Virus record (IMG/VR): IMGVR_UViG_3300033149_001822
Location: 1-55,794 of that record
Strand: one strand, 5' to 3'
DNA from: a virus
Lineage: Duplodnaviria; Caudoviricetes
DNA length: 55,794 bases
A program made the translations under genes and the position numbers. Below, piece after piece: positions 1-55,794 of this stretch. Under the pieces are notes generated by a model. That model did not search any database. It saw only the letters and a program-made list of their open reading frames with translations, and was not told the DNA's origin. Numbering within the stretch: position 1 is the first letter of the stretch; every line of letters starts with the position of its first letter.

Positions 1-1
1 A

Positions 2-553
2 ATAGCAGGATTAAATTATTATATGTTTGGTGATTCTATGACTATAAAGAATCATCCTTTTTGGTTAAATGTACATGTTTATTCATGTACATTAATTCTT
101 AATAGTTTGCCAAATAAATGGCGTGGAAAATATAATGAAGATACTGATATGTGTTTACAAGTTTTGGCAGATGGATGGTGTACTATTCTTTTCAATGCAT
201 TTTTAGTAGATAAAGTATGGACAATGGCAATGAAAGGTGGAAATACTGACGAACTTTATAAAGGTGATGGTCGATTAAAAATGGCTCGTAGTCTTGAGCG
301 CGTTTGGCCATATGTTGTAAGTGTAATTCGTCGTTTTCAAAGACCACAACATCATATTAAAGATACATGGAGAAAATTTGATACTCCACTTAAACTTAAA
401 CCAGGAATTGATTTATCAAAAATGAAACCTAATGAATATGGAATGAAATTAGTAAAAGTAAAGGAAATTAAAAGTAAAGAACTTAAACAACTTTTAGATG
501 AATATGGAAAAAAGAAATTGAAAGGAAAAAAGCGCAGGAAAAAGAGGAAATAA
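2..553 (+). CDS. Glycosyltransferase, TET/JBP-associated (TAGT/GREB1-like); 5'-truncated
   Basis: Frame is open from the window start (IAGLNYYMF...). WRGKYNEDTD...DGWCTILFNAF...KGGNT resembles phage TAGT-type GT-A enzymes. Basic C-terminal tail. Confidence 0.6.
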   Translation: MAGLNYYMFGDSMTIKNHPFWLNVHVYSCTLILNSLPNKWRGKYNEDTDMCLQVLADGWCTILFNAFLVDKVWTMAMKGGNTDELYKGDGRLKMARSLERVWPYVVSVIRRFQRPQHHIKDTWRKFDTPLKLKPGIDLSKMKPNEYGMKLVKVKEIKSKELKQLLDEYGKKKLKGKKRRKKRK

Positions 554-1509
554 TGAAAATAAAAAAACAAAAATTTTTTGGAAATATGACTCCCTGGGTA
601 TGGGTGTTAGAGCCAGTTCACGGATGTAATTTGAAATGTGGTCATTGTTGTGCTGAACTATTGGAACATAACAAATTCCATTATATGTCAGAATCGGCAT
701 GGACTAAGACGTGGGAGTTAATTAGAAAGATATCTCCGACATGTCGTATTGATATTTGTGGTATTGTTGGTGAGCCATCTTTGCACCCACATCTTCTAAA
801 GTTTATAAAGATTGCAAGAGAAATTTCACCCCTTAGTCAAATTCAATTAACTACCAACGGAACAATGTTAAAAAATGGTAAATTAAAATTCAGAGATTTA
901 TTAGATAATGGGTTGAATATTGTTTATACAGATCAGTATGGAACTAAGGCACTATTTGAAAAATTAGCATACGAATCTGGATATTCACATTATCAGTATT
1001 ACGATAAACCAGATGATGCCCCGAGTCCGTGGACTTATGTTGGTCCAGACTTAAAGATTATTGTTTTGCAAGATCCACCTGATACTTGGCCTGATTCCAG
1101 ATATCGAGCAGGTTTGTTGGGAAATTGGTATGGTAATTTGGATTGGAAACGTGCGAAAAAATATAAAATGGCTCCACTTGAGAAGCCTTTAACACGAAGA
1201 TGTAATCAGCCATTTCTTTTTGTAAATGTATCATCTGAAGGGAAATATCTTTTGTGTTGCCAAGATGGAATGCATATAACAAAAGATAAATTTGGCACGG
1301 TAAATGATGGTTTTGAGGGATTCGTTGAGTTCTGGTTTGGAAAGGAAATGCAAACAATCCGAAGGCGATTAAAAAATAAGGATCGAGCTTCTACAAAATA
1401 TGCTTGTGCAAAATGTAATATTACTTTTTCAAGATGTGATTTTAATCATTGGACAAACGAACAAGTAGGGCAGTATTACAAAAATGGAAAATGGCATAAG
1501 CTAAAATAA
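553..1509 (+). CDS. Radical SAM protein with SPASM/twitch-like C-terminal domain
   Basis: CNLKCGHC (CxxxCxxC), GEPSLHP, LTTNG; C-terminal RCNQPF...CCQD...CAKC. Confidence 0.85.
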   Translation: MKIKKQKFFGNMTPWVWVLEPVHGCNLKCGHCCAELLEHNKFHYMSESAWTKTWELIRKISPTCRIDICGIVGEPSLHPHLLKFIKIAREISPLSQIQLTTNGTMLKNGKLKFRDLLDNGLNIVYTDQYGTKALFEKLAYESGYSHYQYYDKPDDAPSPWTYVGPDLKIIVLQDPPDTWPDSRYRAGLLGNWYGNLDWKRAKKYKMAPLEKPLTRRCNQPFLFVNVSSEGKYLLCCQDGMHITKDKFGTVNDGFEGFVEFWFGKEMQTIRRRLKNKDRASTKYACAKCNITFSRCDFNHWTNEQVGQYYKNGKWHKLK

Positions 1510-1535
1510 ATTTAATTAATGCAAATGGAGGAAGC

Positions 1536-1709
1536 GTGGAAAAAAGAAGAGAAAAGCGAAAGCGCAGAAGGAAAAAGGCTGAGAGGGGCCGTTTTGGGCA
1601 GAAGAAGGAATTGATCTATGATGGCACGGTTACAAAGCTTAACAATGTCTGTACTACCGAGAAGCTTGAGGACGCCTGGAGAATGAACGAGGAGGACGCA
1701 GGAAGATGA
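1536..1709 (+). CDS. Small basic protein (57 aa), not in the ORF track
   Basis: GGAGG then GTG at 1536 (MEKRREKRKRRRKK...); TGA overlaps the next ATG. Confidence 0.5.
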   Translation: MEKRREKRKRRRKKAERGRFGQKKELIYDGTVTKLNNVCTTEKLEDAWRMNEEDAGR

Positions 1710-1918
1710 ATTATAGGCAGTGTGAGTTGGAAAAGGGAAACAAGAAAATGATTTCCTGGGTTCCAGAACGGTTTGCCATTTTGAACAAGTTTCTAAGGAT
1801 AGGTGACGATGACGGGTGGAGAGTTGTGACAGTCCATGCAAGTGAGTCTGAGGATGTGGTGAAGTCGAGGGAACGTGACTACAAACGATGGGCCGAAGGA
1901 CGAGGTTTGAGGAGGTAG
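1706..1918 (+). CDS. Hypothetical protein
   Basis: Good RBS and tight gene packing. Confidence 0.6.
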   Translation: MNYRQCELEKGNKKMISWVPERFAILNKFLRIGDDDGWRVVTVHASESEDVVKSRERDYKRWAEGRGLRR

Positions 1919-1920
1919 TT

Positions 1921-2643
1921 ATGAGTAACGAGTATACAGTTGCTAAGTGTTTTACGTGCATCGACACGAAGACTATCACAAGGAATGGTGTGTCTGTTCC
2001 GTGTCCTGACTGTAACGAAGGCAGGCTCGATGGTGAGACTGACCTGGATGTGATTGCAAAGAAGATCAAGCCTAAGTGGACTGTTCGGGATCTGGCAAAT
2101 GCAATTGCGTTGCCTGAAGACATTGTTAAAAAGATGTCTACGAAAGAGCTGAGCACTGTCCTTGACACGTTAGGTGCGTCTGCTGAGGAAGCTTCCAACT
2201 CGATTCGGGTTTTGTCGTCTGCAATGAGCAGGTATGACTTGGATAATAAACCTGCTTTAATAGGTCACAAGGGAAAGGAATTTTACAACACAGGATTTCT
2301 TGGTATCCCCAGGTTGGAACCACCTGAAGATCCTGACGAGAAGGATTTTGTAAATGAAATTGCAGATGGGATGGGTGTTCCAAGAGAATATTTGAAGCCT
2401 GTTGTATATGCAAAAGAGGTGGCCAAAGAGATAGTATCAGGTCAACCAAGTGAGAAGTTAAAGCAAATTAGTAAAAGGCTTAAGGTCAAATGGACTGAAG
2501 CAGAAAATGATGTTTATACAAGGGAAATGGTCAAGAGATTAGAACAAGAACTTGTGCTGGCTGAATCACCAGAAGCAAAAGATAGGGCCAATAAGGCATT
2601 GGAAGCCTTCAATCGTTCAGTACTCAAGGATACTGAAGAATGA
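1921..2643 (+). CDS. Hypothetical protein with N-terminal zinc finger
   Basis: GGAGG RBS before ATG 1921; CFTC...CPDC. Confidence 0.65.
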   Translation: MSNEYTVAKCFTCIDTKTITRNGVSVPCPDCNEGRLDGETDLDVIAKKIKPKWTVRDLANAIALPEDIVKKMSTKELSTVLDTLGASAEEASNSIRVLSSAMSRYDLDNKPALIGHKGKEFYNTGFLGIPRLEPPEDPDEKDFVNEIADGMGVPREYLKPVVYAKEVAKEIVSGQPSEKLKQISKRLKVKWTEAENDVYTREMVKRLEQELVLAESPEAKDRANKALEAFNRSVLKDTEE

Positions 2644-2645
2644 TT

Positions 2646-2664
2646 TGTTTAACACTGTTAAATG
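2646..2664. promoter_or_regulatory. Conserved palindrome, copy 1 (TGTTTAAC-ACT-GTTAAATG)
   Basis: Same motif at 7 intergenic sites; this copy has the spacer reversed. Confidence 0.7.
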
Positions 2665-2679
2665 GGATTGGGAGGCGGC

Positions 2680-2997
2680 ATGAGAGGTGAGTGTTTATAT
2701 ATTGAGATTCAGGCTAGCATTAGGAAGCTGGAGGAGTTGAGGAATGAGTTTGAGGAGAACATTGATTTTGTAATGATGTCTGATGAGAAAAGAAAGGAAA
2801 CTGTCATCAAGGAAGCTCGGTTGATGAACAAGGTTGTGAACAAGTTTATAGAGCTTGATGAGCTTATGCAGGAAGGAGATGATAGACCTAAGGTTTGGGG
2901 TGGAAGGAGTCTTATGTCTACTGTCAGAAATTGTTTTTCAGACAAATTAACAAAAGGAAAGACTATCTGTGAGATGACCACAGGATGGGATTCATGA
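2680..2997 (+). CDS. Hypothetical protein
   Basis: GGAGG RBS before ATG 2680. Confidence 0.6.
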   Translation: MRGECLYIEIQASIRKLEELRNEFEENIDFVMMSDEKRKETVIKEARLMNKVVNKFIELDELMQEGDDRPKVWGGRSLMSTVRNCFSDKLTKGKTICEMTTGWDS

Positions 2998-3299
2998 CAA
3001 CGGCTAACGAAAAGAGGGACCAGGACTTCCTTTCCCTGTTCGGTGAGTTGTTCGATTACCTGACCGAGTTCTACCTGCGCTGGAAGAAGATGCAGGAGGG
3101 CCTGAAGGAGGACTGTAGCCTGGAGAAGTTCATATACGTCCTGGGGCTGACCATGCCTGGCTACATAAACGTCCTGAGCATGAGCAATGCCGATATAGAC
3201 GTGACCAAGCTCATAAGGTTGTACGTGAAGGGCACTCTGGACTACTCGGAGAGTATAGTGGATGTTGACGGGCCACCAGAGGGGACCACCCTCCAATGA
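2994..3299 (+). CDS. Hypothetical protein
   Basis: ATGA overlaps on both sides. Confidence 0.6.
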   Translation: MTTANEKRDQDFLSLFGELFDYLTEFYLRWKKMQEGLKEDCSLEKFIYVLGLTMPGYINVLSMSNADIDVTKLIRLYVKGTLDYSESIVDVDGPPEGTTLQ

Positions 3300-3550
3300 T
3301 GTCAAAAGGAAAACAGGCTGGAGCAAACGATCTGCTTTGGAAGGCAGAGTACCTGATTACCATTCTTGAAGAAGGTCCTTGGTTCGTCAGGGATTTGGAG
3401 ACAACTTTCAGAATGAACGGATTTCAGATGCACGTTCTTATTGACAATGCCAACCAGGTTCTGATGAGAAGCGACAGGGTTATCAAGTTGAGCGAGGGCA
3501 ACAGGGGAAGTGTAGGCGTTTGTGGAATACGGCACATAAACGAGGAGTGA
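3296..3550 (+). CDS. Hypothetical protein
   Basis: Coupled to the upstream ORF. Confidence 0.55.
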   Translation: MMSKGKQAGANDLLWKAEYLITILEEGPWFVRDLETTFRMNGFQMHVLIDNANQVLMRSDRVIKLSEGNRGSVGVCGIRHINEE

Positions 3551-3570
3551 ACGTGGTATGGAGGTGTACA

Positions 3571-3900
3571 ATGGCAAGGTTGGCTAGTGAAATGCAGGAT
3601 TGTCTGAACAAGTTGCTGCTGAAGAGGTATCAGAGTGCAATTGAGCGAGGGGTTGACGTTTACCTGGAGAACGATGATAATTTCAAAATGCTCGGTGTTC
3701 TCGTGAACAAGCTTATTCGAGAGGAAGATGAGATTGTTAAAGTTTTATCCGTGGGGATTGATTTTGACATATCAAAATCGATGACTGAGGTGGAGAGGAC
3801 TGTCCATGTGAACAAGATAAAGCTGGCTTTCTTGCAGCGACAGACGGTTGCGCTTGAGAATATGGCCTCCATTATGCAGGAGTTGAAGGGGATGCCGTGA
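3571..3900 (+). CDS. Hypothetical protein
   Basis: GGAGGT RBS before ATG 3571. Confidence 0.6.
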   Translation: MARLASEMQDCLNKLLLKRYQSAIERGVDVYLENDDNFKMLGVLVNKLIREEDEIVKVLSVGIDFDISKSMTEVERTVHVNKIKLAFLQRQTVALENMASIMQELKGMP

Positions 3901-4163
3901 TAGCCATCTTGAATAGGGTCAAGGAGCAAGTGGAGAAGAGGTCCAGCGTCTATAACCTGGAGGATATTAAGAAGCTTTTGTCGGTCGTTGACAAGGCGTC
4001 CGTCCTGTCAGCCAAGCTGGCTGCTATTACAGTGGATGAGGATTATCGTGCAGTCTTCGAGAAGGCATTTGCACATGGTCTGCGGTACAAGGGACCAAAT
4101 TGGCACGACGAGCTTGAGGAAATGAAGGAAGCCTTAAAGAAGATGTGGGAGGTTGCTGAATGA
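3897..4163 (+). CDS. Hypothetical protein
   Basis: GTGA overlap with the upstream stop. Confidence 0.6.
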   Translation: MIAILNRVKEQVEKRSSVYNLEDIKKLLSVVDKASVLSAKLAAITVDEDYRAVFEKAFAHGLRYKGPNWHDELEEMKEALKKMWEVAE

Positions 4164-4621
4164 AAAAGTTTGAGTATAAACGTTTCACTAATCCAATGGT
4201 TGAAGAGATAATACCATGGTTGAACAAGCTTGGTAATGCTGGTTGGAAAGTTGTTCATATTGGTGAAAATATGTTCAAGGAACGCATTGCTATTTGTTTG
4301 AGAGAATTACGTTTTGATGGCAGTTTTCCAAAGGAAGAAGATAACAAAGAAGAGACTTGTGAGAATTGTCCTGTCAATGAACAGTGTGGCCGTTGGCACA
4401 AGGATAGCCTGTACAAGACCATATGTCCTTCCCGTGAACAGGTGATACAACTTGAAAAGGTACTCAGACCTTTTGCAAAAATCTACAAGGACAATGCCGG
4501 GGAGTGGAGAAGTCAATTTGCAAATGGTAGTGGGTATGTTGTGTTTTCTAATAGAGCTGGTGAAATAGACATAGGGGAATTTCAAGCTGCCTATGAAGCC
4601 ATGCTAAAGAAGGAGGACTAA
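4160..4621 (+). CDS. Hypothetical protein, DUF4177-like N-terminus
   Basis: MKKFEYK...LNKLGNAGWKVV pattern, then a Cys cluster. Confidence 0.55.
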   Translation: MKKFEYKRFTNPMVEEIIPWLNKLGNAGWKVVHIGENMFKERIAICLRELRFDGSFPKEEDNKEETCENCPVNEQCGRWHKDSLYKTICPSREQVIQLEKVLRPFAKIYKDNAGEWRSQFANGSGYVVFSNRAGEIDIGEFQAAYEAMLKKED

Positions 4622-5065
4622 ATGAACCTTACGTTGAACGATGTAGCGGAAATAGTCGAGGAGATTGAGGAAGAAGCGTTGGTAGACGGTGAGACTCTGA
4701 CACTGGCAATTGGTGGAGGGACCAATTGCCAGGGGATACATATCGAGGCGTCCATCTGGAATTCAGAAGAGGATGAGAGAATTTTCTACGAGGACAAGAA
4801 CGAGTACGAGCCGTTGAAGGATCATATCGTGAGAAAGCTTGAGGAGCACGCCAATCATGTCCTCAATACCGTGAAGCGCATAAAGCTTGTGGACAGTATT
4901 CAACAGGAGGCCGAGACAGGTTTCAAGACGTTCATGGATGGGAACAAGTGGTGCGCTGTCCAAAAGGACTTCATAAATTTGCAAGAGTCTCTTGCAGGAT
5001 ATGGTGACACTGAGCAGGAGGCGAGGGACAATCTTGTAGATATGTTGAAGGAAGAGGTGTTGTAA
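4622..5065 (+). CDS. Hypothetical phage protein
   Basis: AGGAGG RBS; acidic; C-terminal DGNKWCAV...FINLQES.AGYGDT module. Confidence 0.65.
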   Translation: MNLTLNDVAEIVEEIEEEALVDGETLTLAIGGGTNCQGIHIEASIWNSEEDERIFYEDKNEYEPLKDHIVRKLEEHANHVLNTVKRIKLVDSIQQEAETGFKTFMDGNKWCAVQKDFINLQESLAGYGDTEQEARDNLVDMLKEEVL

Positions 5066-5424
5066 TGTCTATAAGACTCCGAAAGAATGATAGTGGTATA
5101 TGGGTTGCACATTGTGCTGCTGAATTCAGGGCTAATCCTAATAATAAAGGAATGGAGACTGATGTATATCTCGATGATGTCCAGCATCATGCACTGACAG
5201 AAAAGTTCGAGGTGGATTTTAGAAGCATGGGGTTTCTAAAAGACGAAAAAGCAGAGGCACAAGTCCATAAATTGACAAGGGCGCTGTTTACTATAATTGA
5301 ACTGCATATTGACGAAACCAAGGTAGGGCTAATACCCGCGTGTAATTGCAAGCCTTGTAAGATTGCACGCGAGGCCCTGTGGGAGACAAAGCCAGCCAAA
5401 CAAAGTCAATGTAAAAAGGAGTAA
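5065..5424 (+). CDS. Hypothetical phage protein
   Basis: Coupled start; plausible protein. Confidence 0.6.
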   Translation: MSIRLRKNDSGIWVAHCAAEFRANPNNKGMETDVYLDDVQHHALTEKFEVDFRSMGFLKDEKAEAQVHKLTRALFTIIELHIDETKVGLIPACNCKPCKIAREALWETKPAKQSQCKKE

Positions 5425-5425
5425 C

Positions 5426-6049
5426 ATGCTATTTAAGCTCAAAAGTCCAGAGGAGTTGGAAAAGATCTCCGATGCTTACGATTATATGAAGGCGCATCCT
5501 GAGAAGTACAGCCCACTTAGTGACGAGGACCAGCCTTTCCATCATACGATATTGCCTGAGAAGACCTTGTTGAGGATGGTGCCTGAACAGGAGTGCTCCA
5601 CGTTCCCAGAGGAGTGGGTCCCAAAGGAAATACAGTTGGTTCGTGTCCCGACGTTTATGACGTATTCTCTAGCAGGAAGCCACGAGGCAATGTACACGGA
5701 GAACGATGCCCATGGTGAGAGATTTCTTGAGAATGCAAGACAGGAGGTCGGGGTAGGTCCTGTCAAGTTCTTAAGACATCCACACTCTATCATGATGAGG
5801 AAGATATGGATAAGAGAATGGGAGTTCCGTAAACCAATCCTGGCAGATCATGACAGGTTCGAGGAAGTGATCAAAAATTGCTTTAACATTTTGTTAGGTC
5901 ACAAGATGAAGATTGAAAAAGAAGTGGATCAACCTGTCAACATGTTCTTCCTGGGGTTCATGGAGTCTAGGAGGGTAAACCAGTTCGGATACCTTCCTAA
6001 CGAGGTCATGATGGCTGCCAGGATGTCCACGTTTGCAATACCGGTATGA
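5426..6049 (+). CDS. Hypothetical protein
   Basis: AAGGAG RBS before ATG 5426. Confidence 0.65.
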   Translation: MLFKLKSPEELEKISDAYDYMKAHPEKYSPLSDEDQPFHHTILPEKTLLRMVPEQECSTFPEEWVPKEIQLVRVPTFMTYSLAGSHEAMYTENDAHGERFLENARQEVGVGPVKFLRHPHSIMMRKIWIREWEFRKPILADHDRFEEVIKNCFNILLGHKMKIEKEVDQPVNMFFLGFMESRRVNQFGYLPNEVMMAARMSTFAIPV

Positions 6050-6060
6050 GGAGAACTAAA

Positions 6061-6234
6061 ATGAATCCTTGTAAGATATGCGGCAAGGAGACATCGGGGT
6101 ACGTTGATGGTGAGCAGGTGTGCTGGACTTGTTACCTGTGGGGATGGCGTTCAGAGGAAGACATACAAAAGGGAGTCTATCCACTTATTAGTGAGTTTGT
6201 ATTGGAAGACTTGTTGGATGAACCGGCAGATTAG
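6061..6234 (+). CDS. Small zinc-finger protein
   Basis: CKIC...CWTC; GAGGAG RBS. Confidence 0.5.
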   Translation: MNPCKICGKETSGYVDGEQVCWTCYLWGWRSEEDIQKGVYPLISEFVLEDLLDEPAD

Positions 6235-6340
6235 CTTAGGTCATACTGGGCCATGATAACTGGAGAGGTGCAAGAGGATGGGTAGGAAAAAAAGTAGAAA
6301 TTAAAATGAGAATAATCAAGAAGAAAAAGGAGAGTGACAA

Positions 6341-6757
6341 ATGAAAATGATTAAGGTGAGTGTTGAGTATGAGCCTGGTAAAAAGGACGATTGTGAAGAA
6401 AGAAAGACAAATAAAGAAAAAATAACCAAGGTGACCGTCGAGTACGAGCCTGGTAAGAAGGGTGACGCTGAGGGTAGTGGACAAAAGTTTCCAGACATTC
6501 CAGACATTTCTATAAGGCAACCACAGACTGAGTTAATTGTTGGTGATTGTTCATATTGTCCATTTTTTCAGGAAGTGGAAGAAGAAGAGATTATTGATGA
6601 TAAAGTTTGTAGGAATGAATGTAGTCATCCTAATCATTCAGGTGGTAGAATGTTCAGACATAAAGATATTCCAGGTGGTTCTTTTCCTAAGTGGTGCCCA
6701 ATCGCCACGAGTGGTATATTGGTGAAGCGGGACTATGAAGGTGTCACAAGATTGTAA
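6341..6757 (+). CDS. Hypothetical protein with duplicated KVxVEYEPGKK motif and a Cys cluster
   Basis: Internal repeat; CSYCPFF...CSHP...PKWCP. Confidence 0.6.
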   Translation: MKMIKVSVEYEPGKKDDCEERKTNKEKITKVTVEYEPGKKGDAEGSGQKFPDIPDISIRQPQTELIVGDCSYCPFFQEVEEEEIIDDKVCRNECSHPNHSGGRMFRHKDIPGGSFPKWCPIATSGILVKRDYEGVTRL

Positions 6758-6759
6758 AA

Positions 6760-6825
6760 GTTAGATTGAAGATAAATTAAATGTAGGTTAATGGTAGGTT
6801 AATGGTAGATTAAAGGTAGATTAAA
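6760..6825 (+). repeat. Six degenerate 11-bp tandem repeats (consensus GGTAG(A/G)TTAAW) abutting terS
   Basis: gttagattgaa/gataaattaaa/tgtaggttaat/ggtaggttaat/ggtagattaaa/ggtagattaaa, then ATG. Confidence 0.8.
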
Positions 6826-7464
6826 ATGGGCAGAAAAAAAAGTAAAAAGAAGATGAAGTATATGAATCCGATGGATGAGTATATATACTCCACTGACAAG
6901 ATAACTATCCCAGAGCTTGCAAAAAAGTGGAAGGGCGTTAAAGGGTGCTCGCAGGTATCCCTAGTTAAGAGATGTGCCAAAGAGAAGTGGAAAAGCAAAC
7001 GTGAGAAGTTCTGGAAGGATATACGCGACGACATGCAGAAGATGGCGGCGGAGCAGATAGCTGCTGACATGGCCGAGGGTGTGCTGGAGACAAACCGCAG
7101 GCACAGGCAGCAGGGTCAGATACTCCAGAACGTGGCGAACAAGATAATCAAACATTTTGTTGGCCTCCACAAGGACGACATGGGTAAAATAAAGGACATG
7201 AAGACCGGCGAGGCCCTGCGTGTAGCTATAAAGGGTGTGACTGACGGTGCTAACCTGGAGCGTAAGGCCCTGGGGCTGGCAGACACTATCCTGAAGGTGC
7301 AGTTCGTCAAGGAGATAGGGGCAGAGTTCGTGGACATCGTTACTAAGTACGTGAGTGACCCTGTGGTGCTTGAGAACATAGCGAGGGACATCGAGGCCCT
7401 GATAAACAAGGAGAGCGAGGACCTTGAGGAAATGATAGAGTCAAGCGGCGAAACTTTACATTAG
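6826..7464 (+). CDS. terS: Terminase small subunit (putative)
   Basis: HTH-like ITIPELAKKW...RCAKEKW..KR followed by helical region and LERKALGL; upstream of TerL. Confidence 0.6.
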   Translation: MGRKKSKKKMKYMNPMDEYIYSTDKITIPELAKKWKGVKGCSQVSLVKRCAKEKWKSKREKFWKDIRDDMQKMAAEQIAADMAEGVLETNRRHRQQGQILQNVANKIIKHFVGLHKDDMGKIKDMKTGEALRVAIKGVTDGANLERKALGLADTILKVQFVKEIGAEFVDIVTKYVSDPVVLENIARDIEALINKESEDLEEMIESSGETLH

Positions 7465-7483
7465 ATCAAATAAGTTGTATAAC
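7455..7483 (+). promoter_or_regulatory. Sigma70-like promoter (TTTACA-17-TATAAC)
   Basis: -35 at 7455-7460 and -10 at 7478-7483; overlapped by the palindrome TTGTATA-N7-TATACAA (7475-7495). Confidence 0.5.
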
Positions 7484-7497
7484 AACGGTATACAAAT

Positions 7498-7582
7498 TGA
7501 CATTGGTTGGAAGAGAAACCAGATTAATCCTTCGACCGATTGTGACGGTGGCCTTGAGCCTTACGCTGACCAATGTCATTTT
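7498..7582 (+). ncRNA. Candidate small structured RNA
   Basis: 13-bp closing stem (7498-7510/7566-7578), two internal hairpins, U tract, promoter upstream. Confidence 0.4.
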
Positions 7583-7600
7583 GTTTAACGGTGTTAAACA
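7582..7600. promoter_or_regulatory. Conserved palindrome, copy 2 (TGTTTAAC-GGT-GTTAAACA)
   Basis: Perfect 8-bp inverted repeat immediately before an RBS. Confidence 0.75.
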
Positions 7601-7612
7601 GGAGGTAGGCAA

Positions 7613-7993
7613 ATGCGAGAAATAGATATTAAATTGGCCAAAGAAGATATTTGGCCACCTTGGTATAAAAGATGGTGGCTGACAATAACCTTTAGACGCA
7701 GAAGGTATATAAAAAAGTTAAAGGCTGTCTGGACTGATTACAGCGAGTTTGACAATCATTTAGACGAGATGTATGCAAAGGCTGCTGCACAAGGGGATCG
7801 ATTGGAGAACTTATCAAAGAAGAAGCGCCAGGAGGTTCGTGGTGTTGACATGTACAGATGCAATAAGTGCAAAAGGTCCGGCGCACCTTGGTCATGGATG
7901 CACGACACAGATAAAAACTTGGATGATTTTTCAAGCGATGAAATACCGGGAGTGTGTCCGTGTGGTGGTGTTATAGTTTTGATTGATGATTAG
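7613..7993 (+). CDS. Hypothetical protein with C-terminal zinc ribbon
   Basis: CNKC...CPCGG; GGAGG RBS. Confidence 0.6.
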   Translation: MREIDIKLAKEDIWPPWYKRWWLTITFRRRRYIKKLKAVWTDYSEFDNHLDEMYAKAAAQGDRLENLSKKKRQEVRGVDMYRCNKCKRSGAPWSWMHDTDKNLDDFSSDEIPGVCPCGGVIVLIDD

Positions 7994-8005
7994 GAGGTAG
8001 GCAAA

Positions 8006-8377
8006 ATGGCAGGGTTTGAAAGAAAGAAGTTGATCTTTGTTGTGTATGAGGAAAGGATGGATGGTCTTGTTGATCCTAAGCCGATATGGAAAGGTGATTT
8101 CAAGGCTACGTGGACAGATGGGGAAAGCGCACAAGAAGAACTTGAGGCGTTTGGGTTGGAGTATAAGGAGTCACTAGTGTCAATGTTCTTGACGGCACTG
8201 ATGCGAGACATGCCTGTTGCCATGGTAAAGATGTCAATGAAAGCTTTTTATGAGGATGAGGAAGAACGGACACCGGAGTTGAGGGAGAAGTTATTGAGAG
8301 CTATAGAGCCTTTTATGGACGAGCACACAAAGGCACATTGCTTCAAGGACTATTCCCCAGACTTAACTGTTAGGTGA
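8006..8377 (+). CDS. Hypothetical protein
   Basis: RBS AGGAGGTAGGCAAA is identical to that of the upstream gene. Confidence 0.6.
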   Translation: MAGFERKKLIFVVYEERMDGLVDPKPIWKGDFKATWTDGESAQEELEAFGLEYKESLVSMFLTALMRDMPVAMVKMSMKAFYEDEEERTPELREKLLRAIEPFMDEHTKAHCFKDYSPDLTVR

Positions 8378-8381
8378 TACG

Positions 8382-8846
8382 ATGACAAGGAAGCTAGCTA
8401 AGAAGAAGCCCTATATGCCGGTGAAGGCCAAGTCAACTGAGTGGGGCACGCCTGATAGCATATTCGTTCCTTTGGACGAGGAGTTCCATTTCACGCTGGA
8501 TGCAGCTGCGACACTTGAAAATGCTAAATGTAGGTTTTATTATAATAAGAGTCAGGATGGTTCTATTCAAGATTGGAGTGGTCAAACAGTTTGGCTTAAT
8601 CCACCATATAATGTTCCAAGTTTGAGTGACTTTACTGATAAGGTAATTGAGGAGACTGACAGAGGTGTCACGACAGTTATGCTTGTACCTGTGAAGACTG
8701 ACCAGTTGTGGTGGCACAAGCTATGGAGTTTGTATCTCGACTTTGGTAATATTGAGTACAGGTGGATAAAGGGCCGCGTCAAGTTCGTAGGGGCAGAACA
8801 TTCGGCCCCATTCCCTAGCGTTATAATAATAGTGAGGGGGTTCTGA
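8382..8846 (+). CDS. Phage DNA N6-adenine methyltransferase (Dam family)
   Basis: EWGTP...FTLDAAA...WLNPPY...LVPVKTD...GRVKF...APFPS. Confidence 0.9.
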   Translation: MTRKLAKKKPYMPVKAKSTEWGTPDSIFVPLDEEFHFTLDAAATLENAKCRFYYNKSQDGSIQDWSGQTVWLNPPYNVPSLSDFTDKVIEETDRGVTTVMLVPVKTDQLWWHKLWSLYLDFGNIEYRWIKGRVKFVGAEHSAPFPSVIIIVRGF

Positions 8847-9394
8847 TGAAATACATTATCCTGTTCAAGGGCAAGGAGAGATGCTTTTTCAGTGGCTTTT
8901 TTACAATATGTTTTGTAGACACCACATTAAACGACGGCATGTGTGGGTGGAGGCCAGAGTTCGCTAGACATCAAAGAAAAGTTCAGAAGTTTGATAACAA
9001 GGAATTGGCTTTAAAAGGGATTGAGGATATGCCGCTTGATATTGCTCCTATGTGCGAGGTACATGAGTATCCCTATGAGCACAAGTTCAAGCATGTCGGT
9101 TTGTTCACAGTTTCGTTTTGGAAGCACACTATAGACGATGGAATAAGCGTGATTGATCCTATGTTCTCATGTGCCGGTTGTTTCCAGGATGGTATGGGAT
9201 ATGTTGACCCCAAGCAGATCCGTGTTCCTGAGGGCTGGCATCTCTGCCGGGATGCTAAGGTCCGTTGTAAGGTGTGCAATGAGAAGTATGAGAGTGACTA
9301 CTATAGGGACAAAGAGAAAAAGGGTTGGGCTGAAGATGCAAAAAAGAGGTCTGTAACATTTCTCAATTCGTTACGGAATCAAAGAGGAGGGTGA
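8846..9394 (+). CDS. Hypothetical protein with zinc finger
   Basis: CAGC...CKVC; coupled start. Confidence 0.6.
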   Translation: MKYIILFKGKERCFFSGFFTICFVDTTLNDGMCGWRPEFARHQRKVQKFDNKELALKGIEDMPLDIAPMCEVHEYPYEHKFKHVGLFTVSFWKHTIDDGISVIDPMFSCAGCFQDGMGYVDPKQIRVPEGWHLCRDAKVRCKVCNEKYESDYYRDKEKKGWAEDAKKRSVTFLNSLRNQRGG

Positions 9395-9518
9395 GTGATG
9401 GACGAGAAAGAGAAGAGTGAGATGTTTTGAATAAATCAGGAAGACTTGGTGATGCAAAGCTTGTCGAGACTAGTGTTTTTATACCTGGAACGAATATAAT
9501 TTGTGATGAGGAGGAATA

Positions 9519-9722
9519 ATGGTATCACCTACATATCCAATGTATTTGACACTGAAAGAGTGGAAGTTATTGCTTTCTTCGATGTCTGTTCTTATGCACA
9601 TGGAGAATGTGCACATGGATGGCAAGTCTACCATTGAATCTATAGCTAAAGAAGGGGAACAGATTAGAAAACTTAAAAAGGAAATCAAAGAGAGTATTGT
9701 AGCATGGGAGAGGGGTGAGTAA
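9519..9722 (+). CDS. Hypothetical protein
   Basis: GAGGAGG RBS. Confidence 0.55.
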   Translation: MVSPTYPMYLTLKEWKLLLSSMSVLMHMENVHMDGKSTIESIAKEGEQIRKLKKEIKESIVAWERGE

Positions 9723-9865
9723 TGGGTAAGAGTGAAATAAAAAAGCGTTATCAAGAAATAGGATTATCGATTGTTAGGGAAAGCAATTGGCAGATTATCT
9801 TGGTAACTGCTCTGCTGGTTGGCATGATACTGTGTTCCTTTCTATTCGACTGTGGGGTGAGATGA
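9722..9865 (+). CDS. Small membrane protein (47 aa), not in the ORF track
   Basis: MGKSEIKKRY...IILVTALLVGMILCSFLF; coupled at both ends. Confidence 0.45.
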   Translation: MGKSEIKKRYQEIGLSIVRESNWQIILVTALLVGMILCSFLFDCGVR

Positions 9866-10077
9866 TGGGTAAAGTTACAATTGATGATGTTGTTTTCGTT
9901 AGGCCGACTGATGATGGTTTTAAGAAGAGGGGTATGGCGTTCATTGAGAGGCTCAGGCAAATCAACAAGAATTATGGCACCTACGACGAGAAGCGCGAAA
10001 GGATGTACAAGCAGTTCGAGAAGGCCACAAAGGGTGAGGACGTTGAGTTGACTTTCGAGGAGGATGAGGAGGAGTAA
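9862..10077 (+). CDS. Hypothetical protein
   Basis: GGGGTGA RBS; acidic C-terminus. Confidence 0.55.
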   Translation: MMGKVTIDDVVFVRPTDDGFKKRGMAFIERLRQINKNYGTYDEKRERMYKQFEKATKGEDVELTFEEDEEE

Positions 10078-10434
10078 ATGAAAAGACTGTTATTGATACT
10101 GTGGATTGTTCTACAGGGTTGTGGAGCAGGAGACAAAACGGAAGGCAATGACTTTGACCTGTTCACTGAGTACTACGCTGAGTGTATTCGATACTGTGAG
10201 GCAGACATTGAGTGGTTGGACGCTTGCGGGTACACTCCATACGACGTCGAGGACTGTGTGAGGCAGGCCTGGGACGATGGATGTGGTAATTGGTGGTGTG
10301 TTGAGAGGATCGTGTGGATTGATGGGATAAACTATGCCACCGAGATAGCCGCTGGCAACAGGGAGCAGATGTGTACAAGCTATGACAGCAGGACAGGCAT
10401 GAAGCTCCCACAGACTGAGTTATATTGTCATTGA
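10078..10434 (+). CDS. Cys-rich lipoprotein
   Basis: MKRLLLILWIVLQG|C lipobox-type signal; several further Cys. Confidence 0.7.
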   Translation: MKRLLLILWIVLQGCGAGDKTEGNDFDLFTEYYAECIRYCEADIEWLDACGYTPYDVEDCVRQAWDDGCGNWWCVERIVWIDGINYATEIAAGNREQMCTSYDSRTGMKLPQTELYCH

Positions 10435-10442
10435 GGTGAGTG

Positions 10443-10673
10443 ATGGCTAAACCACTTTTCAGAAAGGTTCCACATTTCAAACGTACAATGAAACAACGTA
10501 AGCATAAAGCGTTCTCCGTAATATTCGAAGGTATAGATTGTACGAATGACGAACTTTACGAGATACAGATGGCTTTGTTGAGCGCACAGACAGAACGTAT
10601 AAACGAGCAATATCGTAAAGATTTGAAAGCCGGAAAAATTTTTGATGATTTGGACAGGCCACATTATGGGTAG
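10443..10673 (+). CDS. Hypothetical protein
   Basis: GAGGTGA RBS. Confidence 0.5.
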   Translation: MAKPLFRKVPHFKRTMKQRKHKAFSVIFEGIDCTNDELYEIQMALLSAQTERINEQYRKDLKAGKIFDDLDRPHYG

Positions 10674-10679
10674 GAAGAA

Positions 10680-10997
10680 ATGTTCGGCAGAAAAAACAAA
10701 ACAAAGATAGTCTTGTCCAAGGGTGACTCGGCCATAGTGGTCCGTGCTAATAAGGGTATAGAGTTACATGTTGACAAGCCTGAGAGCGAGGAGGATGACC
10801 TTAGCTACTCTAGCAATATGATTGCAGTGCTTGGAATGGCCGTTGCAGACCAGAAGGCGATGGACCTGCTGAACGGCAGGTTCGATGAGCTACTCATGAG
10901 CAAGACTGTCGAGGAAAGGCTTAGTCAGAAGGCAATAGATGAGGAAGAGTTGGATGAACATTCAGATGATGTACATGATTTCAAAAAGATGTATTGA
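10680..10997 (+). CDS. Hypothetical protein
   Basis: Tight packing; plausible protein. Confidence 0.6.
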   Translation: MFGRKNKTKIVLSKGDSAIVVRANKGIELHVDKPESEEDDLSYSSNMIAVLGMAVADQKAMDLLNGRFDELLMSKTVEERLSQKAIDEEELDEHSDDVHDFKKMY

Positions 10998-11009
10998 AAG
11001 GAGATTGTC

Positions 11010-11342
11010 ATGAAATTGAAATGGGAACAAGACTCAATAGATAATCCTGACCTGCACCATCTGATGGAGGAGTACCCAGAGGCAACTGTCCCGGACTTTG
11101 ATCCAGGTTGGGCACCTGTTGGCAGGGTGGAGCCAGGCAGACCGTCTAGGATATTCGGACAGTTCTGGTATGCCGTGCTCTATGGTTCACCTTCCACGAC
11201 AGGTCATTTTTTCGACAACGAGAAGCTCAATAGTAAGGGTTTTGACGATGCCAGGGAATGGCTTGAGGAAAAGTATAACGAGGCTGAAGAAAGAGGAGAA
11301 TATGACCACTCTCCTGTGAACCGTTCGTCGAAGGAAGATTGA
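11010..11342 (+). CDS. Hypothetical protein
   Basis: AAGGAG RBS. Confidence 0.6.
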   Translation: MKLKWEQDSIDNPDLHHLMEEYPEATVPDFDPGWAPVGRVEPGRPSRIFGQFWYAVLYGSPSTTGHFFDNEKLNSKGFDDAREWLEEKYNEAEERGEYDHSPVNRSSKED

Positions 11343-11344
11343 TT

Positions 11345-11363
11345 AGTTTAACAGTGTTAAAGT
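11345..11363. promoter_or_regulatory. Conserved palindrome, copy 3 (AGTTTAAC-AGT-GTTAAAGT)
   Basis: Motif match, extended by GATTA/TAATC; upstream of terL. Confidence 0.7.
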
Positions 11364-11377
11364 AATCTTAGAAACCA

Positions 11378-11517
11378 GTCCCCCCGACAGAGTAGCGATG
11401 ATACACATCGTGAAATGTTGAAGCAGGTGTCGTACCTTCACAGGGTGGTGGGACAGCAGATCAGATGAGTGTCTTTCATGAGGGACACTCGAAGGAAATC
11501 CTATAGGTGTGATCTGT
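11378..11517 (+). ncRNA. Candidate structured RNA or leader upstream of terL
   Basis: Five or more nested stems in a 230-nt gap with no credible + strand ORF. Confidence 0.4.
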
Positions 11518-11572
11518 TCCTGTGTAAATGCGGCCATAGTGATAGCCAGTTGTTCATCGTTGAGAGTGTTGT

Positions 11573-13735
11573 GTGGCAAGAAAACTAGCAACAAAGAAGT
11601 TAGATTCAAAGTCAAGACGGACCTGCCTCAGTTCAGTGTCCAACAAGATACGCTCGCATGTTAGTATCCTTCGTGAGCGTCGGTCTACAGAGGAAGACGA
11701 AGAGAGATCGGAACAACTTCGCAGGGAACTTTCCAAGCGCGACCGCGTGCCCTTAAAGCCAGCAGAGTGGATAGAGAACGAGTATTTCTGTGGACCCCTC
11801 GCCCGAGATATGTTCGACGTGCTCAAGGAAGAGTTTATCGATATATATGAGCGGAACATATTCGAAGTTGTCATGGGTGGTAGTATAGGTTGGGGAAAAA
11901 CTACTATGTCCACTGCTCTCCAGCTTTACAGTTTGTACCTTCTCACCTGCTATGGTATCCCACAGTTTGCGTTCAAGAGGATGATGGAGACAGCGCAGAT
12001 TCTCTACATGAACCTGAATGTCAAGAAGGAGAAGGCTTTCAACTCCTACTTCAAGGACATTGACAAACTCATAAAGGCCACCCCGTATTTCCAGAAGGAT
12101 TTTGCCCCACAGAAGGGTCTTGTTCATGAGATTCGCTTTCCGCAGAAGGGCATAATTTCGAAGTACAGTGGTGCGACAAAAACCGCAGCAGAGTCCGAGC
12201 ATCTAATCTTCCTAGTCCTCGACGAAGTGAACCTCTACGACAAGGTAAAAAAGAGTAGGCGCTCCACAAGGGGCGACGAGGAGTATGACGCCGCCGAGGT
12301 CGTATACACCTCGGGCAGACGTAGGATGCAAAGTAGGTTCATGGCCCCGGATGGCTCCATGCCTTTACCGGCAAAACTTATCACATTGTGTAAGGAAACA
12401 TACAAGAAAAGTTTTATACGCAACCGCATGAAGGAGGTTAGGAAGCTAGGGCTTGAGGCCAAGAACAAAGTTAAGATAATGGAGTACACGGAGTGGGACA
12501 CCAGGCCACCGGGCACGTATGAGAAGAAGTACTTTTGGGTCAGGACAGGCAATCGCACCGAGAGTCCACGCATCATCTTGACGAAGAAGACTGCTGATAT
12601 TGAATTAAAGGCTCTTGAGAAGCTGAGAAAGGTTCCAGGAGTGAATGAGGACGAGCTGTACGATGTCAAACGATGTCCGTTGGCTGGAGGGGAGTTCCTA
12701 GACTCTGCTCGTAAAAATCTGCCGGACTTCATACGCGACACTTTAGGATTGCCGACGGAGGCGCTTACCATGTTCATGGAGAGAAGAGAACCGATTTTCG
12801 AAGCTGTCAGGGAACCTAATCAAGCGTGCCGCGATCACACTAGGATAGACTTTCGCTCCGAGGTCTGCGAGCATCCGTTCAGCGAGATAAACACTAATTT
12901 CTACGATGGTGTTTTCCTGAAGGCTGATATGCTCTGCGATGACGTTGCCGTGATGGACGACGACGGGAAGCCACTGAAGGACGACGAGGGCAAGATCATG
13001 TACCACAAGCGCCCGATGATTAATCCGTCTGCTAGGAGGTTCGCGCACATCGACACAGGTCTGACGAATGACCCTTGTGGGATAGCGGTTGGGCATATGG
13101 CGGGATGGCGGGAGGTAGTCAGGATGATTGAGGGTGGCGCTGTCGTGACGGAGCGTGCGCCGTTCATTTGGTACGATCTCCTATTGCAGGTAGTTCCTCC
13201 GCCTGGTGGTGAGATACCTTTTGCTGGTATTCGTGGCCTACTGTACTCTCTCAAGAAGTTTGGGTTCAACTTTAAACTGGTCAGTTTGGACAGTTACCAG
13301 TCGAGGGACTTCATTCAGATAATGGAGCGCAAGAAGTTCCGCTGTGCTCTTGTCAGCATAGACGAGACTACTACACCTTACGACCGGCTCAAGGCCGCTT
13401 ACATGGAGGGACGTATCAGTGCATATGCCTACGAGCCTGTGGAGGTTGAGTTGGTCGAGCTTGAGAGAATGTACACAGGAGAGATAAGGGGAGGGAGGGC
13501 AATAGAAAAAGTGGACCACCCCCCTCATGGGACAAAGGATATTGCAGATGCGATGGCAGGGGTGGCAGACGCGATTGAGAATTATGCGGCCACGATGACG
13601 ACAACGATTATACCGGAGAAGGCAAGAGAAAGGATCAAGCCTAGACACGAGAGGGAGTATGAGAAGGCTGAAATGTTTCACAGCGGGGATTGGGAGTCGT
13701 TGGAAGAATATATGCGTAAGGAGGAAGAGAGATGA
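11573..13735 (+). CDS. terL: Terminase large subunit
   Basis: Walker A GGSIGWGKT, Walker B LVLDE, nuclease AHIDTG, DSYQS, DHPPHGTKDIADA. Confidence 0.93.
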   Translation: MARKLATKKLDSKSRRTCLSSVSNKIRSHVSILRERRSTEEDEERSEQLRRELSKRDRVPLKPAEWIENEYFCGPLARDMFDVLKEEFIDIYERNIFEVVMGGSIGWGKTTMSTALQLYSLYLLTCYGIPQFAFKRMMETAQILYMNLNVKKEKAFNSYFKDIDKLIKATPYFQKDFAPQKGLVHEIRFPQKGIISKYSGATKTAAESEHLIFLVLDEVNLYDKVKKSRRSTRGDEEYDAAEVVYTSGRRRMQSRFMAPDGSMPLPAKLITLCKETYKKSFIRNRMKEVRKLGLEAKNKVKIMEYTEWDTRPPGTYEKKYFWVRTGNRTESPRIILTKKTADIELKALEKLRKVPGVNEDELYDVKRCPLAGGEFLDSARKNLPDFIRDTLGLPTEALTMFMERREPIFEAVREPNQACRDHTRIDFRSEVCEHPFSEINTNFYDGVFLKADMLCDDVAVMDDDGKPLKDDEGKIMYHKRPMINPSARRFAHIDTGLTNDPCGIAVGHMAGWREVVRMIEGGAVVTERAPFIWYDLLLQVVPPPGGEIPFAGIRGLLYSLKKFGFNFKLVSLDSYQSRDFIQIMERKKFRCALVSIDETTTPYDRLKAAYMEGRISAYAYEPVEVELVELERMYTGEIRGGRAIEKVDHPPHGTKDIADAMAGVADAIENYAATMTTTIIPEKARERIKPRHEREYEKAEMFHSGDWESLEEYMRKEEER

Positions 13736-14061
13736 TCAGACTAAAAATACTTTCATTCACGTTGGCGGTTCTGTCGATGCTCATGTGTGCATACGTTGTC
13801 CATGTGAAGGCCATGTTGGACGGTGAGCGAATTGTCAGAGTGACGCTGAACGAGAACATGGAGTTGAAGGAGAGGTTAATACGGTTGCTTGAGCTGCACC
13901 AGGCCAAGACGACGGAGCTTTTCCATATTAAGGTAAGGTTGGGGGAGGCATACCGTTCGACACTCTATAACTTGGTGGATGACCTTGGTTTGGACAGCAG
14001 GCCCAATGCAGCCACTATCATGCTCAGGAGGTTCGAGGGAGTAGGTGGGCCAGGAGGCTAG
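13732..14061 (+). CDS. Membrane-anchored coiled-coil protein
   Basis: N-terminal TM helix then heptad region. Confidence 0.55.
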   Translation: MIRLKILSFTLAVLSMLMCAYVVHVKAMLDGERIVRVTLNENMELKERLIRLLELHQAKTTELFHIKVRLGEAYRSTLYNLVDDLGLDSRPNAATIMLRRFEGVGGPGG

Positions 14062-14083
14062 ACACACGGTTGACGTGTGTACA

Positions 14084-14192
14084 GTAGGTAAGCGATAAGG
14101 TCCTTGCCTACCGTATCGCCTCCTGTTTTCGTTTTGGCGTCGTTCACTGTTTGGAAATATTTCGGTGGACGACGCCACTATTTTACAAGGAG
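14084..14192 (+). promoter_or_regulatory. Structured leader or terminator (possible pseudoknot plus 15-bp hairpin)
   Basis: Stems 14084-14092/14103-14111 and 14135-14149/14163-14177. Confidence 0.45.
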
Positions 14193-14199
14193 AGTTAGG

Positions 14200-14388
14200 A
14201 TGGACAGGGCAAGAGAGCAGATGGAATATAAGACGGTTACGAAGTTGTCAGATGAGAGTGAAAGTGATTTGTTCAATCGAATGGAAAAAGATGGTTGGAG
14301 ATTGCATATTGTAATTGATACTGCACCACAGAAATATACTTTCAGCAGACCGGACAGAACAAAGGCAAGAGTTCTAACAGAAGCATAA
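14200..14388 (+). CDS. Small DUF4177-like protein
   Basis: AAGGAG RBS; MEYK...FNRMEKDGWRL...YTFSR. Confidence 0.5.
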   Translation: MDRAREQMEYKTVTKLSDESESDLFNRMEKDGWRLHIVIDTAPQKYTFSRPDRTKARVLTEA

Positions 14389-14408
14389 ACAGGAACAGGA
14401 GAAAGAAA

Positions 14409-15119
14409 ATGGAAGATAAAGGCAAATCAGAAGAAGGTGAAGTGTTTACAGAGAATACAATTGAAATTGCAAAGAAGTTGGATGAGTTAAACAAAAAGAA
14501 TCAGGAGCAAGAAGGTAAAGTTGTAAAACGGAGTTATACAGATGAAGAAACTGAAGAAAAAGTAAAAGAGAGCAAAGAGAGCAAAGAGAGCATTGACATT
14601 TTGAAAGAAGCTTTCGAGAAGAATGACGGCACTGTTAAACCCATTCTTGAAACAATCAAAAATGACCTTGAAAAGTTAACCGATGAAGAGTTCGACTTCA
14701 TACAGAAGCAATACGGCTTTGCCCTGAACAACAATGCGTGTCCTTGTGGTGCTCGCTGTGTAAACTTCGTTGACTGTTGCAAGCCAACCTGGACGGAGAT
14801 TCGCAGGAATTACGTTAGGGAATCCAAGCGTCAGATCAAACAGGTTAAACAGGTCAAGAAAAACATTGATGAGGCCATGGAGACAAGATGGATTGTCACC
14901 ATAGGCGTCCAGAGAAACGGTGACATAGCTTTCGAGGAGCCGAACAAGGACAAGAAGAACCCTATTGACCTGCGTGACATAGTTGATGTTCTGCGTCGGG
15001 CGACATTCCAGATGGAGACAGCACTCACTCTCAGGATGGTAAAGAAGCAGACTGAGACACAGATCGCTGAGGCTGCAATGAACGCGGGTAGGAAGAACAA
15101 GAGCAACATAATCATCTAA
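14409..15119 (+). CDS. Protein with a SEC-C-like metal-binding motif
   Basis: NNACPCGARCVNFVDCC resembles the SecA motif RNDPCPCGSGKKYKxCC. Confidence 0.6.
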   Translation: MEDKGKSEEGEVFTENTIEIAKKLDELNKKNQEQEGKVVKRSYTDEETEEKVKESKESKESIDILKEAFEKNDGTVKPILETIKNDLEKLTDEEFDFIQKQYGFALNNNACPCGARCVNFVDCCKPTWTEIRRNYVRESKRQIKQVKQVKKNIDEAMETRWIVTIGVQRNGDIAFEEPNKDKKNPIDLRDIVDVLRRATFQMETALTLRMVKKQTETQIAEAAMNAGRKNKSNIII

Positions 15120-15130
15120 TCGGAGGTGTT

Positions 15131-17953
15131 GTGGTGAGGAAGTCCAAGAGACAGCGAAAGCGAGCAGCATTAGAGATCGTAAAGGACAAATACCCGGTAG
15201 CCCTGTTCGAGAACGATGATGGTAATGTCGAGCACCGTGCCATGGTCCCGATGACTGAGGCTGTTACCTTGGCAGACGACGCCAGGAAATTTGGACTGAT
15301 AGCTCGCGTCAGTGCTGCTGTGCGCGGTTGGTTCCGTCCCAGGACTTCCGCTGCTGATGATGTGGGTACGACCGACCTGGGAAGCACAGCCTCAGCTATC
15401 ACTGTAGGAAATGGTTTCTTCACGTCCAACATGCACAAGTTTTCCAAGGAGGAGAATACCCGCAAGGCGAAGTACACTGACTACATGAAGATAGACGAGG
15501 AGTGTACCGAGCTTACTCGCGCATTATCAGTCACTGTGTCTAACGTGTTCACGGCTAAGGATGGTGATGAGGGTTCTTACAAGATAAAGAGCCAGGATGA
15601 GCGGGTAGTTAAGATCATAGAGGATGTTGACCAGCGTACTGAAATGCAGACAGAGCTTCCCGGTGTCTGCCGCAGTATGTTGAGGTTGGGTGACGATTTC
15701 GAGGAGATAGTTGTTGACCAGGCGCTGTCAGTCATTCGCATAAAATGGCTCAATCAGAAGTACATGTACCGCAGGGAGGATGAGTTTGGAAGGCTACAGG
15801 AGAAGGGAGCCTTTGAGATGCGTTCCGAGGACGACCACCAGATCGCGAGCTTTGAGCCGTGGCAGGTCGTCCACCTGAGGTACGATCACCAGCGAGGCGA
15901 TCTTTATGGTCGCTCGTTTTTTTTCGCGGCCAGGAAGTCATGGCGTTTGTTACAGATGATGGAAGACGGTGTGGTGATGGGTCGGCTGGTTCGTTCAGTT
16001 GACAGGCTGGTTTACTACATACCCGCCGAGGAGGGGGCAGACGAAGTTGAAGCTAACAGGGTTCTGACGAAGGCCAAGAACGCCTTGAAGCGTAAGAGTT
16101 CTGTTGACCCGACCACGGGAAAGCTGGACACTACCAAGTCTGTCATGGCCGACGATGAGGACATTTTTGTCATTACTAGCAAGGACAATCCTGCAAAGGT
16201 AGAGAGGCTTCCTGCTTCCAACGTTACAGGCAACTTGAGTGACGTCGAGTATTTCCAAAACAAGATGTGTATGTCAACACCTGTTCCTAAAAGTTACTTA
16301 GGTCTTGAGCGTGATGTGAATTGTTTATCTTTGAGGACGAAGATACCTTGTCTCGATGGGAAGACAAGAACATTGGGTGACATAATAAACGAGTACAACA
16401 GGACAGGTAAATTGCCTTATGTGTATTCGTGGGACAAAGAGACAAACAAGATTGTTCCAGGTGAGGTTACTTGGGCAGGTGTCACGAGGAGAAACGCTAG
16501 GGTTGTCGAGGTCGAGCTTGACGACGGGTCAAAATGTGAATGTACACCTGAGCATCTATGGTTTGACATAGATGGGAATGAGGTCAGGGCAGACGATTTG
16601 ACAAGTGGCATGCAGCTTCTTCCGTTGAGGAGAAAAGTACTAACATCAAAAAGCTACAACGGCTACGAGAGATTATACGATCCTAGGGGTGGCACGTGCC
16701 TGACGCACATCAGAGTTGCTGAGAGTATTTATCAACGGGAACTAAAGTCGTTGGTCAGACCAAATGTGCATCACAGTGATAGAGACAAGCGAAACAACGA
16801 TCCCAGGAACCTTGACCCGTGTGAGTACGAGGAGCACATGCGTAAACATGAGGTTGATAGGTTCATAACTCTGTCCGATTTTCGCAAGGGAAATGATGTT
16901 TGGAACAAGGGATTGACAAAGGATAGCAAAGATCCCATGGCTTCGAGGCTTAGGCAAACTACGTATCTGCATAAGCTTTGTCTTGTATGTGGAAAGGCAT
17001 TCATTGTTCCATTGTCCAAGAAAAAGAAGTTGGTTTGTTCAACTGTATGTGCTGGTGTTCGAAGTGGGGAGGCCAGGGACAAGTCTGTATGGATTGATTG
17101 CTTGAATTGTGGTGTGAAGGTTCGCGTAGTGGGATCACGCATAGGCAGGACAAAGTTTTGTTCAAAGGAGTGTAAACGCGAACATTATAAGAACGAGAAG
17201 AACAGAGAAATGCGATTCTGTGAGTTTTGTGGAACTGATTTCCTGGTCATACATTCTAGCAAGAGAAGGTTCTGTTGCAAGAAATGTTCCAATACGTACT
17301 CCAATAAGTTGAGGGCAGGACTTGTTCCCGTGCCTAACCATCGTGTTAAGGCGATCAGATTAATAAAGAATAGAAGGGTTGACACTGGTGACATAACTGT
17401 CAAACGTGTCAGCAATTTCTTTATTGCAGACGCTTCGAACGGTGGTGTCCTTGTACACAATTCTAAAGCGACCTTAAGTTGGCAGGACATCGAGTTTGCT
17501 AGGCAGCTCAGACACATTGTGAAGATAATGGCATGGTTCCAGCGGCAAGTGTATGACCTCCAGCTTCAGCTTGTTGGTATTGTTCCTAGCAAAGAGCTTT
17601 ATCAGATTGAGTATCCCCCAATTAGCTTTGTTGACGAAGAGTTGCGAATGACCATCGAGACATTGAAGTGGAACATAGCGGTCATTGCAAAGGGCATGAA
17701 TATTCCACTCGAATGGATACTTCAGCACATTGTTGGTTTGTCCGAGGAGGACACACAAGACCTGGTGGTTACCATTGAGCCGGAAGTCCCGCAGCAAGGT
17801 GCTCCCCCGCAGCAGGTTCCTAATCCGAACGATGCGATAAACGTCAGGAAGGCTGTTGTAAAGGACGCCAAGCTCGCGGCTAGCATACGTGAGTTGAAGG
17901 ATATGATCCATGCCATACAGGAAGACCGGCTGAATGTTGCCGTGAGGTTCTAA
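15131..17953 (+). CDS. Portal protein (T4 gp20-like) containing an intein
   Basis: YGRSFF..ARKSWRLLQMMEDGVV..RLVR..DRLVYYI; DVEYFQNK...VPKSYLG; ATLSWQDIEFAR resumes after the intein. Confidence 0.9.
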   Translation: MVRKSKRQRKRAALEIVKDKYPVALFENDDGNVEHRAMVPMTEAVTLADDARKFGLIARVSAAVRGWFRPRTSAADDVGTTDLGSTASAITVGNGFFTSNMHKFSKEENTRKAKYTDYMKIDEECTELTRALSVTVSNVFTAKDGDEGSYKIKSQDERVVKIIEDVDQRTEMQTELPGVCRSMLRLGDDFEEIVVDQALSVIRIKWLNQKYMYRREDEFGRLQEKGAFEMRSEDDHQIASFEPWQVVHLRYDHQRGDLYGRSFFFAARKSWRLLQMMEDGVVMGRLVRSVDRLVYYIPAEEGADEVEANRVLTKAKNALKRKSSVDPTTGKLDTTKSVMADDEDIFVITSKDNPAKVERLPASNVTGNLSDVEYFQNKMCMSTPVPKSYLGLERDVNCLSLRTKIPCLDGKTRTLGDIINEYNRTGKLPYVYSWDKETNKIVPGEVTWAGVTRRNARVVEVELDDGSKCECTPEHLWFDIDGNEVRADDLTSGMQLLPLRRKVLTSKSYNGYERLYDPRGGTCLTHIRVAESIYQRELKSLVRPNVHHSDRDKRNNDPRNLDPCEYEEHMRKHEVDRFITLSDFRKGNDVWNKGLTKDSKDPMASRLRQTTYLHKLCLVCGKAFIVPLSKKKKLVCSTVCAGVRSGEARDKSVWIDCLNCGVKVRVVGSRIGRTKFCSKECKREHYKNEKNREMRFCEFCGTDFLVIHSSKRRFCCKKCSNTYSNKLRAGLVPVPNHRVKAIRLIKNRRVDTGDITVKRVSNFFIADASNGGVLVHNSKATLSWQDIEFARQLRHIVKIMAWFQRQVYDLQLQLVGIVPSKELYQIEYPPISFVDEELRMTIETLKWNIAVIAKGMNIPLEWILQHIVGLSEEDTQDLVVTIEPEVPQQGAPPQQVPNPNDAINVRKAVVKDAKLAASIRELKDMIHAIQEDRLNVAVRF
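16322..17461 (+). mobile_element. Intein (380 aa) with HNH endonuclease and zinc fingers
   Basis: N|CLSLRTKIPCLDG, block B CTPEH, end VLVHN|S; internal VHH.DRDKRNN..NL. Confidence 0.92.
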
Positions 17954-18588
17954 TGAAACTATTTTTCATGCGAGCGTGGGGGTTCGTGATGTTCCGCTTG
18001 CGACTCTACTATCTGTGGAGTCGCATCTACCAATGGCTACGCGAGCGCAAATACAACCACACTGTGTTGCCTTCGCTCCCGAATCTGGACGCCTTGACAA
18101 ACGTGTTAGGGGGCATGCATTGGAGGAAGGACACCTACATCCAGCTATGGGACGCGATGAGTACAGCCAAGGCTGTCTACGCTAGGCACATGAACAGCAA
18201 GGACGCAGGTGACTGTGAGGACATTTCCAATTTTGCGGCCGACAGGATCGAGAACATGAAGTCTCGCGACCTTTTGCCGCAGGTAGATGAGGTCGGCCTC
18301 TTGTCGGTCATTTGGATCGATAGCATGGGCAATGCTGGTGGGCATACTGTTTGCATTCTGTCATACAAGCAGATAACCAACATGGACAATGGGATAATCG
18401 AAAAGACTCGTTGGGCACATGTGTCCAATTGGTATGATGGTGAGTTTCAGAAGGATTTGATGTCGGTAAAGGAAATAGTTAGGTCTGTCATGTTGACGGG
18501 TGGTGGGGGTCGGGCGGCCTGCACGGCGTGGTCCTTTGTCAGGCAGAATTTGAAAGCTGTGGTTTATGGAAGCGGGAGGGGAATGTGA
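17953..18588 (+). CDS. Transglutaminase-like/papain-fold cysteine protease
   Basis: GDCED...GHTVC...VSNW putative Cys-His-Asn triad. Confidence 0.6.
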   Translation: MKLFFMRAWGFVMFRLRLYYLWSRIYQWLRERKYNHTVLPSLPNLDALTNVLGGMHWRKDTYIQLWDAMSTAKAVYARHMNSKDAGDCEDISNFAADRIENMKSRDLLPQVDEVGLLSVIWIDSMGNAGGHTVCILSYKQITNMDNGIIEKTRWAHVSNWYDGEFQKDLMSVKEIVRSVMLTGGGGRAACTAWSFVRQNLKAVVYGSGRGM

Positions 18589-18799
18589 TTCTCACTTGTG
18601 AAGAGTGTTTTCTTCAAAGGAAGTGTAAGTTCTTTGGGGTAAGTCCGATGGAATTGGATAATGGTGAAACTGTCACATGTGTCTTGGAGGTTGAAAGTGA
18701 CAAAAGGGTTCTTGTGAACATACCAACATCATTTGAAGTAGATACAAAAACAGGCAACATCAAAACTGTGATATGTCAGGCTGTCACATTTAGGAAACG

Positions 18800-19954
18800 A
18801 TGGTGGAACAGATTGCGGAAATAGTCAGTCGGACATGGCTTGAGCAACTGTCCGACGTTGATCTGGCTGGCCTTTTGCATTGCGCTGATGAAGCGTTGAT
18901 TGATGCGGAGGATTGCTACGGTGCCGTCATAGAGGAGGCAACACTCCCTAGTGGTATGGGTAAGCTCCGACAGGCACATTACAGGAAGTTCAACTCGCTC
19001 ACCAAGCAGCTTGAGGATGGTGAGATAAATATAAAGGTGTTCAACAGGAAGTCGCAGGACCTGATAACAACCAATTTCAACAAGGCATACTCCCTGGGAA
19101 AGAAGAATTTAGATGATGGTGATCTGGAGTATCTGAGGCGGGCGTCTGAAGAGGAGATGAAGTACGCCAGGCAGTTCGGCAAGGACATAAAGAGCGGCAA
19201 CATGAAAATGCCAAGGGCTACCCGTGCGGCGATGTATGGGCAGACTCTCAACGGGATTACTTGGCACGCAAAGGTCGAGGAGCAGCCGGACGATGTTCGG
19301 ATAGATTGGGTGTTGGGAGCAGGCGAGCACTGTGATGATTGTATAATTCTTGCGGCCAATTCTCCGTACACCAAATGGAATCTACCGACATCTCCGAGGG
19401 CAGGGGCTACTAGATGTTTGACACATTGCAAGTGCAAGCTCAGGTTCACGACTGGTAAGCTTACCAAGAGGGAGAGAAAGGACGCCAAGGAGTTTACGGT
19501 GCATAAGGAGGAGAGCTTATCCGACATGCTGTCTTCTGGTAAGCCTCCCGGTGATTTGAAGTTTGCCGACGAGGACCAGCAGAAGCACATAGACAATCTC
19601 AGGAACAAGATGAATTTCCAGCGTAGGCGAATAGCCAGTGGGAAGTTGAATGAGAAGCAATTGAAGAAGGCCATGAAGCTCCGCAGGGGTTACAACATGG
19701 AGCTGATAGAGTTCTCTGACTCGAACAAGATATGGGATGTGCCGCTGTTGAGTGTGGATGACATTCTTGACGAGCGGCACATAGGTCGCAAGGCGATCAA
19801 GGACATCATGCGGCACGGTCTGGACGGGAAGAGTCTGGATAAGGTCGGCAAGAAGAAGCTGGCGTCATTGCTGAATCATTATGAGAAGGCTATTGGCGAA
19901 ACACTTTCTGAGGACGTGATCGTGGATGCTGTAAAGGAGAAGGTAAAACACTGA
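18800..19954 (+). CDS. Head morphogenesis protein (MuF-like)
   Basis: WVLGAGEHCDDC...PRAGATRCLTHCKC; located after the portal. Confidence 0.7.
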   Translation: MVEQIAEIVSRTWLEQLSDVDLAGLLHCADEALIDAEDCYGAVIEEATLPSGMGKLRQAHYRKFNSLTKQLEDGEINIKVFNRKSQDLITTNFNKAYSLGKKNLDDGDLEYLRRASEEEMKYARQFGKDIKSGNMKMPRATRAAMYGQTLNGITWHAKVEEQPDDVRIDWVLGAGEHCDDCIILAANSPYTKWNLPTSPRAGATRCLTHCKCKLRFTTGKLTKRERKDAKEFTVHKEESLSDMLSSGKPPGDLKFADEDQQKHIDNLRNKMNFQRRRIASGKLNEKQLKKAMKLRRGYNMELIEFSDSNKIWDVPLLSVDDILDERHIGRKAIKDIMRHGLDGKSLDKVGKKKLASLLNHYEKAIGETLSEDVIVDAVKEKVKH

Positions 19955-20214
19955 TGGCAGAGCTTACATATAATTACATTGGGGAGAACGTCGAGGCAAC
20001 TGGCATGATACTCGGGTATGCTGCGAAGGCTGTTAGGGGTTCTGCTGTACGGGTGGCCCCGTTCAGCGACGAGTATTTGACGCGGGTAGGGGTATGGTTG
20101 CAGGGAGAACAAGTTGAGGTGACAAAGGTCGTTGCAAAGCTGAACAAGGAATTAAAGGACAAGAATATAGAGTTCCATTTCATGCCGTGGACGCCAGCGG
20201 CGCAGAGAGGATAG
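19954..20214 (+). CDS. Hypothetical protein
   Basis: Coupled start. Confidence 0.55.
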   Translation: MAELTYNYIGENVEATGMILGYAAKAVRGSAVRVAPFSDEYLTRVGVWLQGEQVEVTKVVAKLNKELKDKNIEFHFMPWTPAAQRG

Positions 20215-20218
20215 GACA

Positions 20219-20614
20219 ATGGGTTACGGAGATAGAAAGACATTGAAGCTGACGAAGAAGGAGCAGAAGGATTACTTGGACGCTAAGATTCGTAGGAGTG
20301 CCCGATGGGATTTGTCGGACGTATTCAAGTCGGGTGATGGCACGAGCCTGATGGGTAGTACGGTAGTTGACGACAAGACTCTCAAGCAGATTTCACAGAC
20401 TGTTTATGACAGCATTGTATCTAGTTACGACTACGACGAGAGGCTGCTTGCTGCTACCCGTTCGGTCAAGTTCAAGGTCAGTTACGTCCAGTCCGTCCTG
20501 AAAAAGGGCCTGGACAGCGGGACGATCAAGATCGAGAGCGTCATAATGGACGGCAAGGTGAAGTTGGCGATCACGGAGAACATGAATGGCAAACGCTTCA
20601 GAAAAGTTAGCTAA
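20219..20614 (+). CDS. Hypothetical protein
   Basis: RBS; plausible protein. Confidence 0.6.
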   Translation: MGYGDRKTLKLTKKEQKDYLDAKIRRSARWDLSDVFKSGDGTSLMGSTVVDDKTLKQISQTVYDSIVSSYDYDERLLAATRSVKFKVSYVQSVLKKGLDSGTIKIESVIMDGKVKLAITENMNGKRFRKVS

Positions 20615-20831
20615 CAACATAAAGACATCCGTTTTTGCTAGCCAGGCTAACCTTGTCCATAAGCTAAAGGGGAAGTACGTTGAGCGCGATGGAACGACTT
20701 TTCTTGTGGTTAGTGTCGATTGGCGTAAGGGTCGCATCATCGTTAGTGACACCAAGACACCGGTCAAGCAGACGACGTACCTCAGCATTAGATCGTTTCT
20801 TTCGAAGGCCGTGGAGATAATCGAGGAGTGA
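20586..20831 (+). CDS. Hypothetical protein
   Basis: GGAG RBS; short overlap with the upstream gene. Confidence 0.5.
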   Translation: MANASEKLANNIKTSVFASQANLVHKLKGKYVERDGTTFLVVSVDWRKGRIIVSDTKTPVKQTTYLSIRSFLSKAVEIIEE

Positions 20832-20834
20832 GTT

Positions 20835-20853
20835 TGTTTAACGGTGTTAAAGA
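20835..20853. promoter_or_regulatory. Conserved palindrome, copy 4 (TGTTTAAC-GGT-GTTAAAGA)
   Basis: Intergenic; directly before an RBS. Confidence 0.7.
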
Positions 20854-20862
20854 GGTGAGTTG

Positions 20863-21051
20863 ATGACAACTACAAGTGGTGACATAGCTGCTAAGGAAGG
20901 CAAGGGAAGGTTCCCGCTAATCAGGAAGCGGTGGCCGCACTTGATTCCGAAGATTCACGAGACAGTCATTGCCTTCATGGGTACGTGGAAGATAGGCCAG
21001 AAGAAGAGAAAGAAAAAGAAAAAGAAGCATGGGATATCCAAAGCCAAATAA
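20863..21051 (+). CDS. Small basic protein
   Basis: MTTTSGDIA...KKRKKKKKK. Confidence 0.55.
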   Translation: MTTTSGDIAAKEGKGRFPLIRKRWPHLIPKIHETVIAFMGTWKIGQKKRKKKKKKHGISKAK

Positions 21052-21313
21052 AACTGCTGTCTGTCGCATCTTCGGGCCGCGTATAAACAGGCATGGGATG
21101 AACGTGTACAGTGTCTATGATGCCAGGACGATGGAGAAAATTTGTCCTGACCTAATGTCCTTCGATGAGGCGACGCAGAGAGCAGATGATTACATACATG
21201 GGCGGTCCAGGATGTGGTTCAAGGGAATACCATTTAAAAGGATTCCTGTGGACAGTGAAGAGGCTAGACGGACGGTTGACGAGGGTACAATACATAGAGG
21301 AGAAAAGTCATGA
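21029..21313 (+). CDS. Hypothetical protein
   Basis: Stop overlaps the next start. Confidence 0.5.
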   Translation: MGYPKPNKTAVCRIFGPRINRHGMNVYSVYDARTMEKICPDLMSFDEATQRADDYIHGRSRMWFKGIPFKRIPVDSEEARRTVDEGTIHRGEKS

Positions 21314-21531
21314 CAATTAAAGAGGGATGCAAGACGCCGGGAATGAAGATTCGCTCGAAGGGCAAGGGTCGAGGGTTGGCAATCGGGAAGGGCAAGGGGC
21401 CGCTGAACAAGAAGAAGAAGTTTTTTTTCAAAAAGAAGGGTGAGAAGAATTCCATGGAAGATGTTGTAAAGGAAGCGGTCAATGAAGCTTGTGCTGCTTA
21501 CAAGAAATCAAAAGTGAAAAAGAAAAAATAA
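21310..21531 (+). CDS. Small Lys/Gly-rich basic protein
   Basis: GAGGAG RBS; KIRSKGKGRGLAIGKGKGP. Confidence 0.55.
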   Translation: MTIKEGCKTPGMKIRSKGKGRGLAIGKGKGPLNKKKKFFFKKKGEKNSMEDVVKEAVNEACAAYKKSKVKKKK

Positions 21532-21533
21532 CA

Positions 21534-22049
21534 ATGTCACTCCAGTTCTTACCACTCGAAGCAATACAAGAGTTCGGCATACCTGCCGAGCTTGATGAGA
21601 TAGCACTTACTAAAAGACAGTGCAAGGCGTTTGCTTCGATAGTTGACAAGCTCATGGAAGAAGCTGGACATCCAAAAGAGTTTGCATTGACCAAGGCAGC
21701 TAGGGTTTTCAGGCTCATGTACGAGCAGCATAATGGGAAGTGGAAGGCATTGCAGAAAATAAAGTTGACAGGGCATGGTGATGTTGTGGTGCGGAACAAG
21801 TTCTACAAAGCAGAGCACCGGGAGCAGGTGGTGCAGAAGGTGAAGGAAGCCATGAAGGGTGAACGGGGAATAGTCGAGACGATCATGGAGGCCGGGAGGC
21901 GCAACAGCGGGAAGGACAAGGAGGCTGTCAAGACTGCGTTATCGTCCCTAATCACGGTTCTGAACCCTACTGACCAGGAGGAGATCCTGAAGGCCATACG
22001 AAAGAAGCTTGGTGGTGGGAAGATCAAACTCAAAGGAGCAAAGAAATGA
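21534..22049 (+). CDS. ChaB-like head-associated protein (tentative)
   Basis: EFALTKAARVFRLMYEQHNGKW resembles ChaB; precedes the protease. Confidence 0.45.
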   Translation: MSLQFLPLEAIQEFGIPAELDEIALTKRQCKAFASIVDKLMEEAGHPKEFALTKAARVFRLMYEQHNGKWKALQKIKLTGHGDVVVRNKFYKAEHREQVVQKVKEAMKGERGIVETIMEAGRRNSGKDKEAVKTALSSLITVLNPTDQEEILKAIRKKLGGGKIKLKGAKK

Positions 22050-23404
22050 AACCGAAATGGCTAATGGAACGGATAATGACGACGCTGCAAGAGGTTGCCA
22101 ATAAGGACCTCCCGAACGGTGTCATCATGCAGATAAAAGGGAAGTTTGGTCATGCTGGAAGGATAACGGAGAACGGTAGGTTGTATCCACTATCCGTCAT
22201 GAAACGGGAGATTCAAAATATCCAAGCAAAGTTGCAAGAGAAGGCTGTTATTGGAGAAGCTGACCACCCCGGTCCCACCCAGGGTGGTCCTACTGTTCGT
22301 CAGAGCGCATTCATTATCACTGGACTTGGTATGAATGATAACGGCGAGATAATGGGCGAGGCAGATGTTGTAGACACTCAAGCCGGAAAGGACTTGGCAG
22401 CACTCATTAGGGCAGGAGCGCAGGTCGGAATGAGTTCGCGTTCGAAGGGGACTTCGAAGACGAACCGGATGACTAGCTCACACCCAGACTATGAGCGCAA
22501 CCAGGATTGGGAAGGCAAGGAGTTCGAGGAGGTCAATGATGATTTAGGCCTCAAATCGTTCGACTCTGTTATTGGCCAAGCAGTTACCGATGCTTACATT
22601 GGTGACTATAACGAAGATCAACAAGATGAGGAGGAAGAGATGGATTGGGAAAAATTGAAGAAGTTGCTCGCAGAGAGTGAGGAGCTTCGTAAAAATGTAA
22701 CCTCGTTCGTCTTCGATAGCGATGAGGGAAAGGCCAAGATTGCCGAGGCAGTCGAGGCCAATTCCAAAGAGCTGAAAGAGCAGTTCGACAAGGAAGTTAA
22801 GGAGATTGTCAAGGAGTACATGGCATCCGACGAGTTTGCCGAGCAGTTCGAGATCGAAGAGGACGTTGAAGGCGAAGATGACAACAAGCAGAATTTCGAG
22901 GAAGCAAAATGTGCCGGTTGCGACGCGATGATTCCGAAGGGTTCTAAGTACTGTCCGGCTTGTGGTGTGCAAGTAGTGGCACCCAAGAAGGAGAGCACCG
23001 ACGACGACAAGGCTCTCAAAGCCCTGGAGGACCGCATCAACAAGCTAGAGAGCGAGAACAAGGCCAAGACCGAGAAGATCGACAAGATGGAGAAGGATGT
23101 CGAGGACCGTGATAACGAGGTTGCGGTCGAAGCAATTGTTTCCGAGGCCCTCGAAGCCAAGCCACATATGCTGGTCGAGGCGGTGAGGTCGGACCTGGAA
23201 GGCCGTGAGCTTTCCACCGAGAACGCCAAGGAGCTGGTCGAGGCCCGCATTAAGTTCTTCACGGACTTCAACGAGAAGACTGGTGGCACGCTTTCCAAAG
23301 TGTCGGGCGACGGCAAGTCATTGCCTAACGACCCCGACGACAAAACCAAAAACGAGTCCAAAGATAAAACTTTGGATGTCCAGATTTTAGACCAACTGGA
23401 TTAA
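22046..23404 (+). CDS. Prohead protease (T4 gp21-like) fused to an acidic scaffold
   Basis: NGRLYP, GEADHP, GMSSRSKGT; coiled-coil C-terminal half with a CxxC-x10-CxxC ribbon. Confidence 0.88.
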   Translation: MKPKWLMERIMTTLQEVANKDLPNGVIMQIKGKFGHAGRITENGRLYPLSVMKREIQNIQAKLQEKAVIGEADHPGPTQGGPTVRQSAFIITGLGMNDNGEIMGEADVVDTQAGKDLAALIRAGAQVGMSSRSKGTSKTNRMTSSHPDYERNQDWEGKEFEEVNDDLGLKSFDSVIGQAVTDAYIGDYNEDQQDEEEEMDWEKLKKLLAESEELRKNVTSFVFDSDEGKAKIAEAVEANSKELKEQFDKEVKEIVKEYMASDEFAEQFEIEEDVEGEDDNKQNFEEAKCAGCDAMIPKGSKYCPACGVQVVAPKKESTDDDKALKALEDRINKLESENKAKTEKIDKMEKDVEDRDNEVAVEAIVSEALEAKPHMLVEAVRSDLEGRELSTENAKELVEARIKFFTDFNEKTGGTLSKVSGDGKSLPNDPDDKTKNESKDKTLDVQILDQLD

Positions 23405-23431
23405 CAAGCTCCGAGCTAGGAGAATATCGAG

Positions 23432-24637
23432 ATGAGAATTTTTCAAGAGCAGATCGAGAGCTTGCAGAAGGCTGGATACGACCCGAGCGACGCACCTTGG
23501 TTGTTTGAGAATGAGGTGCGGTCGTCAAGGTGGTCCAAGTACTTCACCGAGCAGAACGATCTTAAGGAAGACAAGCGGCTGAAGGGTTTTGACATTTCCG
23601 ATGACGAGTACGAGATGCTCCGTCGGCAGACCGAGTGTCTGCTGGACAACGTCATAGCCGAGGCCAACGCCAAGAAGCGGAACATCCTGGCGGAAACCAC
23701 AACCACATCAGAGATCGAGACATTCACCACATGGGCGCTCCCGTTGATTCGGAAAATTTGGCCGAGGCTTTTTGCCAACCAGATGGTAAGTGTCCAGCCC
23801 ATGAAGGGACCGACCGGCAAGGCATTCACGTTGGACTTCGTGTACGGAACCGCAGGTGGTGCATATGCATCGGGAACCAGCATCTATGGAAACCCCGATT
23901 ACAATTACGCCAATGACCCCGGTGAGGGTGTAGAGCCGAAGGAAGTCAACCTGAAAATCACCGGCACCACGCTGACAGCAGTCGCCAAGAAGTTAAAGGC
24001 ACTGTGGAACATCGAGGCTCAGCAGGATCTTTCTAGCCAGCATGCCCTGAACCTCCAGAGTGAAGTCATCAAGATGTTGGGTATGGAGCTGGAACGAGAG
24101 ATCAACCGGACCCTTATCCTGGGTGTCTACAATGCGGCCACTACGAACACTACATGGACTGCCACGCAGCCTGCATCCCCAGACCCCTGGGCGAACGCTA
24201 CTCCGAGACAGTACAGGGAGAGCCTGTTCGACGCGATCAATGACGCCAACAAGCAGATATTTGACCGTGTGTACGTCAACGCGAACTTCATTCTGGCTGG
24301 TAGTGGGTTTGCCAATCGGTTGCGGAAGATCAACGGGTTCCGCCAGATTGACACGTCACCTGGCGAGGCGCGAATCGCTTCCGGCCCGAACCTGTTCGGC
24401 GTGCTGAAGGACCAGTACAAGGTGTACATTGATCCGTTCTTCAGCTCTGACCAGGCAATCATCGGGCACAAGAGCAATAACTGGATGTACACGGGCTACG
24501 TGTATGCTCCTTACATCCCACTGTGGAGTACTCCGGTCATCTGGAATACCAAGATGCAACCGGCCAAGGGCATCATGACGCGGTACGCGACGTTCGCAAA
24601 GAATGGGGACTTTTTTGCCACGATTACTGTGGTGTAG
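23432..24637 (+). CDS. Major capsid protein (T4 gp23-like)
   Basis: VSVQPMKGPTG, KLKALWNIEAQQDL, EREINR, YAPYIPL, GIMTRYA. Confidence 0.93.
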   Translation: MRIFQEQIESLQKAGYDPSDAPWLFENEVRSSRWSKYFTEQNDLKEDKRLKGFDISDDEYEMLRRQTECLLDNVIAEANAKKRNILAETTTTSEIETFTTWALPLIRKIWPRLFANQMVSVQPMKGPTGKAFTLDFVYGTAGGAYASGTSIYGNPDYNYANDPGEGVEPKEVNLKITGTTLTAVAKKLKALWNIEAQQDLSSQHALNLQSEVIKMLGMELEREINRTLILGVYNAATTNTTWTATQPASPDPWANATPRQYRESLFDAINDANKQIFDRVYVNANFILAGSGFANRLRKINGFRQIDTSPGEARIASGPNLFGVLKDQYKVYIDPFFSSDQAIIGHKSNNWMYTGYVYAPYIPLWSTPVIWNTKMQPAKGIMTRYATFAKNGDFFATITVV

Positions 24638-24667
24638 AAATCACCTGAATAGAGAGGAATGAGTTAG

Positions 24668-24700
24668 GGTGTCCGATCTGAAAGGATCGGACACCTTTTT
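24668..24700 (+). terminator. Intrinsic terminator after the MCP gene
   Basis: GGTGTCCGATCT-GAAA-GGATCGGACACC-TTTTT. Confidence 0.9.
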
Positions 24701-24753
24701 ATCAATCTGTTTAACGGTGTTAAACAAAAACAGGAGAAAAAACAAATGGGCAA
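24700..24753 (+). repeat. 54-bp exact direct repeat, copy A (palindrome copy 5 at 24708-24726, RBS, ATG)
   Basis: Identical to 49343-49396. Confidence 0.95.
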
Positions 24754-25357
24754 AAAATTAGCAAAAAAGAAAAACCTCTCTAACCAGAGGAAGGTCGTCG
24801 TAAGGAATGAAGATGGAGAACCTGTCGAGATACCGCTAGGCTCTGTTGTTGACTACGCTGAGCCTATTAAGGACGACAAGCTCGGCGTGGTCCCGGAGTT
24901 CGTGAACATCAGCAGCAAGATTCAGTTGCTGTGCGTGCCACACAACACGGACGGGACACTCATCGTCTCAAAGTACGGTATCGTCAGGGGCACTCAGTGG
25001 CGCATGTTCTCTTTGCCCAACAAGAAGGTCTGGGGTGACTTCCCTCCATTCATCGAGCGGGAGCTTCTGAAGAACAATAAGTACGACGAGAAATACCTTC
25101 TGTCCGAGGAGCAGATGTTGGAGGAGTTGGACAGGCTGGTCCGTATCAAGGCCATTAGGGAACTTCTTAAAAGTGCTGTCATAACTCAACCTGAGTTCCA
25201 GGACGATGTTGGCCCTAATGGGATGATGGTGATCTATCGCGAGAATGAGAGTCGTTCTGTGATAAATGATTTTGCCCTTCGCAAGATCATGGACCTGGAG
25301 GACGAGGCCCGCAAGAAGCGAGAGGACGCGGGGATATTCGAGGAGTCAAATTTGTAA
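24746..25357 (+). CDS. Hypothetical protein after the MCP
   Basis: Strong RBS; 203 aa. Confidence 0.7.
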   Translation: MGKKLAKKKNLSNQRKVVVRNEDGEPVEIPLGSVVDYAEPIKDDKLGVVPEFVNISSKIQLLCVPHNTDGTLIVSKYGIVRGTQWRMFSLPNKKVWGDFPPFIERELLKNNKYDEKYLLSEEQMLEELDRLVRIKAIRELLKSAVITQPEFQDDVGPNGMMVIYRENESRSVINDFALRKIMDLEDEARKKREDAGIFEESNL

Positions 25358-25360
25358 ACT

Positions 25361-25600
25361 GTGGGGAGAACGGAAGGTGACGTGGTGGAAGTTCTTGTGC
25401 AACTGAAAGACTACCTGGCAGACAGGCCCGAGACAGCATTCCTTGCATTGACACTTGTGGCTCTGTTCTACATGTTCAGAAAATACGACAAGGCACGGGA
25501 AGCCCACCTCGTCACACTTTCATCAATCGCTCCCTTGGCTGATAAGCTGTGTTACATCATTTCCAAGGTCAAGAAGAAGACTGATAACGGTGGTGAGTGA
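25361..25600 (+). CDS. Small membrane protein, holin-like (tentative)
   Basis: One TM segment (TAFLALTLVALFYMF) and a basic tail. Confidence 0.45.
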   Translation: MGRTEGDVVEVLVQLKDYLADRPETAFLALTLVALFYMFRKYDKAREAHLVTLSSIAPLADKLCYIISKVKKKTDNGGE

Positions 25601-25797
25601 TGAGCATGTTCGCTTGGCTGAAAAAATTGTTCAGCAGCAATGGGAATGATGTTGCCTGTGTGTCCGAGAAAAAGACATTGGAGAAGAAACACATCGACAA
25701 GCACACTGGCAAGATCCAGGCACAACTAAAAACCATAAACAATGCATTCGAGGATATGGAGCCGGACGAAATATTCAACGAATGGACAGGGGAGTAG
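25597..25797 (+). CDS. Hypothetical protein
   Basis: GTGA overlap with the upstream stop. Confidence 0.5.
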   Translation: MMSMFAWLKKLFSSNGNDVACVSEKKTLEKKHIDKHTGKIQAQLKTINNAFEDMEPDEIFNEWTGE

Positions 25798-25800
25798 AAA

Positions 25801-27057
25801 ATGAAAAGATTCATTGTTTGTTTATTGATGTTGTTTACGTTGCTGGTTCCTGAATATGTTGTCGCGGCACCGTACCCAGATGGGTGCTGTGACAACTCAT
25901 CTCAAGCTGCACCTGGCACCTGTTACTACATGACATGTGCTGAGAAGCGTGCAGGTTCTTCAATCACCGCTCCAGGGTATTTCAGGGTCATGGATTGGGA
26001 CAGTACGTTGCGGCTTGATGTTGAGTTGCTATCAACGATTGTCACAGGGCTGGCGAACACTCATCAAGGTGCCGTCGTGATCTCGACTGGCTTCGCGTAC
26101 AACGGGGTCGATTGGGACCCTGTTCTCGCGACCGCTGGCGTGCCTCACTTTGACCTGCGCGGGATAAATGGGATGACGCCGAACACTAATGGTGGGCTTA
26201 TGAACACTGGTACGTTGACAATGACGCTTGCCGACGATGATCCGGCAGTCATCGACTTGGCTGCGATTGAGGTCTTGCAGACAACTATTGCTGGTGACAC
26301 TACTAGTATAGATGCAGATACAACCACTATCGCGGCTGATACCACGTCGATTGACGCCGACACGACTGTAATTGCTGCTGACACCACAACGATTGCTGGT
26401 TGGACTTTGAACACGGGATTGATTGACGCGACTACACAGAGATTCACCATCGGCACAGATGACCTAGTGTCAACGCAACTTGGTTTGTTAGATTTCGTAC
26501 TCACACAGGCAGATGGTCAAGCGTTTACACTCAATGGTGCTGTTACGTCTTCATTTATGTATGCGGATAACGGTGCAACTGGTGACATGCTGAAAGTCGG
26601 TGCGACCAGAGCGTTGCAGGTCGAAGAAGTAAATGCACAACCTGGTGATGACAAGGCCAATGATTGGAAGAAAACCAAGAAGCAAGCAATAGCTGTTTAC
26701 ACTCATGCCAAGGAAGCAGATACAGCAGTTGACGAAACTGCTGGTGGTGACGTTGGCGACGAGGTTTATCCACCGACCGAAGTAATTGGCTATCCGAATT
26801 GGTGCGTTGTTTTCAAGAACGAGGGTGGTGGGTCTGCTGATATTTTGGATGATGCCGCTGTTTTAGTCAGTCCATCCAATGCTGCTGGTGAATGGGAGAA
26901 CTTGACTTTTACAGCTTGTGACACACTTGCAAGTGGTGCCGGTACTTGTAGCTATTGTTGTTCGAATTGTGCTCATCGGTACGTGAAGGCAGAGGCGCTT
27001 TGCGGTGCCGGTGATGACACGACTGTCACCGTTTGGATTACGGGCAATGTAAACTAG
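25801..27057 (+). CDS. Signal-peptide fibre-like protein with heptad repeats and Cys-rich ends
   Basis: MKRFIVCLLMLFTLLVPEYVVA|; DTT(S/T/V)I(D/A)A repeats; TCSYCCSNC. Confidence 0.65.
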   Translation: MKRFIVCLLMLFTLLVPEYVVAAPYPDGCCDNSSQAAPGTCYYMTCAEKRAGSSITAPGYFRVMDWDSTLRLDVELLSTIVTGLANTHQGAVVISTGFAYNGVDWDPVLATAGVPHFDLRGINGMTPNTNGGLMNTGTLTMTLADDDPAVIDLAAIEVLQTTIAGDTTSIDADTTTIAADTTSIDADTTVIAADTTTIAGWTLNTGLIDATTQRFTIGTDDLVSTQLGLLDFVLTQADGQAFTLNGAVTSSFMYADNGATGDMLKVGATRALQVEEVNAQPGDDKANDWKKTKKQAIAVYTHAKEADTAVDETAGGDVGDEVYPPTEVIGYPNWCVVFKNEGGGSADILDDAAVLVSPSNAAGEWENLTFTACDTLASGAGTCSYCCSNCAHRYVKAEALCGAGDDTTVTVWITGNVN

Positions 27058-27066
27058 GGGGCAGTA

Positions 27067-28305
27067 ATGAAAAAGTTTCTATTAGCTGCAATTATTTTTT
27101 GCAGTTTGTTCTTGATAGGTTCTTCGAGTCAGCGAGGCAAGCTGATTTACTCGATGCCGTACGAGACTCAGGGACAGAAAAACTGGTTCGCGACAAAGGC
27201 AGGGACCGGTGATTGTACTTCGTGGGACAATGCCTGTACGTTCAGGGCCGCGCTCGATAAGTGCACAACTGATTTGCAGGATAATATTTGGTTGTCACCA
27301 GAAGATCACGATACAGATAATGGATTGGATGCAACCGGAACAACTATCAGTGAATACAATATTCACATCTACGGATCTGGTGGGGAAAACGAATTAGGTA
27401 CTCGCATATACAATACTGCCGGTGCAGTTACTCATGTTCTCCAAATTTCAGGTCACAGAATAGCTTTTTCTAATATCCGATTTAATCAAATGGCTCAAGC
27501 AGATGTAGATATGACACTGATTAGTGTTACAGGTAATAGAATTACATTCAATGATTGCCAATTCAGATCTGCTACTGGTGCAGTCGCAGACATAGGTTTA
27601 CTTTTTGGAAACACCAGTCGTTATCATACGATAAATAATGTAAGGTTCGATGATTTTCAAACTGTTGCGTTCAGAACAAATGATGTTAATAATTCTGAAT
27701 TTAAAAGGATGAAATTTTATCGAAATGAAATTGCAATAGATATTACGCATGGTGACGATGACACTTTGGAATTCTGTAATACATTATTTGAGCATAATAC
27801 ATCTGCAATTGAAATTGCAGCAGGTGCAGATCAGGTAACATTTATTAGTCCTATTTTTATACATAATACAACAAATATTACTGATGGTGGAACATATGAT
27901 GGGTTGCATCTAATGAATCCAGTGTCAGCACATGCATCTGTTGCAATATTACCTGCTGATGCTGGTATAACAGTTACGGGCGCAGCCGGGGCATGGGCAC
28001 AGGGAGATCTTACCCAGATAATTGCAGCAGATGTGATAACGACACCATTTTTTGTTTTGGGTATTAATGTACAGTCTTCGACAGCAGCTAATACATACAA
28101 ACTCGAATTATTTTACGGTGAAGCCACTGAAGATGAATCATTAGGAATTTTCGAATTTACGGATTCAGATAAGAAAACAACTCCACCACCACTAGATATT
28201 CGACAAATGCCAATTCCACCAAATAGTTATATCGGAGCAAAAATTGCTTCTAGTTCTGGTGGTGCAGATAATGCAGTAATAACTATTTCGTATCTGGCAC
28301 TATAA
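27067..28305 (+). CDS. Signal-peptide protein with right-handed beta-helix (pectin-lyase-like)
   Basis: MKKFLLAAIIFCSLFLIG; GTGDCTSWDNAC; repeating I-x-N/F strands. Confidence 0.65.
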   Translation: MKKFLLAAIIFCSLFLIGSSSQRGKLIYSMPYETQGQKNWFATKAGTGDCTSWDNACTFRAALDKCTTDLQDNIWLSPEDHDTDNGLDATGTTISEYNIHIYGSGGENELGTRIYNTAGAVTHVLQISGHRIAFSNIRFNQMAQADVDMTLISVTGNRITFNDCQFRSATGAVADIGLLFGNTSRYHTINNVRFDDFQTVAFRTNDVNNSEFKRMKFYRNEIAIDITHGDDDTLEFCNTLFEHNTSAIEIAAGADQVTFISPIFIHNTTNITDGGTYDGLHLMNPVSAHASVAILPADAGITVTGAAGAWAQGDLTQIIAADVITTPFFVLGINVQSSTAANTYKLELFYGEATEDESLGIFEFTDSDKKTTPPPLDIRQMPIPPNSYIGAKIASSSGGADNAVITISYLAL

Positions 28306-28314
28306 GGGGCAACG

Positions 28315-29019
28315 ATGAAAAAGTTATTCTTTATTTTGATTGTACTGTTGTTAACGGTTTTTTTGTTGGGCCAAGGCGCATCGGATGAGGTGCGCCAGGC
28401 TAATAAAGTTGCTCGCGCAGCAAACGGAAAACTGGTTCGCATAGTCGGTGGGCCTGAACCGGCCGAGAATGTTGCGGTCAGTACTTCGGTACTTGGTGAC
28501 GTGGTGGAAGTTGCCAATCCTGGTAATGGATTGTGTCATGTAATTTTAGATGCGCGACCGATTGCGAAATCGATCATATTTGACGACGGCATGGAATACG
28601 TTGGCAACGTGCCGAATATTCCTGAATTGAAAAATGCGTTCGGGAAAGCAAGTTGGCCGGTAATGATTCCTGGTTCGTGTAATGGTGTGGGCGCGTGTAT
28701 GTGGTCTGCACTGTTTAGGGGTGCTGCGTGTTTGGCAATTGCGGAAACCGATTATTACGTTGGAAGTACGATGCACGAATTTCTAGCTTTGCCGCGTGGA
28801 CAGCAAAGACGGTTCTTGCGCGTGCGTGGGACATGTACTGAGAACGATTTAGAGCGCTCCTGTAGCGTTCCGATTGGTGATCCAAGGGCAAACGTAGGGT
28901 CGCCGGTTACAGTCCCGCACGGCTGGAGTGGCAGAATCGATTTGAATTATGTCAAGGCGCAGAACGGTAAGCCGAATCCGAGACATCCGAAAAAGGCTAA
29001 GAAGGTGGAGATCAAGTAA
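28315..29019 (+). CDS. Signal-peptide Cys-containing protein
   Basis: MKKLFFILIVLLLTVFLLGQGA|; 6 Cys. Confidence 0.65.
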   Translation: MKKLFFILIVLLLTVFLLGQGASDEVRQANKVARAANGKLVRIVGGPEPAENVAVSTSVLGDVVEVANPGNGLCHVILDARPIAKSIIFDDGMEYVGNVPNIPELKNAFGKASWPVMIPGSCNGVGACMWSALFRGAACLAIAETDYYVGSTMHEFLALPRGQQRRFLRVRGTCTENDLERSCSVPIGDPRANVGSPVTVPHGWSGRIDLNYVKAQNGKPNPRHPKKAKKVEIK

Positions 29020-31508
29020 TGAAAAAAATTATTTTCATTCTAGCTTTTCTTTTCTGCTTGCCGTGTATGGCGGGCGGGCTGAACGCTTCGTTCGGTGGTA
29101 GTCGATATACTGGCGGGACGAAAAATTCGACTGTTTTCGAATCGTGGGGAGATGTTACCGGGGCAAATGTATTAATTGATCACTCAGGATCTAATCTCCT
29201 GACTTATACAGAAGCGTTTGACGACGCGGCATGGACAAAAACGAACGTAACAGTAACCGCCGATCAAGTACGCGGCCCTGGGAGCTTGATGAATAATGCG
29301 GATCTATTAACACCTACCGCAGCAGATTCTTATGTTTACCAAGATGCAACTGCTGTCGTTGGTACGCAATACACTTGCTCGTTTTATTTGAGATCGGTTA
29401 CTGGAAATGCGAACCTTTCGATTCATGCTTATGATCAAGCCCATGGAACAATTTTAGGAACTAAAGAAATATTAATTACTCCATATTGGCAGAGGTTTTA
29501 TGTGTCGGGAATTTTAGTAGCTGGCGATACGGATGTTGGTTGTACGATTGGTGGAAATACGACCTGGAGTACTGGTGAAAATATTTATGGAGTAAGAGCG
29601 CAAACAGCGGAAAATAATGAATGGAATACCAATCTTGGAATTTATCATCCAAGACTGGCGGGAACGAATAAACCATTATTGGATCTTGCCGACAATAACG
29701 ATCCGACAAGTGCTTACACGGATTTGCAAAGTTCAGATGGCAATCGATTACCGGCAAGAGAATTTGTGTCAGCGTCTACCCAGGATTATCGATTAGCACA
29801 CCACGATTCAATGGATGTGTTTGATGAGGACCACACGTTAACGATGTATGTGAATCAGGATATTGCTGCTCTAGGGTTTGATCGTATATTTTCACATGCT
29901 ACAGCTTCAAGTGGTATGGATATATATTCGCAAAATCTTACAAATTGGCGAGCAAGGTATCGTGGAGCAGGATCGACTTCTGTAAATATTGATTGTCCGA
30001 TTATAACAACCAACACTAATTTATATGGGATAATTCAACTTGTAAGACAAAATAATATAGTTATCTGTTATTTAAATGGAGTTGCCGGAACTCCCATAGA
30101 TGTATCTGGATTTGGTGTTGATGGTGATGCGACTCTGTACATAGGAAGTGAGGGTGGAAATTATTTTGACGGTAAGATCGGCTATGCTCGCCTCGATGCC
30201 GAAGCACTCTCAACCGACGACTTGGCCGCAGACCGCGAAAGGATTTTAGGGATTGCTACGAACTGGAGTCGAGATAACCAGTGGAGCTTTGAAAGGTCAA
30301 CGGTCGCCACGAAGCAGTTTTCAGCCGGTGGCGCGAATGCTTTGACGCCTACACTAGTTCAAGTACCGGCGAATGTTGCGAGGGTTGCAGGTAAAGGATC
30401 GGGAGTTTTAATTGAATCGCAGAGTCAGAATGTATTTTTACAATCTAATAATTTTCCTGTCACATGGACACAATTAAGATTAACATCTATTACTAATAAT
30501 GGAATGCAATCTCTTAATGGAAATATGGAAGGTGATGGACTTGTAGCAGATGTTCTAAATGCTAATCATGGTGTTTATCAACTTCCCACATTAACTGCAA
30601 CAACGTATACTTGGAGCGTTTTTGCAAAGGCAGGAGATCATGATTGGTTATTCTTATTAAATAATACTGCACCAAACCCTCAAGCGTATTTTAATTTAGC
30701 AACCTGTACTGCTGGTAGTATTGCTGGTGGTTCATTATATTCTCATGCAGAACCATACCCCGATGGTTGGTGCAGATGTTCAGTAACTTTTACAGGAACA
30801 GCAGTTGCTCATAGTTTGTTTTATATTACCGCTATATCGGATGGTGTAACCGCTTTTATTGGCGATACTGTAACTGTTAATACGTGGTTATGGGAAGCTC
30901 AAATAGAACCATCACCATTTCCAACTAGCCCAATTTCTACTACAAATGCAGCAGTCACCAGGACGGCTGATGATTTAACGATTGATCCCCATCCCGCGAA
31001 CACTAACGAGCGAATCCTGCCAGAACTATTTGCGCCTGGGACACCAGCGGATAAGTTGAGCGTTTACTTTGAAGCAAAATGTGAATGGTCGGGTAGTGTT
31101 GATATTGGTGAACATAGATATTTGATGACGATAAGTGGCAATGGTGGAACAGCAGCATGGAATCGTAATAGATTTTGGATTTATACAACATCTGCTGGTA
31201 TTGTAAGTACAAGACTTTATGACAATGGCAATACTCAACGATATATGGATTCAGCGGTTGATCCTATAGATTTTGATGAATGGTTTTCTATTAGAATGTT
31301 ATTCGATTTTACAGATTTGAGTAGATCGATGCAATGGATAAATGAAGTTGAAAATATTACAGGTGGTGTGAATAATATGACTGGTACTGCTACATTTAAT
31401 ACTAGTGATGTATCAATAAGAATAGAACAAGCATATAATGGACTTATAAACGGCAACTGCCACATCCGAACGCTCAGAATAAACAACAAAGAAATTCTCG
31501 CACCATAA
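29019..31508 (+). CDS. Signal-peptide LamG/carbohydrate-binding spike or fibre-like protein
   Basis: MKKIIFILAFLFCLPCMA|; NLLTYTEAFD..AW; YLNG...YIG...YFDGKI; GVLIESQSQN; FPTSPISTTNAAVTRTAD. Confidence 0.75.
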   Translation: MKKIIFILAFLFCLPCMAGGLNASFGGSRYTGGTKNSTVFESWGDVTGANVLIDHSGSNLLTYTEAFDDAAWTKTNVTVTADQVRGPGSLMNNADLLTPTAADSYVYQDATAVVGTQYTCSFYLRSVTGNANLSIHAYDQAHGTILGTKEILITPYWQRFYVSGILVAGDTDVGCTIGGNTTWSTGENIYGVRAQTAENNEWNTNLGIYHPRLAGTNKPLLDLADNNDPTSAYTDLQSSDGNRLPAREFVSASTQDYRLAHHDSMDVFDEDHTLTMYVNQDIAALGFDRIFSHATASSGMDIYSQNLTNWRARYRGAGSTSVNIDCPIITTNTNLYGIIQLVRQNNIVICYLNGVAGTPIDVSGFGVDGDATLYIGSEGGNYFDGKIGYARLDAEALSTDDLAADRERILGIATNWSRDNQWSFERSTVATKQFSAGGANALTPTLVQVPANVARVAGKGSGVLIESQSQNVFLQSNNFPVTWTQLRLTSITNNGMQSLNGNMEGDGLVADVLNANHGVYQLPTLTATTYTWSVFAKAGDHDWLFLLNNTAPNPQAYFNLATCTAGSIAGGSLYSHAEPYPDGWCRCSVTFTGTAVAHSLFYITAISDGVTAFIGDTVTVNTWLWEAQIEPSPFPTSPISTTNAAVTRTADDLTIDPHPANTNERILPELFAPGTPADKLSVYFEAKCEWSGSVDIGEHRYLMTISGNGGTAAWNRNRFWIYTTSAGIVSTRLYDNGNTQRYMDSAVDPIDFDEWFSIRMLFDFTDLSRSMQWINEVENITGGVNNMTGTATFNTSDVSIRIEQAYNGLINGNCHIRTLRINNKEILAP

Positions 31509-31518
31509 GGGGAAAGTC

Positions 31519-34107
31519 TTGAAAAAAATAATCACAATCCTATTTGCAATTTTCCTTGCGACAACTGCAACCGCTCAACAGGAGTACGGACAAGCAAATT
31601 TTAGTAGATCGGACGCATGGACAAAAGATGGACTGAAAGCCCATTGGTTATTAACTCCTGGTACTCGCGGTGATGCAACACAAGGAACGGGGGACTTTGA
31701 AAATTGGACTTCGGGCGGATCTTGTTTTACTTGTCCTGATGCTTGGAATTGTGCTTGTACGGGCACGACCACTCTAGCGGCTGAAACAACCCATATCTAC
31801 AAGACCAATACCTCCATAACATCGGCTGGTGCTACGGGAGCATCTTCAATTTATTTCGAAAAAACTTTTGAAGCGAATAAATGTTATCAGCTTTCTCTGA
31901 AATATCGGGGTGGAACTGGAGGGGTAGAGGATTTCCAGATTCGGATCGTGGATGCGGGAAATACTGATTATTATAATTTTGCTACAGATACATGGCAAGC
32001 TGGTGCTACACAACAAGCGTATGTGAATATACCTGTTGCGTGGACAGCTACTAGTTTGTTTGTCAGGACTGGCGCAGCGGTAAAAACTGATTATCGTATT
32101 TATATTACCACGACTTCTACACATACATTCTACTTTGATGATTTTCAATTGCAAGAATTATTTACTTGCGATGTTTTATCACCAATAGGTGCTAATAATC
32201 TTTCTGTTCCTGTCGGTAGTGATCCTTTATGGAATAAATCTTCAGAATCATTAATTAGGCCAGGAGCAAGTACAGGACCGGCTGGTTCTTATGGAATGTT
32301 GCTCGATGGGACTGATGATTACGTAGAATGTGCCGATGGCGATTGCGAGATGGACCCGGTGAATTGGGAAAGTGGTGGGTTGTTTAGTTTTGCTTGCCGG
32401 TTGATGACTGATACGGTTGCGGCTGGAACTGATTATATAATTACTAAATGGAATAGTGGTGGTAATCAAAGAAGTTGGATTATGGGTAGGGATACTGCTA
32501 ATTTATTTTTCTTTATTTCAGATGATGGAATAAATACTGATAGTAATGGTATTGCGATGTTTACAGAAAATACATTACAATCTTTTGTATCTACTTTTGA
32601 TCCGTCTGGTGGTTCTGGTGCTTGCATTAATAATTTGTATTATAATGCTTATCAGTTAATTACAGATGCTACAATGACCGAATGTATTCCGTTTAATACT
32701 ACTGCTGCTTTTCAAATTGGAGCATTGTCAGGGGCATCTACCTGGTCTGGTGGACTTTTTGAATGCACCCTATGGGACGGAGTACTTTCTGCAATCGATG
32801 CCAACAAATATATCTCCCCATATTTCCCTGGAAATAATAACGGAGATGGTTTCTTCGTGGATACTTGTGGACAGGTTGCTTCGCACAGTACTTGCAGCAC
32901 CCAAAAATGTCGCGATGGTACACCCAATGAGTGCCAAGCCGAAGGAACCGGGGTCATTGCGAATTTTGGTGCGTACACCGAAGTTATTGACAACAATAGT
33001 TACGAAACTCGCACTGGCACTGATGACGATCCAGCGTTTACCGGCTGGACCGAAATTGCCAACGTTGGCGATGGTGGTCGTGCAGACCTGACAGCATATC
33101 GCGCCGATACCAAGCACGGTGATATTTCTATGCGAATGAACGTCAAGGGTGGCGATACTGCCGTAGCATACATATCGATGACTTCGCCTTGTCATAATAT
33201 TGCGCCGGGTTCAACAGTCTACGCGGAGATCGCAGCAAAGGCACTTGAAGGTGATACCAGCATTAGGATTTGGGTTCTCGAATACGTGGGTGCTAACTGT
33301 GTGGGCGCGGGTCCGGGAACTTGGGTTGTCAATGATGTTGAAGCAAGTAGCGAATGGAAAGTTTACGGTGGGCCAGCGACGTTGACCGGTTCGGCTGCAA
33401 GCGTATCGGTAGAAATCTTGGCTCGCTTGGACCCAGGTGAGGCGGGTAGTTTGCTGGTTGATACCGCGAGTCTGAAAGTAGCGGATTATCACACGCCATG
33501 GGCGCACAATCCAAGCGGGGATGTGACGACGACTTACAATTTGAGAGATTATCGATTACACAATCCATTGAGCGATTATGTTGAGTCGGAAGATGGATAT
33601 GCATATGAGTCTGGATTTTGTGCGAGTACTTGGGTTTATACTGATTGGGATGGTGATGACGGAGTAGTACATTTTATGGTTCAAGTTCCTGATACTGGTG
33701 GAACTAACAATATTATTCAGTTAAGAAAACGTGGAGATGATGACATATATTTTTATGTTTACGATGGTGCTGGTGCAGCACGAACACGATCTTTATCAGT
33801 AACATCTGTAAATTGGACTGGTGGAAATTGGAAATATGCAGAAGCGTGTTCAGATAATACTGGTACGATGGTCGCGCATCATTACAATGTTGAAAACGAG
33901 ACTTGGTATGCTTGGACTGATGAAGGTAACGTTGGTACTGGAGTTCAAGATGATCAATCTGATGAATTTCATATTGGACATGCGGGTGGTATCACCTTCC
34001 TTGATGGCTACCAGAACCACGTTTTTATTTCTCCATATTCAGATATTTATCCTATGAAAGGTTTTAATTCTGGAAGACCACCAGTTAATGATGGGAGTCC
34101 GTATTGA
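31519..34107 (+). CDS. Signal-peptide LamG/CBM-like fibre protein, Cys-rich
   Basis: TTG start; MKKIITILFAIFLATTATA|Q; GLKAHW; LDGTDDYV; about 20 Cys. Confidence 0.75.
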   Translation: MKKIITILFAIFLATTATAQQEYGQANFSRSDAWTKDGLKAHWLLTPGTRGDATQGTGDFENWTSGGSCFTCPDAWNCACTGTTTLAAETTHIYKTNTSITSAGATGASSIYFEKTFEANKCYQLSLKYRGGTGGVEDFQIRIVDAGNTDYYNFATDTWQAGATQQAYVNIPVAWTATSLFVRTGAAVKTDYRIYITTTSTHTFYFDDFQLQELFTCDVLSPIGANNLSVPVGSDPLWNKSSESLIRPGASTGPAGSYGMLLDGTDDYVECADGDCEMDPVNWESGGLFSFACRLMTDTVAAGTDYIITKWNSGGNQRSWIMGRDTANLFFFISDDGINTDSNGIAMFTENTLQSFVSTFDPSGGSGACINNLYYNAYQLITDATMTECIPFNTTAAFQIGALSGASTWSGGLFECTLWDGVLSAIDANKYISPYFPGNNNGDGFFVDTCGQVASHSTCSTQKCRDGTPNECQAEGTGVIANFGAYTEVIDNNSYETRTGTDDDPAFTGWTEIANVGDGGRADLTAYRADTKHGDISMRMNVKGGDTAVAYISMTSPCHNIAPGSTVYAEIAAKALEGDTSIRIWVLEYVGANCVGAGPGTWVVNDVEASSEWKVYGGPATLTGSAASVSVEILARLDPGEAGSLLVDTASLKVADYHTPWAHNPSGDVTTTYNLRDYRLHNPLSDYVESEDGYAYESGFCASTWVYTDWDGDDGVVHFMVQVPDTGGTNNIIQLRKRGDDDIYFYVYDGAGAARTRSLSVTSVNWTGGNWKYAEACSDNTGTMVAHHYNVENETWYAWTDEGNVGTGVQDDQSDEFHIGHAGGITFLDGYQNHVFISPYSDIYPMKGFNSGRPPVNDGSPY

Positions 34108-34874
34108 AACACGATCAACGAAAATATAAATGTTCTGTTAATGGTTGTGCTAATTGGGGCTATGCTAAAGGGTTATGCCATAAACATTACGAACGTAATA
34201 GAAAGTTTGGAACACCAACGCCAACAAAAGAAGATGGTTTTAATGAACGACCGATTATTACCACCACTAGAAAAGAAAGACGAGAACAAAAAGCAAAGCA
34301 AAGAAGATTAAATCTTAAATTGAGATCAATTGCATATAAGGGCGGAGCATGTATTTTATGTGGTTATAATCGTTGTTCTAAAGCATTAGATTTTCACCAT
34401 GTAGACCCTTCGCAAAAAGAATTCAACCTTAGTGGTGCATATGACAAGTATAAAAAAACTTGGAAAGAATTAATGGTTGAGTTGGACAAATGTGTTCTTC
34501 TTTGTAGTAATTGTCATAAAGAATTAGAGGCAGGATTTTTTGAAGACGATTTTGTTAATACAGTTGCCCGTCCACCAAAATCGTGCGCCCTCATTAAAGT
34601 ATGTTCAATTACGGGATGTGAAAATGAGGTTATGGCAAAAGGTCTTTGTACAAACCATTACCAAAGAAAACTGAGTGGAAAATCTGTTGAATATATACAT
34701 ATAAACAAAGGAAAAGTTTGTTCTGTAGAAAACTGCAATGTTGAAGCACATACTAAAGGGATGTGTCGAATTCATTATAGACGGATGAAAGCACATGGAA
34801 CAATTGAAGAACCGATTACGGGGCGGTGGGTAAATAGGAAACCGCCTTGCAACGACGGAAAGCAGCCGTACTAG
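34104..34874 (+). CDS. Free-standing HNH homing endonuclease
   Basis: YKGGACILCGYNRC..ALDFHH.DP...KCVLLCSNCH; three CSxxxC...KGLCxxHY repeats. Confidence 0.85.
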   Translation: MKHDQRKYKCSVNGCANWGYAKGLCHKHYERNRKFGTPTPTKEDGFNERPIITTTRKERREQKAKQRRLNLKLRSIAYKGGACILCGYNRCSKALDFHHVDPSQKEFNLSGAYDKYKKTWKELMVELDKCVLLCSNCHKELEAGFFEDDFVNTVARPPKSCALIKVCSITGCENEVMAKGLCTNHYQRKLSGKSVEYIHINKGKVCSVENCNVEAHTKGMCRIHYRRMKAHGTIEEPITGRWVNRKPPCNDGKQPY

Positions 34875-34877
34875 TTT

Positions 34878-34896
34878 TGTTTAACAGTGTTAAACA
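34878..34896. promoter_or_regulatory. Conserved palindrome, copy 6 (TGTTTAAC-AGT-GTTAAACA)
   Basis: Perfect inverted repeat before the adaptor/glycosylation genes. Confidence 0.75.
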
Positions 34897-34912
34897 TTTT
34901 GAGAGGTAAACC

Positions 34913-35617
34913 ATGGCAGTCACACTTTCAAGTCTTGCAGCGGAAGTCAGGGAGATGGCGGCAGACCCGGACATCACGGAGCTTCCTGATTCAAAGATCG
35001 AGAACATCCTGGACAAGAGGGTACTGAGGTGGATAAACCGTCGCCGTCCTGGCAAGGCTATAAGCTACTTCGAGACAGTGGCCGCACAGCAGGACTACGA
35101 CGAGAAGCCGTCCAATGCTTACCGCGTCACGCAGGTCTGGTGGATGGACGCCAACTTCGAGTTTTTCAGCCCTTCCATGAGGTACGTCCCGAGCGATCAG
35201 GATATGACGTTGCAGATGAGCGGGTTCAATGTGCTCGATAACCCGGCGCTGGTGGAGGCGTTCTTCAAGAAAGTGGACGCCTATAAGAACAACTTCAAGG
35301 GCCATGGCGAGGAGAACGAGGCGGGCCTCATCAGGTTAGTCCCCTATCCTGCCAGCACAGGCGACAAGGTTTACTACGAGTACTCATATCCCATTTGGAG
35401 TGCCGTCAAGGACGTGAGCGAGGTGTTCCTTGAGGGTGTGAGGTTCAAGGCTACCGAGCTGGTTTACGATGTTTTGGCAGCAAAGAGGGGAAGGGTCCGT
35501 TCTGGCCGGACGTTCACAGGAGGTGGTGGTGCTAACGAAAAAGAATTGGCAATCAAGTACGGTAAAGAGGCTAATCGCGAGGTCCCAGTTTCCTCGGCGG
35601 TGTTCTCCAGAGGATAG
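34913..35617 (+). CDS. Head-tail adaptor/neck protein (putative)
   Basis: TLSSLAAEVR..., IRLVPYP...YYEY pattern; position. Confidence 0.6.
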   Translation: MAVTLSSLAAEVREMAADPDITELPDSKIENILDKRVLRWINRRRPGKAISYFETVAAQQDYDEKPSNAYRVTQVWWMDANFEFFSPSMRYVPSDQDMTLQMSGFNVLDNPALVEAFFKKVDAYKNNFKGHGEENEAGLIRLVPYPASTGDKVYYEYSYPIWSAVKDVSEVFLEGVRFKATELVYDVLAAKRGRVRSGRTFTGGGGANEKELAIKYGKEANREVPVSSAVFSRG

Positions 35618-35619
35618 TC

Positions 35620-37542
35620 ATGAACTACAAGATGAAGGTTGAGCTTACGTCACCGGACGGCCAGGTGATTGTGACGGACAAGGTGACTCCGGTAGTCGGT
35701 AGGTGTCAGCGAATAAAGAGGGATATGGATGTAGTCAAGGAGTGGTGGGAAGGGAAGTCCATTGACCTTATAGTAGTGGCAGATGGAGAACTGCATCATT
35801 TCCAGAGGTGCATTTCAGTCCTTGCCGAACGCACTTCCGAGTGGTGCAACTGCAAAATGATAGTTGTCAATGATTACGACTTCAATTCTGACTTTATGCA
35901 AAGAATGATATTCGAATCCTCGTTCATCAGCATGTTGGTTCATTACGTTGACATCAGCAGCCTGAAGGCAGTCGATAACACGATCAAGGAAAATACCTGG
36001 GGTAATTGGATAGTAATCGTTGACCAGAATGTTGTTGTCACTGAGGGTTGGCTTGATAGGATAATCGCCACGATACACGCGAATAGGAACGCTGCAATGG
36101 TAGTTCCTTGGAGCAGCAAGCGGATACCGCCTGAGATGGGTGGTAACTATGTCGAGACAGCAGAGCGAATATCTAGGACAGTCAGCATCGCGAATCATAT
36201 GGTTGCGTTGCCGGGCCTGTTTTGCCTGGCTATAGAGCGAGAAGCTTTCGAGGAAGCTGGTGGGTTTCTAGACGAGTCGGTTGCCAACTTGTACATGAGG
36301 ATGAGTAGGAACGGTAGGATCGCTATTCGGGCTGACGACTGTTACGTAAAGGACAGCACCAAGGGCGTTTCCGAGGTGGGTAAGTGGTTGTTGGACCCTG
36401 TTGATTACATGAAGTTCATCAACGAGTGGGGTAAGGATTCATACGATGCATATGAGATAAGGGCTGGCCGGGATATGGCTGATGAAACGGTTGTCATGAT
36501 GATGAAGGAAAAGACGGACAGAAAAAAAGTTGTGTTCGTCATGCGTGAGGCACCGATCTGCGGGATGGTACTCGCGATAGTCCACATTTGCAATGAGTTG
36601 ATAGAACTTGGGTGGGATGCTTCCTTCGCTTGCACGAAGCTTGAGAATGCTCACAAGAAACTCATGCCCATGAGGTTTACTCCATACGTGTTCCGCGACG
36701 ACGTGGAGATGATAGACACTTTGCAGAAATTGTCAGACGCCAATATCATTGCAACGATTTGGTCCACGGCAAAGACTGTCAAGAAGATATGCGACAACAA
36801 AAACAATCTTGTTCCTGCCTACTTTGTGCAGGACGACGAGCGGAAGTTTCGTCACAGTAGCGGTGAGCTTTACGCCAAGCCAAAGGACGTGGAGGCAACT
36901 TATGGAATGTTCAAGAATGTCGTCGTCAATTCGGATTGGGTACTGGAGGAGATGCAGAAGCTTGGATATGCCGGTGAGAAGATTGGCATTGGGGTTGACA
37001 CCCTCATGTTCCACCCTGAGGAAAAGTCAAATGGTAGAGTTCGTATTATGGCACATTGCAGACCTTCAACCCCGAGAAGAGGTTGGTCGTTTATTGCTGC
37101 GGTTATAAACCAGGTATTCAAGAACGGGAACGTGGAGTTCGTTACATACGACGAGGAACCGGAGGGACTGTACGTTCGCAATCACAGGCACCTGGGGAAA
37201 ATTAGCCCCGAGCAGCTTGCAATGGAAATGAACCATACGCACATCTTCCTCGAGGGGAGCGAGCGCCAGGGGTGGGGGATGCAAGCCCTTGAAGCCATGG
37301 CCAGTGGTTGTGCGCTCGTGTGTACGGACAACTACGGAATCCATAACTTCGGAACGGATGGCTACGATTGCGTGATAGTTCCATATGCTGACGTTGAAAA
37401 CACTGTAAGGGTAATCAACAGGCTGGTAGGTGACGTGAAGGAAAGGGAAGCTCTGGCGAAGTCTGCGAGGGAAACGGCGGAGCATTTCAACTGGCCGGTC
37501 ATAGGAAGTGCATGGGATAGGTTCTTGAAAAACACAAGGTGA
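35620..37542 (+). CDS. Bifunctional GT2 + GT4 glycosyltransferase
   Basis: VTEGWLDR...GGFLDE (GT-A); GWGMQALEAMASG.ALV (GT-B). Confidence 0.85.
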   Translation: MNYKMKVELTSPDGQVIVTDKVTPVVGRCQRIKRDMDVVKEWWEGKSIDLIVVADGELHHFQRCISVLAERTSEWCNCKMIVVNDYDFNSDFMQRMIFESSFISMLVHYVDISSLKAVDNTIKENTWGNWIVIVDQNVVVTEGWLDRIIATIHANRNAAMVVPWSSKRIPPEMGGNYVETAERISRTVSIANHMVALPGLFCLAIEREAFEEAGGFLDESVANLYMRMSRNGRIAIRADDCYVKDSTKGVSEVGKWLLDPVDYMKFINEWGKDSYDAYEIRAGRDMADETVVMMMKEKTDRKKVVFVMREAPICGMVLAIVHICNELIELGWDASFACTKLENAHKKLMPMRFTPYVFRDDVEMIDTLQKLSDANIIATIWSTAKTVKKICDNKNNLVPAYFVQDDERKFRHSSGELYAKPKDVEATYGMFKNVVVNSDWVLEEMQKLGYAGEKIGIGVDTLMFHPEEKSNGRVRIMAHCRPSTPRRGWSFIAAVINQVFKNGNVEFVTYDEEPEGLYVRNHRHLGKISPEQLAMEMNHTHIFLEGSERQGWGMQALEAMASGCALVCTDNYGIHNFGTDGYDCVIVPYADVENTVRVINRLVGDVKEREALAKSARETAEHFNWPVIGSAWDRFLKNTR

Positions 37543-37546
37543 AGAT

Positions 37547-37756
37547 ATGATAACAAAAAAGACATTTTGCAAAGAGAAGTTCTTTACCGAGAAGAGACTT
37601 ACCAACTGTCCTTTTTACATAATGAAGACCCATACGGATATGGCTTGCAGTCTTTCTGACAAGATCGTTATTTGCAATTACGAGATCGACCACAAGTTTC
37701 CAGAAGATTGTCCGATGAGGAATGATTCCGTAACTCAGATATTTTTCATAGAATAG
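37547..37756 (+). CDS. Small Cys-rich protein
   Basis: CPF...CSL...FPEDCP. Confidence 0.5.
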   Translation: MITKKTFCKEKFFTEKRLTNCPFYIMKTHTDMACSLSDKIVICNYEIDHKFPEDCPMRNDSVTQIFFIE

Positions 37757-37764
37757 AGAATAAA

Positions 37765-39051
37765 ATGTCCAGACCATCAATTTGTTTTTTGAATCCACCT
37801 CATCCATATCTTATTCAGCCGAAGGCACAGGCCCCACTCGGGATGCTTTACGTTGCGGCTTCTGTGAGAAAAGCTGGATTCGATGTTAAGTTCGTTGACC
37901 TGAGTGACAAGCAGTATGGAGATGATTTCAATCTGCCAGAAGCAGACATTTATGGAATCACCGGGACAATACTTGATGTAAAGTCAATACATGTAGTGGC
38001 AAGGCAGATCAAGAAGAACAACAAGTGGAGCAAGATAATTGTCGGTGGTCCTGTATCACTCAGTCCGGCGCACCTCGATGCAGAATTGGTTGATTCCATT
38101 TTGATTGGGGAAGGTGAGATTGAGATATTCAATGTGCTGGAAGACTATCCCAGATTGAAGTCGTTCTACAAAGCAGACAGGATAACAGACCTCGACTCGC
38201 TTGAGTTTCCCGCTCGTGATCTGTTAGGTACTCATCTTGGGGGCAATGTCTTTGCCCGTTATCAGAAGTACTATGAGGGAGGGAGCACGGTCATATCCAT
38301 GAGCAGGGGTTGCCCGTTTGATTGTACATTTTGTGCGTCACCGAGGATATGGGGAAGGAGGATTATTCACAGGAGCGCGGAGAGTGTGGCTGCGGAAATA
38401 GATGAGGTCGCTGAAAGGTATGGTGTCAGACAGCTCAGGTTTAGCGACGACAACATGACGTGCGACAGGGATAAACTTGAGAGTCTTTGCAGGCACCTCC
38501 TGGGAAAGAAGATTGCTTGGCGTGCGAGCATACGTGTACGCCCGAACGATGTTGACATGTTCAAGATGATGAAGAACGCCGGATGTGTCGAGGTGTGTTT
38601 CGGAATAGAGAGTGGTGATCCGAATGTTCTCCATACTTTGCACAAGAAGGCGACTGTCAAAGAAAACAGGATCGCAATAATGAACGCCAAGGAGGCAGGA
38701 CTTGTCGTTCGAATATTGTTCATGATAGGTACTCCTGGTGAGACAGTTAAAACGGTTGACAGGAACATAGAGTTCTTGAACAGTGTTGACAAACATTACG
38801 ACACCATTGCCATCACGAACTTTACCCCGTTGCCAGGGACGGCGGTAGCAGACGATCCTGGCAGCAATGATTGCGAGATTCTTTGCTACGATGTAGACAA
38901 GTACAATCTTTGTTTATACGGCCCTGATGGTAAGCACAACGAGTGGGAGAATCATATTCGACCGTTTGGTCTTACGTTGGAGCAGTTGACCGAGAACAAG
39001 AAGCGAATGGTGAAGTTCATAATGGAAACAGGGAGAAGTAACAATGGCTAG
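37765..39051 (+). CDS. Cobalamin-binding radical SAM enzyme (class B methylase type)
   Basis: PLGMLYVAA, IIVGGP, SRGCPFDCTFC, FSDDN, FGIESG, FMIGTPGET. Confidence 0.9.
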   Translation: MSRPSICFLNPPHPYLIQPKAQAPLGMLYVAASVRKAGFDVKFVDLSDKQYGDDFNLPEADIYGITGTILDVKSIHVVARQIKKNNKWSKIIVGGPVSLSPAHLDAELVDSILIGEGEIEIFNVLEDYPRLKSFYKADRITDLDSLEFPARDLLGTHLGGNVFARYQKYYEGGSTVISMSRGCPFDCTFCASPRIWGRRIIHRSAESVAAEIDEVAERYGVRQLRFSDDNMTCDRDKLESLCRHLLGKKIAWRASIRVRPNDVDMFKMMKNAGCVEVCFGIESGDPNVLHTLHKKATVKENRIAIMNAKEAGLVVRILFMIGTPGETVKTVDRNIEFLNSVDKHYDTIAITNFTPLPGTAVADDPGSNDCEILCYDVDKYNLCLYGPDGKHNEWENHIRPFGLTLEQLTENKKRMVKFIMETGRSNNG

Positions 39052-40075
39052 GCTGAAGATTCTGGTTTTCCATCCGAAGGAGTGGGTGGGAAGCAGCAAC
39101 GAGAACGTGGAGGTCAGGCATGTGTCGATTGGTGGCAGCATTCCAAGGAGGCTCAACGGGACACCTTCGGAGGATGGTATAGGTGAGGTTGCAGACTCCG
39201 AGGGGATACGCAACTTCATGGACGCGGTTGAGCAGTTCCGACCGGACATTTTTCTTTTTGGGATACACTTCCAGTTCATGCCTTCATACGTTGCCAGAGC
39301 AAGGGCAATGTGTCCTGAGATGAAGGTAGTTATGCATTATACCGACCAGAGGAAGGATGTTCACGATGATGTTGGGAAGTACCTCGGTTTGATTGACTTG
39401 TTGTTGGTGACTAACCAGGACGAAGCAGACCATCAGAAGTATCGTGACTTTGGCTTTCCGAAGGTTGCCACGTTGTACGATGGGATCAATCCTAACAAGT
39501 ATTATCCAATGCCTGTAGAAATCAAACACGATGTCTTCTTCGGAGGGAACAATCACTATGGATTGTACGAGAGCATAAAAAAGTCTGGTCAAAAACCACC
39601 AGAGGTTCTGAACTTTTCGAAAGGAAAGTTTCGCCATGATTTCCTGATGGAGGTGAATAGCCAGTTTGATTTGCTCGTGCGTGGTCGGTTGGGGTGGGAC
39701 GAGCAGGTGTTTTATGTGAAGCCGATGAGGTTCCACCCGAGATATTTGTCTGCTATCAGGGAGGCCAAGATAGTCATAGGGACTGCTGTGGCTCCCCGTT
39801 ACAAGCTCTATATGCGCAGGATGTGGAGGGGGATAGCGTCTGCCAGAATGTTGCTCATGGAATACGTGCCGGGAATGGAAGAGGACTTCGAGAACCACGA
39901 GCACATGGTCTGGTTCAGGACGATAGAAGAAGGAATTGACTTGATCAGATATTACTTGAATAACGACGACGAAAGGGAGAGAATCGCCAAGAGTGGATAC
40001 CAGTTGATACTGGACAATCATACTTGCGATCACAGGCTGGATGAGTTCGAGCAAATTGTCAGGAGGGTTTTCTAA
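39044..40075 (+). CDS. CgeB/YkvP-like GT-B glycosyltransferase, paralogue 1
   Basis: DVFFGG...AKIVIG...R...FENHEHMVWF...YYL.ND.ERE.IA..G...HT..HR. Confidence 0.8.
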   Translation: MARLKILVFHPKEWVGSSNENVEVRHVSIGGSIPRRLNGTPSEDGIGEVADSEGIRNFMDAVEQFRPDIFLFGIHFQFMPSYVARARAMCPEMKVVMHYTDQRKDVHDDVGKYLGLIDLLLVTNQDEADHQKYRDFGFPKVATLYDGINPNKYYPMPVEIKHDVFFGGNNHYGLYESIKKSGQKPPEVLNFSKGKFRHDFLMEVNSQFDLLVRGRLGWDEQVFYVKPMRFHPRYLSAIREAKIVIGTAVAPRYKLYMRRMWRGIASARMLLMEYVPGMEEDFENHEHMVWFRTIEEGIDLIRYYLNNDDERERIAKSGYQLILDNHTCDHRLDEFEQIVRRVF

Positions 40076-41079
40076 TGGGCAAATCGACAGCAGTAGTCTT
40101 GCATCCAAGGGATTGGGAGAGGTACGAATCAACTTTGAAGATCGTTCATGCTTCCATAGGCGGCAAGGTTCCCAGGAAGCGGGACGGGACGGCGACGTTC
40201 GACGGCTATGCTGACGTGGTGACAGAGGAAGGCAAGCAAGATTTGTTCGACAAGATAGAGGAGTACCATCCAGAGATTTTCCTATTTTGGATGCACGTCG
40301 GAATGAACCCACAGATCATAAAGAGGGTAAAGGAGATTTCTCCGAGGACAAAGATAGTTGTTTGGCATGGGAACCATCGCTACGAGTTCCCGCACGGTGT
40401 CAGGATGTACCTCAAATACCTCAGCATGGTGCTCATCAACTCCCGTGAGCCTAGTCAGTACAAGATGTACAAGGATGGCGGTGTACCTAACGTGGCGACC
40501 TTGTGGGACGGGTTTAATCCTGACGACGTGGAGCTTGAGGACAAGGAACCTGAGTTCGATTGTATATTCGGTGGCAACTCGTATTTGGGAAGGACTAACA
40601 ATCTACCGGGACAGGATTTTCCAGGTGGTCTGCTCAGATACAATTTGATTGTCGAGGCAAACAAAAGGTTCAACGTTGCTGTGCTTTCTGACGTACCAGA
40701 GGGTTGGCCATTCAAGGTGTTGCCAGCGGCATTCCACCCTAAGTACACGAACGAATTGCGAAGGGCAAAGATAACTCTGAACATTAACCATTTTCCAGGT
40801 TTTTACCAGGCGTATACGAGGCGAACCATTCGCAGCATTTTTGCCAAGCGTCTTCACCTGACACTGTATATCCCAGGCATGGAGGAGCATTTCGAGAATC
40901 ATGAAAATATTGTCTGGTATCACGACTTGAACGAGGCGATGGAGTTGATTGGTTATTACCTTGAGAACGATGACGAGCGCGAGGAGATAGCTGAAAAGTC
41001 TTGGATGCACGCTTGCAAGCATTTCACATTTGAGAATAGACTTAGAGACTTTGAGAAAATTGCAAAGGTACTATTATGA
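40075..41079 (+). CDS. CgeB/YkvP-like glycosyltransferase, paralogue 2
   Basis: Same motifs (AKITLNI, FENHENIVWY). Confidence 0.8.
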   Translation: MGKSTAVVLHPRDWERYESTLKIVHASIGGKVPRKRDGTATFDGYADVVTEEGKQDLFDKIEEYHPEIFLFWMHVGMNPQIIKRVKEISPRTKIVVWHGNHRYEFPHGVRMYLKYLSMVLINSREPSQYKMYKDGGVPNVATLWDGFNPDDVELEDKEPEFDCIFGGNSYLGRTNNLPGQDFPGGLLRYNLIVEANKRFNVAVLSDVPEGWPFKVLPAAFHPKYTNELRRAKITLNINHFPGFYQAYTRRTIRSIFAKRLHLTLYIPGMEEHFENHENIVWYHDLNEAMELIGYYLENDDEREEIAEKSWMHACKHFTFENRLRDFEKIAKVLL

Positions 41080-42104
41080 CAAAGCCGACAGTGGTTTTCA
41101 CCAGGCCAGAGGATTGGGTTGAAGGCAATTACGAAACAGACGAGATGAAACTTGTCTACGTTCCTTTAGGTGGATCTGAACCAAAGCTAAGGAATGGTGG
41201 TCCTGCTGGAGAAGCTGTTGGGGTTTTGGCTACTCATGAGGGTGTGGATAAGCTGATTCAGGAGTTTCAAAAACACAAACCAGAAGTATTTTTTCATTGG
41301 GTTCATTACGGGGAATATGACCACAGGGTTATGAAGGAGCTTCGTAAAATTAGTCCAAAAACTTTGTTTGTTTTCGGGCAAGGCAATCAGGTTCTCCATA
41401 AGAAAATTATCGACAGATGGATAATGGAGAACAAGGAATTTGTTGACGTAGTGTTGACCAACAATTACAGTCCGAGCCAACACAAGATTATGAAAGATTA
41501 TGGTGTCAAGTACACTGATATTCTATATGACGGGTTTATTCCTAGACTGCATGGTCGTCCAGAATTGCCTGTTGAGTTTGATTGTTTTTTTGGTGGTGGC
41601 AATACAGTCAAAAGTGTGGATCACAAGGGCAGATTTCCGTTGAGCAAATTTAGGTTCATGTTCATCAATGAGGTTAGCAAGAGATTTGATTTGCATGTGC
41701 GTGGAGGCGGTTGGAATGATATTGAGAGTCATTCGTACTTGTACGCATTCGATTATATCGACACTTTCCGAAAGGCAAAAATAGTTTTGGGAATAAATCA
41801 TTTTGATTTTGAACGGTACTACACAAAACGAACTATTTATGGAGGTGCATCAGGCAGGATGCTGATAACGAGGTACATCCCTGAGATGGAGAAGGATTTT
41901 GAGAACCATGTAAACATGGTCTGGTTCCATTCTATTGATGAAGCTCTTGAATTAATAGAATACTATTTGAACAACGATGAAGAACGAGAAAAGATAGCCA
42001 AGCAGACAAAGGAATATTTTTTGAAGAATCATAGTTGGCAAGCAAGATTAAGGGACTTCGAAGGTGTGATGAAGCGATTGAAAGGGGTTTTCAATGAGTG
42101 GTAA
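41076..42104 (+). CDS. CgeB/YkvP-like glycosyltransferase, paralogue 3
   Basis: Same motifs (AKIVLGIN, FENHVNMVWF, HSWQAR). Confidence 0.8.
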   Translation: MTKPTVVFTRPEDWVEGNYETDEMKLVYVPLGGSEPKLRNGGPAGEAVGVLATHEGVDKLIQEFQKHKPEVFFHWVHYGEYDHRVMKELRKISPKTLFVFGQGNQVLHKKIIDRWIMENKEFVDVVLTNNYSPSQHKIMKDYGVKYTDILYDGFIPRLHGRPELPVEFDCFFGGGNTVKSVDHKGRFPLSKFRFMFINEVSKRFDLHVRGGGWNDIESHSYLYAFDYIDTFRKAKIVLGINHFDFERYYTKRTIYGGASGRMLITRYIPEMEKDFENHVNMVWFHSIDEALELIEYYLNNDEEREKIAKQTKEYFLKNHSWQARLRDFEGVMKRLKGVFNEW

Positions 42105-43116
42105 ACCTACAGTAGTTTTCACAAGGCTAACGGATTGGGTCAATGGAGGATATTCCAGTGATGTTTTGAATCTTGTCTATGTCCAGGTTGGTGGTGTGAA
42201 TCCTAGGAAACACGATGGCAGTCCAATTGCCGATGGAATAGGTGACATGGTTACTGACGAGGGTCGGCAGGATTTATTAAAGTCTGTTAAGAAGTACGAG
42301 CCGGAAATACTTCTTCATTTTGTTCATAGAAGAATAGGAACGAATTTGATGACAGAAATAAAGAGGATTAGTCCGAAAACGTTGATAGTGGTGGCTGATG
42401 GGAACCAGCCACACGCGATTAGTGCATATGTAAAGAAACATAGAAAATATATTGATGGGGTGTTGTTGAATTCGTCCAATGCAGAAAGCTATGCCAAGTA
42501 CAATGATTTGAATTATAAACCAAGAATGATTGGAAAGTTGTGTGATGGGTTTGTTCCTGTTCACCATGAATTGGGGAATGTTCCAATCGAACACGATTGC
42601 TATTTTGCGGGAAGCAATCTTTTCAAGAGAAGGGGCAGACATGAAATTGTTTGGAGATTTCCAAACAGTAAGAATAGAAATGAGTTCATTGTTGCAGCAA
42701 AGAAAAAATTTGACTTGATAGTTCATGCAAATGAAGGTAACTGGCCTTTTCCTGTCAAGAAAATTTTACAGTACCCGGAATTCTACAGGGCTTTTCACAA
42801 GGCAAAAATAAGCCTGGGAATGAACCAGTTCAATCTGACAAGATATTATACCAGGAGATTGATACACGGTGGGGCGTCGTCGTCCCTTTACATAACCGGG
42901 TATATTCCTGGCATGGAAAAGGACTTTGAGAATCATGTTAACATGGCATGGTTTCACACTATCGAGGAAGGTCTTGAGCTAATTGAATATTATTTGAACA
43001 ACGACAAAGAAAGAGAGAAAGTGGCAAAACAACAACGAAAACATTTTTTGAAGCATCATTCTTGGGAAGCCAGGTTGAAGGAATTTGAAAAGTATGCAAA
43101 GAAGATTCTGAAATGA
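42094..43116 (+). CDS. CgeB/YkvP-like glycosyltransferase, paralogue 4
   Basis: Same motifs (AKISLGMN, FENHVNMAWF, HSWEAR). Confidence 0.8.
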   Translation: MSGKPTVVFTRLTDWVNGGYSSDVLNLVYVQVGGVNPRKHDGSPIADGIGDMVTDEGRQDLLKSVKKYEPEILLHFVHRRIGTNLMTEIKRISPKTLIVVADGNQPHAISAYVKKHRKYIDGVLLNSSNAESYAKYNDLNYKPRMIGKLCDGFVPVHHELGNVPIEHDCYFAGSNLFKRRGRHEIVWRFPNSKNRNEFIVAAKKKFDLIVHANEGNWPFPVKKILQYPEFYRAFHKAKISLGMNQFNLTRYYTRRLIHGGASSSLYITGYIPGMEKDFENHVNMAWFHTIEEGLELIEYYLNNDKEREKVAKQQRKHFLKHHSWEARLKEFEKYAKKILK

Positions 43117-43901
43117 AAATTAAAAAGATGACATTTTCTCCGGTTATGGCTGTTAAAATGAATGCAATGTTTCATCAGATTTTGCAGCCGAAGTTTCACA
43201 ATGTTCTGGAGGATTTGATAGAGTTTACTGGACTTGATCGTAATGAAGTGCTTTTTAGAATAATAAAGAAACTTGGCAGGGATTGGGGTGCAAGGGGTTG
43301 GTTCAATAACGAGTTCGATTGGCACGATCCGTCATCGAATCGTGAGTTGTGTTGGTTTTATGTCAGCGCTCAAAGTTATTTGTTTAGCAATGCAAGACGG
43401 CCATATTGGAATATGCTTAAGTACGTCAAAGACGGGCCTGTTTTGGATTATGGTTGTGGAATTGGACAAAATATTCTTGAACTGGCCAAAAGAGGTTTTG
43501 AAGTACGTTATCTTGAATTGGGACTTTTGCAGCAAGAGTTTTTGAAGTTCAGAATTATAAAACACCACATTACAAACGCTGTGGAATTGGATTTGTGGTC
43601 TTCAGGTTTTTTGAATACGATTGATTGTGTCAAAGGCATACAATATGGAACAATACTTTTACAACATGTCTTGGAGCATATTCCATCATACCAGAACACT
43701 CTCAGGCATCTCATTTCAAATTTGAAGGTGGGTGGAAGAATAATTGAGCACAGTCCGTTCAGGAGTTCGCCTGGGAATTCAGAGTCGCCTCAAATGCATT
43801 TGAAGGCAGAAATTACGATGAAAGAAGCGATGATCGGTATGAAAAAAATATACGGTGGGGATTCTGTCAGACGTGATGCCAATGTATGGGAAAAAATATG
43901 A
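43113..43901 (+). CDS. Class I SAM-dependent methyltransferase
   Basis: VLDYGCGIG, HVLEHI, LKVGG. Confidence 0.88.
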   Translation: MKIKKMTFSPVMAVKMNAMFHQILQPKFHNVLEDLIEFTGLDRNEVLFRIIKKLGRDWGARGWFNNEFDWHDPSSNRELCWFYVSAQSYLFSNARRPYWNMLKYVKDGPVLDYGCGIGQNILELAKRGFEVRYLELGLLQQEFLKFRIIKHHITNAVELDLWSSGFLNTIDCVKGIQYGTILLQHVLEHIPSYQNTLRHLISNLKVGGRIIEHSPFRSSPGNSESPQMHLKAEITMKEAMIGMKKIYGGDSVRRDANVWEKI

Positions 43902-44884
43902 AACCAACAATTTGCATTTTGCAAAAACAAACACATTTTGACAAACCTTCATTGATTGAATCTTCTTCTGTCAAGGAGAAATTTGATGTCGTGAAGGATT
44001 ATTTCTATAACATTCCCAACAAAACAGATATTGTCTATACTCAAACTTATTTTGATAGAAAAATTCTGGAGATATTGGAGGAATGGCGCGGTCGTATTGT
44101 CATTCATGTGGGTGGTAACCTTTGGAATGAAAGCAAAGGTGTGGGGTTAATCAAGCAGGTCGTGGACATCATGAACCGTTCCCAGACAATAGTTGTCTGC
44201 AACGGACATGGGATATTCGACATTGTGAAAAAGAATCTCAATGACAATGCCAATGTGATGTGTCTTCCAGGTGGTTTATGGGGCACTGACAATTCTCGCT
44301 ACGGAATACAGCCGGACAGATTTATCCCAAAGGATGATTACTCACTCAAGAACAAGAAGAGGCCAAGTGTGGTAATGTCCATAAACTTGACGGTTGAAAG
44401 GAAATGGGCAGGGATTTTTTTGTTCCTTTCATCTATCAAGAAAATCGTAAGAAAAATGAAAATAAAAATCACATGTGCAGGAATGATAAAATCCAATCAT
44501 GATTTGGTTAAAAGTTTGTCGAACAGGTACGGTGTGAGATTTTTAGAATACACTGAAGATTGGCCTCAGATTTTGCAGGATTCTGATTTGTTTATTCACC
44601 CTAGCACGTTTGATTGCTTTCCTAGATCGGTCTGTGACGCAATGTGTACAGGACTTCCTATTGTTGCTTATAACATGCCAAGCACTAGGCACGTGAGCGA
44701 CAAGTTGCATTTTGTAGACCCACTTGATCATGATTATGTGTCAGATAGTGTCGAGTGGTTTTTGTCGAACGAAGATGAGCGCAAGCAGTTGGGCGAGGTT
44801 TTGCTTGTGGAGGCTCTTGAGAAGACCGAGAAGCATCGTGGAGACTACGCAGGAATATTGGAAGATATACTTAGTTCAACTTAA
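43898..44884 (+). CDS. GT4 glycosyltransferase
   Basis: SDLFIHPS.FDCFPRSVCDAMCTGLPIVA. Confidence 0.85.
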   Translation: MKPTICILQKQTHFDKPSLIESSSVKEKFDVVKDYFYNIPNKTDIVYTQTYFDRKILEILEEWRGRIVIHVGGNLWNESKGVGLIKQVVDIMNRSQTIVVCNGHGIFDIVKKNLNDNANVMCLPGGLWGTDNSRYGIQPDRFIPKDDYSLKNKKRPSVVMSINLTVERKWAGIFLFLSSIKKIVRKMKIKITCAGMIKSNHDLVKSLSNRYGVRFLEYTEDWPQILQDSDLFIHPSTFDCFPRSVCDAMCTGLPIVAYNMPSTRHVSDKLHFVDPLDHDYVSDSVEWFLSNEDERKQLGEVLLVEALEKTEKHRGDYAGILEDILSST

Positions 44885-44900
44885 TAAAGAGGATAATAAC

Positions 44901-45863
44901 ATGAGATTTTTAATTTCTGGCGGTGCTGGATTCATCGGATCTAACATTGTCATGGAGCTGGTTAAGTTGGGCCATGACGTTATGGCGATTGACAATCTCA
45001 TCACCGGAAGCAAAAAGAATCTCGAAGAGGTGATGGGCAAGATCGAGTTCGTTTGGGACGATCTCAGGAAAATGGACGTTTGTAAGAACATCTGTGGGGG
45101 TGTTGACTACATTTTACACCAGGCTGCTCTTGGCTCTGTCCCGAGGTCTGTCAAGGACCCGGTCCTGTCCAACGAGAACAACATAAACTCCACGTTGAAT
45201 CTCCTGGTTGCCGCGAAGGACGCTGGTGTTCGCAGGTTCGTGTATGCCTCGTCGTCGGGTGTCTATGGGAATTGTGAAGGGGAGTTCAAGGTGGAGACAA
45301 TGGAGAGCAAGCCGATCAATCCCTACGCGATTTCAAAGACTGCCAGCGAAGAGTATGTCAAAATATTCCATAAGTTGTACGGGATGAAGACAGTGGCGTT
45401 GAGGTACTTCAACGTATTCGGCCCGCAGCAGAATCCACACGGTGCCTATGCAGCGGTTGTCCCGGCGTTCATTTTGAATGCTTTGAATTATGAAAAATCA
45501 ATTATCTATGGCGATGGTAAACAGGCCAGGGACTTCACGTTTGTTGATGATGTGGTTCAAGCAAACATTCTGGCTTGTCAGGCAGGAGAGGAAGTTGACG
45601 GACAGGCTATCAATGTTGGAGGTGGTCACACTGTTTCGGTAAACAAATTGCACGAGATGATAGGTCGTTTCACCGACTGTCCACTTGAACCAAATTATGT
45701 AGACAAAAGAAAGGGTGATGTTATGAATAGTCGTGCAGACATTGGCAAGGCAATAAAACTGCTTGGTTACAAGCCTTACTCTGAAAAAACTTTCGAGGAA
45801 TGTATAGGCGAAACAGTCGAGTGGTACAGGAGCAGACATGAAGCTCAGCGTCATAGTAACTAG
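44901..45863 (+). CDS. NAD-dependent nucleotide-sugar epimerase (WbpP-like C4-epimerase)
   Basis: GGAGFIGS, HQAALGSVPRS, YAISK, LRYFNVFGP; ATG 44901 follows GAGG. Confidence 0.9.
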   Translation: MRFLISGGAGFIGSNIVMELVKLGHDVMAIDNLITGSKKNLEEVMGKIEFVWDDLRKMDVCKNICGGVDYILHQAALGSVPRSVKDPVLSNENNINSTLNLLVAAKDAGVRRFVYASSSGVYGNCEGEFKVETMESKPINPYAISKTASEEYVKIFHKLYGMKTVALRYFNVFGPQQNPHGAYAAVVPAFILNALNYEKSIIYGDGKQARDFTFVDDVVQANILACQAGEEVDGQAINVGGGHTVSVNKLHEMIGRFTDCPLEPNYVDKRKGDVMNSRADIGKAIKLLGYKPYSEKTFEECIGETVEWYRSRHEAQRHSN

Positions 45864-47142
45864 TTATAACAGGTGGCCGCTTTTGAAGAACGCGGTCGAT
45901 TCTGTTATCAGGCAAGAGTTACATTCTTATGACAAAGGTGAAATGGAAATCATTGTTGTAGACGATTGTTCTGTGCAGAAAGGTGTTCGTGAGTATCTTG
46001 AAAGGATGCACAAGGAAGGACTGATAAGATACATTTCATCTGGACCGTATAGTGAGGAGTTTAGGAAGACACACAAGATGGTGTCAGTGTCTATAAACTT
46101 GGCACTAAATGTGGCGAAGGGAGATTATATCACCTATCTGTGTGACGATGATTTATTCGTGCCAGGTCGCTGTAGGAAAATGATGGATATTATCGATCAA
46201 GCTGTATGTGAAATGGTAGTCGGTCGTGTCAATTGGGTTACATGGGACGGGAGGAAATTCCCGCAGGAAAAAATAGGGTTCTACAATTACAAGAAACCAT
46301 TTGAGGAGGGACACGAGGAGTTGGTAGAAGCACTAAAGAAGTCTGGTTCGAATTTTATCTGTCATGACACGATCATGCATTGTAAGACCAGTCGAAGATG
46401 GCCAACAAATAATATACATACTCCAGTTGACTGGAGATTTTGGTGCAAGTTAAGTAGTGATGGTTTTAGAGTAAAGACGATTGACGATGTTGTAGCCGAA
46501 GCAATTTTGCCGGAGACTTGGAGAAATGGAATAACCATGGAACAAGTTCTGGCCAACAGATCATTGGGAGGTTCTATTATGGGTGAAGTAAAACAAGCGA
46601 AGAATGTGTCGAACAAGGTGCAAGTTCTGAAGGATGACAAGGGCACTGTCGAGCCAGGCGGAAGGGTTGATGCCAGCGAAGTTACCTTGGCTAATGGAAG
46701 GTTGTGGCCAGGATTTGCCTGGGACGATTCAGTCACTGTACATGATAAGAATGTTCCATTGAAAAAGAAGGGAAAGCCAAAGAAGCAAAAGAAACCAACG
46801 GAAGTCGCTGAAAAGAAACCGGAGTTCGTTGAGGATAAAAATCCTGAACCCAAACCTGAACCTGAGAAGAACATAGTCTTGCCGAAAGAGACTGCTAAAG
46901 AAAAGGCTGTGAGGGCAAAAATTGCAGACTCAAAAAAACCAACTCCGAAACCAATTTCAAAACCGACCCCGGTTCCTGAGGTAAAACCGAAAAAGAAAAC
47001 AATTCTTCGAAAAAAGACAACCAAGAGAAAACCAGCCAAGAGAAAATCGGCAACCAAGAAGAAGACCGCAAAAAGAAAGACAGTCAAGAAGAAGGCAGCC
47101 AAGAAAAAGACCGCAAAACGCAAGACTGCAAAAAAGAGGTAA
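45838..47142 (+). CDS. GT2 glycosyltransferase fused to a Lys/Pro-rich histone H1-like tail
   Basis: SVIVTSYNR, VVDD, YLCDDD; C-terminal KKKTAKRK repeats. Confidence 0.85.
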   Translation: MKLSVIVTSYNRWPLLKNAVDSVIRQELHSYDKGEMEIIVVDDCSVQKGVREYLERMHKEGLIRYISSGPYSEEFRKTHKMVSVSINLALNVAKGDYITYLCDDDLFVPGRCRKMMDIIDQAVCEMVVGRVNWVTWDGRKFPQEKIGFYNYKKPFEEGHEELVEALKKSGSNFICHDTIMHCKTSRRWPTNNIHTPVDWRFWCKLSSDGFRVKTIDDVVAEAILPETWRNGITMEQVLANRSLGGSIMGEVKQAKNVSNKVQVLKDDKGTVEPGGRVDASEVTLANGRLWPGFAWDDSVTVHDKNVPLKKKGKPKKQKKPTEVAEKKPEFVEDKNPEPKPEPEKNIVLPKETAKEKAVRAKIADSKKPTPKPISKPTPVPEVKPKKKTILRKKTTKRKPAKRKSATKKKTAKRKTVKKKAAKKKTAKRKTAKKR

Positions 47143-47145
47143 ATC

Positions 47146-47574
47146 ATGGGGACAAAACTTCCAGCCTCGGTCGCGGCTGCTGATGCCGAGGGAGACAACC
47201 TTGGGACCGAGCACATACTGATAGAGAAACATGCTTGGCAGCAAGACCGGGCAATGCAGTTCAATTTGACTGCTGACATTTTGAGGTATACGAGTGTTGG
47301 TGCAGATCCTTCCACTAGGAACAAAGGCACGCAGACATTGGTTGCTGACTTGGCAGCTTTATCGTGCTCCATTGACGATTACACCAAAAACTTTGAGAGA
47401 AAGTACGGTGGAGTTGCCGAGGAAGGCGACAAGTTATTTACGTTCTACGATGTCAAGGTGGTGTCGTCAGACAGGATAGAGTTTGACGGAAACATCTGGT
47501 TCCCTGTGAACGTCTGGTTTCAAGCTGAGTCAGGAAGGTGTGAGGTCCAGGCACGTATAGGTGGCGAGGACTAG
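47146..47574 (+). CDS. Head-closure protein (putative)
   Basis: Size, DRIEFDG..W beta pattern, synteny. Confidence 0.5.
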   Translation: MGTKLPASVAAADAEGDNLGTEHILIEKHAWQQDRAMQFNLTADILRYTSVGADPSTRNKGTQTLVADLAALSCSIDDYTKNFERKYGGVAEEGDKLFTFYDVKVVSSDRIEFDGNIWFPVNVWFQAESGRCEVQARIGGED

Positions 47575-47616
47575 CTGCTGATTGGTTGACCTGTGTCCTG
47601 TTAATGGAGGTTTATC

Positions 47617-48207
47617 GTGGTTGGAATGGGCATAAAAACGAACATACCTGTACTGTTGAACAAGCTCGACAGAATGAAGAAGCTTGTTGACAAGGGCTGG
47701 CGCAAGGACATCATGAAAGTCATGAGGAGAGCTGAAAAGACAGTTCGAATGCTTACTCCTAAGTCAAAGAGAACAGGCAATCAAGAAGTGAACAAAAAGA
47801 GCAAGTCAGTAAAGAAAAGAGCAGGACATCTTGCAAGTGGATGGGCTATTCACACAATTGGCAGAGGCAAAAAAGACAGAGCGCCAATGCTAATGGTCAT
47901 ATACAATAAGATGACACATAAACCCTCTGGCATTCCATTGAAGAGAGCTTTAGTCAAGGTCAAGAAGACGGGTGAAGTAAAACCTTATACTGTGCTTAAC
48001 ATTCTTGAGTTCGGATCAAAGGCTCATGTCATAGTTCCTGTGGTTGGAAAAGCCCTAAGGTTTGTCACTGAGATTGGAACAGTTTTTACGAAGAGTGTGG
48101 CACACCCCGGCACTCGGGCATATGGGATGGTGAGGCTTACGACGATTAAGCTTAGACAGTGGATGCGAGAGTTGAACAATAAATGGCGGAGGAAATTTTT
48201 CAAATGA
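47617..48207 (+). CDS. Neck/tail-completion protein (HK97 gp10-like)
   Basis: TP...GHLASGW...LEFGS..H.I...KALRF...V.HPGT. Confidence 0.7.
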   Translation: MVGMGIKTNIPVLLNKLDRMKKLVDKGWRKDIMKVMRRAEKTVRMLTPKSKRTGNQEVNKKSKSVKKRAGHLASGWAIHTIGRGKKDRAPMLMVIYNKMTHKPSGIPLKRALVKVKKTGEVKPYTVLNILEFGSKAHVIVPVVGKALRFVTEIGTVFTKSVAHPGTRAYGMVRLTTIKLRQWMRELNNKWRRKFFK

Positions 48208-48713
48208 CAGTTCCTGCAAGAAGAGATTTTGACAATCATACTTTGTCGATTTTCAAGTTCATCAAGGATAATGTCGAAACGCCATACGGTATAAAGGTCA
48301 ACTATGACGACGAGACATACGATGTGAAAGGTTACAATCAGTGGATTGACGTTAGCTTTCTTTCGTTTGGAGCAGGCAGGAAGGATTCAACAGTGGTCCA
48401 GTTCGATGTGTATTCCCGTATCCGTGGGAAGATACCGGGAGGTGACGAGCAGAAGGTGGAATTATCACTCGTTGCAAACAAGCTCTATAAGGCTATGCAT
48501 GTTGATTCGATCCAGGTTTATGATTACACAATTCTTGCCAGTCCAGTGCTCATAAGCGGGGCGAAGTTGATGATTCAAAACAGCAGCGGGACGTTTAGGG
48601 AACCGGAGTCCGACCAGATGATGGAAACCGACAACGACGTTGCACGAAGGAGCCTGACATACAGGCTCAGGATGGTCGAGGATGCAAGCAACGCGCCCTC
48701 GTACTACGACTAG
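48204..48713 (+). CDS. Tail terminator (putative)
   Basis: VQFDVY motif; synteny. Confidence 0.55.
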   Translation: MTVPARRDFDNHTLSIFKFIKDNVETPYGIKVNYDDETYDVKGYNQWIDVSFLSFGAGRKDSTVVQFDVYSRIRGKIPGGDEQKVELSLVANKLYKAMHVDSIQVYDYTILASPVLISGAKLMIQNSSGTFREPESDQMMETDNDVARRSLTYRLRMVEDASNAPSYYD

Positions 48714-48723
48714 GAGGTGCTAG

Positions 48724-49269
48724 GTGTACTCAGGCTTCACAAAGGAAGGTGGGGTAGACATATCGGCATACCTCGTGGGAAGTTGGAGTGAAATCATTGC
48801 TGAGGTAGGAGCGACTGATTATCAGATCGGGAATTGCCCTGAAGGGGTTCTCGAAATCAGCAAGGAATATTACCAGCATGAGGACACGAGTTTCCCGAGG
48901 AAGATCGATTTGGTCGTCCCTGTCCGCACTGGAATGAAGTTCACCGGGACCGTGGAGGAAGTTCATAACCAGAACGTGAGCTGGCTGTTGGGTCAGAGTT
49001 TGAACCCGATGCAGAATTATATTTATGTCGGAGCCAGATCGAACAGTTACTTTTTCACGTTCAGAGGTAGACGGGTTAGGATTTCCGATGGAGCAGTTAT
49101 GGAGTTTTGCATGTGGAAAGCCATGGTTTCATCGTTATTCTCTTTGGGGAGTGGCGACGAGGCTCAGGGCAGTCCAGTAGAGGTTATAGGACTCGATGAC
49201 ACGGCAGCTGCTTATGGTGGTTCAGCCGCAGCTCCAATCGGTTACGTGTGGGTTCCAGACAAGGCGTAA
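48724..49269 (+). CDS. Major tail tube protein (putative)
   Basis: Beta-rich 181 aa, followed by a terminator, chaperones and the TMP. Confidence 0.65.
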   Translation: MYSGFTKEGGVDISAYLVGSWSEIIAEVGATDYQIGNCPEGVLEISKEYYQHEDTSFPRKIDLVVPVRTGMKFTGTVEEVHNQNVSWLLGQSLNPMQNYIYVGARSNSYFFTFRGRRVRISDGAVMEFCMWKAMVSSLFSLGSGDEAQGSPVEVIGLDDTAAAYGGSAAAPIGYVWVPDKA

Positions 49270-49311
49270 ACCACTAACACGAGACTCGCCCTCGGCAGTA
49301 TCAGAATTATT

Positions 49312-49341
49312 TGACAGTCGGCCATGTGGCTGTCATTTTTT
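49312..49341 (+). terminator. Intrinsic terminator after the tail tube gene
   Basis: TGACAGTCG-GCCATG-TGGCTGTCA-TTTTTT. Confidence 0.75.
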
Positions 49342-49342
49342 C

Positions 49343-49396
49343 TATCAATCTGTTTAACGGTGTTAAACAAAAACAGGAGAAAAAACAAATGGGCAA
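49343..49396 (+). repeat. 54-bp exact direct repeat, copy B (palindrome copy 7 at 49351-49369)
   Basis: Identical to 24700-24753. Confidence 0.95.
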
Positions 49397-50048
49397 TCTG
49401 AGCGAATTCAAGGATTTCATTCCAAACTCAAAAGAAGTGCTGGTAGGGACTAGCAAGATAATGGTCGTGGACGAGTTGTCCATCATCAAGAAGGACCAGA
49501 TCATGCGGATTCTTCTTGAGACTCTTGACGTGGCAAGTCTCTTGAAGCCTTTCTTCGAGCTTATGGATGACTATCGTGCAAGGAAAGAGAAAGCTGTCAA
49601 AGATGCAATCAAAGCGGAAGCTGCTGGTGAACAGGATGAAGTTGATGAAGAGGTCAAGAAAGCCATAAAGGAATTTTCAAAGTCAGTCTTGACGGACTTT
49701 CTTCCGATGGCCGGTCAGATAAAGGACATCTGTTTGAAGTTTCTGTCCAACGACATGACAGCAGTTTCGTGCATAGTCCTGGACACTGAGGCAAATAGGA
49801 AGATTGCAGAATTAGAAAGTGACAAATTGGAAAAAAACAAAGAGTCTGGATTTGAATATTGTCCAGACATGTTTTCATATGTACAAAAATACCTAACTCC
49901 GAAGCAGGAACAGCAAATGTTCAAGATGTTCCTTGAGGTGAATGACTTTGCTGGTCTGGTAAAAAACTACTGGACCCTCGTGGCGGGGCAGATGAACGCG
50001 GCGAGGGAGGAAAAAAGCGCAAAGGAGAATCAACCAGTTTTACAATAA
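49389..50048 (+). CDS. Tail assembly chaperone (G-like)
   Basis: ATG 49389 after AGGAG; lies between tube and TMP; slippery site near the end. Confidence 0.7.
   Translation: MGNLSEFKDFIPNSKEVLVGTSKIMVVDELSIIKKDQIMRILLETLDVASLLKPFFELMDDYRARKEKAVKDAIKAEAAGEQDEVDEEVKKAIKEFSKSVLTDFLPMAGQIKDICLKFLSNDMTAVSCIVLDTEANRKIAELESDKLEKNKESGFEYCPDMFSYVQKYLTPKQEQQMFKMFLEVNDFAGLVKNYWTLVAGQMNAAREEKSAKENQPVLQ
49961..49967 (+). other. Programmed -1 frameshift site A AAA AAC
   Basis: In-frame X XXY YYZ heptamer; the -1 frame is open into 50048..50362. Confidence 0.75.
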
Positions 50049-50362
50049 TGGAGATAATAACAATAGTCGCGACCATAAGAAACACGACAGAGGAAAGGAT
50101 AGTAAACGATTACACGTACCGGCAACTGATGCATGTAGGAATGACGTATCTGAAGGACAAGATGTATGTCTTGTCAATCATAGGCGATGCAATGAGAAGT
50201 GGAAAAGGCAAGACGCAGCAGTTAAGAGGTGAGCTTCCATCGTCAACCGGGAGACTTCCATCGTGGTTCAAACCGAGGACAGACAGGCCATATGAGGTGA
50301 TTGATCTTGACAAGACTCCGATAAAGAAACTCAGGTTGGACATAGGCAAATATTTCGGGTAA
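50048..50362 (+). CDS. Tail assembly chaperone (T-like frameshift extension)
   Basis: In the -1 frame of the upstream gene; precedes the TMP. Confidence 0.65.
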   Translation: MEIITIVATIRNTTEERIVNDYTYRQLMHVGMTYLKDKMYVLSIIGDAMRSGKGKTQQLRGELPSSTGRLPSWFKPRTDRPYEVIDLDKTPIKKLRLDIGKYFG

Positions 50363-50381
50363 ATGTTTTGGGAGATAAAAA

Positions 50382-53300
50382 GTGGCGTCACAAAGAGAAG
50401 ACCTTATAATAGGTTTGAAGGCCGAGCAAGGAAACATGATTTCCATGCTCGACAAGCTCTCCAAGTCTTTTCACAATCTTGAGAAAGATGTTGAAAAACT
50501 GTCGGGAGAGACTGTCAAGGCAGGGAACAAGATGGAGAAGGCTTTCAGCAAGGCTGCTGGAGGCATCAAGAGGATGGCTGGCAGGATGATAGCCATGCTC
50601 GGTGCTGGAGGCCTCATAGGTGTCATCTACAAGGCTGTCGGTGCCGCGAACAGCTTTGAGACAGCGCTGGCCGAGGTGTCTACCCTTCTTGGTAAGGACG
50701 CTCCCGCACAGATGGAGAAATATCGAAGTTCCATCATGGCGCTCGCCAAGGATTCGTCTGCCAGTGTAGACGAATTGACCTCCGCGCTCTATCAGACAAT
50801 TTCAGCAGGTGTTGAGGGCAGCACGTCTGTTGCTGGAGCAATGAAACTTGTCTCGACAGCACAAAAGGCCGCTGTCGCTGGAGTATCCGATACGTTCTCT
50901 GCGGTAGACGTTCTGACTACTGCCCTCAACTCGTACAACAAGTCCACAGAGTCGGCAATGGAGTTTTCGGACAAGCTCTTTACTGCCGTCAAATTAGGAA
51001 AGATCAATTTCACTCAACTCGCACAGGGCCTCGGTGTGGTTGCGTCTGTAGCAGCAAGTTCTGGAGTGTCCTTTTCAGAATTGAATGCTTCATTGGCAGC
51101 CATGACAAAGGGTGGAGTCATGCCTGCCCGTGCGTTCACTTCTTTGAACGCAATCATAAAAGCATTTACAACAGAGAACAAAGAGCTTACGAAGGCTCTT
51201 GGTGAGTCTGCCACAACAATCCTTAGGCGTGATGGTTTGATTGGTGTCCTTGAGAAACTTAATGAAGTTACCAAAGGTGATGCCATTGAGATGCGTAAGT
51301 TGATCAAGGAACAGGAGGCGATGACTGGTATCGCTGTCTTGGCAGGGACTGGAATTGATAACATGCGTTTCGCATTGGAAGAGATGGAAAAGTCTTCTGG
51401 TGCAACCGAGACTGCATACAAGAAGATGTCCGACACGTTCGCGCAGAAAACAGCAAAATTCAAGAATCAGGTAAATGATATTTTCATCAAAATTGGAAAC
51501 AAGATATTGCCGATCTTGATGGAGAAGATGGAAGGTGTTGGAAAGTGGGTTGACGAAAATCAAGAAAAGATAGTGAGTTTTCTGATTTCTGCTATTGACG
51601 CTGTTGTAGGTTTTGGTGAATGGATAATTGAGAATGGACCGGTGATTGTAACCGTTTTGACTTCAATTTTTATAACGACAAAAATAGTATCTTGGGTTGC
51701 TGCAATTGGTAAAGCATCTGCGGCTGTAAAAATATTTGGATTGTCGGCAAAAGTTGCAGCAGGATTATTCGGCTTGTTGGCATCGGCTGTTACATTTGCA
51801 GTTGCGACAAGAGGTGGTTTGCAAGAGTGGTTTAAGGATGCTGCTGCAAATAAAGAGTGGGATAATTTGGTTGATCGAATTAATACTAAACTAGCATTTC
51901 AATTTACAATATTAAATAGGATGCAACAGAAGTTCAAAGATGCTTTTGATGAAATGACTTTTGGTACATCAGAGTTTGTACCAGAGGGTGAAACTGAAGC
52001 TGAAAAGAAAGCGAAAGAAATTTTATCCAAGGAAGAGGAAAAGAAACGAAAAGCTGCTTTGAAAAAAAGATTGGCAGAACAGAAAAAAGCAGATGCAATG
52101 TTGAAAGCTTTAAGAATAGCAGACATGAGTGAGCTTCAAAAGCTCGAACAGAAGTATGCTGATGATTATATTAAATTTCAAAAAGCCAATTACAAAAATG
52201 AGAGTGACCGTGACAAAGCTTTCGCATTGTTAGACAAGAAATTTGCAAAAGACAAAGAGAAGCTTCTTGTAAAATTAAGAGATATACAAATCAAAACTGA
52301 TGAAAAACATCTGAAGGAATTGCAAAAGGCTTACAAAATTGAAAAAGAAATAAAAGATTTTCAAGATAAATACTTGGAGGATCAAAAAACAAAGTCAGAA
52401 GAAGCTTATCAGAGATATAGAGATATGCGTGCCGAATGGACTGCAATGGCACAACAAAAATGGTTAGAACCAGGAATAAAAAGAAAAAAAGAGGAGGAAG
52501 AAAGTAGAATAAAAGCGCAGATAGAGTATGATGAATCACAATTTTCTGGAGTAAAAGAATTTTTCAATCAATTCACTTTTGAAGGTCTTAAAGAAAGTGT
52601 AGACAATTTTGCTACTAGTTTTTTATATAGGATACAAGATGGTCTTTTACAAATAGCTCAAACATCAGGTGAGTTATTTGTAAAACCTCTTAACCAGATT
52701 ACAGACATCTTGTTAGCAGTGCTTAGTGGAGCTGGTGCAGGTCAAGTTGAGGACATGGTTGGCCAGGCTGTCACGTTTTGGGAAAATATGGTTAATAATC
52801 TTGACCCGATACTTGCATATCTTGCAGAGGAAGGTGTCCCCAGAATAATCAATGCTGCAGTGAACGCGATTCCCACAATTATTTCTGCGATCATGACGCA
52901 TGTTCCTAGAATAATCGCTCAGTTGGCTGGTGCAATTCCGCTTATCATTACGGCTTTTGTAAATGGGTTGCCGGAAATTATCTCGGGTATAATCGGGATG
53001 ATTCCAATGGTCATCAATGCTTTCATAGCAGGCATACCGCAGATCATTTTCGCTTTCGTAAAGCAGATTCCCATGATAGCGATGGCGCTCGCCAAGGCCG
53101 TCGTCGAGGCAGTGTTAAACATGGTTTCGTTGGGTGCGTTTGGCAAGAAAAAGGGTGGAGGTAAGGGAGGTATCCTGCCGGGTATAGGAAAGGGAAAGGG
53201 GACTGAGCAGGAACCTATTGTCACGACCGAGCAGAAGAAGGAAGAACTTGCCAAGAAGGGATTTAACATAACACACGTCGCGGCCATGAAAAGCCATTAT

Positions 53301-53780
53301 CGGGAATCTTTGTTTGGTGGTCCAAATGAAGGTGAGTCAAATGAAGAATACAAAGAGAGACTTGCTCGCATGAAACATTATTTGGAGATGGCTGGCGAGA
53401 TGCACCAGGGAGGAATGGTTAGAAGGGCTGTCAATGCAGCTAGCAGGATCGGGAGCGCGATAAAGGCTCATGCAGGAATGTTCATTGGTCCTTCCTTAGC
53501 GGCTGACGAGGTTCCTATAATTGGCAGGATCGGGGAATCCATATTGAACCCGAATGCCACGGCTGCAATAGGCGGTGAGAAGGGTGTTAATGCTTTGAAC
53601 AGTGGACAAGGGGTTGGTGACACTCACTATCACATGGAATGGAGGCCACAACATGCGTTCGTCGAGGAAAGTGGTAGGGTGATTGACAGGATGCAGTCGG
53701 AACTGATTCGACAAAAGGTCGGAGGGGTGTACAAGACAATCAACAAGAATGCTGTACCGGGTTTCAAAACGAGGAAATGA
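50382..53780 (+). CDS. Tail tape measure protein (TP901-like)
   Basis: FETALAEV...LYQTISAG...AVKLGK..F..L; helical and 11-mer repeats; MHQGG...AADEVPII..GE.ILN. Confidence 0.9.
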   Translation: MASQREDLIIGLKAEQGNMISMLDKLSKSFHNLEKDVEKLSGETVKAGNKMEKAFSKAAGGIKRMAGRMIAMLGAGGLIGVIYKAVGAANSFETALAEVSTLLGKDAPAQMEKYRSSIMALAKDSSASVDELTSALYQTISAGVEGSTSVAGAMKLVSTAQKAAVAGVSDTFSAVDVLTTALNSYNKSTESAMEFSDKLFTAVKLGKINFTQLAQGLGVVASVAASSGVSFSELNASLAAMTKGGVMPARAFTSLNAIIKAFTTENKELTKALGESATTILRRDGLIGVLEKLNEVTKGDAIEMRKLIKEQEAMTGIAVLAGTGIDNMRFALEEMEKSSGATETAYKKMSDTFAQKTAKFKNQVNDIFIKIGNKILPILMEKMEGVGKWVDENQEKIVSFLISAIDAVVGFGEWIIENGPVIVTVLTSIFITTKIVSWVAAIGKASAAVKIFGLSAKVAAGLFGLLASAVTFAVATRGGLQEWFKDAAANKEWDNLVDRINTKLAFQFTILNRMQQKFKDAFDEMTFGTSEFVPEGETEAEKKAKEILSKEEEKKRKAALKKRLAEQKKADAMLKALRIADMSELQKLEQKYADDYIKFQKANYKNESDRDKAFALLDKKFAKDKEKLLVKLRDIQIKTDEKHLKELQKAYKIEKEIKDFQDKYLEDQKTKSEEAYQRYRDMRAEWTAMAQQKWLEPGIKRKKEEEESRIKAQIEYDESQFSGVKEFFNQFTFEGLKESVDNFATSFLYRIQDGLLQIAQTSGELFVKPLNQITDILLAVLSGAGAGQVEDMVGQAVTFWENMVNNLDPILAYLAEEGVPRIINAAVNAIPTIISAIMTHVPRIIAQLAGAIPLIITAFVNGLPEIISGIIGMIPMVINAFIAGIPQIIFAFVKQIPMIAMALAKAVVEAVLNMVSLGAFGKKKGGGKGGILPGIGKGKGTEQEPIVTTEQKKEELAKKGFNITHVAAMKSHYRESLFGGPNEGESNEEYKERLARMKHYLEMAGEMHQGGMVRRAVNAASRIGSAIKAHAGMFIGPSLAADEVPIIGRIGESILNPNATAAIGGEKGVNALNSGQGVGDTHYHMEWRPQHAFVEESGRVIDRMQSELIRQKVGGVYKTINKNAVPGFKTRK

Positions 53781-53781
53781 C

Positions 53782-54288
53782 ATGGCTGACCATTATGGGA
53801 TAAAGATACCGACTCATCATGAAGTAGCTAAAGTGTTGGAGGAGTCACATCCGGACATCGCTGAGTTTGTTTCAAGGGTCGGGACCGAGGCAAAAGACAC
53901 GAACTGTTGGGGTGACATGGTATTCATCGTTCAACGGGACTTTCCGTTGATGGATGTTGCAAGTGCCTTTCGCAGGTTGGAGTTGAAGGGATGGGGTTTG
54001 TTTATTTGCAAGGTGTTCTGTCCCGTGACGGAGGAGATGGTAGACAAGTTCCGTGCCGCGAAGCATGAGGAAAAGGAAATAGAAAAGCTTCCATGGTTGC
54101 AGCGAGTGGTCAGGAGACAGACCGTGCTAGGAGGTCTTGCCGGGGCTGTCCTGAAGACCTGGATGAGAACCAGGCGCGAGTGGATGAAGGAACACAATGT
54201 GTTGAGCAATCATGATCCTGAATTCATGAACAAGATTGTCAGGTATTTAAGAGACAGTGAAAAAGGACAGGAAAAATGCGTAAAGTAA
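53782..54288 (+). CDS. Hypothetical protein
   Basis: GAGG RBS before ATG 53782; coupled to the next gene. Confidence 0.6.
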   Translation: MADHYGIKIPTHHEVAKVLEESHPDIAEFVSRVGTEAKDTNCWGDMVFIVQRDFPLMDVASAFRRLELKGWGLFICKVFCPVTEEMVDKFRAAKHEEKEIEKLPWLQRVVRRQTVLGGLAGAVLKTWMRTRREWMKEHNVLSNHDPEFMNKIVRYLRDSEKGQEKCVK

Positions 54289-55794
54289 TGGCTGACATAG
54301 TTGCCGAGGCTTCTCAGTTTATCGAGACACCAAATGCCGCTAGTAAGATCATGAAAATACCTGAGGCTGCTAGTGGCAACAGTGGCAGGAGTGGAATAGT
54401 ACCTGTTGGCTCTCATATCAGATCAAAGCAGTCTATGGAGGTTGAAGTTGAGAAGAGTGGGACTTTCCCATCGTTCAGGAAGGATGACGGTGCTCGTTTC
54501 AAGATAAAGTTTGACGAGCTTTTGAATGATGACGGCGACGAGGTTTGTGATGATTACACTTGGACAGGTGCAGAACGAGGGACTATACCAGGTTATGTTC
54601 AACAGTTGACAGACGAAGTTGGGGAAGCTGTTTTGACCTCGCCAAGATTGTTGGAACTGGAGAAGTGGAAGAATTTAGATTCTTCAAAAGGTCTTGGAGG
54701 ACTGTTGGGGGTTACCAGGGAGTCCGGTGGAGTTGTCAGTATTCTTTTCTACGTAATGTGGGAGTATAATGATTTTGGAGGTCTTGCTAGTGACGAGATG
54801 TCGTACGAGTGGGAACAATCATCTAATAGGACATTAACATCTGGCATTACAGGTGCTGCTCTAACACCTTCGTTCGACATGGTAGAGATGGAGGATGGTT
54901 CAATTGTCGTGGCATTATATAATGGCGACGGTGAAATAATGATCTATAGGTCATTCGACACAGGGACTAACTGGATGTACTTAGGAGATGCTGTTATATC
55001 AGGTTTGAATGAACGGAATTTTGTTTCGTTGAATAGGATTGGAAGTCGTTTGGTTTTGGTATATGCGAGTCATGACGGTGCTGACACGAATGTTTATTCT
55101 CGCTATTCAGATGATGGTGGTTTTACGTGGTCCGGTGCTGTAGCTGTTTATCAAGCAACGGTTGCAGCCGACTTGAACTACACTGACATGGTAATGGGAC
55201 AAGATGGAGTTCTTTACTTGATGGTAGTAAGCGCGGGAACAATTTGGACGGTAGTAACTTTGGACGGTGTGAATTGGGACACTCCTTCGAATTCTGCGGA
55301 AGCTCTAACCGGGAACATGTCATTTTTCCAAAAACCAAACGGTCGATGGGAGATGTACTATGTGAAGGATGACGATGGATACATGATACCTTCTCATGGA
55401 GTTCGTGAGGCTTCCGACAATCCAAGAGGTGGCTATTCCCCGGCAGCAAATAGTGCCTGGTTGTGCAGGAATGCTGGCGACACTGATGGGATGGATTCAG
55501 ATGAGGTTGCCGCCAGGACATTTTTGAATGGTGGTTATACTGATGTTGCTGTTATCTGGCACGATGACCATTCTGGAACAGATTTTTATTCGTTGCAAGT
55601 AATCAGGACCTCAATGTGGTCAGGCTTGCAAGTTGAGTTTGATAATGAGTATGAATTTGGAGCGTGTTGGTTCCCGCACGGATATCCTTCAACGAATGAT
55701 GGTCATCCCAATATGAACTTTTGGAGTGAGGCACAAGGTGGTGATGGTGCGTGTGACCTAGAGGTAGGTGGAAACTTTAGGCATTTGGAGATTA
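54288..55794 (+). CDS. Tail-region protein with BNR/Asp-box repeats (beta-propeller); 3'-truncated, not in the ORF track
   Basis: Starts at ATG 54288 (MADIVAEASQF) and appears open to the window end; RSFDTGTNW, YSDDGGFTW, TLDGVNW. Confidence 0.75.
   Translation, partial: MADIVAEASQFIETPNAASKIMKIPEAASGNSGRSGIVPVGSHIRSKQSMEVEVEKSGTFPSFRKDDGARFKIKFDELLNDDGDEVCDDYTWTGAERGTIPGYVQQLTDEVGEAVLTSPRLLELEKWKNLDSSKGLGGLLGVTRESGGVVSILFYVMWEYNDFGGLASDEMSYEWEQSSNRTLTSGITGAALTPSFDMVEMEDGSIVVALYNGDGEIMIYRSFDTGTNWMYLGDAVISGLNERNFVSLNRIGSRLVLVYASHDGADTNVYSRYSDDGGFTWSGAVAVYQATVAADLNYTDMVMGQDGVLYLMVVSAGTIWTVVTLDGVNWDTPSNSAEALTGNMSFFQKPNGRWEMYYVKDDDGYMIPSHGVREASDNPRGGYSPAANSAWLCRNAGDTDGMDSDEVAARTFLNGGYTDVAVIWHDDHSGTDFYSLQVIRTSMWSGLQVEFDNEYEFGACWFPHGYPSTNDGHPNMNFWSEAQGGDGACDLEVGGNFRHLEI

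Follow-up and report, generated by a model that had tools for sequence, protein, structure and literature searches.

Predicted Sec-type leaders on five consecutive fibre- and lectin-type genes in the head module of a large uncultivated tailed phage

Five adjacent plus-strand genes (P1 to P5, positions 25801-34107 in the ORF list) of the window, by which we mean the whole 55,794-nt stretch of phage DNA analysed here, encode fibre- and lectin-type proteins that, judging from their sequences and those of their relatives, are very probably exported through cleavable Sec-type leaders and form their disulfides outside the cytoplasm, with P3 perhaps retaining its leader as an uncleaved anchor. The five genes, P1 (25801-27057, 418 aa, 12 Cys), P2 (27067-28305, 412 aa, 6 Cys), P3 (28315-29019, 234 aa, 6 Cys), P4 (29019-31508, 829 aa, 11 Cys) and P5 (31519-34107, 862 aa, 20 Cys, TTG start), are tightly packed within the head module, the stop codon of P3 overlapping the start of P4, and a Shine-Dalgarno-like sequence (GGGGAG, AGGGGG, AAGGGG or GGTGGAG) lies 5-8 nt 5' of each start. 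No promoter or terminator signals above chance were found in this region.

The surrounding genes are those of a tailed phage with T4-type portal (carrying an intein), protease and capsid genes, the capsid, portal and tape-measure set being of HK97 type. Upstream, the module is bounded by the gp23-type major capsid protein (MCP; 23432-24637, plus strand; Pfam Gp23 1.5e-55, phrog_138 4.8e-53), and downstream, past an HNH gene, by a probable head-tail adaptor (34913-35617, plus strand). The first-pass annotation had placed the genes between capsid and head-tail adaptor, right after a holin-like gene. The capsid side of this placement is firm; the adaptor side leans on a weak match to PF24175 (SU10_adaptor, 8.2e-4), which at 20.3 bits is under the 27-bit cut-off, and the candidate has a syntenic homologue (13298-13999) in L002, a 49%-identical relative. 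The holin-like label did not hold up, as the ORF at 25361-25600 matches no Pfam, PHROG or PADLOC family and has no clear transmembrane segment: no 19-residue window reaches a Kyte-Doolittle value of 1.6, and its best 10-residue mean of 2.24 marks a modest hydrophobic stretch. A ten-gene sugar-modification island (glycosyltransferases) begins 1.5 kb downstream of P1-P5, and an island of this size would fit a remodelling of the cell surface as well.

All five proteins begin with MK(K/R); a stretch of 11-16 uncharged, hydrophobic residues comes next and leads into a cleavage motif with small residues at -3/-1. Leaders were called by rule and by comparison, with the N-termini of 61 ORFs scored by the best 10-residue Kyte-Doolittle mean within the first 35 residues. 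P1-P5 take the five top scores (3.0-3.8), the other 56 ORFs reaching at most 2.78, and the chance of five such ORFs lying consecutively is about 1e-5, 5e-5 or 5e-4 if 5, 6 or 8 of the 61 are taken as leader-like. The N-termini read as the first-pass annotation had quoted them when it proposed Sec signal peptides on five consecutive fibre/lectin-type genes. The predicted leaders, with an arrow at the likely cut, cover about aa 1-22 of P1 (25801-25866; MKR and a 13-residue core, VVA↓A), about aa 1-21 of P2 (27067-27129; the exact site among (G)SSS↓Q being uncertain), aa 1-18 of P4 (29019-29072; CMA↓GG) and aa 1-19 of P5 (31519-31575; ATA↓QQ). The hydrophobic segment of P3 (aa 1-22, 28315-28380) exceeds the other four in length and has the weakest site (GQGA↓S); it may be cut off as a signal or stay in place as an anchor. 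A lipobox ([GAS]-C at the cleavage position) was found in none of the five leaders. Their length of 18-22 residues resembles the diderm type, a weak hint regarding the host.

Among orthologues these leaders are kept as a feature and not as a sequence, with both letters and length varying. The first-pass annotation had suggested surveying homologues for signal conservation, and in such a survey leaders are present in 17/17 N-terminally complete P4 orthologues, where an AxA-like end falls 0-2 residues before invariant G20, and in 14/17 aligned P5 relatives, while 73 of the 77 full-length members of the P3 family carry a hydrophobic segment in the form of a signal, lipobox or N-terminal anchor, several with lipobox-like ...[AG]C ends. 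Leaders were also found on 5 of 25 family matches of P1, and in L002 all five ORFs at the corresponding place have an N-terminal hydrophobic leader segment. Three leaderless P5 relatives begin MSN[DE]-YG, 3 residues before invariant Y23, and since they begin there, the predicted mature end of P5 is a natural protein start; in a further phage locus, L008, the leaderless P5 homologue has its ATG immediately after a stop codon. P5 proteins with and without a leader align collinearly across 98% of their length, both termini included, which suggests that they have the same partners and a function exerted after lysis. A search of 185,579 cellular species genomes gave no member of the P5 family, which therefore looks phage-specific; its tree is unresolved and does not fix the direction of leader gain versus loss.

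The distribution of cysteines points in the same direction as the leaders. Cysteine richness, which the first-pass annotation had stressed, stands as a matter of counts (20 Cys in P5 versus one in the MCP) and is less striking as a density, P1-P5 together having 55 Cys in 2755 aa (2.0%), compared to 1.51% in the cytoplasmic glycosyltransferase island and 0.84% in the other head and tail ORFs (0.51% without the intein-bearing portal). Variable Cys columns of P5 are gained or lost pairwise in the same sequences, as seen for columns 19 and 25 (5/5), 271 and 276 (10/10) and 369 and 389 (9/9), and likewise for 688 and 695 (6/6), 828 and 830 (4/4) and 122 and 217 (5/5); Cys pairs are co-lost in the P3 family too. 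Comparisons that ignore relatedness give 13-15 Cys in leaderless P5 relatives versus 15-29 in leader-bearing ones, one versus seven in the C-terminal domain of leaderless and leadered P1, and a median of 1.05% in P4 orthologues versus 0.5% in 32 distant leaderless fibre proteins. The link between cysteines and leaders is imperfect: twelve invariant Cys of P5 persist in its leaderless forms, and one protein, P0022, is Cys-rich (2.38%) yet called leaderless. Paired variation together with fewer cysteines where the leader is absent nevertheless indicates that the disulfides form once the proteins have left the cytoplasm. Leader conservation, leaderless starts at the mature end and both cysteine patterns support the earlier proposal of export with extracytoplasmic disulfide folding. 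Host Sec machinery would move the five proteins out of the cytoplasm, signal peptidase I would cut just ahead of the conserved mature N-terminus, and structural disulfides would form in an oxidising compartment.

The proteins themselves are, with strong support, carbohydrate-binding in type. P4 matches the GTA_spike_fiber family NF048003 (3.5e-48, 164.5 bits versus a 36-bit cut-off) with two copies of the domain on the plus strand (29172-29603 and 30408-30968), each followed by a LamG-like domain, and also matches the RcGTA head spike fibre (PDB 6tb9_F3, 1.4e-20) and the tail protein family phrog_5939 (1.7e-30). NF048003 gave no match in P1, P2, P3 or P5 at E≤0.1. P5 is composed of four beta-sandwich domains (aa ~35-215, 258-432, 485-655 and 670-840) and a Cys-rich linker (434-483), and its conserved tail at the C-terminus ends in ...PPVN.G.PY; the AF2 model (pLDDT 73, pTM 0.47) has Foldseek matches to CBM/LamG extracellular proteins at low TM. 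Orthologues of P4 carry PF13385/PF02210/PF02018, and PF13385 is precomputed on 9/20 P5 relatives as well as on many P4 orthologues, the P4 and P5 of the window having no Pfam match at E≤0.01. P4 and P5 probably share one architecture, a jelly-roll CBM-like domain plus a LamG-like domain, occurring twice, and are paralogous in this respect.

P1 combines a Cys-rich N-terminal domain, 7-residue DTT(S/T)I(D/A)A repeats (aa ~162-200), for which TRF found no DNA-level tandem repeat, and a discoidin-like jelly-roll (aa ~285-418), for which structure rows of the ESM Atlas give alignments with F5/8-type-C domains and with small viral proteins, a lead only; P1 is probably a repeat shaft with a discoidin-like tip. 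Over the C-terminal domain, P1 and its leaderless homologue in L008 share 37% identity (8e-28). For P2, a right-handed beta-helix (aa ~25-390), the fold of tailspike-type depolymerases, is strongly supported by modelling, its Atlas model (pTM 0.63) resembling NosD/Beta_helix clusters and viral clusters labelled 'pectate lyase family' at a TM of 0.54-0.57; the match to the NosD family TIGR04247 (1.4e-4) is far under the cut-off, and the small C-terminal domain (aa ~289-409) is 26% identical (3e-6) to a 143-aa L008 protein. P3 has a globular alpha/beta domain with a confidently modelled fold for which a search detected no structural relative, and its family, with 100 representatives at 50% identity, is widespread; a small new-fold protein facing the envelope is strongly supported. 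In L008, leaderless P1-like, P2-C-terminal-like, P4-like and P5-like genes cluster beside 'virion structural protein' PHROGs, where a P3 homologue was not seen. The virion-type label of the first-pass annotation holds for P4 by its matches to NF048003 and 6tb9, and it fits the set as a whole because these leaderless homologues adjoin virion structural genes.

Basic flanks at an N-terminus stay inside the membrane and the body of the protein outside, by the positive-inside rule, and the Lys-Lys N-terminus here would accordingly put the body outside. This bears on a further explanation, which we consider highly improbable, that the hydrophobic N-termini are docking peptides for base pockets at capsid vertices, or cytoplasm-side tethers, instead of export signals. 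Its attraction comes from the RcGTA head fibre Rcc01080 (GhsB, PDB 6tb9, NF048003), which decorates capsid vertices, binds capsule polysaccharide and attaches to a pentameric base protein by a hydrophobic peptide at residues 2-10 (IALGLGLGL), as described in PMC7296036. P4 resembles it in having two copies of its domain and a gene in the head module, but Rcc01080 has 325 aa and a Leu-Gly docking repeat at its N-terminus, whereas P4 has 829 aa, a Sec-type leader and extra LamG-like domains. P4 does not match a docked head spike of the RcGTA type: its conserved mature N-terminus is GGLNASFGGSR and not IALGLGLGL, and no homologue of the base protein Rcc01079 was found among P1, P2, P3 and a 203-aa protein (PDB sequence search, E≤5). 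Basic n-regions with AxA-type ends, lipobox-type ends in several P3 relatives and leaderless relatives that begin right after the leader also speak against docking peptides, as does the free variation of the leaders in sequence and length, which is unlike a fit to a conserved pocket. Among 33 distant members of the head-spike-fibre family, none had a Sec-like leader.

Exported P1-P5 may still serve the virion. We regard it as possible, though somewhat short of an even chance, that they are stored in the periplasm and dock at lysis as adhesive fibres. They would be made late, together with the head genes, be stored and oxidatively folded in the periplasm (an assumed compartment), meet finished particles only once the inner membrane is breached at lysis, and then dock as adhesive head or virion fibres. 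P3, translationally coupled to P4 and without a counterpart in the leaderless cluster, would then serve on the envelope side, as a chaperone or a platform that holds the others. The more complete picture, a two-compartment virion in which cytoplasmic capsids and tails are joined at lysis by Sec-exported, P3-aided, disulfide-folded glycan-binding fibres, is offered more tentatively still. The T4-type Hoc, Soc and long tail fibres attach to finished particles, to which they can also be added in vitro, and this renders a docking step that follows the breach of the membrane physically conceivable. Those proteins are leaderless, however, and fold in the cytoplasm, and Pfam and PHROG searches found no homology of P1-P5 to such decorations or long tail fibres. 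The filamentous-phage coat proteins pIII and pVIII, like Sec-dependent/SAR endolysins, rely on host Sec machinery, and in filamentous phages leader-bearing proteins are true virion parts; these phages, however, assemble at the membrane and extrude, while the window phage is of HK97 type, a kind of particle put together in the cytoplasm. No virion protein of a tailed phage is known to us to bear a Sec leader that is cleaved, and none of the open-access literature text searched described a characterised tailed-phage equivalent, consistent with the statement in the first-pass annotation that none was known. The prior for docking at lysis is low for this reason.

Phage proteins are also exported without joining virions, and T5 Llp and lambda Lom are receptor-blocking envelope proteins of this kind encoded among structural genes. 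A rather unlikely alternative is that P1-P5, as exapted fibre genes, act only in or on the envelope of the infected cell, masking or cleaving receptor glycans for superinfection exclusion or to protect progeny from cell debris, or remodelling the surface together with the glycosyltransferase island, with P3 anchoring the set to the membrane. The leader and disulfide evidence applies here as it does to export. Within the P3 family, signal, lipobox and membrane anchor replace one another, as they do in envelope-resident proteins, the sugar-modification island lies close by, and P4 diverges far more than P5 among close relatives (43-52% identity and a 140-aa insertion versus 79%), like receptor-tracking proteins. 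Receptor blockers within structural clusters are an established pattern, as with Cor of N15/phi80-type phages, an exported receptor-blocking lipoprotein (PMC4936722). Cor, Llp and Lom have signal or lipoprotein leaders, are encoded among tail or fibre genes and act at the host envelope, as P1-P5 may do, but those proteins are small, unrelated in sequence and not fibre-like, whereas P1-P5 have 234-862 aa and leaderless homologues in a virion context. Membership of the Cor/Llp lipoprotein type was rejected on size and on the missing lipobox, lipobox-like ends occurring only in some P3 relatives. Leaderless, full-length, collinear homologues would have no route to the outside of a cell that is still intact, and hence masking before lysis is not the shared function of the family. 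Furthermore, soluble Sec substrates stop in the periplasm of a diderm host, Pfam found no outer-membrane, T9SS, autotransporter or cell-wall sorting domain, and PADLOC gave no matches. The window also has no flippase-like multi-TM protein, and no excess of N-glycosylation sequons, to tie P1-P5 to the sugar island.

It is less likely again, and in our view improbable, that the proteins are exported, disulfide-folded and released at lysis as free, unattached soluble lectins or glycan-cleaving proteins that condition matrix, capsule or debris. The export evidence applies equally, the modelled pectate-lyase-like beta-helix of P2 would suit such a role, and a protein that acts only after lysis could gain or lose its leader without harm. 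However, profile searches matched no catalytic family, some 2,750 residues of non-catalytic lectin arrays are a heavy cost for free factors, and the strong conservation of both termini, together with the fibre-type domain of P4 that mediates attachment in RcGTA, suggests a bound partner.

In the usual view, the virions of tailed phages are assembled entirely within the reducing cytoplasm. The uncultivated phages of this clade consistently equip an entire virion-type fibre/lectin module with export signals, leaderless versions occur in a virion module elsewhere, and P3 adds a widespread family whose confidently predicted fold is without known relatives. If the proteins rejoin particles, virion assembly would span two compartments and use host disulfide machinery, a route undescribed for any tailed phage, and the way in which some environmental phages come by adhesins stabilised by disulfides would be explained. 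If the proteins instead stay at the envelope, modules for receptor binding would have become exported proteins that act on surfaces, on a scale unseen before. Either way, the predictions are testable, namely processed N-termini and dependence on DsbA.

The five neighbouring fibre/lectin-type genes of the window, and their N-termini, were recovered by ORF calls exactly as the first-pass annotation had worded them: P1 (25801-27057), P2 (27067-28305), P3 (28315-29019), P4 (29019-31508) and P5 (31519-34107, with a TTG start) all lie on the + strand, each with a Shine-Dalgarno-like motif 5-8 nt upstream. When N-termini were scored by the best 10-residue Kyte-Doolittle mean within the first 35 residues, P1-P5 reached 3.0-3.8 and the other 56 ORFs scored no higher than 2.78. 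With 61 ORFs, an unbroken run of five leader-like ones would arise by chance with a probability of ~1e-5 to 5e-4, depending on how many are allowed to be leader-like. All five open with MK(K/R), followed by 11-16 uncharged hydrophobic residues and a short c-region that finishes in small residues (predicted ends VVA|A, SSS|Q, GQGA|S, CMA|G and ATA|Q), and none of the five leaders has a lipobox. The mature protein is predicted to begin at G19/G20 in P4 and at Q20 in P5. Leader calls are rule-based, from this anatomy and from comparison among relatives. The runner-up in hydrophobicity, and the sole other strongly leader-like ORF of the window, encodes a lipoprotein-like protein of 118 aa (10078-10434, start MKRLLLILWIVLQGC) with 9 cysteines (7.6%) and no Pfam, NCBIfam, PHROG or PADLOC family match.

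Leaders recur among the orthologues of P4. We examined all 51 proteins of the P4 set (query included), 18 of which form the orthologue tier (E <= 4e-98), and found a leader in 16/18; the first residues of the other two, P0050 and P0053, already lie in or at the mature region, and these may be truncated gene calls. With the orthologue from L002, a locus of a related phage, added, all 17 N-terminally complete orthologues (17/17) carry a leader in which a net-basic n-region precedes a core of 7-19 residues, and its AxA-like end falls 0-2 residues ahead of the invariant G20 of the conserved mature start 'GLQASF.GSR'. A Sec-like leader is found in 0/33 of the more distant proteins with the fibre domain of gene transfer agents (GTAs). 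One of these 33, P0093 (544 aa), combines a GTA head-spike-fibre-type region with a prepilin-type N-terminal leader (PF07963) and appears from this arrangement to have its fibre domain mounted on a pilin-like anchor.

For P5, the set held 21 proteins including the query; the query and 15 of the other 20, together with a homologue from locus L003, gave an alignment of 17, which leaves out five short proteins (P0014, P0016, P0018, P0020 and P0021). Leaders of 20-45 residues and variable sequence are present in 14/17, and the three relatives without one (P0009, P0011 and P0013) start with MSN[DE], three residues ahead of the invariant Y23. The P5 tree is too unresolved to polarise gain or loss of the leader. 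An exhaustive profile-free search gave 100 representatives of the P3 family at 50% identity, and among the 77 members of at least 200 aa the hydrophobicity score over the first 70 residues is at least 2.5 in 46/77 and at least 2.0 in 73/77. Sorted by eye, their N-termini are classic signals, Gly/Ala-rich membrane anchors or ends resembling a lipobox (such as ...FAC|S, ...LSC|G, ...PAC|Q and ...AGC|G); a protein with its body at work outside the cytoplasm would be expected to switch among these three kinds. A scan of viral contigs with the P3 alignment returned no match. In the P1 family, leaders occur in 5/25 matches (P0023, P0024, P0026, P0028 and P0042), and the 20/25 leaderless members mostly open with the common 'MADNF...' fibre N-terminus.

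At L002 (the same phage as locus L005; P5 49% identical), each of the five ORFs in the matching position opens with a leader-like segment, including the second, an unrelated 216-aa protein in place of a P2 homologue. In L003 (2594-7665) and L004, the P5 homologue, which bears a leader, immediately precedes what are probably terminase and portal genes, and does not lie between capsid and adaptor genes; the position of the module therefore varies across the clade.

It is very improbable that the hydrophobic N-termini are a head-fibre feature other than a signal. A literature passage bearing on the gene transfer agent RcGTA, whose head spike fibre has a hydrophobic docking N-terminus (PMC7296036), indicates that such a segment need not be a signal. 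However, the leaders described here have basic n-regions and AxA ends, their sequence is not conserved, lipobox forms occur in the P3 family, leaderless relatives begin just past the leader, and PDB sequence searches with P1, P2, P3 and a 203-aa protein revealed no homologue of the base protein; these searches, like that with P5, gave nothing usable.

Leaderless counterparts are grouped in L008, a locus on a 79.7-kb public contig of another phage, whose large ORFs match 'virion structural protein' PHROGs (9.5e-34 and 3.5e-17). After these structural ORFs come a leaderless P1-like gene (37% identity, 8e-28), a gene for a 143-aa protein similar to the P2 C-terminal domain (26%, 3e-6), a leaderless P5-like gene (43% identity) and, 1.5 kb beyond, a leaderless homologue of the first half of P4 (33%, 3e-36); no P3 homologue was seen when the 15.5 kb of the locus was read through by eye. 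Because the stop-to-stop frame of the P5-like gene exactly equals the 847-aa protein, no in-frame upstream leader is possible there. Thus, the same protein set occurs leaderless in a virion context.

The domain content of the proteins is of fibre type. Two GTA head-spike-fibre domains were placed in P4 (NF048003, 164.5 bits). The protein also matches the head spike fibre solved for RcGTA (6tb9_F3, 1.4e-20) as well as tail-fibre proteins of RcapMu-type phages, and its orthologues bear LamG and CBM_4_9 Pfam domains; the 'LIE...PTS...VTR.AD' motif singled out in the first-pass annotation is the end of the GTA head-spike-fibre domain. A P5 model built from 17 sequences (pLDDT 73, pTM 0.47) has four beta-sandwich domains and a poorly modelled Cys-rich linker, and Foldseek matches it to extracellular proteins that bear CBM/LamG domains, with TM kept low by a different arrangement of the domains. 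The domain make-up of P4 and P5 therefore suggests a common plan, (jelly-roll + LamG)x2. P2 is a right-handed beta-helix. P1 contains a repeat, 'DDPAV.DLAAIEVL...IAGDTTSID', common to many leaderless phage fibre proteins; Atlas structure rows offer, as a lead only, a discoidin-like jelly-roll at its C-terminal end, and its Atlas feature score against XepA (0.84) is below the acceptance bar. TRF detected no DNA repeats in the P1-P5 genes, and a scan with the P5 alignment of one genome from each of 185,579 cellular species found no member of the P5 family.

Counting confirmed 20 cysteines in P5 versus one in the major capsid protein (MCP). Cysteine content is raised in P1-P5 (2.0% overall, against 0.84% in the other head and tail ORFs) but is unexceptional, because the cytoplasmic sugar-modification island also reaches 1.51%. 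The pattern of gain and loss is more informative. Twelve cysteines are invariant in the P5 alignment (69, 72, 78, 80, 450, 459, 464, 472, 558, 594, 701 and 777), and variable ones co-occur by pair in the same sequences, with equal counts for both members: (19,25) 5 each, (271,276) 10 each, (369,389) 9 each, (688,695) 6 each, (828,830) 4 each and (122,217) 5 each. Positions 128/177 and 293/416 also rank among the co-varying pairs of P5. Cysteine pairs are co-lost likewise in P3, and such pairwise behaviour is the footprint to be expected of structural disulfides. Cysteines also tend to accompany leaders, with p-values that overstate the case because related sequences were treated as independent: the mature part of P5 has 13-15 in leaderless and 15-29 in leader-bearing forms (exact Mann-Whitney p 0.006, n = 3 and 14), the median in the P1 family is 0.89% versus 1.46% (p 0.003, n = 20 and 6), and that of distant leaderless fibres is 0.5% versus 1.05% in the P4 orthologues (p 2e-5, n = 32 and 16). 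The clearest single comparison is the P1 C-terminal domain, with 7 cysteines against 1 in the leaderless L008 homologue. Against a simple leader-cysteine rule, leaderless P5 forms retain all 12 invariant cysteines, and P0022 is Cys-rich though called leaderless; the first four invariant positions (CxxCx5CxC) could be a metal site.

The window is a whole IMG/VR virus record, linear and with a CheckV completeness estimate of 22%, in which all credible genes are on the + strand, no tRNA was found, PADLOC gave no matches, and scans for promoters (28 versus 26.9) and terminators (14 versus 12.8) were at chance. Its structural genes include a T4-type portal with an intein (15131-17953, +; PF07230 6.3e-34, Portal_T4 at aa 115-393; Intein_splicing 6.7e-8, aa 413-777), a gp21-type prohead protease (PF03420), a gp23-type MCP (23432-24637, +; 1.5e-55) and a tape-measure protein (50382-53780, +). 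The MCP has only ~24-26% identity to those of the nearest isolated phages and gave no match in a scan of viral contigs. From capsid to tail, the order is three small ORFs, P1-P5, an HNH endonuclease gene, a probable adaptor (PF24175 match of 8.2e-4, below the cut-off) and the sugar-modification island. Upstream of the portal, where the large terminase might be expected, lies a 720-aa ORF (11573-13735) with no Pfam or PHROG family match. At the left end, ORF 23-553 matches beta-glucosyl-HMC-alpha-glucosyltransferase (phrog_842, 5.4e-16), a similarity that hints at hypermodified DNA in this phage, and ORF 553-1509 encodes a radical SAM/SPASM protein.

The HNH ORF (34104-34874, +; matches to PHROG HNH families as low as 6.5e-27) shares sequence with the stop codon of P5, and its own last residues, ...KPPCNDGKQPY, copy the conserved tail at the C-terminus of P5 (...RPPVNDGSPY in P5 and ...SPPCNDGKMPY in its 79%-identical relative P0002). 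The two DNA copies of this tail, at 34060-34107 and at the HNH end, differ at most codons. These sequences suggest that a homing endonuclease entered close to the 3' end of the P5 gene and has since become joined to the former end of that gene; L002 has a PAPS-reductase-like gene at this place.

The ten genes of the sugar-modification island (35620-47142), between the adaptor and tail genes, encode a GT1-type fusion protein, a B12-binding radical SAM enzyme, a methyltransferase, further GT1 and GT2 enzymes, a nucleotide-sugar epimerase and four tandem paralogous Glyco_trans_1_2 proteins (39044-43116). We dropped the idea that the island glycosylates P1-P5 by a periplasmic route because N-glycosylation sequons are at expectation (11 observed versus 11.1 expected in P4, 9 versus 8.6 in P5) and the window has no flippase-like multi-TM protein. 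In a pattern-limited scan, the nearest cellular matches of the epimerase were Bacteroidota MAGs at ~50% identity. A Bacteroidota host was not adopted, since the strong Shine-Dalgarno sites of the window speak against it, such use being unusual for Bacteroidota.

Taken as sequence evidence, these comparisons strongly support leaders of Sec type, predicted to be cut ahead of a conserved mature N-terminus, and cysteines that evolve as disulfide partners do. They give equally strong support to fibre-type domains that bind glycans, in proteins that descend from virion proteins or are akin to them. P5 with a leader and P5 without one align collinearly across ~98% of the protein, and both ends are conserved. 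The function shared by the two forms is therefore probably exercised after lysis, since a form confined to the cytoplasm could not act on the surface of an intact cell. Lectins or enzymes simply let out free at lysis are an improbable reading. The main rival, rather unlikely, is a set that acts on the envelope by masking or cleaving the glycans used as receptors, perhaps together with the sugar island; it echoes exported proteins of the Cor/Llp/Lom type. Llp and Lom are exported phage proteins encoded among structural genes. Cor is described in PMC4936722 as an exported phage protein encoded among structural genes.

We tentatively favour late docking on particles after breach of the inner membrane, because the genes lie in virion modules in both leader-bearing and leaderless forms, because P4 has a head-fibre domain, and because completed particles of T4-type phages can still take up fibres and decorations. 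Under late docking, Sec leaders would be cut just before the conserved mature start, the exported fibres would fold with disulfides outside the cytoplasm (the periplasm being an assumption) and they would dock on particles after the inner membrane gives way. P3, which is translationally coupled to P4 through the overlap of its stop codon with the P4 start at 29019, may serve as an envelope-side chaperone or platform.

Phage fibres are well known, and so are phage proteins that are exported. In the open-access full text searched, no tail- or head-fibre protein of a tailed phage was found to bear a leader, and a conserved module of fibre-type proteins all with leaders is not known from that literature. 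Should P1-P5 turn out to join the virion, this would be categorically new.
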